This document shows positions 1 through 64,000 of a stretch of 64,000 bases of DNA, piece after piece (the first letter of the stretch is position 1; every line of letters begins with the position of its first letter). A program made the translations under genes and the position numbers. A model generated the notes under the pieces. The model was not told the DNA's origin. It saw only the letters and a list, made by a program, of their open reading frames with translations, and ran no database searches. This DNA is from Podarcis melisellensis (taxonomy: Eukaryota). The DNA is taken from the NCBI GenBank assembly GCA_964234715.1, contig OZ174279.1; one strand, 5' to 3'.

Positions 1-1223
1 AGTGCACAACTGTACACACACAAGCAAAGTCTCCAGTGAGCTGGAGCCACAGGAACAATCCTCAAAATACAAGAATCTCATTTGTTTAACAAAACAAATC
101 ACAAAGACTCCTATGATACTTTGGTCTGAAAGTTTGAATTAAAAGAAAGAAACTGAGTAGTATTTCAGATCAAACTGCACATTTAGAGCATACAAAGCAC
201 TTCACTGTTGTCTAGGTAATAAAGCCACAAAAAGAAAGAATAGGCATGTGTTTAATTTGCTGGCTCCATGCCTTCGAACACTACAGCCAAATCAAAATCT
301 CGAAAGATTTACAACCCTGGCAGCTTTAATAATAGCCTGGCCAAAAGTTGCCCAAACTTATTCAACTCTGTTCAAGGTGCCCTTTAGAAAATTTGCAAAT
401 GGCCAACAGCAACCTCCCAACAAGACCTCAAACAGCGACAGGCCAGGGTTTTTTTTTTTATAGTCTCATGGATGAAACAACATAATTAAATTAAAGATGT
501 GGTCAGAAGGTCCAAGGCTGCCTAGGGAGAAACGAAAAGCTGGTTTGCCTGTAGCACTTCACACAAATAATACTGAACTGGCACATCAAATTCGGCACTG
601 GTTCAACAAAGGCAAGTGAAGCCCAGAACGTTCATGTGAAACAGTTCTGAATTATTGCCAACTCCAAACTACTGCACAATTCACAGCACAAAAGTTCTGA
701 ATCACAGCCAATTTGTACCCCAGAAGCACGTAAGTCAGAGGTGGGAAACCTGTGGCCTCCAGATATTGTTGGTCCGGGATTCCCATCCATCTCGGCCAAC
801 GTGGCCAATTGTCAGGGATGATGGGCGTTGGAAACCAACAAGAAGTAGGTGATTTATGCACGCAGGCTGATAAGGAATAATTCTTCAAAGGATCTAGTCA
901 GAATAGTTTCTGGCAAGGTTCCCAGTTTTGTGAAACTCCCTCCTGGCTGAGATCACAAGCCCCCTCCCCTGGTGCACGTTAGGCTCTTGGTGAAGGACTT
1001 TAAAAAAGAAACATATTCAGGAGGCATTTTAAATAAGCTTTTCTGATTTGATGGGTAATGTTAACTGATTTTTATCATCTCTACCTCTTTTGTAACCTCA
1101 CTGTGTACTTAGAAACTATGGTGTTAAATGGTATAGACGTTGTTGAACTAAAGAAAGAAATAAAGGTTTTCTTAGTGGGACAGATCTAATGGTAGCGGTT
1201 GCTTAGCCATGATTTTGAAATTA

Positions 1224-1382
1224 CAGTGGTACATCTGGTTACGGACGGCATCCATTCCGGAGGCCTGGCGGTATCCCGAAAAGTCCGTAACCGGAGGCAC
1301 CCTTCTGCGCACGCACATGAGGCGAAGATTCGCAACCCGAAGATTATGTATCCAGAGGGATACGTAACGCGAGGTACCACTG
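1224..1382. mobile_element. Tc1/mariner-type MITE
   Basis: TIR CAGTGGTAC...GTACCACTG flanked by TA. Confidence 0.85.
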
Positions 1383-1459
1383 TACAACCTCCTCTCATTC
1401 TCCACTCACCTTACTGCCTTTTACCATCATTTGTTATTGTACGGACACCGACATAAATG

Positions 1460-1545
1460 CTGCAATCCTAGACTGACTTACCTGGGAGTAACCCCACTGA
1501 ACTCAAAGGAACTCATTTCTTAAGTAGGCATGTGTAGGATTGTCC
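1460..1545. repeat. Short palindromic interspersed repeat (similar copies near 13000-13080, 16300-16380, 47335-47410)
   Basis: caatccta...cttacctgggagtaa...actgaactca...taggattg pattern recurring in the window. Confidence 0.6.
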
Positions 1546-2193
1546 TTAGCACAGTAGCCACTAAATGTCTTGGTAAAAAAGGATGGGTTAAGCAGCCCAA
1601 GAAGAAACATCAGTGCATGTATTACAACAAGGAACAGGGCAGGGCCACTTCAAGATTGGTGGTAGAAGGAAGAGGCTATGTATGGGAGGGGAGCACAAAA
1701 TCCTGTGGCCTATTCCTAGTTCTTTAGCCATAGTTTAAAAAAACCAAAGACTGCTGAACTCCAGCACCAGCCTACGGAAATTACACCGCCCAAGGGCCAC
1801 CTTTGATTCTCAGTGAAATTCTGTTTCTTTTGGAAACGGAAGTTTACCTCAGTTCAAAGTGGACCAAATAAAATTTACCTAAAACATACAGTAAACATGT
1901 TTCCTGCAATATTGGGAAGTTATTACATCACAGAGTTTGGTTGGTTTAGACTCACAGCAGAGGACATTTCCTGTAACTGCAAGATCCAGTGATAGCTTAT
2001 GTATAAAATCAATGTTTTTAAGAACTTAAAAAACACAGCTGTTTGGAAGTTTTTCACACACCATCCTGTCATGGCTGGAAAGTCTCTTTGTAATCACAGA
2101 CATGCTCTGGGAAGGTCTTTGCTGATAAACAATTCACAAGTGAGAGTATAGCTTACTCACTGGGGCAGGATACTCTACCTTGCCCCAGAAGCA

Positions 2194-2196
<3 letters not shown>

Positions 2197-2248
<52 letters not shown>
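2197..2248. repeat. (GA)26 microsatellite
   Basis: Read directly. Confidence 0.98.
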
Positions 2249-2251
<3 letters not shown>

Positions 2252-4184
2252 AAAAGAGTATTGGGTTGCTATTTCTTCCCAAGGAAAAAATTGAACCTAC
2301 TATTACTATTTTCCATATACACAGTTACTTTCTTATAAATAAGGTAAAGTGTTAGGATAGTGACATCAGCATATTTTTACATGTGTAAGTGAGCAAAATA
2401 TATATTTGGACAGACTGGCACGGCCATTATCACATTACAAAATACACATCCTCATACACAGAGGCCCATAAATGCGTCAGTGTGACATGGAAATCTGCCC
2501 TGCCAGCTGTCAGGCCACTGCAGAGGGATGAGAGACATGGACCAGAAGAGCAGAAGAGATAGATAATTTATTTGATTTTGGTCTCCCTTTTAAGTTTCTG
2601 TGGCATCCATTTCTTCCTTCATCAGAAGATTCTAGTGACTTTATGTGTTCTAGGGCACTTTAATGTGCTTCTGATTATTTCATGTTATTAGATAACCTTG
2701 TTCAGTAGCAACACATTCAATTAATTGTTCATTCTCTCTTCTTGCTTCAGTTACTCTGTGATGTAAGGCTTCAAGCCTGGAAGAAGACTCAAAGGAAGGA
2801 GGGTCCTACACAGCTTCTCAAAGGCTGTTGGAGAACACCTCAGGTTTCCAAGCTCTGACAAAAAAATAATGTTGTTGTCCAAGGCCAAAGTTCTGATTAT
2901 GCTCCTGATCTGCATATTAGTCACCATATTTGTATTTTCTTTGGTAACTACATGCACAAATACTACGGATTTCAATGACGTCTGCATGCAAGTGGCTGTG
3001 CTACATCATATGCCTAGTCAATAAGTTCTAAAAATTGCTGTACTAAGAAGCAACTGGTGTGTTTAACCCTACATCACTGCAGGCCTGTTTCAAACCCTCG
3101 CTAAAAGTAATTCAAATGAGGTAACAAATAAGCTACTACGAATAACTGCAGTCTTCCTCTAATATTAAAGTACCAGTGGCTATCTTCAATAGTGGCTTTG
3201 CCAGTAGTGGAACCTGCTACCATTTGGGCAAAGCAGGAGCATCCGATTTTTGCCGCAACCCCTATCTACTGGAACCCTCTGCACAATATCCCATAGTATT
3301 CCAGAGGGCCTCCCAACCTCACGGAGCTGCTTTTCAGGGGGCATGAGGAACTGCAGTGGGTAGAGGGGTTTTGTACCTGATGTACCCTGCCTTGTCCAAG
3401 CAGCAAAGTGATCCTTGGATATAAGCTGGGGACAGAGGTAAACTGCAATGAGATAAATTTAGTTTAACCTGAATGAAACACAGTTAAAAGAAGACCAAGG
3501 AAAGAAGATAGTTCCTGCCAGGTTGGTTTTTTCCTGCCCAACAATGTTCTAGGTTTAAATGTACTACAAACACGGTTAGTAGAATCCAATTGTGGTAGTG
3601 AGAATAAGGAAACACCTCACAGGAAAGAGGTTTAACATTCTGTCCCCCCATCCTCACTGCAAAGTACCCCTCTGTAGAGTGTATTGCAATGGAAAGGGGC
3701 TTTTGGACTAACATACAGTAACCAATAGTTTGGTCCTCAAAGGCATTAGAATTTACTCTTATCCATTAAACAGAAGACCCGCATACCAAACCCCAAACTG
3801 TTTTTGAAGCTACTCAGTTTCAAACACACCACGTCTGAATCCATCAACTGAAGGAGAGTATTAAAAAAAACAACCAGAAATCTAAAGCCCCACAGAACAC
3901 TTGACACACAGTTATGTGAATTTTGGCAACGTGATTGCCTTACCTAACGCACGCTTTGGAAACCATATGGTCACTTTATGGACTGATGAGTTTAATATAT
4001 GAATTAATCTCTCTGCCTATTGAAAAGTGAAAATGCTCTTGCAAGCAATGTTGTTTGCCCAAGCTGACCATTTAGCCACAAAGGCATCACTATAGTTACA
4101 CAGCACAAAGCTGTAACTCCACAATACGTAATGAATAACATTCGTGTTTAAAGATCTATGTGCGGATGTCCGCCTGGTACTCAC

Positions 4185-4843
4185 TTCTTTATTGTGTGTT
4201 CTTGCTGCAGATATTTATCTTGCATGCATTTTTCAAGTACAGCCAACGTAGCTTCACTCTTGCACACCCCATTTGGAAGTTTATGGTCTTTCAACAAACC
4301 CGTCGATAGTAGTTCAGACTCTATTTCTTCTAACAAAGCTTCCTGAGAAGAAGCGTTCTGAATAGTTGAGATAAGATTCTTAGTACAATCTGTGTCATAA
4401 GGGCTTTCTGAGCAGACCCCATGAGGCCCTTTCATATCGTCATGCAATAGGTGTACCAGGGATCGATCTGTGTCATCAGTTTTAGAAACTTGTCCTTTAC
4501 AGTCTCCCATAGGTAAACACTCCTCTTTTGTCTGCATTTCGAATGGTTTAGCACAACAATCTCCACCTCCATCTCCATTAGCGTCTGGTGTAAGCTGTGC
4601 ATCAACAACATCCCCATTTCCACTTGCATCAAGAGCTGTTGAACTGGGATCCAGTGTCAATTGTTTATTTTCTGTGCTCAAAGTGCTTTTTTCACCTCCA
4701 GTGTCTGCAGTCTGTAGACTATCCTGAATTCCCAGTGTTTTCTCTGCTTCTTCAACAGCTGATGAGCTGGAAGATACGTCATCAGTCTTTGAAAGGTTGA
4801 CCGGATACAGAGGACTTTGCTCTTCTTGTAATTGCTCATCCAT
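4185..4843 (-). CDS. CCDC186: Coiled-coil domain-containing protein 186, first coding exon (gene continues beyond the left edge of the window)
   Basis: 220-aa ORF ending ...QEALLEEIESELLS...LEKCMQDKYLQQEHTIK, matching the recalled CCDC186 N-terminus. Acceptor ttttcttcctag (exon starts 4858), phase-2 donor AA|GTGAGT. Syntenic with TDRD1 and VWA2. Confidence 0.92.
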
Positions 4844-5042
4844 CTTTTCACCAAGAATCTAGGAAGAAAACGTAAGAGTAAAATAGTTTTGAGTCATAAA
4901 ACATTTTCCCCCCTGTAATAACCTTGATCGCTTTCAACAACTACCAAAGATAAACGTATCAGCATAGATTGAGTCATAAAACCTAAAAAAAAGGGCAAGT
5001 TAGATACTTCGGATTTAACTCTTTAACCAAATATTTCTAATG

Positions 5043-5626
5043 CAGTGGTTTTCAACCAGTGTGCTGTGGCACCCTGGGGTGCCTTGAATGATGGTCAGGG
5101 GTGCTGTGGGCAACACTGGCCTCTGTCCCTCTTTCCTTCCCTCCCTCCTCGGATGCCCTCTCACATCTCTGCCTCCCAAAGTCTTGCACAGCTGTAGACT
5201 TGTAGGTGAATGGTACCTCTGGGGCTAGTCAGGGGGTGCTGGTTGCCAGGAGCTGAGACAGCCTCAGAGTAAGCAAGCAAGCAAGGGAGGGAGGCCAGCC
5301 AGTCCGTCTGCCAGCCCTTGCTGTTGGGAATGGACAGACAAGTCCCAGATTTCTGTGGGGCAGTGTGAGGAGGCACTTCTCTTTGAGGGTGAGGGGGGCA
5401 GCTCAGAGACCAGGGGCAGCAGCAGTGGCTGCCCAGAGGACTCCCAAGGATAGGAGAGGAGGCTGAGGGAACACTCCACAAAAGAGCGTGTACGAAAAAG
5501 GGTGAGAGACTGCCAGCTCTGCAGGCAAGGGGTGACATAACTGGGCTCCTGAGCCCCACAGGGGTGCTGCAGAAAGAATGTAGTTGGTCAGGGGCGCTGT
5601 GGGCTCAAAAAGGTTGAAGACCTATG
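5043..5626. mobile_element. Non-autonomous hAT DNA transposon
   Basis: TIR CAGTGGTTTTCAACC / GGTTGAAGACCTATG; perfect 8-bp TSD TTCTAATG (5035-5042, 5627-5634). Confidence 0.88.
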
Positions 5627-6869
5627 TTCTAATGAACTATTTCTGTACAAACACACAAGGCAGTAACACTTTGCACTACCACTCCCAGAGGTAAGGTTTA
5701 TGCTGCATGCCACACCCAATCCCCACTCATCAGAGCTGTTTCACAGTCCTATGTCCATGCCGGGAAATGTAAAGTATAAAATTATTTTGCTTCCAGTACT
5801 TGGAAAGTCAGTGGGTAGCTGGGTTCAAGTGGCATACTGAAAGCCAAATGATCAAGCTGCAGCATTCAACTGATTAATCAACAAAAAGCTTAACTGCACA
5901 CTGAAAACTTGGCCTGCCCTTTGCCATGACTAGTCAGTGGGGTTTACTACAAGCAAAATGTCTTGATTTGGGACTCCTGAAAGATCTGCTACTGGGCAGG
6001 TCATATAGCTGCGCCATCTCCACCCGCCCTCCTGTTACCAGATATGATGAAAAAAATGTAAAAAGCTTTTCCTGCTTTCTACCCTCTGAAGGGATAAGGT
6101 CCATGGCTTTTCTTCAGACAGTATGACTTCTAGGAGATAGAAGCAGATTGTACTCATTGCAATTAATTGATCTTTCACAGAACTGATGGACATTGTACTT
6201 GTTTACATTTAAAGGCTCTTCTGGAGTGTTACTAGATAACAGGGGTTACTGCATATATATTGAAAGCATTGCCTTACATGTGATATGGGACTCTCTCCCA
6301 GAAAACCTATGGGATATTACCTTTTTCTTCTTCCTTCAAATGCCAGCTTAAAACAACTTTCCTAATAAAACCTGTTATTACTCTGCCTATCTGAAACACA
6401 TATATGATAGCTGTTGTTATTAAATATTTATCTCACAGTAACTGATTAAAATATAAACGCATCTGACACACTGATTATTTAGATCCTTTCCAATCTGGGC
6501 GCAGACCACAGTATGGGACTGAAATCAGCTTTGGTTACCCTTATGAATGACCTTCATTGAGAAAAAGACAGGAGGAGTATATCCAATGGTATCCAACCAT
6601 ATACCAAAACCTAGTCCTTGATCTTGGTAACTGTCATGTAAAACTGGAATGACAGTATCTTTAGAGGCATCCCAATCAATGCAGTTTGGAACTGTCCTGC
6701 GAAATTCGGCAAAGTTACATTTTGATACGCCATCTTGATTCAAAATGGCACTTGGCATTCAAATGTGGACTTAAAACTGCCTGTTCCAGCTCAGGAACCC
6801 TGGTGCCAAATTGGGATAGATATATATCTATAAAGCATTAGTAGAATTATTTGGACTCTCCTTCATTTT

Positions 6870-6966
6870 CACCAGATGTTGGATGGCCATTTGTCTTGAA
6901 TGCTTTAGTCAATATTCGTGCATTGCAGGGGTTGGACTTGGGGTCACTGCAATTCTTTGATTCTAT
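6870..6966 (+). mobile_element. CR1-type LINE 3' end fragment
   Basis: ggatggccat...gcaggggttggact...gattctat terminal pattern. Confidence 0.5.
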
Positions 6967-7079
6967 TAATTAAAATATATACATATAAAATATAAGTGGC
7001 CCTAATAAAGAACATTCCAAAGGGCTGATTTTGACAAGCTGATGATTACACAGGTTCATCCTATCAGTACTTAAAAACA

Positions 7080-8950
7080 GTTGTAAAAACAGGAAGAATA
7101 AATTTACAAGATAATAAAATAATAATCATAGAAAGCTTAAAAAGAATGACATAAAATATATTCCATGGTGCAAAGCAAGGTTCATATTTCTACCAACCAT
7201 ATACCAAATGTTCATGAATGTTGCCAAAGAAACTTACTTAGTGGGACTGTGCCAATCGTGAGATTGTTTGGTCATATAAATCACAAACGACTCCCAAGCA
7301 GAAGCAAAGTATTTTTTTGAGTCAGTTTTTCAGAAATGGCAATGAATATGACTTTTTTATACCACAGAATAACAAGATGCATCCTTCCACCCTTGAGAGA
7401 TCACTAGATGAGGAACAACCAACAGATATAGAATTTACTGTTGAGAAGTAAGTTCGGCATTGTCAGCATCAAAAAAGATTAAAGACATAGCTTAGCATCC
7501 AAGGTGACCTGTTTGCCAACAATACTACCTATCTCCATTGGAATCTGCTTATGGAATTTGTGTACATAATTACAGTTCTAACACATATGCAAATATGTTC
7601 CTCGTACCTTACAACCCCGCCAGCATAAGGGGGAACCAGATCTTACAGTATGAGCTAGCCAGACCAGAGTTAAAAACCAGCACTGAACCTCTCCCTAATG
7701 TTAGCAGACATGGACCTAAAGGGATACGTGGACCAGATCTTAAGCCACTGAGAATCTTTCAGTTTGCCTATAGGGTTCATCTCCCACACTGATTTCAAAG
7801 CAGTAAGTGGAAAGACCCTGCCTTTTTGGGTGCTTGCCACAGCCAGATGTTCCTACGGTTCCAGGGCTCTAGTGGCTACACCATGTAACATGGGATCTTT
7901 CAAGATGATGCCAATCTGATTGATACATAGCTGATCTACTCCTGAATCTTTCAAGTATTCCAAGAGTTGTGATTCTGTAACTGGCATGTTGTTCTCATAA
8001 CAGTCTTGCAGGCAATGCAGTCCCGCTTTGGAAAGAATAGTAGATACTGTTAATTTATCTTGAGCCTGAAATTGTGGTATATAAGGAAAGGGGACTAAGG
8101 ATGAGGGGTATGGAGGCTAGTTTCTTACACCTTCTGTTCCACATATCTATAGTGTAATAAAGACTTCCATATTGACCTCTTTGGGAGCAAAAAGGGGGTC
8201 ACAATTAGAGGGAGAGAAGGAGAATCTTGTGCATTCAGTGCAACCCAAGATGTTGGTAGATCTGCTAAAATCATCAGAACGATTTGCCATAGCTGAAAGG
8301 CATCAAAATATGTTGGTAAATAAAGGACTTCCCAGCCTCCCTGGCTGGATTTAATTTTGCAGCAAAAAATAAGAAGTTGCCAAGAGGTAAGGGTATTATG
8401 TGAAATCGACAGGACTTGAAATAGAAACAAAATTCTGGTCTACCATTTTTACAGTAGCCACCCTCAAAATCAAAGCCTGCCAAGCCTTCAAGTCCTCTAC
8501 AATATGTTTGGGGGTGGAAGTAGGGTACTTTAAATGAAGCAATTTGTTCAGATTCCTAGGAATTAGAACCCCAAAACATTGCAAGGAGGTAGAACAAGTT
8601 TGGTGGATCATCTAATTTCTGGTTGAGTCTGCAAGTTCACATTCCAAAACAAGGTCTCTGATTTGTCATAGTTTATAAAGAAACCAAACACCACACAACA
8701 ATAATTTATAGTTTTAATTACCTCTGGAAGAGCAGCTTTTGGGCCTTGATGATGGCAGTGTCACCAGCAAATAAGCTAATAAGGTGTTTCCAGGTACCCA
8801 CTGTGAACCCCTGGATTAATGGATTGTTACGATGATATCTTGAGAGGTCTCCAAACCCACAGAGGCCAGAAAAATAGACAAAGCACTTTCCAAGACATAT
8901 AGTAAGAAGCTTCCTTCTGTGCATCTGCATATTATTTTTATTTGTTGCTA
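7080..8950 (-). mobile_element. Degenerate LINE-1-clade ORF2 3' half (RT to C-terminus) plus 3'UTR
   Basis: Fragmented peptides NNPLIQGFTVGTWKHLISLFAGD (FADD-like), GVLIPRNLNKLL, RVATVKM, FLFQVLSI, IVGKQVTLDAKLCL, AISEKLT, FASAWESFVIY; many stops and frameshifts. Confidence 0.8.
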
Positions 8951-11900
8951 GAAGAATAGTGCAGAGTACTCTCATTTTCTCATTAAATATATATAATTAA
9001 GACTTTCCTACAATCCAAATATAAAATCCCTTTTAACACAGAACATTAAGCAACTGAGCACAAAACAAATAGCTCATTTCCTCTCTTTCTTAGATGTCTT
9101 AAAGTCAAAAAAGCAAAGTAAACAGGATGTTCTATAGCCAGCACTTTATTTTATACAGTAGTGGGTATCTTCTAATTCTTGGCGAACAACAAATATTGCT
9201 TTGCCGTCACAGAAAGTGATAAAGACGTGTACAAATAAAATGTTGTTTTTATTCCAGTTAGAAGCCCCAATAGTATTTAAAGTGTTACCACACAATACTA
9301 AAAGAAATAACATTACGCTGTTTAAGTGTAATCTTTGTGTGGACTATTCCTGCTCTCAACAGATAAGTGGGAGCTGCGCCTTGTTATAAAGGAACAAAGA
9401 TTCTATAGCTTATTGTGAAAGTAAAGTTCAAGTGACTGTGCTATAAGGCCTGCTTTAGAAATTTGTTTAAGCTGTCCCTTTAAATGCAATGTTTCCTTTC
9501 AAATCAGTTAGTAAAATCAGAAGTCTTTGTAGATATTTTAAAATATTGTTAACTACACTTCAAAAGGACAAGAAACTAAACATAATAAATGAAATCAGTG
9601 TTATTTCCTTGCTTATTACGGTAGCATGTTAATAGCACTGATCACTCTCTAAACATCTGGTAAAAGATGCATGGGGAAACAGGAACAAGATCTAAAGAAG
9701 AAAAAATTAACATATTTTATAGAGTGGTACTGACAAAAGAAAATTTACTGCTAACAAAGGGGGGTGAAGCTGAGGCAGTACCACACCATTTTACTCAATG
9801 TTGCTTACTTTCATCAGTATCTGTTGGTCCCAATTTTTTAAAACATGCATCAAAGCAAGACAAACAAGCCAGATCACCAATGCAACTTGATAAAGATGTG
9901 GCAGCATAAAGGGAAAGCACATACACAAAAAAAATTGGAATGAAAGATGCCAATATCCTCCAAAGATGACAGTCAGCCATCAGTCTCAGGAACAGCCCAC
10001 GACCCCAAACATAAATATATATACTGTAATTCACAACAAACACAATGAACCCTGATGTACAGAATAATAAATAGGGGTGGACATTTTCAATGTCCTTCAG
10101 AATTTTTTTGGGCAGAAAAGCAAACACTATAAAGAATTGCCCTTCACACAAAAACAGCAGAAATATTAAAGTTCACAGGGCAATCAGCAACTGACTTCTT
10201 TTCCTGGCTGAACCTTTCCAGTCTTTTTTTAGAAACCTTAATAATTGTGCATTCTTAATGCTTGTTTGGGATTTCAATGTCTTTCCTAAAGACTTATCAA
10301 TTTGCCATAGAGATGTTAACCTTTTCCCAGTACTCTAGCCACACTCAATTCAGATGTCACATGTACCAAGCTGCCATGCCTTCCCCCTTCCTCCTTATAT
10401 ACTGAAATTATCTCCAGCCCTATCTGGCAAACTAGCCATAGCATGGCTCTAAACTGGAATCGGAGTCATGGTTTGAAGTGGACTTGAAGCTAAACTATGT
10501 CTAGTGGTAACCAATTCAGGTATCACAAAAAAAAACACCTATGGTTACCACAAACTAGGAAGTGAAGAAGGAGGATGGGCAGGCAAGAAAGATGCTCCTA
10601 ATATTCAAAGCCTGGTCTAAACTGAGCAAATATATTGATAGGAAAATACGTTATTCCCCACTGCTTGTTGAATGCCTGTGTCATCAGTAAATAATCCCAG
10701 ACAGACCACACTTGACTGTATTTGCTGTCCTTTTGCTATTGTAGAACATGACCTTGCCCAAATAAGTTCTCCAAGTTCATTCTTCCACCCGCATGCAACA
10801 CAGCCCACACTGACAGCAGACAAAATACAATACTGAAAATTACCCAAGTTTTAAATTAATAGACAGCCTTTTCTTTACATGCTTTCTTTTGTTTCATTAA
10901 AAAAGAGGACTAAGGTTGCAAATACTCCATTTTGGTTTTAAGATGAAATGCCTGAAACTGTTTATCTAGTGACTAATGCTAAACATCAACAGCAGCTATA
11001 CACCTTCAGCTCAGCTGTAGATTTCTTTGCTTCCAATATCTCACTATGTTTTCAATATTTAATATTGCTTTCCTAATTTTATGTCCTCCATGAGTCATTC
11101 CATAATAATTTTCATAGAATGACCTGACCTGCATTCTGTTCTGGATTTGCTTATAGATGATTTCCAAGGTAAAGTTCACTACACTATACTGCTTAACTAC
11201 ATGGGCTGTATTTTTACCAACCAACATTAGGTAATAGTTAACGAAATGGATTAACACCAGGAACAAGTCAACTGAGCATTAAATAAAATAGCTGGGGAGG
11301 AAAATCTTCGGTAAACTAAAGTTATGCGACCACACAGATCTGTGAAGATTTAAGGGTTTGCAATCAAAAATACAGCATGGAAGATAATATACAAAGCTGA
11401 AAGTCACATTCTTGTTACAAACCAAAAATGCCTTTTAAAAAAGGTCAGTAGTGGTGTTAGAACACTGCTTATTCTCCATGAAATTTCTCTACCTTCCCTC
11501 TTTCTCTGTCAATCTCTTTCTCTACTGACTTACACAGGGGAAGGCGTGAGATAAATGAGAACAGCAAACATAGTTTTTAGTACTTTAGCATCCATCTCCT
11601 AATTGGAGATGGATTGGAGTGCCTTGGAAACCTAATTCACTGCAGTTAGAAAACCTAGACTAGAGGGTCAAAACAATACCCCACCATCTTCACTCAAGTA
11701 CAGAGCAGTCCCTTTGTCATTTAGGCTTTGCTTTAATATATATGCACAGCAGTGATTTTAAAAATGCAGTGTTTGGGTGGGGGCATCCAAATCCAGAGAG
11801 CACAGGAATATAGGGAATCCTGGACCAAGAACCAACTTGAGATCATTGTTATTGTACTATATGGTTAGTGGCTTTTCCATGGCCTTGGGATCAGGTGCTG

Positions 11901-11997
11901 GCTGTTGCTGGCTTTTAAACTTATTTTGGCTAGAAATACATATGATGTACCAAGAGAAGTTTTGACCAACGGTCTGCATCCAGGTCTGCTGTCAGTA

Positions 11998-12212
11998 CAG
12001 TGGTACCTCAGGTTACAAATGCTTCGGGTTACAAACTCCGCTAGCGCAGAAGTAGTTACCTCAGGTTGCGAACTTTGCCCCAGGATGAGAACGGAAATCA
12101 CGCAGCGGCAGAGGGAGGCCCCATTAGCACAAACGCACCTCAGGTTAAGAACGGTTTCAGTTTAAGAACAGACCTCCGGAACAAATTAAGTTCGTAACCC
12201 GAGGTACCACTG
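11998..12212. mobile_element. Tc1/mariner-type MITE
   Basis: TIR CAGTGGTACCTC(A/G)GGTTAC with TA TSD; related to copies at 13994 and 19255. Confidence 0.9.
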
Positions 12213-13993
12213 TATCCTTGTGGTGGTGTGCAGTATAATCACACCTTTTAGCAATGACCTTTGAGATAACACGTTCTTTCACCTACCCAAGTCTTGCCTA
12301 TCCATGTTCGTCTTTTTCCCATGAATGTACCCACCCCAAAACAGTGAGTTTGTATTTGCAGGAGAACCACTGTAAGCAATCATTTTGAAATTTAGCAAGC
12401 TTTCTCTTCCACAGAAGGAGCAACCATGTCTGTAAATTGCATTCAATTCTGGCAGTAGCCAATTTCTTTAAAACAAACAAACAAACCTTGGTACTCTGCA
12501 CAAAACTTACTATTTGACATGCTCAATCCACTCTGGAGGGGCTCCTATACCTGAAAAGTCCATCCATTTCTGACAAGAGGAAATAAGTTACAGTCATTTA
12601 TAGATTCCCCATTATAGTAAACTGGACAGCCAGAGTGGGGTGGAGGGGTAGGAAGAGCACAGCTTCATTTTTCACATGTCTAATTTGGTCCTGAGTAACT
12701 AGTCGAATTAGAAATACACAGAGCAGCTGCAAAATAGACTGGGCTGCTTCCCCAAGCTACAGATACAAGTCAGATTTTGTGGCTGGTGTACACCTCTGGC
12801 AGCTGGGGCATTGCCCATTCTGCACAACACAACTCTCTTATTACAGTATGTAGTTTAGGCTCCATGATCCACTACTTTTCAGGTTTGCAAGACTGGAAAG
12901 AGCTAGTCCCCCCCCCCTTCCCTTATTGTGGAGCTACAAAGGTTAAAGCTTGTTTCTCATCACCGCCCAAAAGCCGACATCAGAAAAGATAGCTAAGAGG
13001 GCAATCCTGCACACCCTTACGTGGAAGTAAGTGGCACTGAAGTCTGTGCAACTTCTGAATAGACATGTGTAAGATTGCACTACACAGCAAGTGTTCAACT
13101 CTCTGCTTACTAATAAAGGACAGCACCTCAGAACATAGACAGAGTGACTTTTCCTCACCACTCCATAGCCATAGCTACACAATTCTCCACACAATTGAGA
13201 ATTAAGTGTCAGGGCTTTCATGGCAGAAGACATCACTTTCTGGCAGGCTTCAGTTCTTACACCTCTCTTTTTGTATACACAGTCATATTATCAGCTACAT
13301 CAGGATATTGAAATAACTGGTATCCATTGCTAAATCACATGGTAACAAGTTAATCACCTTCAGTTATTCTACTGACTGTTTGTGGACACAGCATTTCTAC
13401 TGTTTGTGGACCCAGTAAGTATTTTGTCAACATGCATTCCCTTGCAACAAAACCGACAGTCATTCGGTTTGCCATGTTCATAAAGCTTTGCCACGTTCAT
13501 AAAGCACACTGTAGTATGGTCATTGCTACCAGGTAATCTGCTACTGCCTGATTGCACATATGGATACAAAAACTGCAATCCCATATGCATTTACTTGGGA
13601 GAAAGTACCATTAAAAAAACAAAACAATGACATATCAATAAATGACACGCAAGTTCCAGTGTTGTAGAAGTACCCAACTGTATGCTCCCAAAGGGGTTGG
13701 ACCTTTCTGAAAATTCTAAACAACCAAGTCACAAAGATTTGAAGGTGCTCACAAAGCATCCACTCCCTTCCCTGATTTCCTAAAGTTCAGGAACTCAGTT
13801 TGGGACAGGGGAAAGATGTAGGTGCAGGCAGTAGATACTTCTAGACCCTGGCGGAATGTCATTTCTGATCAGGGACTCCTGCAGGAAAATCACTCTCCAC
13901 ATTATTTCCACAAGGGAACGCCCTTTGGGGTGTTCTCATTAGAAGAAATGGTAATATAGCATTTATTTCCTGCCAAGGATTCTGGGGCTTGTA

Positions 13994-14164
13994 CAGTGAT
14001 ACCTCAGGTTACATACGCTTCAGGATGAGAACAGAAATTGTGCTCCGACGGCGCAGCGGCAGCAGGAGGCCCCATTAGCTGAAGCGGTGCTTCATGTTAA
14101 GAACAGTTTCAGGTTAAGAACGGACCTCTGGAACGAATTAAGTACTTAACCCGAGGTACCACTG
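13994..14164. mobile_element. Tc1/mariner-type MITE
   Basis: Same family as 11998; TIRs and TA TSD. Confidence 0.9.
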
Positions 14165-17052
14165 TAGTCCCAGTTGGCTGCTGGAATCTGCCAGCCTTTC
14201 CTCTGCCCCAAAGTAAGTTTCTGGACCTTTGGGAAGGAGAGGCTCATAGGATTGATGAGAGTAGAGTCTGGTTTGTTTTGGGTTTCAGGCAAGGCTGTTC
14301 TTGCCTGATCATGCTTGAGTCTTTGCTTGAAAACTCATGACACCACCACTTCAATGCTTAGTTCAGGGCACTGATAATGACCGTGAAAGCCCTGCATGAC
14401 CCATCTCTGTATTTCATTTAAGTTTAAGAGCATCTAGGAACACAATCTTATATTTACCACCCATGCAACAAATCAGAACTAGCATGCACAGAGGTGTTTT
14501 CCCTGAACTTTAGAACTTCATTTCCCAGGAAAATCCAAGTCAAAGCATCTTCCAGAAACTGGAATTGTTATTCATGTTTATTTTGGGTAGGTTGGGATAG
14601 GCAACATCAGGATTTACAAACTGCAGTCAGGGTTTAACTGAAATATCAATGTAGAACTTGTAATATGGAGCAACCTATAAATTTAATAAAGGTCGTATTT
14701 CTACTGAAAGTATTCTTTACATGATTATTATCATAAATGATATTTAGGTCTCTACACAGAGCCAAATAATAGCTTGATAGGAAGCAGGGGTGTGGTAGCC
14801 TGGTAGAAAAACTCAGAAGCATATTTCTGAGAGGCAACTCTCTTCCAATATTTTTTGCTCCTTTCCGTCAACAGGAGAATTACAGCTCAAAATTTAATTC
14901 CCATTCATTTCTCATGTTGAGTTATAGCACATTAAGGGGGTAGCAACCGACCAATCAAGTTCCAAAAGCAACAAGCATTAAAACAGTTTATTGACAAAAT
15001 AAATTACTATATCCAATCTGTTCCTTTTTTCAATCTAAAAATGGTTGCTTAAAACTGAGAATGCATTTTTAATGTAACAGACATTAGGCAGAGATATATT
15101 TATTATTCAGACACTTGCCAAAATGTAGTTAACCTGTCAACCTGATCCTATACATATACATGCATAGCTGCAACAGCTTGAAATAACAACAGCTGTCAGA
15201 GGCAAATTAAGAGGAGCTGAAGGCCTTACACTAAATCCATTTTGAACCCTCAACTGTTTGAGTCCAAGCCCTCCACTTCCAGCTGGACAAAGCGTAATAA
15301 GCAGTAGCGCACAGCTCTTTCTGCAAATACCTACACTGAGTAGATGAGTACAGTACTTGACAGCAGCACCTAAAACTTTGTAAATAATAAGTTTTGATCA
15401 GTTATCCTTTGGGCACACTGAACCCCATTATGTAAACACATAGAAAGGCAAAGAATATAGAGAAACTGGCCTGAAATGCCAATAGAGTATTACAGATCAC
15501 AACACTGGAATAGTGCAGTAGGTGCTATGAAACATCTTGCACACTCATTCTAGATGTTTAAGACTAATCCTAAATACCTTTGTTCTGCCATGTGTTTTGA
15601 GGTGAGATGATTATGCTATTTCAGTATCAATATTGTAGGCTTACTTCTTTTTCAGTTGTTTTTTTTACATATCCTTTAATGTTAATAAATGTTGCACTTT
15701 TTTGCTATTTTGGGAACCTGCCTTGAATATCCCTTTTGCCTAGAAAGATGGGAAATAAATATTTTAAAAATAAACAGATCTAGTAGCAGCAGCTCATACC
15801 AGCTGGCCTTAGAATCACATCACAGCAAAGCTTTCAAATAACAGTTCTTTTGTTTGCATGGCCCACAACAATTATCAAGTGTACGGATCAAAAATGAAAT
15901 ACAAGACAACCCTAACCTGTACCTAAGCTATGTGGATTATTATATATCAATAACCAAACTCTATTTTTAATATATATAATGTTATTAACAAAGGGAAAGG
16001 CACCCACCCACCCCAAAATGAGAAAAGGCACTTGACTGAAACAAATGCTTCATTACTTAGGATTTTATCTCTGTCACAGTCAGCCCAGGAAGACACTTGT
16101 AGCAGCATTAAAATATACTGTGGAAAAACTGTGTGGAATGGTTTTGTGAACGAACTGCTTTCTGGGACCAGGGCCATAATGTAAGTGACCATTCATAATA
16201 TTGTATGGTTTTACAGGCAATAAGGCCTTCTGGTTTTCCAACATGGAAGCCATAGAGCCCATTGTTAATAGCTCAAAATCAAAGACAATAACAAAGGCTG
16301 CAGTCCTATGCACACTTACCTGGCAGTAAATGCCTGTGAATTCAGTAGCATTACTCCTAAACAAACAGGGATATAGAATCAGGCTCTAAATCTCAGGAGG
16401 ATGATTAGCAAAAACACTTGCTGTGCAATATCTAAAGGCTACTAACTGATAACAGAAGAAAGAAAAAGCAGAAACCAAGATAGAAAAGAAGCTTTCCTAA
16501 TCTCAATGCTTTGAAGCAGGTACAAATGGCAAGAAACATTTTCCATTGAGAAAAAGCCTCAGATGCAAGCAAATTATGCAGAACAGAAGAGCAAATGAAC
16601 CAAGAAGAGCTATGAAGCTTAAATGAATGAAAGTATTGCATTGTCTGCTCCTATATACTACATTTAGGCAAATTCCACATAAACTGACATCAATAAAGCT
16701 GAAACCAGTAAATACAATCCCTCCCCAAGCTTTGCATGGGACAGAACAATACTTTATTAAGCAACTCTTGTTAATACTGATGGTGTGTATTCATAAAAGG
16801 TGTCACATTCAGAGAACAACCCTAAGTATTTGGGGTCAGAATGTTAAAGGTCCTGAGCAATTTGGCCACCTGACAACTTTTGATGTATAAACAAAAAGCC
16901 TACCAGACAGACAAGCTTTCTAATGACAGCTGACACCCACACACCTGTACAAAGGCATCTCTGAAATGTGAACCAGCAGGGGAATTCAGACAGTATGATA
17001 CAATGATGTGTATGTGTGCGTGCGTGTGTGACCTTGAGGGCAAGGTACTCAC

Positions 17053-17103
17053 CTATTATTTCACTTCCTGGTAAAGCAGGTACACCAGTTTTTATTTCAA
17101 TTT
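17053..17103 (-). other. CCDC186: Candidate 51-nt non-coding 5'UTR exon of CCDC186
   Basis: Minus-strand acceptor tccccctctag and strong donor TAG|GTGAGT. No transcript evidence available. Confidence 0.35.
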
Positions 17104-17458
17104 CTAGAGGGGGACTTCAGTCCATCTTTTAGCCAACAATGTGGTTAAAAGAAATGGAAAAAAACAAAAACCTAACACGGAGAAGCAGCCTAGTTTTACT
17201 ATGCTAAGAAATGTTCCGCAGGGAGGGAGGGAGGAAACATGCCGGGAAGCACCTTAGAAGGTTCAGCATCGGGGGCATCGAAACCATTCCAAACTCTGAA
17301 GAAGCAATTGGGCAACAAAACACACCAAGCAAGATCTGCCATCCCCACCCCACTCCTCCTGCCTAGTAACAGGTGCTCTCGCAAGCTACATCAATCCACA
17401 CTGCTTGTGTTTCCAAAAAACCACGTCTGAACACCCGCCCTGCCAGGATAGCTCTTAC

Positions 17459-17770
17459 CAGTTTGCTAGGAAGCTGGAAAGCAGGAGATCTTTGGCGAGC
17501 GCAGCTGCCCTCCCATTGCTAATAGTAACGAGGGGTCGTCCTTCCCTCCTCCCCTTGTTCCTGCTGCAAGCTCCTAAGAGGAACTGAAAGCTGACACATC
17601 AACAAAGATGGCTGCCGCAGACACCAGAGTGGTTTCAGCTGAGAGAGGAGGAGCGGAGGCGGGGCGAGACTTGGTTTATCCGCCTGCAAGGAGGAGGAGA
17701 GAGAGAAGAGAGGGGAGGAAAGAGGGCTCCGGCTCGCGCACCTCGCCTCGCCTCGCCTAACAGCTTGAGT
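17459..17770 (-). other. CCDC186: Candidate non-coding first exon of CCDC186 (5' end approximate)
   Basis: GC-rich segment with a YY1-like motif (17605-17616) and minus-strand donor CTG|GTAAGA at 17453-17458. Confidence 0.35.
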
Positions 17771-18499
17771 CACCAGAAAGCTCTGCAGCCTTTATCATCT
17801 GCCACGGGCGTGCCATTGACAAGAGCAATAGGGAACCGGGAGGGGCAGGGATGGCTCTCCCTGGTACTTGGCTGGGTGCGTCGGTTCAGGTTACCCCCCG
17901 CACGGGGTTCAGGGGATTAGAGCTGCTATTTACTGAGTCAGGCTGCAAAAACTTTCACAGCCCCACCGCCAGAACCGATTGCCTGTTAAATTAAAAAACG
18001 ATTTTATAGTATAAAAAAGGAGGAGGAGGAAGTAGTGTAGCACTGGAGCCTAGCACAAAATCACTGTCATTAATATTGCCCTCGGGTGCGCGCAGTTTGC
18101 GACGTGCAAAAGGCGGTCCATAGAACCACCAGGATGGCGCCTTTGGAAACCTAAATGATGCAGAAAACAGCAGATCCAAGAGATAAAATGTTTTAGAACT
18201 TCCAATATGACGCTTTTTTTTTATTAGCCCCTTCGCACCCAGAACAGGCGGCCGCATTTTGTAGGTTTGGAAAGCTGCAAAAGATGTGAGGCGGGCATGC
18301 GTGCGTCTGCAAAGCAGAAACGGCGCGAACTGCCTTTCGCTCTAACTTCCCTGCAGCCCACACTTCTGGCTTCTCTCCCCCGCGCCGCCGCCCCGCAAGT
18401 CCTTCCCGCTCAGGTTAACCAGAGCGCATTGTGGCCCGCGAGGCAAGCGCATGCGCCCTTGAGATTTCGCGGCAGTTTTCGCGAGGGAGGGGAGTGGTG

Positions 18500-18759
18500 C
18501 GAAGCTAGGCATAAAACTTCGGAGGCCGGCGCACGAGGCGCCCGGAGCGGGGAGAGAGAGCCGGGGAGGCGTCGTCGAGGGCGCTATTTCTTTCCTTTAC
18601 GTGGCGGCAGCGAGCTGAAGCGCGTTTCTAGGCTTCTGGCGGGGTTTCATCGAGGAGAAGGAGCTGGTTTTAAAAGACCTCCTCCCTCCTCGCGTCCAGC
18701 AGCTGTCCTCGTCTCTCCGTCCCCGGGGGCGCAGGGCTGGGAGTAGGAAGGCCTCTCAG
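18500..18759 (+). other. TDRD1: Putative non-coding first exon of TDRD1 (start approximate)
   Basis: Lies in the CpG island downstream of the NRF1/E2F motifs; donor CAG|GTAACG at 18760. Confidence 0.5.
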
Positions 18760-19159
18760 GTAACGCCCGCAGAGGGTCCGCGGCGGTTTGCTGTTTAATT
18801 CGGGGGTGGGGGGACTTGTAGGTCTCCAGGTACTTATGGACTCCCAACCCCTAGGCAGCATTGCCCAGTGGTAGTGCCGGATAAGCTAAACCAGCTATAG
18901 CTTAGGGTCCCACTCTCTTGGGCCCCCCCAAATTTTTTTAAAGGAAAATAACCTGGATTTGCTTTTTCAAAATATAAGATAAAAAACAAATAAAATAAAA
19001 CCTACATACAGCAACAGTGTTTGTGTTGTGTAGGCTCCTATGATGTAATAATGGGTCCATAAATTACCATGTAGCATATATTCAACACAAAAAGTAACAA
19101 TTTGTTGTTGACAAAGGACAGCTGGACATATAAAGGGCCCCATTACCTTCAGTAGCTTA

Positions 19160-19596
19160 AAAGGTAAAGTGGTAAAGGGACCCCTGACAGTTAAGTACAG
19201 TAGTACTTCGGCTTACATACACTTCAGGTTACAAACTCCGCTAACCCAGAAATACAGTGGTACCTTGGGTTAAGAACGTAATTAGTTCTGGAGGTCCGTT
19301 CTTAACCTGAAACTGTTCTTAACCTGAAGTACTTTAGCTAATGGGGCCTCCTGCTGCTGCTGTGCCACCTCTGCATGATTTCTGTTCTCATCCTGAAGCA
19401 AAGTTCTTAACTCGAGGTACTATTTCTGGCTTAGCGGAGTCTGTAACCTGAAGCGTATGTAATCCAAGGTACCACTGTACAGTCACGAACGACTTTGGGG
19501 TTGCGGTTCTCATCTTGCTTTTTACAGGCCAAGGGAGCTGACGTTTGTCTGCTCCGCAGACAGTTTTTCCGGGTCATGTGGCCAGAGCCACCTGCG
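19160..19596 (-). mobile_element. 5'-truncated Sauria SINE interrupted by a MITE
   Basis: Reverse-complement match to the 3' half of the SINE at 28760; 11-bp TSD TCAGTAGCTTA (19149-19159, 19597-19607). Confidence 0.85.
19198..19477. mobile_element. Composite mariner-type MITE (left-end fragment plus inverted full copy at 19255-19477)
   Basis: TIRs and TA TSD; inserted in a Sauria SINE. Confidence 0.85.
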
Positions 19597-21533
19597 TCAG
19601 TAGCTTAGGGCCTCATTAAACCCAAATCCAGCTCTGCCTAATGGTCAGGGGTCGCCGGGAGCTGGGAGTCCAGACGCAGGGAGAGTGCCGGGTTCGTTGT
19701 CCCTGGTTTTAACTGTGAACCCACATCTGCCTTGCCATTGTCGTCCCCCTCCATGCGTGGCTTGTGTAGTAGTTGATATTATGCCACGATCTTTTTTCAC
19801 ATTTATCTGATTTCACTAAATCCTGGTGAAATCAGGTAGCTTGCTTCTGGGTTAAGGTGCTTTGGGTCATTGAGGTGATATTCAGGTTTTACTCAGGGTA
19901 GACCCGCTGAAATTAATGGGCCTGACTTAAGGCATGCTACCCTTACCTGTCCTTGTGAAGAGAGTGCTGAGTGATTGAAGTTCACTAAGCTCTACGGCAT
20001 GCACAGATTTGACTCACCAGTGTGCACTCTGCACGACATAAAATGATCAGGTGGTATTTGGTTAAGGTTAAGGCTCCTGGAAGTTAAAGAACATGACCAA
20101 GTTAGGTTCATTAATCTCAGTAGTCTACACTGAGTAAAGCTTAGTTGCATGCCGGCCAGTTGTTTTAAGATGTGTAGAATGGACATTGGAGGACCGTATC
20201 TATACATGCAGTAGAAGAGTGTTGAGGTGATAAATAAGGTTTTCTTTTAAAGGCTTCTGTATTGTAAAGGAAAAGGAGAGAGAGAGAGATTTTCCTGCAG
20301 GTAGAAAATAAGAACAGCATGGAAAGGACTCTATTAGCAATGCTCTATTGTAAGTTGCCATTTTTCTTGCACAGTTTTCTCTTATTTTAAATAATGAGAA
20401 GGGGATTATCCAAAAGCTGTATCAAGTGGGAGAGATTCAAGAACTATATATTGAAATGAAATTATAGCCCCTGCTATCTTGGGTTTTAATGCATTTTCCC
20501 ACTTATGTGCAGACCTAGCCATATACAAGAGGTGGATCGGTGGAGAGTTAGGAGTACATGTACAGCCCATGTAACAGCCAAGATCTGCTGGTGCAATTGT
20601 GTGGGTTGAGAATCCATCCTTTCCAATTAAAGATTAAACTTTTTTATTTTTTGTAAAGTTGATTTGCAGTATCCAGTCACATTGTGGAAGCATCATCTTC
20701 TGCATTTCTGCTTATCTGCTGATGACTTTTGTCCAAACTTTGATGAACTGGATTGATGCATATAAGCCATTTGACAGCTATGGTGTTCATTGCCTTCTTA
20801 TTAGAAAACAACAGGATAACTGGCTTTATATGCAAGATAGTTTACTGGGAATTGCTGCTAAATGCCACCTCAGGTTCTGCTTTCACTTGTTTCAGCAGGG
20901 ACATTAACACAGCAATGCATACCCCTTTTGTTCTGGGCTGGTTGACTTGAACTGAGTTCCCTGGTCCTCCAGCTGGAACACTGGATCCCAAACTGGTTCC
21001 ACTGCTGTCACATGACTGCATTAGGCCTGATCCAGGATTGATATGTGCCCCAGTTCCATACTGGTGCAACAGTTTACTTCCCCACCCCTTTTACACACTT
21101 CTGGAATGAGTGGCAGGGCTGCAGTTGTGGCACACTGCTCCATTGAGCCCTGCTACCTGGCTGAGTTCTGGATTGTACCAATAAACATCAACATGTGGCT
21201 GTCCCTTGAGGACATGCCCCAAGGCTTCAGGAGTGCTAGCAGTTTTGTTAAATCCCTATTATGATTGTTTGAAGCTAGTGGGAAGACATTAATGCTAAAA
21301 TTGTTTTTTGTATTTTCTGTAGAATAACTTATTTTATTCCACTTTTATTTTTAATAAAAATGAATACAGAAAATTGAATGAAAATTTGCTCAGGACATCT
21401 TGGTCTGGAATATTTAAAAATTCAACACATTTTCTTTTAGCTTCTAATTGCTTTTTATTCTTTTCATCTTCCTCATTGCTAAACAATAACTTTACAGCTG
21501 TCAGGGAATTGTTCTGATACGGATGCGCACAGG

Positions 21534-21801
21534 ATGGCACAAAATCGTTTTATAAGGAATGAAGAACTCAAAATTCAAAATGAATCACTGAAAAGTCCCA
21601 GCACAGGTCCCAACTTCAAAAACTCTTTACCTGAAGAAGATAAAACTTCAAAATACCTCAACAATTTCTCGATTTGTGAGCAGGCTAACATGTTTTTTGA
21701 AACTCGTAGCAGTAATTCAAGTGAAAGCAGTTATGATGGCTGCAATGGTAGCTTTAACAGACAGAGAACCACATCAGAAATGAATGGAGGGGAACTGAGA
21801 G
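21534..21801 (+). CDS. TDRD1: TDRD1 coding exon 1 (MAQNRF...GGELR)
   Basis: Acceptor tttacag (exon start 21498), ATG 21534, phase-1 donor G|GTAGGA. Poorly conserved N-terminus, but the frame joins the downstream exons. Confidence 0.75.
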
Positions 21802-24800
21802 GTAGGAAAATACCTCATTTTAAAATAGTTTTAATACCTTTAATCTTGTGTGTTGCTTTTGCAGTTTCACTTATAGTACTTAAATTGTTTTATTGCTTTC
21901 TTTTTGAAACCTTTGAAAATGGAAATGGCTAGTTGTTCCAATTGTGCACTTCCTCAGCTTTAAAATGTGTATTATATAACAAATGCTTTTCTTCAATAAA
22001 CACTTTTTGTGCTGTGTTTTTACAGTTTTTGTATCGTATGAGCAGTCTCAAGTCATTCCTCGGTCATTTTCCACCCACCACCCACCCATCCAGGCTTCAG
22101 TGTTGAAACTCAGCTGTGCAGAAGGTTAAGTTTTCTTTGATTAGAAAATCAACCATTACTTGTTGATTAGCTGCAACAAGTTAGTAAATATTAAAGGAAG
22201 TATGGAGAAGACAGGAAGTTAGATATATATGTAAGAAGAGTTATTGTCAGAACTTATGAGTTTACTTTTTGTTAATTTTGTATTTTTTTGTAACAAATGA
22301 TGTAAACGCATGGCTTTGTTTTGTTCGTGTCTAAGCAAAATAAAGGGGGGGGAGAGAAAGAAAATCAACCATTACTATAGATGAAAAATTGGAAGCTTTG
22401 TTATCAAATCACTTCTCTGTAAGTGTTAAGAACAATGAGTAGCTATTACTTAACCTTGGCAGTTGCCTTCTTGAGTTCTGTTAACATATGGGCAGCTTTA
22501 AATTATCTCATTATGAGCTTGCTTAGGAATAGTCTACCAACTTTAGGTGGTGGTTAATGTAAATGTTTAATGATTAAGCATTGATTTCATGCTGTGCAAT
22601 ATTGTACTTAGTAAATCCATCTGAATTCAGCGTAACTTACTCCTAATTGTGCATAGCATGCAACTCTAGCTGGTTATCAAGAACCATCCAACTGGGTTAA
22701 TTATTAGAAATGTATCTCCCCTTCTACTACTTCTTGAAAAAACTAGGTCAGATCTAAACATTACTATTCTGTATTGTAGGGAAATCAGAAGCCATGAATG
22801 GCGCCAGTACCTTCCTACCATCCTCAGCAAATGAAATAAATCCTGTGAGTTTGCAAGATTTGAGTCTGAATTTTCCACTGCATGTGTCCTTTAATGCCAG
22901 TTATTTTCAGCTTCCTTTGTTAACCCTGATAGTACATGTGTTTTCCCTTGTGGATGTGATAATAGAATTTGGTGGGGCTGGTTCCATTTCTGTTATTTAT
23001 GTGGCAGTATTTTACTATTTTAAGGCATATAAATGTTGCTCAAACAATTCTAAATGTATATTACAGGTACATGCTTCAGCCTTACAACATGCAAAGCCGA
23101 GAAGACTACAGAGCTCTCCTGACAATACTTTATCAACAGGCTGTGATCAATTACACCGGTCCACATGCCATTTTTGTAGAATGTCTGGTAGGTTTCTGTT
23201 ATCTGATCTGATAGAGCCGTGCAAACTCTTACCTTGCAAATTTAAAAAATAATAATTGAAGTTATGATTTTTTATTATAAATTGCAAAGTGAACTCAAGT
23301 ATCAGTTGAAGCCTGTGTCCTTCATCTACCATAAACTTACTTGGTGTGATCTTAGACAAGCCATCATTTCTCAACCACAACTGAAACATCTGAACAAAAA
23401 TTGTGCATTATGTATGAATGATTACTAGGCAACTGTGTGTAGAGTGCTTTGGATACTGTAAGTAAGATGCATGAAAGAACTTAATTTGCGTACAAATAAA
23501 AATTAACCTATACTTATATTTAATATTTTATCTCAAAAATATCTAAATGTAAGGGTACCTTATCCATGTTGATTAACACCTTACATTTTTTACATGTCAA
23601 TGGAAGGGGGGAATTGATGTTTTCAAAATGATGCTAATGGATAATAAAGATTTTCAAACCTAGAGGCTTAGTATTACAGAATTTTACTATGTCCAGTTGA
23701 CTTTAAAGACCATCAACTTAATGGGAACATAGAAGAAAATCTTGGATACTGAATCAGAAATTGCTGACCACATACTGTAATGTCAACGCTTTGTGTTGCT
23801 GTGTTAATCTCTTTAGGATCCTTGAGATGCACACGGTGTAAGCAGGTCTATTACTGTTCAGTGGAGTGTCAAAGGAAAGACTGGCAAATGCATAGTGTCG
23901 TCTGTAAGCTAGTTAAACATAAGTAAGTTTATACGTTAAATTTATCCTCCCTCTGATAACTGGATTTGTATCTGTTTCCCTATAGACATCTGATTGGCTA
24001 CTAGACGGGCTGGACTTGATGGGCATTTGATCTGATCCAGCAGGGCTGCTCTTGTTTATATAGCTCCCGTTAGTGGTCATGTTTCAGAAAGAGGAGCATA
24101 TTTAAGCAGACCTCTGCTCATATTTTAGATGAATACATAGGTTCCCATTCAGATCATGATGCTCAAGCACTATGTGTGAATTAGCATGTACACTCATACC
24201 TCGGGTTGAAGTTGCTTCAGGTTGAGCACTTTCGGGTTGCTCTCCGCGGTGACCTGGAAGTAACGTAACGCGTTACTTCAGGGTTTTGCCGCATGCGCAG
24301 ACGCGGCGAATCGCAACCCACACAGACGTGGGTTGCATTCGCTTCTGGATGTGAATGGGGCTCCGGAACGGATCCCGTTCGTATCCAGAGGTACCACTGT
24401 ACATTTAGGGCCACCACGGATTTTATGTGACTAAATACAAGGAACTACAGCATGATCTTGCAACTTAAGCTATCTCACAGGGTTGTTTTGATGATAAATT
24501 GGGAAATAAACCATGTTATTTGCAGCATCTTGAGGTCCTTGGAAGAAAGCTCAGGTCTCAATTCGATATTATTTAGTTATTTATTTAATTGATTTTTATT
24601 CATTTTATACACCACCCTTTATCAAAAGATCCCAGGGCAGTATACAACATTAAGAACATATTTTATGGAGCATCAATAACAAAAACATAATAAAAAGCAT
24701 AATAGCAGACAGCATAATTAAAAAAACATAATAATAAAATGTTCATAATAACAGTACTCCCCACCTCACCACCACAGCTTTAACAGGCCATAGATTATTT

Positions 24801-27800
24801 AATGGCTAAAGGCCTGGGTAAGGTGAATATTTTTCCTTGGTGCCTAAAGACATGTAATGATTGCGCCAGGCAAGCCTCTCTTGGGAGCATTCAACAGTCG
24901 GGGAGCCACCACTTAAGACTGCAAAGGGCTATAGAATTACAAGTGAGATCTGCAGCAAAATGTTGGAGTGGTTATGTTTGGGTTTTAGTTACTCCACTCC
25001 CTTTTCTCCCCCACCCACAGCAGTCCACATTCCACACATACTCAGTCTTCACTGGACTAGTTTCTAGGGTATTCTCCCTTTTAGGGTCCTCCCCTCTTTT
25101 GTACTTCTGCACCCTGTAGAATTTACCCTGTCTTCTGATACTTCCCTCATATGCATGGCTCTTTTGGCTATGCCAAGAATGGCACTCAGAAAATTGAATT
25201 AGATGTTAGAGGATGATTCTAATTCTGTAGTGATAAAGAGTTTTAGCAAGTATCCTCTAAATTCTGGTTACTGTTGTGTAGTTAGGTAGGCTGTATTGCA
25301 TTTTTGATTATGTGGTCTATTTATTTATTTTGGAATTCCAGGTTGTATGTTGTCCTCAAAGAATGAAAGTGAAAATTGGTACTACCATGTTTGAATATAA
25401 CATTCTTAGAATGAATGTTGAACCATTCTCTTTCCTCACCTTGTATCACAACACCTTCAGCACTACCATCCTAGTCTGTCTCCCATTATGTCAAAAACAG
25501 TGTTAGAAACTAAGATATGAAAGCTAGGAGCTAAATGGCACCTTAAGGTTATGGGCGCAACAATGGAATGTCTAGGCATGCTTTTTAAATAAGAATACAA
25601 AGCTGAAAATGAAGAAATCTTAAAATATTTCTGAAGTATTACATACATTTTTCACACGGTCTAGTCCTTCCCCTGCCCACCCCTCTAATATTCTTAAGAG
25701 GGTCTCTTCTACAGTCTTCAGAGAGTAGCTGGAAGTGGGGAGGCAGAAAAAGGTCCTCCTTTCCTTCTACTCTGCTGTTTTAATCTGAAATCTTAGGCAC
25801 AGTATTGCACCCTGAACTCAGAAGCTGCTTGCATTAATGAAATTCCCTGTTGCAAAATGCGCCTAGAACAAAGGGAGTTTTGAACACTGGTCACAAATGG
25901 AAAACCTAGTTTACAAACAGAATCAAACTGTGTCTTAAGGGTTAATAAACTAGAGTCCCCCACTTTAAGCATAATGAGAAACTGGTTTAAACAGACCAGG
26001 ATTGAGGCACCAAGCCAGCATGCAAATGGGGTGAGTGGGAAGTGTACAGTTAAAATGCTCACTCTACCTTAATAAATAGTTAATTCAACCAGAGATATTA
26101 GGACTAATAACGCCTTCAATGTTTATTGATAAGTAAGTGTTTTATAAACTGGCTATGCTTTATGTCTCTTAAGCTTACTGCTTTAAGTGGTCAATTTTGA
26201 ATGTATTCAGGACTGCTTGACCTTTACAGAACAATTATACTAATGAACAGAATTCATTTTTAGTGCCGATAAAGTTGAAGATAGTGCAAAATCTTTGGAT
26301 GAAATCAAGAAAAAGGTATGGCTAGAGTTGTTCATTTGTGTGGTTGGGGAGGGGGCATTATTACCATATGCAGATGATAGTACTGTGTATCAAATAGTAT
26401 ATTTTGCTCAGCAGTACATTTGGGAGCTGGTCACTTCTCCACCCATTCTTGTGATACCTTCCCTACTTGTAGAGAAAATTGGAACAGCCCACACCTTTAT
26501 CAATATAGCAGTTACTGCACATTGCAAAATGCTGTGGCTACAGTGAATAGGCACTGTGTCCTATGGAAGTGTGCAGGGAATGAATTTTAACTACATGATG
26601 GCTAGCCAGTTAACGAGTGCCTAATTGCAAGCATTTTCTTGGTTGTCTTTTCTGCTTTAGCTTCAACTCTCACTGCCTTTTCTCTATTGATACGAATTTA
26701 TACATGATAAATTCCTTTCTTTCCCACTTTATGTAAACTCCTTATTGTTTTCTGAACAGCCTTTCAATTTCTTGTCATTTTAAAATGACAGTAAGTGTAT
26801 TCTGCTGTTCTTGCTGAAGCTGTTGCCTCTTGTAACTAGTGAATACTACTACATTTATGGTATCTCAAAATACCATTTATTCTGTTCTGTAAAAAGACTG
26901 TGTGGGCGACATGACCATCAAGACACGTAATGACTTTAATATTTCTACCATAGTCTTCAATATTACCCTTGACTTTGATCCTTCTTACACTGCAGTCCAA
27001 ACTTCTCTTGCCAGTGGGGTTTCAGTAGCAGTGGGGCCACTCCTTGAAAATTTATTTAGGGGAATATATCATGGAGAGCTGATTGATGTAAAGTGGAACT
27101 TCCTGAAATTCAGCTGAAGTCTGCCTGACTATGGTAGAACTCTACATGCGATCTAATACTCAGGAGGGCTCTCCATCTTCTGGAGATTCACTGCAAGGGG
27201 GGAAGGAGTGAACAGGAACCATTAGTTCCATTAACTTCCTTTCATTAACTCACCTTCTTCTTCTTTACATGATTTAAGTATTTTAGATCACTGAAACAGG
27301 TTAATACAGTAGTTGCATATCTGCTTAGTAAGCAAGCAAAATAATTTGTTTACAATAGGAAAATTTATCTATGAATACCAGCAAAACAGAAGAGCAGGGC
27401 AAGAAAACTATGTATTCTGATCTTACTACATTGGAGCTGAAGAAAAATATGAAAATAGTGGTAAGTTCTGCTTTCAACCCGTTGTTTTGTTTTGTGTGTA
27501 TTTTGCACTCTTTATCCTGCCCACCCTCCACCACAAGGTGGCAAACAACAAAGAGCAAACCTTTTTTTAACTTTAAAAAGTGTGTGTGTGTTTTGATTGC
27601 TGATTAGAAAGCGAATGCTTTCATTTTCTTCCCTATATAACCTAAATCAAGAGTGGGGAACTTGACCCAGCAGGTGGGACCCTTTCTTTCTGCAGTCCAG
27701 CTTTGACAGAAGGAAGGCAACAGCCACCTGTCAATCACCTGACATCACTGCAATGCCAGGTGACTACTTAAAAGAGGCTGTCATCAGCAACCATCTGATC

Positions 27801-30800
27801 AAAAGGAAGTTTTCAGTACCAAAGTGGATGGGTGCAGAGAGCAATCCCCTTTGAACTATGTAAGCCAGTAGGATCAAAACTGCTCCGCTAACTGTTCTAG
27901 GGAATTCCTGGGAGCTGATCCCATTTTTACCTGCCCCACACCTGGTAGCTGCAGTCAGGACAAATCATTGTCTGCACCCACCCAGCCTAGCCACCAGCAG
28001 GTAACCGGCAGTGATGCTGACTGATGACATGTAGCATTGTAGACAATCTTATTGCTATATGGCTTTCTTTCTATTTAGGGAACAGTAACACAGTTCTATA
28101 ATCCAAGTGAATTCTACATTCAAGTCAAATCTCCAGAAGTTCTAAGTAATATTAATAAGCTTAGTGTGAAATTGAAAGATTACGATGGAATTAACCAAGG
28201 TGAATACATTCCTGCCAAAGGTGAAGTCAGTGTTGGACAATATACCCTGGATCAGGTAACTTAATCATCAAATGGACTCAAGGACCAGTTGGTTTGTGGT
28301 TGGCTGTCCAAGAGAACCTGCAGCCAGCAACTTATCATCGTTGATTTATAGAAAGTATAAATTGAGATATGTACTTAAGTCTTGTTTGTGTATGTGTAAC
28401 TGAATTGAGCAGCGCTGTATAACTTTGCCAAAGTGAGAGGTGGTTGGCAATATAATTCTATGCCAGTTATTTGCTCCAGATTTTCCTTTGCTGGATAAAG
28501 GTGATGAAAGTTGTTGGGGCACTTGAATAAATTATGCCTGGGAATTTTCATCAGGGCAAGATGGTTTTTCTGAAGTAACATTTTAAATTTTATAATGGGT
28601 TATGTCACCTGAGATCTGTCACATAGGTCAAATGTTTTTAAATATCACAAACTAAACTAAAATGGTAATAAAAGTGCAGTTTAAATGCTGTAGGATTGTT
28701 CAGTAGCTTCAAATGACACTCCCACAGGCATACAATAAAGTACAAGTAGAGGGATGAAGGGACGCGGTGGCACTGTGGGTTAAACCACAGAGCCTAGGGC
28801 TTGCCGATCAGAAGGTCGGCGGTTCAAATCCCTGCGATGGGGTGAGCTCCTGTTGCTCGGTCCCAGCTCCTGCCCACCTAGCAGTTCAAAAGCACATCAA
28901 AGTGCAAGTAGATAAATAGACTCCAGCGGGAAGGTAAACAGCGTTTCCATGCGCTGCTCTGATTCGCCAGAAGTTGCTTAGTCATGCTGGCCACATGACC
29001 CGGAAGCTGTACGCCAGCTCCCTCAGCCAGTAAAGCGAGATAAGCACCACAACCCCAGAGTCGTTCGCAACTGGACCTAATGGTCAGGGGTCCATTTAAC
29101 TTTAGAGGGATGAAGCCAAGGGCTGTTTTTTAAAATCTTCCTCTTGGTTGTTATCTGTTAAGTATGACAGTTCACAACAAACACAAAATAATGGGTGTTT
29201 TTCCTGTGATGTCACTAGTACTAATATTTAGAACAATAAAAGGAAAGAAACTGGTAAAACCTTCCCAGTACTCTCAAAAACTTCAGAAAATCTATACATG
29301 CAAAGGTAGATGAAAAAGCTCTGAACAGAATTATAGTAAACCCTTGGGGTGGGATTTAATATTTTAAAATTCTGTGGCACCCTAGGATATGCTGTGAAAA
29401 CAATACTTTTGACAAATCTGTACTTCTGTGAGCTTTACTTTGAGTCCATCAACCATCTGCCTGCGGGTAACTGCTAGTAACTGTTGGAAAATAAATGTAC
29501 ACAGTAGGTGTTTGGGGCATAGGGGCTGTTGGAATCTGAAGACATGATAAATATTTTGGCTTGGGTTAAAACTAGCATTTGTGAGGCAGCATTATAGAAA
29601 GATAAAAACTACACACACGTGGGAGTTGGATCAGTTTAGGTGACTAGGGAGTGGACAATAAATATTTGGGATGTGTTGCAACCATTGTGTTTCCCATCTC
29701 TGCTTGTGCAGTTCTAATAGTTGTATCATCTGAAGATATAATAGTCTGCACTATTGACATTGGTTGCCATATTTCAAAAAGTGAAAATCCGGACATAAAT
29801 GTTGTTGAGCTTTTCCCTCCAAAATCTCAAAAAAGAGTTTTTAAAGGTTTTTTTTTATGAAATTTGCCAAAACCTACAATGCCAACGTGGGTGTCCCGTA
29901 TGTTTGGATTTCCCCAGACATTTCATTGATTTCTGCCCAGACTCTGTTATTGAGAGCTGAATACCAACTGTGTCCGGAAAATTCTAGACTTATGGCAACC
30001 CTAACTTCACACACACAGGTGTAATAACCTAGTGCAAATGTAGGGTAAATCTGTAATTCTGTAGCAGTAAGATAAAAACACCTGTGTTTTGGATTACTAG
30101 TAAGATGTGAACTGTAATAAATCAAGTATTAATGAATTAGCAGCTCATGGTAGAATTGTTTGACTAACTAGTATCTCGGTTAAACTGAACATTTTCAGTT
30201 CAGCACAATTACAGTCGTCTCCATTCCCTGCAGAAAATGAACTAATCATAGTAAGTCCAGTGCATTATTCTGTTTTCTAAATTACATCTGATACTAGCTT
30301 AAAAGCACAAAAATGTATTGAAGGACCTGGTATTAAAATTGCCATTGTAGTTGTTCAACTGTTAAGGTCAAGAAAAATCATTTTTCTTCTTAAAAAAGAA
30401 TAATAAATCATAATGTAAAATAACTTGTTCATGTTCAGACCTGGTACAGAGTGCTTATAAAAGAGGTGGATATCCTTAAGAAGAGTGCTCTGGTTTTATA
30501 TATTGATTATGGAAATGGAGAGAATTTACCACTAAATAGAATTAAACGATTGCACCAAGATATTGCGCACATTCCACCCTGTGTAAGTATAAGTTTACAC
30601 AATGCACCTTTACCACAGATATTTAGAGTGTCAAGAATACAGACCTGTGTATGCAAATGCTAAAGTGTGTTGAGACAAATAATTTGCCAGAATGTTGTTA
30701 TTACTAACTACTAGAGACTCCAAAACTGGCGTCTTGACTAAGACGCAAACGAAAATCTTAAATGGCCAACATGCATATGTTTGAAGGACATGTGCACACA

Positions 30801-33800
30801 TGGCCATAAAGACCAGCAGTAAGCCAGACATCCTTACAGTGTGTTTTGTTTTTGCTTTGCTTTCAGGCCATTAAATGTTGTGTTGCTAATGTCCTCCCAA
30901 ATGAAGAAAAATGGAATGCAAACTGCAGCAAAGCTATTGCTCCATTTCTTATAGGAAAGTGCTGCTCATTCACTGTTGTTGATGTTTTGGTGGATGAGAT
31001 GCCCTATTTTGCTGTAGATGTTGTATTGGCAGATTCTGGTAAGTTTCATTAACAGTAATATTCTTTGTTGAATGAATTGTTAATTAAGCATTGATGGTTA
31101 ACTAGAAGGATGCTCACCGAATACTTCAATTGTGATAAAAGCAGATCTTGGGGTGGATGAGTCATTGCACAGTGATTGTATGTCATTCCCTACATATCAG
31201 GGAAGACTTGGTTCAGTCATGGACTGACCAATAACTAATTGCTCAGTCATGCTTGCCTCAGATCCTCGGTGGGCCTGGTGACACCAGTGAGTACCAAGAA
31301 ATAGTACAAAAAAGTGCTGCCTGAAAAGCCTGGCACCATGTCTCTGTTTATATGTGCAGATTTTTTTGTAAGCTACTTTGAGGACCTATTGGGACTATAA
31401 AGTGGGATACAAGTATAAGTAAATAAAATTGAAGTGCATCTGACCCTGTATATAACTTGGAGAGGTGCTGTTAGTCAGTCAGTATTGGGTTAAATGAGCT
31501 AGTGGTCAGACTTGGAAACAGATTCATAAGTTTGGAGTGCTTTATTTTTTTCTTGTTTGACCGAACCCCTGGGTAATATGTCAGTGCCCAGAACCAAAGC
31601 ATTGGAGACAAAAAACTGTTTTGAGAAGTAGCTGCTCATATTGACTTGGCATAATTTACAAGAGATGAGTGTAGTGGACTCTAGCTTTTTGGCAGAATGT
31701 TTGTGTGCATGGCAGATTCCTTTTTACTAGTCTTTGTGAAGCTGTCATTCCATCAATTTATCTGTAATACTGTATGTGTAGTAGGCCTATTTACAGTAGT
31801 AAATAGAGATTTAGAAATTTAGAGATAAATTTGGTAGATCTGATGTATTTCAGTTGACAGTGATTTGTTTTTGAATGGATATTAACAAATGTGTATGTTT
31901 CAGGTAAACACTTACATGAAATACTCTTGGAAATTGGATGCTGTTTAAATTCAAAGAGTAGGAGTAGCAACAAGGAAAACTCAGTTACTGGTGAGTCCTT
32001 ATCGTTTTATTTAATTCATCTTGATTAATATCTTTATGAAAGCAAGGCACCTTTAAGCATGCACTTGCTAAAGATACTAAAATCGGTTTATTCTTATTGG
32101 TGCAAAATGTGTGTCATCTTTATGAGGCTTTGGAGTGTAGTCATAAGTTTACAGGTGCATTACAGCTGGGTTATCCAGGTCCAAAGGGCTGTTTTTGCTT
32201 TAATTTGGAGGGTTGAGTTGCCAGAATCTTGGACTGTAACACTTGAGGATATGGAAGATGCAGTGCCTCACACTAGAGGTCATCCTAATGGGCACTGGAG
32301 GAAAGGGAGTTGGCTCTATTTGTGCTATATTGAGCTTGCCTTTCTAGTAATAGCTCCAAATGGGATAAAATTTAACGTAAAGCTGTACCTGTGGGTTGCT
32401 TCCTCGGTCCTTAGCCTTTGAGCAGAGATACAGCTTCAAGAGGATCTGGTGGTTCTGTGGCTCCTTCAAGCTGTGCTCGTGGTGTCCTAGTTCACACGAG
32501 AGGTAGTGCATTATTGAGAGTCTTCTGAGTCTCATTTTGTTTATTACTACTATAGATGGATGAATGTGTCTATGAATGATATTCTGCATTCTCTTAAGGA
32601 TGATAAGTTTTTTAAATTGCTATTTAATACCAGTAAAACCTGCAACTCCGGTTTTGATAATAGATTATTTTTTCATAGGTTCTACTGTGGAAAAGATTTC
32701 TATTCAGGAAAAGAAGCTTGAGCATAAAGGACTGGATCATAGTGGCTGTCAAACTCGCAAGGTTATCTTGCCATCTATAGGAGATAAATTTTTGGGCATG
32801 GTTGCCCACATACAGACACCAGGAGATTTCTTTTGTCAGCAGATGGGAAATGGCTGTAAGTCCTTGTTTTTAGTTAAATTAAAATGTAAACATGTATGCA
32901 GGAGTAGCATTTGAATATGTAACAGAACTTTAAAAATGTCAGGAAGCGGTGAGGTGTTGAGTTTTTTTGCATTGAAATGGGAGATTAATACTTAACATCA
33001 CTCTTAATTTATAGCTTCTAGTTTGCACTTTATAATCCACAGCATGCCTAGACTTTCTGTGTAACCTCCAAACAACCAACAATATTCAAATGACAGCATT
33101 TGCTGGCAAATGAAAGTACAACACTTTTATATTGCTTGTGGTTTGGGGACATTTTGGTTTTTTATTTAACAATTTCCACATAAATACCTGTTTTGTCAGG
33201 CAAACTTACTGAGCTTCAAGTATCCCTGGGTGAATACTGCGACACAATCTCTGCTACCCCAGATTTCTGCCCAGCAGTAGGAGACTTGTGTTGTGCGCAG
33301 TTTACAGGTAAATATTACTTGTTGATTATGGTGATTCGCTGTTGTTTGCCTATATCTAACAGAGTTCACATGCTCAAGCCCATGGAAATCTGTGGGCTTA
33401 AGTATGCCTCTAGTGAGTGGTTCTTTACAGAATGCAAGAGGACAAGTCCCTGTCATAGGAGTGTGCAGCCCACATGGCGAAACTTTATGGGCAAAATGGG
33501 AACATAAAAGGTGCCTTATGCCAAATTAGACCATCAGTCCTACTAGCTCAGTATTGTCTCAGTGACTGACAGCAGTTGTTCAGGATTTCACAAGTCTTTT
33601 TCAGTTGTAGCTAGAGATGCCAGGGATTGAACCTATATTCTTTGCCACTGAGCTGCAGCCCTTCCCTTAAGTTTTGAAGAGGTTTTTGTAGGAAGTAAGA
33701 GTGCTGGTACAAGCATAACGGACAGCAGGGGGGAAAGGACAGTCGTTTGAGGAAGCCAGGTGTCTTCAGGCAGCTGAGAGTGGTAGAACTGGAAGGGTAA

Positions 33801-36800
33801 CAGTTGTGGGTGAGGATATATTGGTATATGAAAAGAGCTATAATGGGACAAGGCTATGGAGGGCTTTGAAGATAAAGCTGAGGAACTTGTGCTAGATCTG
33901 TGTAGAGCTCTGATGAATGATGTTCTGTGTCAGAGTAACAAGAGGTCACTTTTTTTGGGGAGAGAGACGAGACAACAGAAGACCGGAAATGAAGGTTGAA
34001 GAAGTCAAGGAAAGATATTACTAGAATGTGAACCAGAATGCTTGCCAAAGGGGTAGAGAGGAAAGGCTGTATCTTCACAATGTTGTAAAGTGACATGGCT
34101 TCAACAGACAAAGTAATGTGGAAGGAAAACGGTTGAACATGAAGGCTTTGTGCCTGTTCAGCAGGTTGGATGTTGCAAGTTGGGTAAAGAGAGTATTCAA
34201 GGAAAGAAGAGCTTTGGATGAAATATGAGTTTAGTCTTCAGCATACTGGGAGAAATTCAGTGTAGGGCTAAAGAGATTGTTCCATCTGGCAAGCTGAAAT
34301 ACTTCTGCTGATGGAACAATCTTCCCTCTTCTCCTATGTGCAGTTCTGTGTATCCTCCAGACCTACCAACCTACTGTACCAATTTGGGTGGGAGCGAAAA
34401 GCTCTGTTGCACTAATGGAAGACCTTGTGCTGCCTTCTGCTAGTGAGATTCATTAGTTGAATCCAACCCACTAAGTTTCAGGCAGTGTTAAAACATCAGA
34501 TTATAAATAACAAAAGAGACAGTTGGAGATGTGAATTTGGGTAGAGGGAGAAAAGTCTAAAGTACATGGTAGAGCTGGGTGAAATCTGCACTGAATATTA
34601 TAGGATTGAAAGAAGTTGCCCAGGGGCAATGTAGAACAGTATTCTTCAGCCTTGGGTCCCCAGATGTTTGAGCAGACTGAAAAGCAGTGGTATAGGGCAG
34701 GCTTCTCAAATCGGGAGCCCTCCAGATATTTTGGAGTGCAGCTGCATTCAACCCTGAACAATTGTCATGGGAGTTGTAGTCCAAAACATCTGGAGGGATT
34801 GTGGGGGAAGGCTGGCATGGAGAGAGCCCAGCTATGAGACAACAACAGGTCCATGAAAAATGCCAGCACAGAAGGGAAAACCAGAGTAAGTGTGCCCACT
34901 TTTTGGAGCCACTGAAGGAACAATCTAGTAGGAAGAAAAACATCTAAAGTCAGAATCATGGAGACCTAGATCATTGTGAGTTGAGCAGGAGTGAATGGTC
35001 AGCGGTTTCAAAGGCAGCAGGCGAGTCAAGAAGCAAGAGGACTGGAGAGTAGATAAAGGATAGCTTGCAAGTGTAGATAAGCCTGTACTAATTTAAAGGA
35101 CCGTTGAGGTATTTATCGAAGATGAGGTCTTGGTTCTTTCTGTTGATTTACATAGGTAGTTTTGGGGCCTTTCCAGCATTTTTACCCATATGCAGAAATT
35201 GGAGGCTCAGTTCTTCAATAGTTTTTTGTTGTGTTTTTTTAATTCACACTTTGTTGACCTAATGGCCAGTGTCTGGCATTTTATATACAACCAGAGCATA
35301 CCAGAGCATTTTTCACTTGATCTTGGACTTGTAAGTCATTAAAAGTATTACATGGTCGTTGGCACTTTTGCTCTTTTTACAGAAGCAGTAGGATCCCTAT
35401 TGGCCCTAGATTGCAACATCCTTTGGGACTGGGGACCTTTGCAAATCTGTGCCCCTGATGTTTTCTAAAGTAGCATGTGTACTGCTGTGCAGGGAAGAAC
35501 TAGTTTGGCTAGAATTGGCTCAGATTTCTACTCCCACAATGAAAGCCACCACTTGTGTACAGCAGTTGCAGTAAAAATCAGTATGTAGCATGGGGTTGTT
35601 AGTCGTATAATTTTTACATGACAAATGTATTTTTATCTTCCAGAAGACAAACAGTGGTACCGTGCATCGGTTTTGTCCTACATCTCAGAGAAAACTGCTC
35701 TAGTGGGCTATGTAGATTATGGTAACATAGAAGTCCTTCCATTAAATAAACTTCGGCCAATCATTCCAAAATTAATGGAGTTACCAGTACAGGCTATAAA
35801 ATGCACCTTAGCAGGTATGAAACAGAATGACTAAATACATCTGGAGAATAGCACACACATTTTTTTTGCAACTTAGTGAGGGAAACAAAGAGATTAACCT
35901 GTGGAGACAAAATGGAAATTGAAGCTGTGCCATAAAATTTGTACCAGGTACAGCTTCTGAATTTAGATACAGAATCATCCCAGTTACAGATAGGTAGCCG
36001 TGTTGGTTTGCCATAGTCAAAACAAAAATTTCCTTCCAGTAGCACCTTAAAGACCAACCAGGTTAGTTCTTGGTATGAGCTTTCGTGTGCATGCACACTT
36101 CTTCAGATACCTGTAAGAAGTGTGCATGCACACGAAAGCTCATACCAAGAACTAACTTAGTTGGTCTTTAAGGTGCTACTGGATAGAATCATCCCAATTA
36201 GGCATCAATATGATGCAACCTGCACCAGGCAGATTGGAGATTCCTTTGGAAGTGTTGTGATAGGAAATAAAGTTGTCTGTATATTGATTACTGTATTAAC
36301 TCCTTTTATTTAAAGCCTACCATTAAAAGCTTGCTGTGTCTGAGGCTCATAGTATGAAATACTTAACATAGTTCAAATTATTCTTTTTCCTAGAGTTGGC
36401 AGCTTTGTGATATTCTCTAGCCCTACCTTATTCATATTGGGTTTTGGATTGTCACTGACCTGGTAGTCCTAACTATGCCAGTCAATGGCCCAGAGCTGTG
36501 TTCTCCCTGAGCAGACTTGTCTGACACTTCTTGCAAACATTGTGGGAGGCACAGCAGCAGAAAAGGCAAAACGTTAGTAGCCATTTGGTGCTTCCCCAGA
36601 GGCAACAAAAGCTCTTGGGTCAACACTGCATAGATATTAGTAAAGCCTCTTCTGATAACAAAGGAACATTTTTGTGCCATTTTGTTGTTTTGGGAATATG
36701 AAATAGAGAATTATGTGTGGGGTATGCAGATAATTGGTTACCTGATCGAAAATGTTAGAAATATACTTTTATTGCTGATGGACTTATATCATTACAAAGA

Positions 36801-39800
36801 AAATTCTGTTACAAAGAAAAATAACTAACTTGTAACGGAGTAAATTTTGTAAAGGAGTAATTTTTTTATTTTTATTTTTTAAACCCGTCTCTTATTTCAA
36901 GGTGTAAAGCCAGCATCTGGAACCTGGTCTACAGAATCAACTTCTGTTATGAAGAAGCTGGTGCAAAATAAAGTTCTCACTATAAGAGTAATAAATGAGA
37001 AGGACAAAACTTTTGTGGTCAAACTTACAGATGAATCCAGGACTCCAACAATAAATGTGTCTAAATACCTTTTAGAGTTGGGATGTGTAGTGGAAGATGC
37101 CACCACTGTCCCAGCAGTGCTTGAAACAAGCACTGGAACATTACAAAAAATGAGTGGTGAGTATGTGAAAACTAACTAGCTTTATTAGCTGTATTAGTAA
37201 TTTACTGTGAATATTACAACACTGAATAAGACTCAGATTTAGGAACAGCATTCATTATTTTTGCTGCTCCACTGTTACTAATCACATATTTGTTGTACCT
37301 AATCTATAATACTCAGACAACATCTACCCAAATCTCCCTGTGAAACTAAAAATGGGGAAATATATTAGAGTTTGCTGATGGGGATCTGTTAAATTTCCAC
37401 CAGTAGAATGAACATTGAAAAAACATTACTCCTAATGGTTATTTTTATATTTATCTATAGGTCAACAGCTGGACAAAATTGATTGGTCAAGGGTCACATT
37501 AACAGCCAAACAGGTGGCAAATGTGTTTGTTTGTGTGCTACACAACCCCAGCAAATTCTATTGCCAATTGTTAGACAATAACGGTACATCTTTCTTTTTT
37601 CCCCTTTGAGTGTTCTGTTCCTTGTGTATCAATTTTTATATTTGAACCATCTATAGCTCTCTTTCAGTCACATGCCCCAACACTCAGCCTGTTATTTACA
37701 TATCTATCCAATGTCTGCAAACAAGTATGATTCAGAAACCTGGCAGGTGTGCCATTGCTTTTTTCACTCACGTAGTTGTTTGTGCAAACAACTTTACATA
37801 GATAGCATTCATCTTGTGGAGCAACCTCTTCCATTTTGCACAGTGAATATTAAGAGGGCATAATTCTGTCACACTCCTGCATGCATCTTGTTTGGTTCTC
37901 TCTCTCCCCCCCCCCCCCCAGTTAGTGCAATAATGGAGAGGAATGTAAACAGTAACTCTAGCTACATTTTGTCCTATTGCTCAATAGCTTTATACAGCAA
38001 AACCTCGGTTCCAGAATGGCTCCGTTTTGAAATGTTTCAGCTCCCGAATGCCAGAAACCTGGAATTCCGGGTTTTGAACATTTTTCGGAAGCCGAACGTC
38101 CGACACGGCTTCTGCTTGGGTGCAGGAAGCTCCTGCAACCAATCGGAAGCCACTCCTCGGTTGTCAAACATTTCGGAAGCTGAACGGGCTTCTGAATCAG
38201 ATTAAGTTTGACATCCAAGGTTTGACTGTATTTATAAACTGTTTTCAAACTCAGCACCATCATTGGTACACTTATTCAAACTTCCTATCATATGGTTATG
38301 TAGCAGTTCTGTGGCAGCAGTATTGCTTGGTGGAGTTCTTCCATATTAGCTGTTTTAGAAAAGGTTGAGACGATAGCTGACTTAAGCCATATATTAGAAG
38401 GAAGGCCTCTAGACTTTTCTCATTAAACTTTTGACAGTGGTTAGTGTTGCAATTTCAATCTTAATTTTGCAGGCTTGAATGCTTTGGAAGAACTCAATAT
38501 ATCTTTAGCAGCATACTGCCAGAAAACAGCCCCAAACATTTCCAAAGTTACAAAGGGAGATGTGTGCTGTGCTTATTTCTCTGGTGAGTAAGTTTACTTA
38601 TTGCTCATAATCTTCTGTATTGCATTGATATTTTATAGAAATCACATTTCTCCGTTTGCTGTGGAAAGTATCCAACTGAGTACTTCCGACACCTGGTGCT
38701 TTTAGACATACACTGAGCAATTGAAATGTCATGCAGTTCATGGCCTTGGCTCCTTTCACCCCAATTCCCTAGAAGGAAAGGCATCCAGCAGAGCAATGGA
38801 GCAAGAACTGCATTGTCGCAATTTACGAAACAGTAGATTTCATTCCATGCTAATAATGCTAATACGAATACTGCTCAAGACAGCTTGCAAAAAAATAAAT
38901 AGTAAAAATGCAATAGTATAATGATGGTAATACATAATGTGATAATTCTTAAGAATTAACAGTTCCTATAAAATGTATCAGAATTGAAGTAAGCACACCA
39001 CTTACCAAAAGGTCAGTTATTAATATCCCAAAGAAGCCCCAAAGCTGATACCATTTGTACCTAGACATCACCCCAGGCACCCAGCGTTTATGCCTAAACT
39101 CAAAAGGCCACAAATACCCTCTCAGTTCTCCTAGCAGCTACTCCCTTAAAAATGTTCCAGGGGCATAGCAGAGGGAAGCTGCCATCTTCTGATGGCAAAG
39201 AAGAGTCTCCTCACTAAGCTGTTGCCAGGGCTGAAGATAGGTCTTGATATGTATATTATTTTTTGATTATTATCCATTATCCTTCAATAGGATATTAGTA
39301 CTTTTCTTGCAATATGACAGAGTAACTTTAACGTCTGACTAAAAATGAAATCGCTTTGAAATAGGGGTAGCATGAATCTGCTATATCTGTCTACGCCCAA
39401 GTAAGACATGAAGCAAAAGGTCAGACTACTGTTTTTAGTGAGAGAGTAAATTATTTGTATGCTTATTGGATATTACAAGATCTTTGTCTCTGTCTTATTT
39501 TAATTTAGGTGATGGTAGATGGTATCGGGCTTTGGTGAAAGAAGCCAGTTCATTTGAAGCTTTTAAAGTTCTGTTTGTAGATTATGGAAACTGCGAAGAG
39601 GTAACTCTGGACAAAATCAGACAGATTACATCTACATTTATGAAACTCCCATTTCAAGCAATTGAATGTTCATTGTCAGGTACAGTTACCTTACTTCAGT
39701 AGAAATCTCTTGAACTGCAAATAAGATATAAAGTTACACTGTTTTAAACAATATTTCTGCTTAAGGTGTATTCCTGAATCTAAGATCCAAAATGTTAATC

Positions 39801-42800
39801 TGTTAGGCACTTGAAGCCTGTATCTCAGGCTAAATTGTCCTAACGGAATAGGAGTAAGAAAACAGTTAATCCACAACCAACAGAGTAGTGTAGGATAAAT
39901 ATGACTCAGAAACTGTTCGAAATTAGAAATTACTAAATACTGAAACTGTATTTATTCTTGGATATTCCTACGTTTTGCATATGTAAATCTTTTACATATT
40001 TATGTAAGAGATTTTAAATTTATGATAACAGGTCCCTAAGATTTTCAAAATCCTCTAATACATTTATAGTACAATTCATTCATTTTTACCGAGATACAAG
40101 TTGTCTAGTAATGATAAGGAATTTGCAGCCTTAGTAACATCAAGAGCATTGTCTAAAGAGTCCCTAATGGCTGCTTAAATATTTTTTGCCCTCAGGTGTA
40201 AGACCCATAAATAAGGAATGGACAGCAGAAGCTACAACAACACTTGAGACGTTCACAGCTGGGAAGAAAATTCAGGCCAGAGTAGTTTCTTTAACGACAA
40301 ATGGTGCTGAAGTAGAGCTTATTGACAATTCTGAGAACGGTCCCATAGTGATCAGCGAATATTTAATTAAGAATAATTTAGCTTTGAAAAAGGAAATAGT
40401 GTCGGATCTGAATGTGCAGCCAGGTGGATTGACAGACAGTGATTCCCAAGGTAATGTTACTAACTTTTAAATATGAAGAATCTGCATAAAGTTTGTCTGT
40501 TTTGTTTAGGTATAGGGAATGTGCTGTGGCGTTAAGCATGTCAATGAGCAAATGTCATAAATTATTAAGTCACCAGGTACGATTTGAACTTTCTGTTGAT
40601 GAATGTTATCACATTGATGGAAATGGGCATGAAACTTGGTGGTTCTCCATAGATGAGCTGAAAGAACTAAAGCAATAGTACACTTCAATAACAGTATAGA
40701 TTTCAAAATTAAACATCACGAAATTCATTACCTGTGTAGAGTTGTTCCCTTCACAACAGGCTATGTAACATATCTATTTTTTTAAACTATGGTCTAATTC
40801 ACACATCGTTGTAAACCACAGGTGGACAACCAATGGGCTGCATGCAGCCCCTGGCCATTCTCTCTGAGGCCTCTCAAAGCCCATGGAGCCCTGGCAACCT
40901 TTCCACCAGCTGGGTGATGGGGGAAATGAGAGCTCTTCCCATACAGCTTAGCAGCAGGAGAAATGTACACATTGCACGTGCTGAGAGGAGCCTTTAACTT
41001 CCCCCTCAAAAGCTTCTGATCCAGACAAGATTGGTGTTCCCACATGGCATCAAGAGCACAAAGGGCAGGGATTAACATCCATTCTCCCAGTACTTCCTGT
41101 GCAGATTACCTAGTGAGGAGATAGTGTGTACATGTGAGTTATGCATTGAAGGTGTGTGTGAGCGTGGTGTATGTGTTATTTAAAAGCTAACTGTGCCCAT
41201 CCACTGGCTTCACATCTTTTATAAGTGGCAGCATATAATTGTCAGAACAATTAGCACATAAATAATCGGCACATAACAATTAGCACATAAATAATTTGTA
41301 AATCTTCAAAGGCAAAGATGCATTGTCTGGTAATATATGTTGGTACACATACCCTACTACTATTTCCGTGGCTTTTTTTGTTATATCTTCAGCAATATGG
41401 ATATTTAATTGATGCCTACTAAGGATCACAATCTAGAATTACTGATAATTGCAAAGCCATTCTAAGAAAAAAAGAAATAAAAACTGATGAGGGGAAAGGA
41501 AACTTTCAAAACATTGTATCCCTTGGGCCCAATGCTGTTGATTTTTGCCTTTATGTGGAGGATTCCCCCAGGTGTTTCCTCTGTCCTGCTTGCATGCAGG
41601 TAATGCAGGGAGCGGAAGATCCATGCATACCTTCCATAACCCTGTCCACTTCTTCTGTGTGCCATGTGGCTCCTCATGCTATTTGCATGCATGCATGCAC
41701 AGGTGATGGAGAACAGGGATTCAGGCTCCACCAGTATGCATCATATTTGTCCATACTCAGGTGGGATCAGGTCCCACTTTTCTGTAATGTAGACTCCATC
41801 CTGAAAGTAATGGCAGGTAATTTTCATAACCAAGGTCAGCCACATAAAAGTGCTTCGCAAATAATTTTCACTTGTGTGTAACATTGCAGGATGCACACAG
41901 TGGACAACAACAGAATTTCCAGTTGGTGAAACTGTGCATGTTCATGTATTAGATGTGACAAACCCTGGTTTATTCTATGCTGTACCCACAAAAATGAAAG
42001 GTAAGGACTACAGAATGCAATAAGTTGACATAGATTTTCTTATGTGGGCCCCATTCAGTCATAATAGAAAACAATGTTTTTCACTATGTAAATGACCATG
42101 ACAAAATTTGGTCACAAATGATCATTATTCCCTTCCCTTTTCAGTGCCTGTAAGAAGACTAGAAGCTTCTATGTCTTAATTTTAAACTAACCACAGTTCC
42201 CCATGTGATGTTCAGATTTGGAGAGTTATAGTTTATTTATGAATTGTTCTAAAACCATTATTTATGACCCCATGGTGTGTTAAACTTCAGCTTGAAGAAG
42301 CCCATTGTTACGTATCTGCACCAGAAGTGTGCAAGGACTTAAAAAAAACCTGCACTAGTTGAAAGTTTTATAATTTGGGAACTTGAGTTACTGAAGAAAG
42401 AAAGGCAGTACTGATTACCATACTTGTAAAAATAAAACTAAAGGAAATATTTTAGGTTTGCAAATTCACTACTTTATTATTCATATGTTATCCAAGGAAA
42501 TTTAGCTTAAGTAGTATGCTTCCAGATGCTAGAATGTATTTGCTCATAGACTTTATCAGGATAGGTGAGTGGTAGAAGATACAAAACATTACACTTCTTT
42601 TATGTTTTAGTGGATCTGCAGGGACTCCATAAGCTAATGACTGGACTTGCAGATTACTGCAATTCTCAGAATGATTCCAGTTTCAAGCCAAAAGTTGGTG
42701 AACCCTGTTGTGCCAGATTCACAGGTGAAAAAAATGAAAAAGTGTGTGTGTTTGTGTATTAGAAAATGTTAAGATTACTTCATAAAAAAGGAAAATATTT

Positions 42801-45800
42801 TAATTGCTTTCTTAAAATGTCTAAAATAAGCCTATAGAGCTTGTAGTCTACAAGAGGGAGATGATGGCTGAATTTCATACTATCATGTTTAAAATAGGTA
42901 ACTTCCAGTTCTTGCATAACAGCTTAGTTGGATGAAATGGTATCATGGGAAAGAACCATTTTCTTGGGTAGCATACGATGGGTGATATGGTGAAGACCAT
43001 ATTATTAAGTGGTAACCTTTACTACTACAGTAACTGAGTGACCACCCAAATGGATTATACATACAGCCCTTCAGTAACCTGAAGCATCTAATCCTTTTTT
43101 GGAGGCACAGAATTTGACAGCATACATCCTCGCTTCTTTCTCTGGTTCCAATGAATCAGTTGCCTCCTTAGGAGAAAGATAGTCCAGAGTTGGGTTGCTA
43201 AACAAGTAACAGCATCTTTAATTGGTGTGGCTGTCTCTAACTGTGTAGAGATCTCTTCTGCCCTGGTGGGAATAACATAAGAAGTAGCAGCCATGCAACC
43301 AAGACTTGAAAATCCCTATTGCTGTTTTCATCTATGTACTGATAGAGCAATAGACACATGTCCAGAACTACAGTGATAGTATTTCAGCATTTAGGGGCAC
43401 TTTGTCTAGGTTCAAACTAGGGAGGCACGTTATTCACTCTGCAGTCTTTTTTAATCTTTTCTGGCCAAGTGGTGTGAACTTGAAATGTAAATTCCTCACA
43501 AGTGAGCTGACTTTTCTGATTGCCAAATAATGTGAATCAAGTGGCATCACATCGTCTAAAGGCAGGCCAGTGAATCATAATTTCCAAATCTCCTTAAGTT
43601 GTGAAAATCTAGCTTTTAGGGAAATGCTTACTGGTTTCAGGTTTAAGAGAAATCTCTTTTAAGCAGGATATACAGTTTCACATAATGGTAAGTCTCTTAA
43701 AATGTAAAATGGTAAGTCTTAAATTTTGTTCACTTTTTTAGGTGATGACAATTGGTACCGTGCTGTTGTCCTGGAAGTTTGTGTATCAGAAGTCAAAGTG
43801 GCATATGCAGACTATGGAAATGTGGAAATATTGCCATTCTCTAGGCTTCTACCGATAACTGCCCCCTACTTGGAACTACCTTTTCAGATACTCAAGTGCT
43901 CCATTGCAGGTAGCAAACCAGCTAGAGCAATTTGTCAAAAAACCAAATGCCTTAATATGTATATATATTCACATGTATACAGAGCCTTGAATTTTAATGT
44001 GTTAATAAGCAGTGCTAATGTTATGTTGTAATTTTCTTATGGAAATCCCTTGGAGAGAAAAAGTGGAATGTAAATATGAAATTAAAATTGTCAAATGTTC
44101 CATAGGGCACATGCCAGAGGTAAAAGCAGGTACAAACATAAATGCTTTCTTTGTACTGTAGGGTAGTTTTGCACACATTCACACACCCCTCTATCCTCCA
44201 ACCAGGCAAGCAGGAGGCATTATCAAAGTTTTAAGGGCACATTCCAGCTAGGCAGAAACACTCAAGGAGAGTACAGGACAGGTTAGGGTATAGCCTGGGA
44301 AGAGGGTGTGTGGCTGAGGAAGAGGTGGAGCCTGGATAGATCCTAAGCGCCAGACAGAGAGGACTAGAAGGGCCACAGTTGGCCTTGAGGTCTGAGGTTC
44401 CCCACCCCTGTCTTAAAAACATTGCAAAAACTATTCTTGTGGTGGCAGAGTTCATGTGCAAGAAGGATTGCAAATGTATTTAAATATAAATGGAGTAGTT
44501 TTCATTATTTTAATGGCACTGAGTATTTAAATATAAATGGAGTAGTTTTCATTATTTTAATGGCACTGAGTATTTAAATATGAACAGAGTAGTTTTCATT
44601 ATTTTAATGGCACTGATTTTAAGAAAAGCAATGTAAACTGTCAGATTTATAAGCACTAGAATTGTAAACTGTCAGTAGCATAGATTTGAATTTAAGGTTT
44701 ATTTGTCTTCTAGGAATTATGGAACTGGATGGAAAGTGCTCCATCTTAGCAGCAGAGAAGCTGAAAAGTTTTTTACTGAATGAGCGTGTGACAATTACAG
44801 TGAAAGGAGTTAATAAGAATATTCACATAGTAACTGTCAAAAAAAATTCTGGAACTGATACTATGAATGTAGCTGATGAACTAGTAATCGAAAACTCGGC
44901 AAAAGATAGCAGGATTGAGAATCGTAAGTAATTTACCCTGAAGTAATTTCTTGCTAAAATGTAACCCACCTACTTACTATAAAGATTTGAAAAGTTTGTT
45001 ACTCCATAACACAAATTTTTAGTTGGTACTTTATTTTACAAAATTGGAAATGCCTTGCTATGGGCAGCCTTATTGCTGTTCTGTGGTGTAACAAGAAGCT
45101 ATATATATTTGTTTTTCTTTCAGGATGCGTAAAGAACACCAAGTGCTGTTGTATGGAGCTGAGAAAGCAAGTAAGTTTCAATTTGGAGTTGAAGTTCTGT
45201 TTGTTTCCAAATCCTGATTACTTGCAGAGCCAATGCAAGTTTGTTTTGTTTTGGTTTTTTGTATCCACCTTCAGACCAGAGCTGGTCTGCCCATGACGCG
45301 GGGTGAAGTGCTTGTCTCAGGCAGCAGAAGTGCCAGAGGTGGCGCTCCACCCACCCCACCACTTCTGCCACTGAGAGGGAGGTGTTCTGGCTCACAGCAT
45401 TGCTGCTATCAGCCAGAGAGGTCAAGTGAGCAGCAACGTGGATCCTGCTGAGTTTGGCAAGAGCCAAGGAATTCCTGCATGCCATTTGTGGCTTGGCAAC
45501 ACCTAGAGGAGTGCCTTGGATCCTGCCAAGCTCAGCAAGAGCCCGGGCACAGCAGTGGCAGAAGTGGGGTGTCATGGCCAGGAGCAGGAGGCGGCAATTC
45601 CCATTATGGAAACATCAGACACTGGCATAAAACATGTTTTTAAGAGGTTGCTGCCTAGCTCACTTTATAAAACTTAAGCATTTGTTTTCTAGATGACATT
45701 TGGATGGCAAACAATATTGACTTCAAAATGTTACTGTATTTCATCAGCTTTCCAACTGATTTTCAGTACATTTCAATTGATTTTGAGAGATGAGTTTGGA

Positions 45801-46372
45801 TCCAAATCTCCCTTCTGACAGAAGGTGTATTTGCATTCAACCTGAGATCATGATGTAGACAGGTTTGAGTATTACAAACTAGTTAGCTTAGGTTTTGCTA
45901 AGTGTGCTTTTTCTTGCTTTTTAGTATGTGTGTTGTGTGCTTGCTTATTTTTCCCGTTTTTTATTTGGAGTGTTTTATAATAATAATAATAATTTATTAT
46001 TTATACCCAGCCCATCTTACTGGGTTTCCCCAGCCACTCTGGGAAGCTGCCCATGTTTGGTTTTGTTGATGGGTGCATTTTGCTGGCCTTGCCTGTTTGT
46101 GGGGAGGGTTCTAATTTATTTTTTTGACTTCATGTGTGGCAGGAATACCTCTTTTTTGTTGGGTCCTTTCACTGACCATTACTAGTTTTACCTGATGTGA
46201 AATGCACCCCCCAGGCCTAAGACAAAAATGTTCCATTATAATGGCTGTTTTTTCTACCCTTTCATAGGTTACAAAGCTTGAACAGATTATTTATTTTCTC
46301 CTAAAAGATCGCTTTGGTGAAGAAAAAGTTCCTGAAATGATAAAGCTCTTTGAAGAAGCTGTGCTGGAATGA
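21534..46372 (+). CDS. TDRD1: Tudor domain-containing protein 1 (piRNA pathway); 24 coding exons, 1139 aa
   Basis: All exons have GT-AG boundaries with consistent phases and sum to 3420 nt. Encodes a MYND finger and four WYR...DYGN extended Tudor domains; colinear with recalled mammalian TDRD1. Confidence 0.97.
22161..22358 (+). mobile_element. 5'-truncated L1-type insertion (3'UTR only)
   Basis: Perfect 18-bp TSD AGAAAATCAACCATTACT (22143-22160, 22359-22376) at a TT/AGAAAA site; AATAAA near 22339 followed by a purine tail. Confidence 0.8.
22780..22844 (+). CDS. TDRD1: TDRD1 coding exon 2 ([22 protein letters not shown])
   Basis: tattgtag acceptor, CCT|GTGAGT donor; phases 1/0 bridge the neighbouring exons. 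Confidence 0.7.
23067..23187 (+). CDS. TDRD1: TDRD1 coding exon 3 (start of MYND finger, STCHFC)
   Basis: ttacag acceptor, G|GTAGGT donor; CxxC motif. Confidence 0.85.
23817..23922 (+). CDS. TDRD1: TDRD1 coding exon 4 (MYND zinc finger)
   Basis: [31 protein letters not shown]; ctttag / GTAAGT. Confidence 0.95.
24191..24399. mobile_element. Tc1/mariner-type MITE (related subfamily)
   Basis: Ends CACTCATACCTC / GAGGTACCACTG; TA TSD. Confidence 0.8.
24567..24912 (-). mobile_element. LINE (L2-like) 3' end fragment
   Basis: (TTTA)n-like tail on the + strand followed by sequence resembling a squamate L2 3' end. Confidence 0.55.
26264..26315 (+). CDS. TDRD1: TDRD1 coding exon 5
   Basis: [18 protein letters not shown]; tttttag / AAG|GTATGG; phases 2/0. 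Confidence 0.8.
27359..27460 (+). CDS. TDRD1: TDRD1 coding exon 6
   Basis: ENLSM...[17 protein letters not shown]; caatag / GTAAGT. Confidence 0.9.
28079..28255 (+). CDS. TDRD1: TDRD1 coding exon 7 (Tudor 1, N-terminal part)
   Basis: [15 protein letters not shown]...[17 protein letters not shown]; tatttag / GTAACT. Confidence 0.95.
28760..29102 (+). mobile_element. Full-length Sauria SINE
   Basis: tRNA-like head with A box (TGGCACTGTGG) and B box (GGTTCAAATCC), Sauria core and tail; 13-bp TSD TAGAGGGATGAAG. Confidence 0.92.
29760..30003. mobile_element. Non-autonomous DNA transposon (hAT-Blackjack-like ends)
   Basis: Inverted ends GGTTGCCATA / TATGGCAACC with subterminal CCGGACA / TGTCCGG motifs. 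Confidence 0.65.
30439..30582 (+). CDS. TDRD1: TDRD1 coding exon 8 (Tudor 1 core)
   Basis: [10 protein letters not shown]...LYIDYGNGE...IPPC; gttcag / GTAAGT. Confidence 0.95.
30867..31038 (+). CDS. TDRD1: TDRD1 coding exon 9
   Basis: [11 protein letters not shown]...[10 protein letters not shown]; tttcag / GTAAGT. Confidence 0.95.
31904..31990 (+). CDS. TDRD1: TDRD1 coding exon 10
   Basis: [18 protein letters not shown]...; tttcag / GTGAGT. Confidence 0.92.
32679..32855 (+). CDS. TDRD1: TDRD1 coding exon 11 (Tudor 2)
   Basis: ...[25 protein letters not shown]; ttcatag / GTAAGT. Confidence 0.95.
33200..33307 (+). CDS. TDRD1: TDRD1 coding exon 12 (Tudor 2)
   Basis: [14 protein letters not shown]...[12 protein letters not shown]; tgtcag / GTAAAT. 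Confidence 0.95.
33505..33666 (-). mobile_element. tRNA-derived SINE (Squam-like), degenerate
   Basis: Minus strand begins GGGAAGGGCTGCAGCTCAGTGG...GGTTCAATCCCTGGCATCTC. Confidence 0.65.
33720..35055 (-). mobile_element. Degenerate L2 LINE reverse-transcriptase fragment (interrupted by small MITEs)
   Basis: Minus-strand peptides [20 protein letters not shown] (LLDLSAAFDTVDH-like) and FSADFTQLY (YADDTQLY-like). Confidence 0.75.
35644..35814 (+). CDS. TDRD1: TDRD1 coding exon 13 (Tudor 2 core)
   Basis: [10 protein letters not shown]...GYVDYGN...[11 protein letters not shown]; ttccag / GTATGA. Confidence 0.96.
35987..36184. mobile_element. Penelope-like element remnant (inverted pLTR ends)
   Basis: 69-bp inverted arms (36035-36103 / 36115-36183); 16-bp TSD AGAATCATCCCA(G/A)TTA; hammerhead motif typical of PLE pLTRs. 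Confidence 0.8.
36072..36111 (-). ncRNA. Minimal type I hammerhead ribozyme motif
   Basis: GGUAU-CUGAAGA-A-GUGUG(CAUG)CACAC-GAAA-GC-UC-AUACC: stem I, catalytic core, stem II and palindromic minimal stem III all present. Confidence 0.75.
36902..37156 (+). CDS. TDRD1: TDRD1 coding exon 14
   Basis: [13 protein letters not shown]...MKKLVQNK...; ttcaag / GTGAGT. Confidence 0.95.
37461..37583 (+). CDS. TDRD1: TDRD1 coding exon 15 (Tudor 3)
   Basis: [12 protein letters not shown]...[17 protein letters not shown]; ctatag / GTACAT. Confidence 0.92.
37995..38228. mobile_element. Tc1/mariner (Tigger-like) MITE
   Basis: Ends CAGCAAAACCTCGG / CCAAGGTTTGACTG; TA TSD; CpG-rich interior. Confidence 0.8.
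38473..38583 (+). CDS. TDRD1: TDRD1 coding exon 16 (Tudor 3)
   Basis: [18 protein letters not shown]...GDVCCAYFS; ttgcag / GTGAGT. Confidence 0.95.
39509..39679 (+). CDS. TDRD1: TDRD1 coding exon 17 (Tudor 3 core)
   Basis: [12 protein letters not shown]...LFVDYGN...[11 protein letters not shown]; atttag / GTACAG. Confidence 0.96.
40196..40450 (+). CDS. TDRD1: TDRD1 coding exon 18
   Basis: [13 protein letters not shown]...[10 protein letters not shown]...; cctcag / GTAATG. Confidence 0.95.
41890..42000 (+). CDS. TDRD1: TDRD1 coding exon 19 (Tudor 4)
   Basis: [37 protein letters not shown]; ttgcag / GTAAGG. Confidence 0.93.
42611..42724 (+). CDS. TDRD1: TDRD1 coding exon 20 (Tudor 4)
   Basis: [18 protein letters not shown]...[13 protein letters not shown]; ttttag / GTGAAA. 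Confidence 0.95.
43742..43909 (+). CDS. TDRD1: TDRD1 coding exon 21 (Tudor 4 core)
   Basis: [11 protein letters not shown]...AYADYGN...[11 protein letters not shown]; tttttag / GTAGCA. Confidence 0.96.
44476..44616. repeat. 47-bp tandem repeat, 3 copies
   Basis: Unit GTATTTAAATATAAATGGAGTAGTTTTCATTATTTTAATGGCACTGA; the third copy has a few substitutions. Confidence 0.95.
44714..44923 (+). CDS. TDRD1: TDRD1 coding exon 22
   Basis: [10 protein letters not shown]...[11 protein letters not shown]...NVADELV; ttctag / GTAAGT. Confidence 0.94.
45124..45170 (+). CDS. TDRD1: TDRD1 coding exon 23
   Basis: [16 protein letters not shown]; tttcag / GTAAGT. Confidence 0.9.
46268..46372 (+). CDS. TDRD1: TDRD1 terminal coding exon 24
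   Basis: [34 protein letters not shown]; ttcatag acceptor; TGA 46370-46372. Confidence 0.9.
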   Translation, partial: VTKLEQIIYFLLKDRFGEEKVPEMIKLFEEAVLE

Positions 46373-48499
46373 ACAGCATAGTATAGTTGTTGAGTACTGT
46401 TGAAATCCATACTGTTCACTCTAACCTAAGCCTGTAATCTTAAACTATTTAGTTGAAAATACATTCTGTTGACATGTCAGAATGTAACTACTTAAGTACA
46501 TAAATCAAGGTTTATTTCCTGTCTTGCATTTTGGATTGCATGCTTGCCTTCAGAAGATGGTCTGGGCAGTGTTTGTTTTCTCTCTCTCATCCCTTATCAG
46601 TGTAACCAATTGCATCTTTATCATTACTCAAGTTGCAAAGATCAGCTTCCTCTGGGTTGATCTGATCAGAAGTTTAAAGGCATGATGCCTTCTGGATAGA
46701 AGGGTTTTTACTTCAATCTCTTAAGAAATTACTCAGTCCAGACACGACAATTCATTTAAATCTTTGTCTCCATTAAGTAGCCCATAACGGCCTCAATTAT
46801 TTGGCTTAAAAATCTGTAAGTTTCTTATGTGTCTAATTATAAAATGGCTTTTCAGAAGTATTTAGGACTTCACATAAAGAAATAGATTTGTTTAGTTATT
46901 GTAGCTAGTAGAATTGTGGGTTTGTTTGTTCTTTTCATTTTTTGAATCCTTTTTGGGGGAAATGTAAGTTGATTCTCTTTGTTTTTATTATTTAAAAACT
47001 ACTCCCAGACTGCAGTCCTCACCCCTCTCCTGATGATGATGTGCTGGGAAGGATTAGGATGGTGTGTGTTGAGGTGCAGAGACTGGTGCTGAATCTGGGC
47101 AGGTGACAACTTCCTGCCTCTGGTTCTCCCACTGTTGATAGTTAGCACAAAACCCTGTTTCAGGTTGGAGGTAGGTGATGGAGGCTTTGGATATGGGATA
47201 CAAAGCAGGAGTGGTCCCCTAAGGACCCAGTTCCCAGGCACGTCTGTTGAGTCAACTCAGTGGATGCAGCAAAAAGCAGGAGAAACTCTGCTCTTCCCCC
47301 GCCCCCTGGCTGTCAGGTCTTCATATGCAGCTGCAGGTTAGAATTGCTCAGTTAGTCCTATTGGTCACAGTGAGATTTACTTCTGAATAAACATCCGTAA
47401 GATTGTGCTGTGAATCTTCTTTACATCGAAACATTTTACTCTTGAGCCTGTTCGTGCATGGCCTTCAGTCACAGAGAAGTGCAACTCCAAATTGATCATA
47501 TACTTCACGTTGTGACTAGGTTACTAGTAAAGGCTAGAATTTAAATGTAACTACACAACTTCTGCAGATGAACAAGGTCCATGAGCACTTAATTTATTTA
47601 GTCCTTGGGATAAGATTACACTGAAGCCTGTTACAATGGGATCTGCCTGCAGGTGGTAATAGCCCACTCATAGTTACTTCTCTGGTCTCTCAGCTGATGG
47701 GCCCCTGTCACAAGGCAGGGAGCTGTGCTACATCTAGGTCAGCAGTTCCAAACATTTTGCCACACACACCTGAGTCTTTGTGCACCAGTTAATAGTTTTT
47801 CTGCCTGTTGTAGCAGTTGTACTAGATGCAGTCAAATCTTTAATTGTAGTTTATTTGCTGCGGCTGTTACTGTATTGCAATCCGAATTCCATAGAATTCA
47901 AACTATAATAGAATATAAGAAAGAATAGCAATTGAAATACAATTAAGCAGCAGTGTGTGAATACTTAATTTGATTATGCCCTATCGCCTGTCTTCAACCA
48001 CCCCATCCACCGCAGACCATTGTGAATCCCTGATCAAAATGGATGCAAGCCTAACAGTTTGAGAACCCCTTTGATTTATTCTTTCTGCAGCAATGAAGGC
48101 GCTTTCTAGAAGTAAATGTATAAAGGTTCAATAAGCATCTTGCGAGACTATGCATGCATTTATGTATGAGCCATGGGGTGATTGGGGATTTGAGAATTGT
48201 GGCTGTAGTTCATGATAACATACTTGCGGGGACATGAGACTGGGATAGCTCCATCAAACATTAGCCAGTGTTTGGTGAATGGAAAACAAGTCAATTTCCT
48301 TCGAATCAACTCCAGCATTAGTCGAGATAGAGCCCTCACCACAGGCAATGGATGAGGGAAGCACTTAAAATCCACGTTGTATATGAGGACATGCTTTGCC
48401 CCAGCAACCTGAAAGGGAAGCAAAGCAGGGTGGGTCTGTGCCCCCAGTCTCCTCTGGCTTTAGTTCTGACCCCAGTATGTATTTGCTTGTTGACATTCC

Positions 48500-49575
48500 T
48501 GGCCGGCATTCCTCACCTTAAAGGTACATTCCTCTGGGTCAGGAAGCCACCCGCCCCGCCGCTCCTTTGGGAAGCGCCTCCCTCCCACTCTCGACGTTCA
48601 GATGGGCAGCAGCTGGAGTTCCGCCCGGAGCCTCGAGGTTGGCTTGGTTTGGAGGGCGAGGGGCGTCGATCAGCGCGTCATTCGCACCTCCTTCCGCGGG
48701 CACCCGGTCAAAAGTGTGCACGGGGCGGGAGGCGGAGGTTAGGAGGGGAAGAAGGGGCTTTCCTGGGATCGCCTGGCTGTCCGCTCGTAGTCCAGGATTG
48801 GTGCAAGCGCAACAGCCGTCGGAAGACGTTAAGGCGCTTTGGCGATCGCAGCAGCTGTCTCTGCGCCTCCCCGGAGGAGGAGAGAATCTGCCCCACGGCC
48901 ACTATTGGGGGTGAGCGGCCGATGCAAGATCTGCCTGTGCTGCAGCGCAGTCCGTGACACAGAAAGGGGAGGGGGAAAAGGACGGCTAGGTGTAGAGAGC
49001 ACCTGGGGGTGGAGGGATAAAACTTGACCTCGCCTTCCGTCTGGCAAAGATTGCTCTGCACTTCCATTGCTTCCGTCTGGGGATCCGCAAGGGAAGCGGT
49101 AAGTTCCACGAGCGCCTCGTTCGCGATTTGCAAAGGGAGCCGCGAGTTTATAGTAGGGAGGCTGCAAACCCGAAGCAAAAGTAAAATGAAAGCAAGTGTG
49201 CATGGTTCGGCCCTGCGCTCAGCAGCTTGGAGATCTGTGGCGCAGAGCAAGCGGCGCTTCGGGGACAGAAATCCGGCAGACCCGATGAAGAGTGAAGGAG
49301 AGAAGTGAATGCGCCGGGCGGTCCTGGCATTGGGAAAGCAAGCGCAGAAGTAGCAGAGGGCGAGCCTGCCGGCGGGGCTTGAATTTCAGCATCCTTTCCC
49401 TTTCAATCTGCAGCAATGCATTTGGGCGCTGGGTCTCCAGGAATTGCTCTTTGAAATGAGGGCGCCTCCCGCACCAGCGCCTGAAGATGCGCAACGGTCC
49501 GAGCGCAGCCGGTGGCACGTTTTGCAACTTTCAGAAACAAACTGCACAACGTAGGGCGGGGTGGGGGCTTCGGGA
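48500..49575. promoter_or_regulatory. VWA2: CpG island, probable VWA2 promoter and first non-coding exon
   Basis: CpG-dense; GC boxes (48551-48560, ~48722); TATA-like GATAAAA near 49016; donor GCG|GTAAGT at 49099. Confidence 0.7.
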
Positions 49576-52500
49576 GTGTTTATTACAGTTGTAGATTTTC
49601 ACGGAACTAAAATATCATGAAACAGTTCTCAAACTTTCAGGTTCTCCTTCCATCTTCCTCTCTCTTAGTTAAGTATTTTAATTTATTTATTTGAATGGGG
49701 GGGGGAGCTGTCCTGCCTTCTCCCATGGTATGAAGCAAAATGGGCAAAACCCCACGAGTTTGCAGTCCCATCTTCATTAACATGCAGCCTTAAAAAGAGT
49801 TCTGGAGAACTTGAAAGCTTGATCACTATTACATTGTATTTGCCCCCAGAAAGATATTACTCTGTTGTGACTTTTAGATACTCTCAAATGAGCTGACAAG
49901 GCTTTCTCCATTTTTCCCACAGAACCTTATGCGCAGTTCCTCCCAGTCCTGGACTAGCTGCCCGTGATGGTATGTTAATAGCCACAAGCAGTTTCCTAGT
50001 TTCGCAGTTACCAAAAGGGGGCAGCTGTTGCCTGCAGTGCAAAAAATCAAAAGGTGATTTATTTCTACATGCATTTTTCTTTTTGGGGGGTTGAGAGCAG
50101 TGTCTTGTTTCTACTCTGTGCAGTTAGATGGGGAGATAGGTATCTCCTTTGTCTATCTGTGTGCCTCAGGAACCGTGCCAGCTTCCTGGAAGCATACCTG
50201 TAAATAAAATGGATCCCTTTCTGCAAATGCAGCCACGATATGATCTTATCAGTGACATGTGCTCATCTGCTTTGCTGAGGGCCTCTCAGAGGCAGGTTTC
50301 TGGGAGCAGCTGTGAAAAATGTAGTTGCTGGTCTAACTGAATCAGAACAATGAGTCGATATGGTGAGGTAAGGCAGAAATGTGGCCCCAGAACAAGGAGA
50401 GGGATGTAGTGGTAGAGCATCGGCATTGTAAGCCCAGGTTCCCAGATTCAACCATTGCACTGTCAATTAAAAGTCTGGAACAGGTAACATGCCTGGAACA
50501 GACATGAAGCCTGCGGCATTGGAGTGGCATGGGAGACTTTAGGAAGAACAACCTATTTGCCAGTCCCACCAAATGGTCCTATGTAAGATGTGCAAAGGAA
50601 AAACAAAATTTATTCCTTTCCCTTTAATGTAAACCTAGCCTATTCTTTATATTCCCTACCAGTTCATCACTTTATCTTTTCTCTTGGCCTAATCAATCAA
50701 AAATTGCATTGATGCCTCAAGGAATATATTTTTCATGGATCTCGGTAAGGTGATTCCGTGGCAGAATGCAATGGGGAGTGAGTGGCCCATTGTAAGATTT
50801 TTAGTTGGACCAACGCCAACAAACTTACTATTCACAAATAATTGACCATCTTGTATGCACAGTAAAACAAGGGCCATGTCTTGACTACTATGGGTTGGAT
50901 GGTTTAGTGGGGATGTGCATGACACTAGTCCACTGGGGTAGGGTCTCATTTATTTTTCCTGAAGGGATTTCAAGGCCTTGTTATGAACAAAAGGTAGCAA
51001 ATATAGGCCAGATCACTACCAGCTGATCAATGATTATATGACTCACCAAACAAGATGTGCACCTGCTCACCATTTTGCTCTTTGATTGCTCTTCTGTTAG
51101 CCCTAGATGATTCCAATTTCATTAAGTGTGTAAGTATCTGTAGCCATAAATTCTGCATCTTTTGTCTCAATAGGCACTTTAAATGTGATGTATGTGAGTT
51201 GTTGTTAGGCTAATTCTTGTGTAGGGCTGTGCTGTGCTCTTTCTTTCTTGCCTTAAACACATTTATTCAGAAGTAAACCCAACATGGGAGTGCATAAGAT
51301 TCCAACATAAGTCTCCAGCATAAGTATCAATAAGCTGCTTTCCTCATTTTGCTTGCCTGTTTGGCTGCTTCATTGTGAAAATTATGAATCTTTGGACTAC
51401 TCCACCCATTTTACAGCCGCAAACATGAGCTTACCAGTACTTCTACATGCAGTAGGAAGTTGCATCAATCCTTGTGTGATATACACAGTAACACAGTTTA
51501 CCTTTACCTATCATATATACGTGTGTAAAACAAGACTTTCCAAGGATGATATGGGGATTCCAAATTGTTTATGCATATTCCGGTTGTGACAGGAGCTTGA
51601 AATAAAGGGCTGTTTCTTTAGTGTTTCTTTCTATATGAACCAAATGAACTCTTTGCTCAAGAGTTTTAGAACTTGTCAACCAAAGCAAATATAAGCCTCC
51701 CTGACTCACCTGTTCCACCTCAGCTTTCATGATTTGTAATAGCAGGTGTATCTAATTCAATTAGAAGGCTTAAAATAAGTTGAAGTAGGTCTCTTGCTTC
51801 ATCTAAAATGGTACTAAATAGGAATCAGCATTTGGTCTGTCTGTCTAAAATTAAGACTAACCAATTTGCATTACAAAAATGTAGCTTTTCTCAGTTCAGA
51901 ATTGTTCATGCTCATCCTCAGCATGCTGTTTTCAGTCTGTGTTGACTCTTGATCCTGCCGCCTACAAAGTTTGTTGTGGTTACTTGATACATGTTTGAAA
52001 CCTGTTCCCTTGACTAGGCTGTGCCTTTTCCTACTTGCATGTGTCCAAAGTGAACGTAGAAGGCAGTGGTGACTGCAGTCTTGGCATACGCCCACCCACA
52101 ATGTCACTGGGCGAGTCTGGATACATCCTTCCCCTTTGCCTGGACAACCTATTTCTGTTTTCTATTGGATACACTGGGGGGGGGGTTATCAAACTCTGCA
52201 GAATCAGTCTGCAGTGAACTTTGACTTTCAGAATGTCTTAAGAAGCACTTTTCATGGGGCAAATAAATATGCAGTACATCTAGATAGTGTGTGGACGCCT
52301 TTAGAAAAAAAATGCAAAAGCAATCTCCACTGATTCTAGAATAAATGCAGCCATAAGCTGCATCTGCAAAAAGAGCACGAAAGCTTGTATTACTTGTTGC
52401 ACCAGCTCTTTATAACAGCTAACCTTTAAAACAACCAGATTCTTTTTCAAAGTCTGTTTTATTTCTAAGATTCCATTATTATATGAGTGTTCTTTCAGTC

Positions 52501-54493
52501 TCCTGCTGCAAGGAGAAGGAGGAGGGCTTGAAGTCCCCAGCCTAATGAGCCAGCTTGTTGTATGTTGGATCCATATCAAAAGAGAGGCAGTAATTAATTA
52601 AAGTTGTACCTACTGCTTGACACTTTCTAATGATTTATTCCCACCCCATTTTTTGGCAACACTTGTTGAAGGGCCTGTTGTTCTAGGCAAGTACACACTT
52701 CAACTATTTTGATGATTATGTCTGCTGAGGAGAAGAGTTAAGCAAAATTGCTATGAACTGTGCTCTTTAGAATTATATGTAGTCGCCTACATGCCTGCCC
52801 TCTTGGCAAATGTAGGATCAATTCACCCAGCTAAGAATGTGAGATGAATTTAGGCATATGATGCTCAGATTTTTAGGTGCTTTGGGTTGTGTTTTAGTGT
52901 TTATAACTGCCTGCCTGTCTTTCTTAGGTGATAATAAGCATACACAGAAACTATGAAAAGCAGAAAGGAGGAGTTGTTTTATTTGACATTAGTTGCTTCC
53001 TACAAAATAGTCTTTAAGCGACATACAAAAAGGTTGAATATCAACTTAAGGAGCCATTTCTAGATGGTAAATATCCAGTTTGCACGACTGTTTGATATCT
53101 GGTTGCATGGGCTGAGTTTGGGCATGGAGCGAAGCAGATCTATGGTTATATATTGCACTGCCTCATCATTTTTGGAAACATTTGCGTTAGGAAAGTTATA
53201 GTGTGTGCTCTAAACAGCAGGAACTTGTGACATGGTGAAACATTTGCATGGACACTTTGTCTGCTCATACTTGATTCCGCATCATCTCTTAGGGTTGTGT
53301 GAGCTGGCTTGAAACTCCCTATCCTTTGATAATGGTCCTAATCCTTCTCATTGCTCTTGTTTTTTTTAAAAAAAGAATAAAAAATCTATACCAAAGTTGC
53401 AACTCTTAAACACTAAACTACTGACAGACATGTCCAACCTTCTGTGTCTACATATGAAGAAGGTAGTATGATCGAACAAAAAGTGTCCAATGGTGCTTTT
53501 GGTTTTACATCTCAGAGGCCACATTTTCAAACTCCACTTACCACAAACTGATCAACCTTCTTTGTACAGTGATGCATATTTTGCCCAGTTGACTTGCAGC
53601 ACATTTTCCCATCAGTGTTATGTTTTGGAAGCCACAAGTTTTAGTAAAACATCAGAGCTCCATTTTTTCTTGTTTCTTTGAATGGGTCTTATTCCAGGTT
53701 CTCTGCAGAAAGGGGAAGAAGGACCATAGCTCAGAGCATCTGTGTTCTTGGTTGTTCCCCTTCAGCTGCATTCTTGGTGACTGTCCCTCAAATACAAGTT
53801 ATGGATAAGGCCAGACTAGACACATGAGGCAATTATGTCTCGGAGAGATGTGGTGCCCTATTTACATATAACTCAGAGGTGGAATCTACTTTTTGCACAA
53901 AAATAGAGTGCATTGAGGAGGGGAGCAAAACCTCTTCTCTTGCCTTGTTTTGCCGCTCTCTGTAGGTTTAAGCCAAGGACGCAGGTGCAGGTGGCATCTT
54001 TTCCAGCCCAGGGGCCATGTTTCCTTCTGGGCAACCTTCCAGGGAGCCACATGTCAGGAGTGGGCAGGGCCAGAGACAAAAGTGCATAGAGAAATTAATA
54101 TAAATGTTACATTTGTAAGTAGTTTCCACACATGCTCATTTACACCTCTCTAGCCATCATCCAAACAAGTAGAAGTTTGAGGCCACATTTCAGCCCGGAA
54201 AATGTACTTGGGAGTGCAAAGTAGGAGGTGTGGTCTGGAGAGAGTTCTGAAGTCCAGAAAAAGCCCCTTTCTGGCTTAAGCATTTATTTTTCTTCCCACA
54301 TCACAGCTGGGCTTGGGGGCAGAGTGCTTAAAAGAAATGGAGCACAGCCATAGCGGTGTTAGGCATTCTTCTTACCTGCCTGCTACTTGGTGGTAGTTTT
54401 GGTTAGATGCAGACACTTCCATCCCTGATTTATATAGGAATAGGGAAAACACACACTTAAGGTATCATATGTAGTTTGGTCCTGTGTGTTTAT

Positions 54494-54497
<4 letters not shown>

Positions 54498-54575
<78 letters not shown>
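54498..54575. repeat. Compound (AT)n(CA)n microsatellite
   Basis: Read directly. Confidence 0.97.
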
Positions 54576-54580
<5 letters not shown>

Positions 54581-55081
54581 AATATGTATTATAAATGCAG
54601 CTCAGGCTCCTTTAAAACTTTTGCACAGCTGTTGTTCCATTCACAGCTATGAACATTCAGACTCTTTTAGTGATACAAATGTTTGTAAGTACTGCCTAAT
54701 AAATTTATTCATAAGTGCATACTATGTTTGCTGCTTTCAGTTTTTCCTTTAAAATAGTAGAGCAGGGCAGCTGGGTGAAATAATTTCCCTTGAGAAATCT
54801 GAGATCTAAAGTTGAGATAGGAGTGTCATGAAAACACCCTTATCTCCCCAAACTTTGTGCTATAGCGTCCTGGTTGACTCACCTGCCAGGGCAAGTGGGG
54901 ACTTGTTCATGTGTTTCTGGGAATTTACAGTCAAGCAGTGCTGGAGTTATTTGAGTGTGCATTTGTGGGGAGTGTAGAAATATATCATTATCTTATTGGC
55001 ATGTACCAGGAGATGGACTGGAGAAAGAGGGAACCAGAGCTATTTGAGGAACTCTGTTGTTGTTACCGTCATTTGGTTAAA

Positions 55082-55220
55082 CAAGGAATGGGGAACCTGA
55101 GTCCCTCCAGTTGTTGTTGGACTACAACACCTGTGTTCCTTGGCCATTGGCCATGCTTGTTGAGTCCAGTGGGAACTGGAGTTCAACAGCATCTGAAGGG
55201 CCACAGCTTCTCCATTCCTG
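55082..55220. mobile_element. Palindromic hAT-derived MITE (similar decayed copies near 735-850, 34700-34830, 60880-60990)
   Basis: Ends CAAGGAATGGGGAA / TTCTCCATTCCTG; internal ggactacaac...gaactggagttc pseudo-palindrome. Confidence 0.65.
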
Positions 55221-56321
55221 GGTTAAAAAGAGAATGACCTGTCCTGTAGAGAATCAGCCCTTTGAGCATTAATTATGTTTCTATTTATAAGAAACCTGGT
55301 ATACAAGTGTCAGGTAAATGTCCAGTATTCAACTAGTAAAATAAGAGGTGGTGGGATTTGAGTCTCCCTAGAAAGCATATTGCCTCTGACGTAGGGGCAT
55401 GGACTGTGGTTGGCAAGGAGAAGCACTTGTGCCTTTTCAAATGTACTCTGCTTGAACTACCAGTTTGTAGATGCAAAGAACCACCTTGGTTCATACATGG
55501 TATAGGAAAATGAGGCTCCAGGGCATCCCAAAAGCCTCTGGAAAGATTTAGGGGCCAAACACCAGCAGTCCTATGTTAAATACGTTTCTACCGTTTTTAG
55601 CTCTGACATTGGCCAAATACCTGAAAGGATATTAATCACTATCTCAGACTATATCCAAGGAGCTTGATGTAGCAAATGTTGAGTTCTCAGCTGGCCTTCC
55701 ATTAGGTATTAGCCAGGCTCAGATCTACTTGCCTCCATTGATAGATCTATACTGTGTGACATCTTTCTTTATATATCTAGTCTACCTTCAGCAAGAGATG
55801 CTGATCCGTAGGCATTAATATGCTGCTTCCCAGGATTCTAGCCTAAAGCTTGCTATTGAAAAACAGTGCTGAACCTGAGGAGCTCAAATTAAGCTTTGTG
55901 AGTTGGTAGATGGGGCATTATATATATAGCATAGCACATGATTCACAAACAATAGATCAAGACTCGCCAGTGAGTCATGCCAGCCTTACGTCACCAAACT
56001 ATAGTTTCCATGTACAGTTTAAATGGAAAGTTTTAGCTACAGTAAACTTGGGCACTAGCCAGCTAGATAGAGGCCAGATCTTTGTTTATGCAAAAATGTC
56101 ATTGCTGTTTAGAGCAGCATAAGGAGGTTTATAAGTAGCTCATAAAGTTAAATGGTGCTGATGTGTGACATACAGTCAGAAAATGGATCTGTTTGCAGTT
56201 GTGTAGCGTGCACCAGCTGCCACTAATACTCTTTGATAGTCAGGATCTTAAAAGTCAGATAATATGTTTAGCGCCTTTCCTAGAAATAATACGTGCCTTT
56301 TTACCCTGCAGTGCTGTCATC

Positions 56322-56373
56322 ATGACCCTCTTAATGTGGCTTACCTCCGCTTGCATTTTCCTGTTTTCCCAAG
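56322..56373 (+). CDS. VWA2: von Willebrand factor A domain-containing protein 2, coding exon 1 (signal peptide)
   Basis: MTLLMWLTSACIFLFSQ; acceptor ccctgcag (exon start 56312), phase-1 donor AAG|GTGAGT. Confidence 0.88.
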
Positions 56374-57546
56374 GTGAGTTTACAAGGTAAATAGCTGTGG
56401 GTGGAATGTGGTGTCCTGCAAAATCTGCCCTTTTAAACACAGGAGAAAGTTGGTGATGGTTGTAGAATAAGGAATAAGGCTGCATCCCCTTAGGCACAAA
56501 TTTGTATGGTACTTGTTCATCAGCTCCACACAGATGTGTGACCAAATCATACACTGTGCTGTGCTGGGCATGAACAGAAAATGAACAATATCATTGGTAC
56601 AAATCTTATAACAGCATTTGTGTGGTGTCCAGAATGGTATAAAACCAGGTTACTCTCTTCGTTCTTTAAGTTACAACGTGCCACACAATCCTTCTTTCTG
56701 ATCCTGTTGTCTCACAGCAACAGGAATCAAGCTGACTCAGCCAGCCAAACTGTTGCTAGCCAAACCGTTGCTTACTGCAACACACAGGAGGGTGAGAGTT
56801 TCCTGAGAGGAAATTACGCTTGCTACACACCTCCTCTGGTTCTCCTGTTGCTGTGCTGCTGCAAGCTTAACCATGGTTTGGTTTAGGGTGACATCCAAAC
56901 CTGGGCTTGTGATTTGTTTTGCTGGAGACAAAATACAAGCCCAGGTTTGGATGACAAACTAAACTTGAAACATCTCAACAGGAGTGGGAACAGCAAAGAC
57001 TAGCTGCAATCTCATTTTTGGGAGCCTGTATGCCTAGGACATTCATATGCCATAGTTTGGCATGGCATTATGTCTAAACCTTCTCAAAGTTCTAGTTTAT
57101 CAAGATCTGTCCGGAGGGCCCAAGCAAGGCCTACCAATTCGTGAGCCACAAAACTCTCCAGTGAACCCCATCAAACAAACTTTATGCTGTGACCTGGTAA
57201 AGTTTTAAAATGATTAACAAATATTTTCAACTGTAAGGAAATTACTCATTTTATACACTGATACCAGTCAGATTTAAGTCAGCTCCGTCAATTCCATAAC
57301 ATTTTGTTCAGTGTTGAAGCAACGTGGGTGGTATTTAACCCAGAGTAGACCCATTGAAACTAATGATCACGACGACTATTAATTTCAAGAGTAAAATTTA
57401 GTTGAATATCGCCTAGTATTCTTTTGTGTCTTGCGTACCTTGATAGCCTTTCTGAAGCTGAAAAAGCTAGATTATTGTGCTTATCGTATGACCATTTGCA
57501 TCTTTTAATGGGTGCCAAAGAGAAAGCACACAAGCTATCCTGTCCT

Positions 57547-57882
57547 CAGGGGCGGAGGAAGGGGGGTGCAGTGGGGCGATGCGCCCCGGGTGTCACCACT
57601 GAGGGGGGTGACAAAATGGTGGGCGGCACTCACTGTGGGGCTTGCAGCACACCCAAGCCATGCATCTTTCCTGGGAGTGACACAGTGGCTTGGGTGCCCG
57701 TAGGCTCCGTGCTGCCCCAAACTGTCTGCCTGCTGCCTCCCCCCCAACTGTAGGGCAGCTGAGTGGGAGGAGGCAGGCAGACTCCTCAGAGGCCCCGCAT
57801 CACATCCTGCCCTGGCTGGCCCCACCTTTGGGTGCAGGTCATGTCCGCCGCCCGGGTGCCCAACGGGCTTGCTCTGTTGCTG
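57547..57882. mobile_element. Non-autonomous hAT element
   Basis: CAG...CTG ends; 8-bp TSD CCTGTCCT / CCTGTCCC; GC-rich interior. Confidence 0.75.
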
Positions 57883-57996
57883 CCTGTCCCTATCCTGATA
57901 TTTTCTGGAAATCATCTGAAAGCAATACTTTAAAGAGGTTCTGTTAAAATATTTTGCTAATAGCTGGTTAACTGTGTTGACGACTTGATTTTATAG

Positions 57997-58071
57997 CACT
58001 TGTGTCATGGAGCATCCAAGAACTGCACGTCAGCCAGGAAACCATTGAGAAAATTTCAGCAGCTGGCCAAC
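57997..58071 (+). CDS. VWA2: VWA2 coding exon 2
   Basis: ALVSWSIQELHVSQETIEKISAAGQ; ttatag / GTGAGT. Confidence 0.92.
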
Positions 58072-59132
58072 GTGAGTGTTTTTTGTTTGTTGCACAAAAA
58101 GCTCTTGCAATGCCTAGTTCTCCCGCCTGCAGATTTGTACCCTTCATTACATAATCAACATATTTTTATTCACCCAGCTATTTAAAATAATTTCTGATCT
58201 TTGACTATGAGCTCCTAATGTTGTGTAATTTATTCTATATTTATGCTGCCAAGCTAGCTCGATCTGCAGGCTGAAAAGTTTTTATGTTGCTGTAGTGGGA
58301 GGTGAACTTGGGGAGAAGAGCAGCTGTGGAAACTGTATGGTTTATACCCATTAATTGTGTGTTGGGATGTGTGCTTGACACCTTTGGCTGTGCATTCTGA
58401 GTATATGTGTCTTTTCCTAGCGGATTAATTTCAGCTATAGTATTATCCTCTGTTGCTGAAACATCTCAGTGTTCCAGCAACCGTTTAATGAGGGGTGCAG
58501 TGGACTATTGCCAGATAGGAATTAACAAGGTTACTGTATAACATGACTCAGTGGCTTTCAGTGGAATGCTTTAAAACTTTCAATCCCTTTTAATCTGTTT
58601 TTAGGGGGGGGGGGGGGCGGACTGATTTCAAATCTTTTTAACTAGGCAGAAATCGAAGCCAAAGGGAATAATGATGTGCTGTCCTGGAAGACAAAGTGAA
58701 AGAGAGAGGAAATCAAGAATAAATTCATGGCTGCCTTCTTTAAAAATGCAAATTTCTCATTCCTTGCTGCATAAACAGTTCCTACTTGTTTTTTTAAAAT
58801 TAGTTCAGTTTTTATATATCAGAGGAGTTAGGATGGGTAACAACGGTTTAAGGTGGGAGGGGCTATAAAAACAAATACAGTACACCATAATATGTAAGCT
58901 ACGTAGGATTTAAATTGACCCACTATACCTGTTGAATGTCAAAATCTTTTATCAATTAAATGCTTCTTGTCCCCCTAATGCATTTTATCTGCAGGGGGGT
59001 TTCCTCTGCATTGAGGGGCAGCTGGGCCATACCACTGGTCCCATTCACAGATGACACTGTTCCAGCCACCTACTGTTCACAAGTTGAGTCTGGAAGTCTG
59101 AGCAAGGAAGCATTTGCATGCAGACCTCTATG

Positions 59133-59274
59133 CAGTGCGGTTTTGCTTAAAAAAATTTTTTATAGGGGTACTCTCATTTTCCTACTCATATTGAAATACT
59201 GCCCCTCAATTTAGATACACAAAATGTTGGGGGGTATGCGTACCCCTGTGTGTCCCCCCCAGAAAAAAACACTG
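59133..59274. mobile_element. Non-autonomous hAT MITE
   Basis: CAGTG...CACTG ends; perfect 8-bp TSD CCTCTATG. Confidence 0.85.
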
Positions 59275-61561
59275 CCTCTATGCAAAGTACAATCCTATAT
59301 GATGGGTAGTCCAGGTCAGTAAAACCCTACATGCATAGAAATCATAGGGTCCAGGGAGCTGGGGACAGGGTTTGGGCCATCATGTGAAGAGGTCTCTCGG
59401 AATAAGCCAAACAAAAATATAGGATGTAGGGTTTTCATAACTGGCTTCCCCAATGTTTGCTTTTACTCATAAGCAGATGATAGTGGAACTCTGAAATTGA
59501 TTGGAGCAGTATGGAGCAAGGCGATTTAACTCTTCCCTTAAAGATGGCATTTCTTGTTACTTTATTAGAATAATGTGTGTCCCACCTTTTACATCTACCA
59601 GAGTAGGACTCTGAGAAGCTAAGAACATTCAAGAAACAACAAAGCAATCATTAAAAATTAAAATGGGGAGGGGAAGAAACAAGACACAAGAGGGCAGATA
59701 ACTGAAAACATAATCATCTGCTTAAAATAAACAAGGCTAATAAAAAGCCTTGCTCCTCTACTGCACACAGCAGCTTCCGAGGTGTGGATTGAACACTGGG
59801 CAGAGTGGAAAGGCTAGCAGGAACCCTTCTCTTAGTGTCACCGCTGTAATCAAAATTAAGACAATCATTTCTCCTGCATGGCTGCTGTGAAAAAACATAG
59901 CAATAGAAACTTTAGGAACGCTGATCTTAGATTTCTCCCACATTTAATGGAATTTGGCCCATATAGCATGGGGGAATACAATTTGTAAGATTCCATTTCT
60001 GATTTTGCCCATTGTCTCTGCTGTAGTTGGGCTTTCAGTAACTGAATCTGATAGCTTTTCTGTGCACTGTTTTGAGTGCTGTAACATGGAAGCAGCCTTT
60101 ACTTGCCGACATGCTTATTCCCTATTTATCAGTGCAGTCCTTTTTCTTCCCCCCTTTTTTTTTACTAATTTCAGGGATGTAGAGTATTTACAGTGACTGA
60201 AACAAATGTTTTCCAAATTTCCAAGGGCATGTTTGTGCTTTGCCCATTTTCACAGGCCCCTCCCTGTAAAATGAAAGGATAACCTTAGCTTAATCCAACT
60301 CTGTCAACTTGAAGCTTCTACCTTGGCACACACTCCCAGCAACTAGTAATTGCCTTGCAGGCAAGTTTGTGCATGCTCAGGTAACACCAGGACATGGTCT
60401 CAGGAAAACCTGATGCTAGTATGAAACTGACTCTGAGAAACTTGCTTCAAGAAACCACAAGTGTTTAAACTTATGAATTTAATAGAATCTTAGAGCCGCA
60501 AGAGACTGTAGGGATCATTAATGCCAAGTCCCTCAAGCAGAATGCAATGTACCTAAATCATCCTTAACAAAGCTGTAAAGTCAAAAGAGGCTCCATGACA
60601 TCTCGTTTGTGTCTTTAAATAATAAGAGAGAGAGAAAATTCCTTTCAGCGCATAGGCAGTCATGATTAATCAGCAATTTATGGCAGCTACTATTGCAGAT
60701 ATAACTTCTGCTTCTTTCAGACTGCAGTTTCTATGATATTATGACACCCCCCCCCCCAATGAGAAGGTTAGTTGAGCTTAGAGGAATGATCCATCTTTGG
60801 GGAATATTAAGACCTGACCCTGAAAGTTGTTGACCCAACTAGGGATGTGCTTTAAGGATCAGTACAGAATCTGTGGTTCTGCAAAAGCTGTTGGGATGTA
60901 ATTCCCATCATCCTTGGGCATTGGTCATCCTGGCTGAGGCTGATGGGAATCAGGGAGTCCAACAGTATCTTGAGGGTTGCAGGTTTAAAGGCTTTCTCAG
61001 GCTGGTGTTTGGAACCGCAAGGCAAGACAGTTGCTTGCAACATGTAACCATATGGCTACGTTCAATATTATCATCTCTCCCACTTCCTGGATTTTGGAAT
61101 GGCTGGAGTGATGCTGGTTAGATCCTGATCGCTTGTGATTACAGACACCACACAGAGAGGGGTGTGTGAGTGTGATAAAACTAGCCTACAGTACAGAGAC
61201 TAAATTCACAGTTATTGTTCTGCCTATTTTTGCCTGTGCCCCTTGCACTGAAAAGGGTTCTCCACTCGTGATCTAGAGGCTGAAAACTTTAGCAACTGGG
61301 AACAAAACAAAGAAGTGTAATGTACTGAGTTTTTGTTTAACGAATGGTGATGTGCATTTGAATTCTTATTTCCTTCTGGACCTTCACTTGCTAATGTATT
61401 ATAATGAATGTTATCCTTGGTTTCTTTTCAGCATGTATACTTCATCCCACCCCCCGCCAGTCCTCTTCTCCTCCTCCTTCTGTCCTCCCAGCCAACCTGA
61501 CTTCTTAACATTATTACTATGTGTTGTGATTAACCCCCCCCCCCCTTTTCTCTTCTGCCAG

Positions 61562-61695
61562 TAATGAATTGCTCTGCCCCAGTTGATGTCTTGTTTCTGT
61601 TCGATGGATCCTACAGCATTGGCAAAGGGAGCTTTGAAAGGTCAAAATACTTAGCAGTCAAGCTTTGTGATGCTCTGGACATCAATCCAGGAAAG
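61562..61695 (+). CDS. VWA2: VWA2 coding exon 3 (first VWA domain, MIDAS DxSxS)
   Basis: LMNCSAPVDVLFLFDGSYSIGKGSFERSK...LDINPGK; tgccag / GTGAGC. Confidence 0.95.
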
Positions 61696-61938
61696 GTGAG
61701 CGCCCTCCACCCCCAGTTTATTCCACTCACTGGGTGCCGTGTAGAATTTGGGAGATGCATGTTGTGTATATCTGTAGGAGAATATAGGCAACTTGGGGAA
61801 TTCTTGTTAGTTTATCTTTATGGGGTTTGCTAGTTCACTTCCCATGTCTGTTCTTGCTGTAGCCATTTTGAGCATTCCTGGAATGGTAGCAACTGCATAA
61901 AAATAAATCCGCCTTGTTTACCTTCCCTCCCCTTTCAG

Positions 61939-62048
61939 GTCAGAGTGGGAGCAATACAGTTCAGCAACACTCCTCATTTGGAGTTCCCTTTGGATGCATA
62001 TTTCACCAAGCAGGAGATAAAAGACAAACTCAGGAAGATTGTGTTCAA
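61939..62048 (+). CDS. VWA2: VWA2 coding exon 4 (gene continues beyond the window)
   Basis: VRVGAIQFSNTPHLEFPLDAYFTKQEIKDKLRKIVFK; tttcag / GTAAGA. Confidence 0.95.
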
Positions 62049-62978
62049 GTAAGAATTATTATACGTGCGAGTTCTTATTAAGGAAGTTAAAATAAGTAGT
62101 TGGCAAGTAATAGTTTCATTCTGATAGTTGCATGTTCATGTTGTATTTGGAACATTTTACTTTCTATGTTGTGAATGAAATATTTTATGATTTATTCATT
62201 GATTTATATCCTGACTTCATTATTTTATGGAATCGGGGATGGGGGGGGCATCCATTTGGTTCCCAACTGGTCTCCTGTCAACCAGACCACCAGCTTAGCT
62301 TCAGCAATATGATGGCCTCATGTACCTCCAGATCATTTCCTGGGACCTAACTTAATTGGTATATTTATATTTAAGCTGATTTTCTATATCTAGCCATATT
62401 CGATGTCCCATGGTACAAATAGTTTAAATGTCAGTCTAACTTAACAAAAAGGCTGGCATGGGAGTAAGTTATGTTTAATCTAATAGGTCTTATTTCCAAG
62501 TGGATGTGTTAAGAATCAGAGTGTGGGCCACCAACTACAAAAGTTCTGCTAGAACAGACCAAAGGCATGGATACAGCTTCCTATTCTCACAGTAGCCAAC
62601 CAGATGCTTATGGGAAGCCAGTAAGTGGGACCTGAGTGTAACTGCACTTTCCCTATTTGTGATTCCAAGTAAAATAGTATTCAAAGGCACACAGCCACCC
62701 ACCCCCTAAGTGTGCTTAAGACCATGAGATTACAAACATTACAGTGAATCAGAGATGGTCTCTTGGTGACAACCTTTATGTACAGCAAGGACTTACCATT
62801 CCTTAGCTTTGGAATTCCTTCTAGTGTACATGCGTGGTGGTTACATTCTGGACCTCCACGTTCATCGGCGGCACCCACATAAGGCCACCTCTCTCCATTC
62901 CGCCCCCTTTTGTGATGTCACACACATATCAGACACACCTAAGACAGTCACTGCCTGTATTCCAGAAATGATGTAGGG

Positions 62979-63002
62979 GTGTGTGTGTGTGTGTGTGTGT
63001 GT
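62979..63002. repeat. (GT)n microsatellite
   Basis: Read directly. Confidence 0.95.
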
Positions 63003-64000
63003 TGTGGATATTTTTTTTTGCCCCCAGGGATAGACATGAAGTGGCTAATTTGTGCTGTTTTTGCATATATATTTCCCCATAACATGGTGTAGCCTAATAT
63101 TTAGAAAGTTTTCCTCATTTTTACTTATTTTGAAGCATAGTTCCCCCCTTCTCTCTCAAATCCCAACATGTGCACACAGACACTCTATGCGTCAGGAAGA
63201 TCTCTGCACACCTCCAGGGCTCCCACACAGCCCTCCCTCTGCATGATCATTTTGGACACCAAGTATGCACCTGCCACCAGGAAAGAGATGGAGGAGAGAG
63301 AAAAATGGGGTTCTGTTGTGCTAAGTGGAGATTCCTCTATGCCTCTTGTGGGACTGGATTGAGCTGTTAATGCTTCAAGAGAAGACAGAGTATGAAAAGC
63401 ATACCCCTGATTCCTCTTTGACTGCTTCTGAAGTGCAACTGAAAGCAGAGGCTGTGAAATGGTATTGAATATCTGGAATCTAGACACGTGCTGACATTCC
63501 TTTAATGCTGAGAAGAGGACGTTGACAGTTACAGCAGAGATAACGTCCTTCAGTTTGCCAGTAAATCCTGGTTTTAGTTTAAAGATATCACTGGCAAAAA
63601 TAGCCAGGATGGCAGCAACCACTTCAGAGGGCAGAATTGGAAAATATGAAGGTCTGCGTTCATGGCCACTTGGTTCTCTCCCTCCCTCTTCAATCTTTTG
63701 TCTGTGGCTCTTAATGCTAAAATAGGCTTCAAGCAGTTTAGAAGTATCACAACCAATGACGTATGCATTAAAATAGTGGGCCAGATTCAGCCACCTCATT
63801 CTGTTAGTAGAAGCCAATTCAAGGATTCCCGCTAGTGCATTGGGGCTGTGAGTCGATATCTATAGGGTGATTCTGGTTCGCATAGTGTTCTCCTTCATGG
63901 CTAAGCCCATTGTGCTTCACAAAATCACTTTCTTGCTGATAAGACACATGAAAAGGATAAGCATCCTGCCACAGTGTTTTTAATCACTTGCATGCAAATT

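Follow-up and report, generated by a model that had tools for sequence, protein, structure and literature searches.

Complex insertions of Penelope-like elements (PLEs), in which copies stand in tandem or inverted and a tail is found on one side only, were reportedly described by Evgen'ev and Arkhipova in 2005. An inverted 5'-truncated copy, together with a tail of 30-40 bp at one end, is typical of PLEs, and hammerhead motifs have been placed in their pLTRs (Craig et al. 2021, PMC8557442). The hallmarks of the minimal hammerhead ribozymes (min-HHRs) of PLEs were described by Cervera and de la Pena (2014, PMC4209133), and a relaxed new descriptor was required to detect such motifs (PMC4209133). 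It is established that natural hammerheads need a tertiary contact with loop II at cellular magnesium (summarised in PMC4209133), and PLE hammerheads show little activity in vitro, dimers included (PMC4209133; review PMC6765202). The purified protein of a green-anole PLE has been shown to cleave and extend both target strands (Frangieh et al. 2024, PMC11167929). Reverse transcription of the anole element starts at two adjacent internal sites, the spacing of which equals the tail, and its hammerhead cleaved only in the presence of the element's protein and left no RNA-seq ends at the site of cleavage (PMC11167929). Also related to PLE pLTRs are the animal non-LTR retrozymes, which are non-autonomous and hammerhead-bearing (PMC7229834; Li et al. 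2026, preprint 10.64898/2026.07.22.740005).

The locus considered here lies in a 64-kb stretch of Podarcis melisellensis DNA (the window, to which all positions refer), within an intron of a TDRD1-like gene. Very probably it is a young insertion from the 3' end of an abundant PLE family, non-coding and truncated at its 5' side, that arose by two-strand priming and carries a hammerhead as an inert passenger.

A minimal hammerhead on the minus strand

At 36072-36111 the minus strand holds a min-HHR motif of type I that is complete; read directly from 36111 down to 36072, this strand gives, in order, GGUAU, CUGAAGA, A, GUGUG, CAUG, CACAC, GAAA, GC, UC and AUACC. The outer strings GGUAU and AUACC form a stem I of 5 bp, CUGAAGA supplies core positions C3 to A9, and one extra A follows A9 at 36099. 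Helix II consists of 5 bp between GUGUG and CACAC with a CAUG loop and the closing pair G10.1-C11.1 (G36098-C36085), and GAAA supplies G12 to A15.1. The place of helix III is taken by the loop-less palindrome AGCU (A15.1, G15.2, C16.2 and U16.1, at 36081-36078), while U16.1 and C17 lie at 36078 and 36077 and A1.1 at 36076, giving a NUH cleavage triplet of CUC and a predicted cut between 36077 and 36076. All positions of the conserved core (C3 U4 G5 A6 N7 G8 A9, G12 A13 A14 A15.1, and U16.1 H17) are present, as are the hallmarks of PLE min-HHRs, namely the extra nucleotide between 9 and 10.1, the G10.1-C11.1 pair and the palindromic 15.x-16.x positions in place of helix III. Because every published PLE min-HHR trait is found here, the additional A ahead of stem II is a family signature and not a flaw. 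The minimum-free-energy fold of the isolated 40-mer contains both the 5-bp stem I and the 5-bp helix II (-10.1 kcal/mol). The fifth pair of stem I, G36111-C36072, draws on a base of the junction between the two arms described below, and many family copies lose their match to the 36072-36111 copy at 36110/36111 in the contig comparison; this pair may partly stem from the arm junction.

Both strands of the window were scanned with a relaxed min-HHR descriptor (CUGANGA, possibly followed by a bulge; helix II with 4 bp or more; GAAA; 0-4 nt; UH; stem I with 4 bp or more), and the single match was the minus-strand motif at 36072-36111. In first-order Markov simulations of the window a match occurred in one of 200, with a mean of 0.005 matches per window, and the min-HHR is real and beyond chance. 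An earlier note on this DNA had listed the same hammerhead elements and the same cut at 36077/36076, and both the letters and the descriptor match bear it out. That note had also proposed a search with covariance or descriptor models of the minimal type I hammerhead, and here the outcome was divided: the custom descriptor returned its one site, whereas the covariance models of Rfam release 15 gave no hammerhead family match at gathering scores over the whole window, nor any hammerhead match at E <= 10 on 401 nt and on 60 nt around the motif. The likely reason is that a motif devoid of helix III does not fit the canonical Rfam models.

The motif closely resembles the min-HHRs of metazoan PLEs (PMC4209133; Lunse et al. 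2017, cited in PMC6765202), with which it shares the type I topology, the CUGANGA core, the extra nucleotide, the G10.1-C11.1 pair, a 5-bp long helix II, a palindromic AGCU that is pairable only between two copies, and the CUC triplet. Unlike these, the present motif stands alone on its strand within 64 kb, embedded in a fold-back whose formation is favoured over that of the ribozyme.

The host gene and its intron

When the exons of the host gene were scanned singly against Pfam, a zf-MYND domain was found on the plus strand at 23768-23923 (E = 5e-13), followed on the same strand by Tudor core exons at 30424 (E = 7.6e-11), 35622 (9.7e-19), 39442 (6.4e-20) and 43723 (2.1e-14). Weaker N-terminal halves of Tudor domains, under the Pfam cut-off, lie at 28079, 38445 and 42565, also on the plus strand, and exons of a VWA domain occupy 61534-62049 on that strand. 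A MYND domain and four Tudor domains beside a VWA gene are the architecture of TDRD1 and its neighbourhood in mammals. From this domain architecture and synteny the host gene is termed TDRD1-like. A TDRD1-like host is a piRNA-pathway gene, for which expression in the germline is expected.

The exon at 35641-35814 on the plus strand encodes the second Tudor domain's core (Pfam TUDOR, E = 9.7e-19) and is followed by a donor GT at 35815, and the next exon extends over 36902-37158 on the same strand, behind an acceptor AG at 36900-36901. A contig of 1,519 nt from a related organism (run X1) joins 35641-35812 straight to 36900-37158, with a 2-nt ambiguity of AG at the joint. Since this contig is spliced, run X1 contains RNA. 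No run registered as RNA includes the stretch. Taken with these GT and AG dinucleotides, the spliced junction defines the intron as 35815-36901, and the insertion lies within it, 172 nt past the donor. With the gene on the plus strand and the intact hammerhead on the minus strand, the earlier description of the motif as antisense to TDRD1 holds on the basis of the MYND and Tudor exons and of the splice evidence.

Architecture of the insertion

The hammerhead sits within an insertion of about 200 bp (35982/35987-36184), which is bounded by a target-site duplication. The two duplication copies, AGAATCATCCCAGTTA at 35971-35986 on the left and AGAATCATCCCAATTA at 36185-36200 on the right, form a 16-nt direct repeat with one mismatch (94%), and the contig of a related species considered below resumes exactly at 36185. 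Over its first 11 nt the left copy is identical to the right one. In three runs the match of family contigs begins at 35982, and for this reason the last 5 nt of the left repeat (35982-35986) may be the end of the element itself; as judged from these letters, the duplication proper may amount to the perfect 11-mer AGAATCATCCC.

Between the duplication copies a repeat search found two inverted arms, at 36030-36103 and 36115-36188, which are 74 nt long, 95% complementary and 11 nt apart. Direct comparison of the arms shows them to be unequal, with a 46-nt tail on one side only. The body of the long, main arm (36033-36111, minus strand, part of the 74-nt inverted repeat at 95%) corresponds to the sense strand of the element and is 5'-truncated at the start of the hammerhead. 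Its tail (35987-36032, minus strand) contains a T-run and an AC-rich stretch and represents the element's 3' end on the minus strand. The short inverted arm (36115-36184, plus strand) is tail-less and is 5'-truncated within the CUGANGA core; it stops at CTACTGGAT (36184, plus strand), whereas the long arm extends 46 nt further, from 36032 down to 35987. The arms meet head to head at 36104-36114, the 11 nt between them, where the near-palindromic CAGGTATCTG (minus strand) falls inside the hammerhead core. Over the roughly 70 nt truly common to both arms there are two differences, opposite 36059 and 36061, and at both places the short arm has the majority letters of the family. An ATG in loop II opens a frame of just nine codons, and the inserted copy is without an ORF. 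No other copies of the motif, arm or tail were found in the 64-kb window.

The short arm is what had been noticed previously as a broken sense copy, lacking the 5' GGUAU strand, and its letters agree. At 36112-36146 the plus strand reads CUGUAAGA, followed by an identical helix II, GAAA, GCUC and AUACC, and there is no 5' partner for AUACC; this copy is not a hammerhead. From AAGAAG on, the short arm is identical to the long arm across the whole motif. The plus-strand copy is broken because the shorter arm ends at the junction (36104-36114), which falls inside the catalytic core.

Assignment to a Penelope-like element is supported by this architecture, in conjunction with the type of the motif. 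A 5'-truncated copy is accompanied by an adjacent inverted 5'-truncated copy, the tail is one-sided and, at 46 nt, somewhat above the published 30-40 bp, and a target-site duplication (16 nt, one mismatch) is combined with an empty site in a relative, seen in the contig of run X23. The identity as a Penelope-type minimal type I hammerhead, proposed from the letters of the window, is likewise supported by the motif hallmarks and the insertion architecture. The described complex PLE insertions (PMC8557442) share with the present one the strong 5' truncation, the abutting inverted truncated copy, the extension at one end and the target-site duplication; the present insertion differs in being very short (about 200 bp), without an ORF and without a tandem pLTR. 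Poseidon of Anolis carolinensis (PAc; PMC11167929) is similar in its lizard host, in the position of the hammerhead near the 3'-terminal template region of the element, in insertion products that can be accounted for if both target strands are cut and extended and if two internal starts of reverse transcription bound the tail, and in a fairly AT-rich target. The ORF of PAc starts at helix II, whereas here the ATG in loop II opens only a nine-codon frame, so the family, or at least this fragment, is non-coding. Five short strings of the insertion (four over the motif, arm and tail, and a 9-nt piece of helix II and GAAA) are absent from the supplement text of PMC11167929. The animal non-LTR retrozymes introduced above consist of tandem units with canonical type I hammerheads and possible circular RNAs, in contrast to the one motif seen here; with a single motif and no tandem unit, no circle is possible at this locus.

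Repeat family and the empty site in a related species

Four public runs supplied contigs for comparison with 35400-37400. In run X23, from a related organism with flanks about 2% divergent, a contig of 2,473 nt covers 35400-35947 and then 36185-37400. It has 17 letters of its own where the window has 237, and is thus off a precise empty site by 6 nt; to within these 6 nt, the site is empty in the related species.

The repeat family is very abundant. In three related species between 7,522 and 11,772 contigs per run could be placed, nearly all of them on 35936-36203, and the summed word depth over 35936-36203, which is not a copy number, exceeds that of the flanks by four orders of magnitude. 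Many other family copies are single-armed. Among the remainder of the evidence are 111 joints in other copies that skip between the arms, for example 36019->36137, 36048->36155, 36086->36121 and 36110->36154, and as these 111 joints differ, the arm junctions of other copies lie at many positions. It is the position of the junction that decides which strands hold a full motif, and in other family copies the junction lies elsewhere. At a threshold of 10% or more of word depth, two of 72 motif positions and six of 77 non-motif positions are variable among family copies, numbers too small for any claim of constraint.

Folding and expected activity

RNA of the insertion folds as a hairpin some 75 bp long, with an energy of -133 kcal/mol for the minus strand and -137 kcal/mol for the plus strand, and enforcing the hammerhead helices in a minus-strand context of 398 nt costs +53.9 kcal/mol. 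Minus-strand transcription passes through the complementary arm before it reaches the hammerhead, and co-transcriptional folding therefore does not rescue the ribozyme. A bimolecular double-hammerhead dimer is predicted at -17.7 kcal/mol, as against -37.2 kcal/mol for an inactive dimer held by the palindromic helix II, and the descriptor found no second same-strand motif for an active dimer on either strand of the 64 kb. Stem I is open-ended, without a loop for contact with loop II. With no dimer partner, no tertiary contacts and sequestration in the hairpin of about 75 bp on either strand, the hammerhead of the present copy is almost certainly inert, as judged from folding energetics and the literature. 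The statement in the earlier note that such hammerheads cleave efficiently mainly as dimers goes too far, since the published activity is low even in dimeric form (PMC4209133, PMC6765202) and, in the anole, protein-dependent (PMC11167929).

A miRNA gene at the insertion was considered and rejected; the sub-threshold Rfam matches to miRNA-precursor models are a generic response to a long fold-back.

Origin of the insertion and alternative explanations

We infer two-strand priming from the in vitro experiments published for the anole element, and the following course would fit the present locus. The GIY-YIG endonuclease of the element would make staggered cuts in the intron of the TDRD1-like gene, and both freed target DNA ends would prime reverse transcription of the element RNA. 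A start at the outer internal site would lead to the long arm with its 46-nt tail, and a start at the inner internal site to the short, tail-less arm. The converging cDNAs would be joined head to head at 36104-36114, in near-palindromic letters inside the hammerhead core, where annealing would be favoured because the minus-strand string at the junction is nearly its own reverse complement. With the junction inside the core, the long arm would keep the full minus-strand hammerhead, and the short arm would lose stem I and part of the core. The hammerhead itself would be a passenger motif, inherited from the source copies of the family.

Another possibility is that the fold-back hairpin is the functional unit, the intronic double-stranded RNA of about 75 bp giving rise to small RNAs (miRNA-, siRNA- or piRNA-like) or to editing, with effects on the family or the host. 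The very stable hairpin predicted on both strands is in keeping with this suggestion, as are the matches to several miRNA-precursor models of Rfam, although the latter are far under gathering scores and are spread over unrelated plant and animal miRNA families, as any long hairpin would give. The insertion is moreover missing in the related species, hence not conserved, and the genome contains thousands of comparable fold-backs, which together make a functional hairpin improbable. Less probable again is an extension of this idea, whereby small RNAs from the fold-back could act on thousands of related Penelope-like transcripts or the single antisense hammerhead could instead cleave by forming trans-dimers with other transcripts of the family. 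If the small RNAs were real, a recent insertion would have wired a family-silencing trigger into the expression programme of TDRD1 itself.

Selection has also been suggested as the explanation of the strand arrangement, in that the antisense hammerhead would have been kept and the sense copy, capable of cutting TDRD1 RNA, disabled by purifying selection on a piRNA-pathway gene. The arrangement alone, intact on the minus strand and broken on the host-sense strand, is what such selection would leave. However, the plus-strand copy is an arm truncated at the junction made at insertion, and not a mutated hammerhead; the centre aside, the arms differ at just two positions, both of them outside the motif, and junction positions vary widely among other family copies. 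In addition, the published activity of PLE hammerheads is low or protein-dependent, and there would be little for selection to act on, because a lone min-HHR that is locked in a hairpin (+54 kcal/mol) and has no dimer partner would not cut the intron efficiently. Selection against the sense copy, raised by the earlier note, is accordingly unsupported and very improbable indeed, and the alternative offered beside it, that the arrangement is simply due to the inversion junction, is favoured by the truncation of the arm at the junction and by the variable junctions of other copies. The remaining suggestion, of a MITE with terminal inverted repeats that happen to hold a hammerhead-like string, would account for the 74-nt inverted arms and the flanking direct repeat, but is scarcely credible given that a 46-nt extension makes the inverted repeat non-terminal at one end, that a duplication of 11-16 bp is atypical of cut-and-paste families, that other copies have differing arm junctions and are in many cases single-armed, and that the motif shows all four published hallmarks of PLE min-HHRs.

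Significance

An insertion of the 3' end of a PLE, made by two-strand priming, is thus the preferred reading of this locus, and as such it is an ordinary retroelement insertion of a kind already described. The locus carries a caution, in that an intact and a broken ribozyme on opposite strands are the automatic product of unequal arm truncation, and such pairs should not be taken as a sign of selection without genome-wide counts. Its value is that of a clean, dated example of a PLE insertion, in which the target-site duplication, the one-sided tail, the junction inside the hammerhead core and the empty site in a related species together fit the model of two-strand priming and internal initiation that was proposed on the strength of in vitro experiments with the anole element.

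Sequence variation in the hammerhead and the fold-back arms

Among copies of this abundant Penelope-like family, compared through contigs of public runs as summed word depth rather than copy number, the minimal hammerhead motif of the long arm (the minus-strand body of the fold-back insertion) varies at a single site when a variable site is taken as one with an alternative letter in at least 10% of word depth. That site is plus-strand position 36077, at which A replaces G in approximately 15% of the word depth of family copies, and which corresponds to C17, the cleavage-site base. On the element strand the replacement exchanges C17 for U17, which is likewise permitted as a cleavage-site base.

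In the arm-to-arm comparison, the long arm and the short arm, its plus-strand inverted copy, are mismatched only at 36059 and 36061, where the plus strand reads C and G in the long arm versus T and A in the complement of the short arm. T and A at these positions are also carried by approximately 82-84% of family word depth in the contigs of family copies. The long-arm changes are thus one T-to-C and one A-to-G, spaced two bases apart, and may have arisen by ordinary mutation, from differences between templates or through editing-like modification of a hairpin.

Other features of the window

An intron of the TDRD1-like host gene contains a tandem repeat of three AT-rich 47-bp units with 96% matching (44476-44616), lying directly upstream of an ORF segment at 44668-44928. 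Perfect dinucleotide microsatellites are present at 2197-2248, (GA)26, and at 54498-54541, (AT)22. Two minus-strand open frames had no match in Pfam. The first, of 225 codons and rich in acidic and serine residues (4184-4858), could represent a large coding exon belonging to the divergently oriented upstream neighbour, which at the mammalian locus is CCDC186. The second, of 224 codons (63188-63859), lies within the region of the VWA gene on the strand opposite to that gene, and may be a degraded repeat. Two GC-rich, CpG-island-like stretches occur, one upstream of the MYND exon (17500-18800) and one in the interval that separates the last Tudor exons from the VWA exons (48300-49500). In each, numerous long open frames overlap one another on both strands, none with a Pfam match. 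The former stretch is likely to be a TDRD1 promoter, and the latter is likely to be a promoter of the downstream VWA gene.
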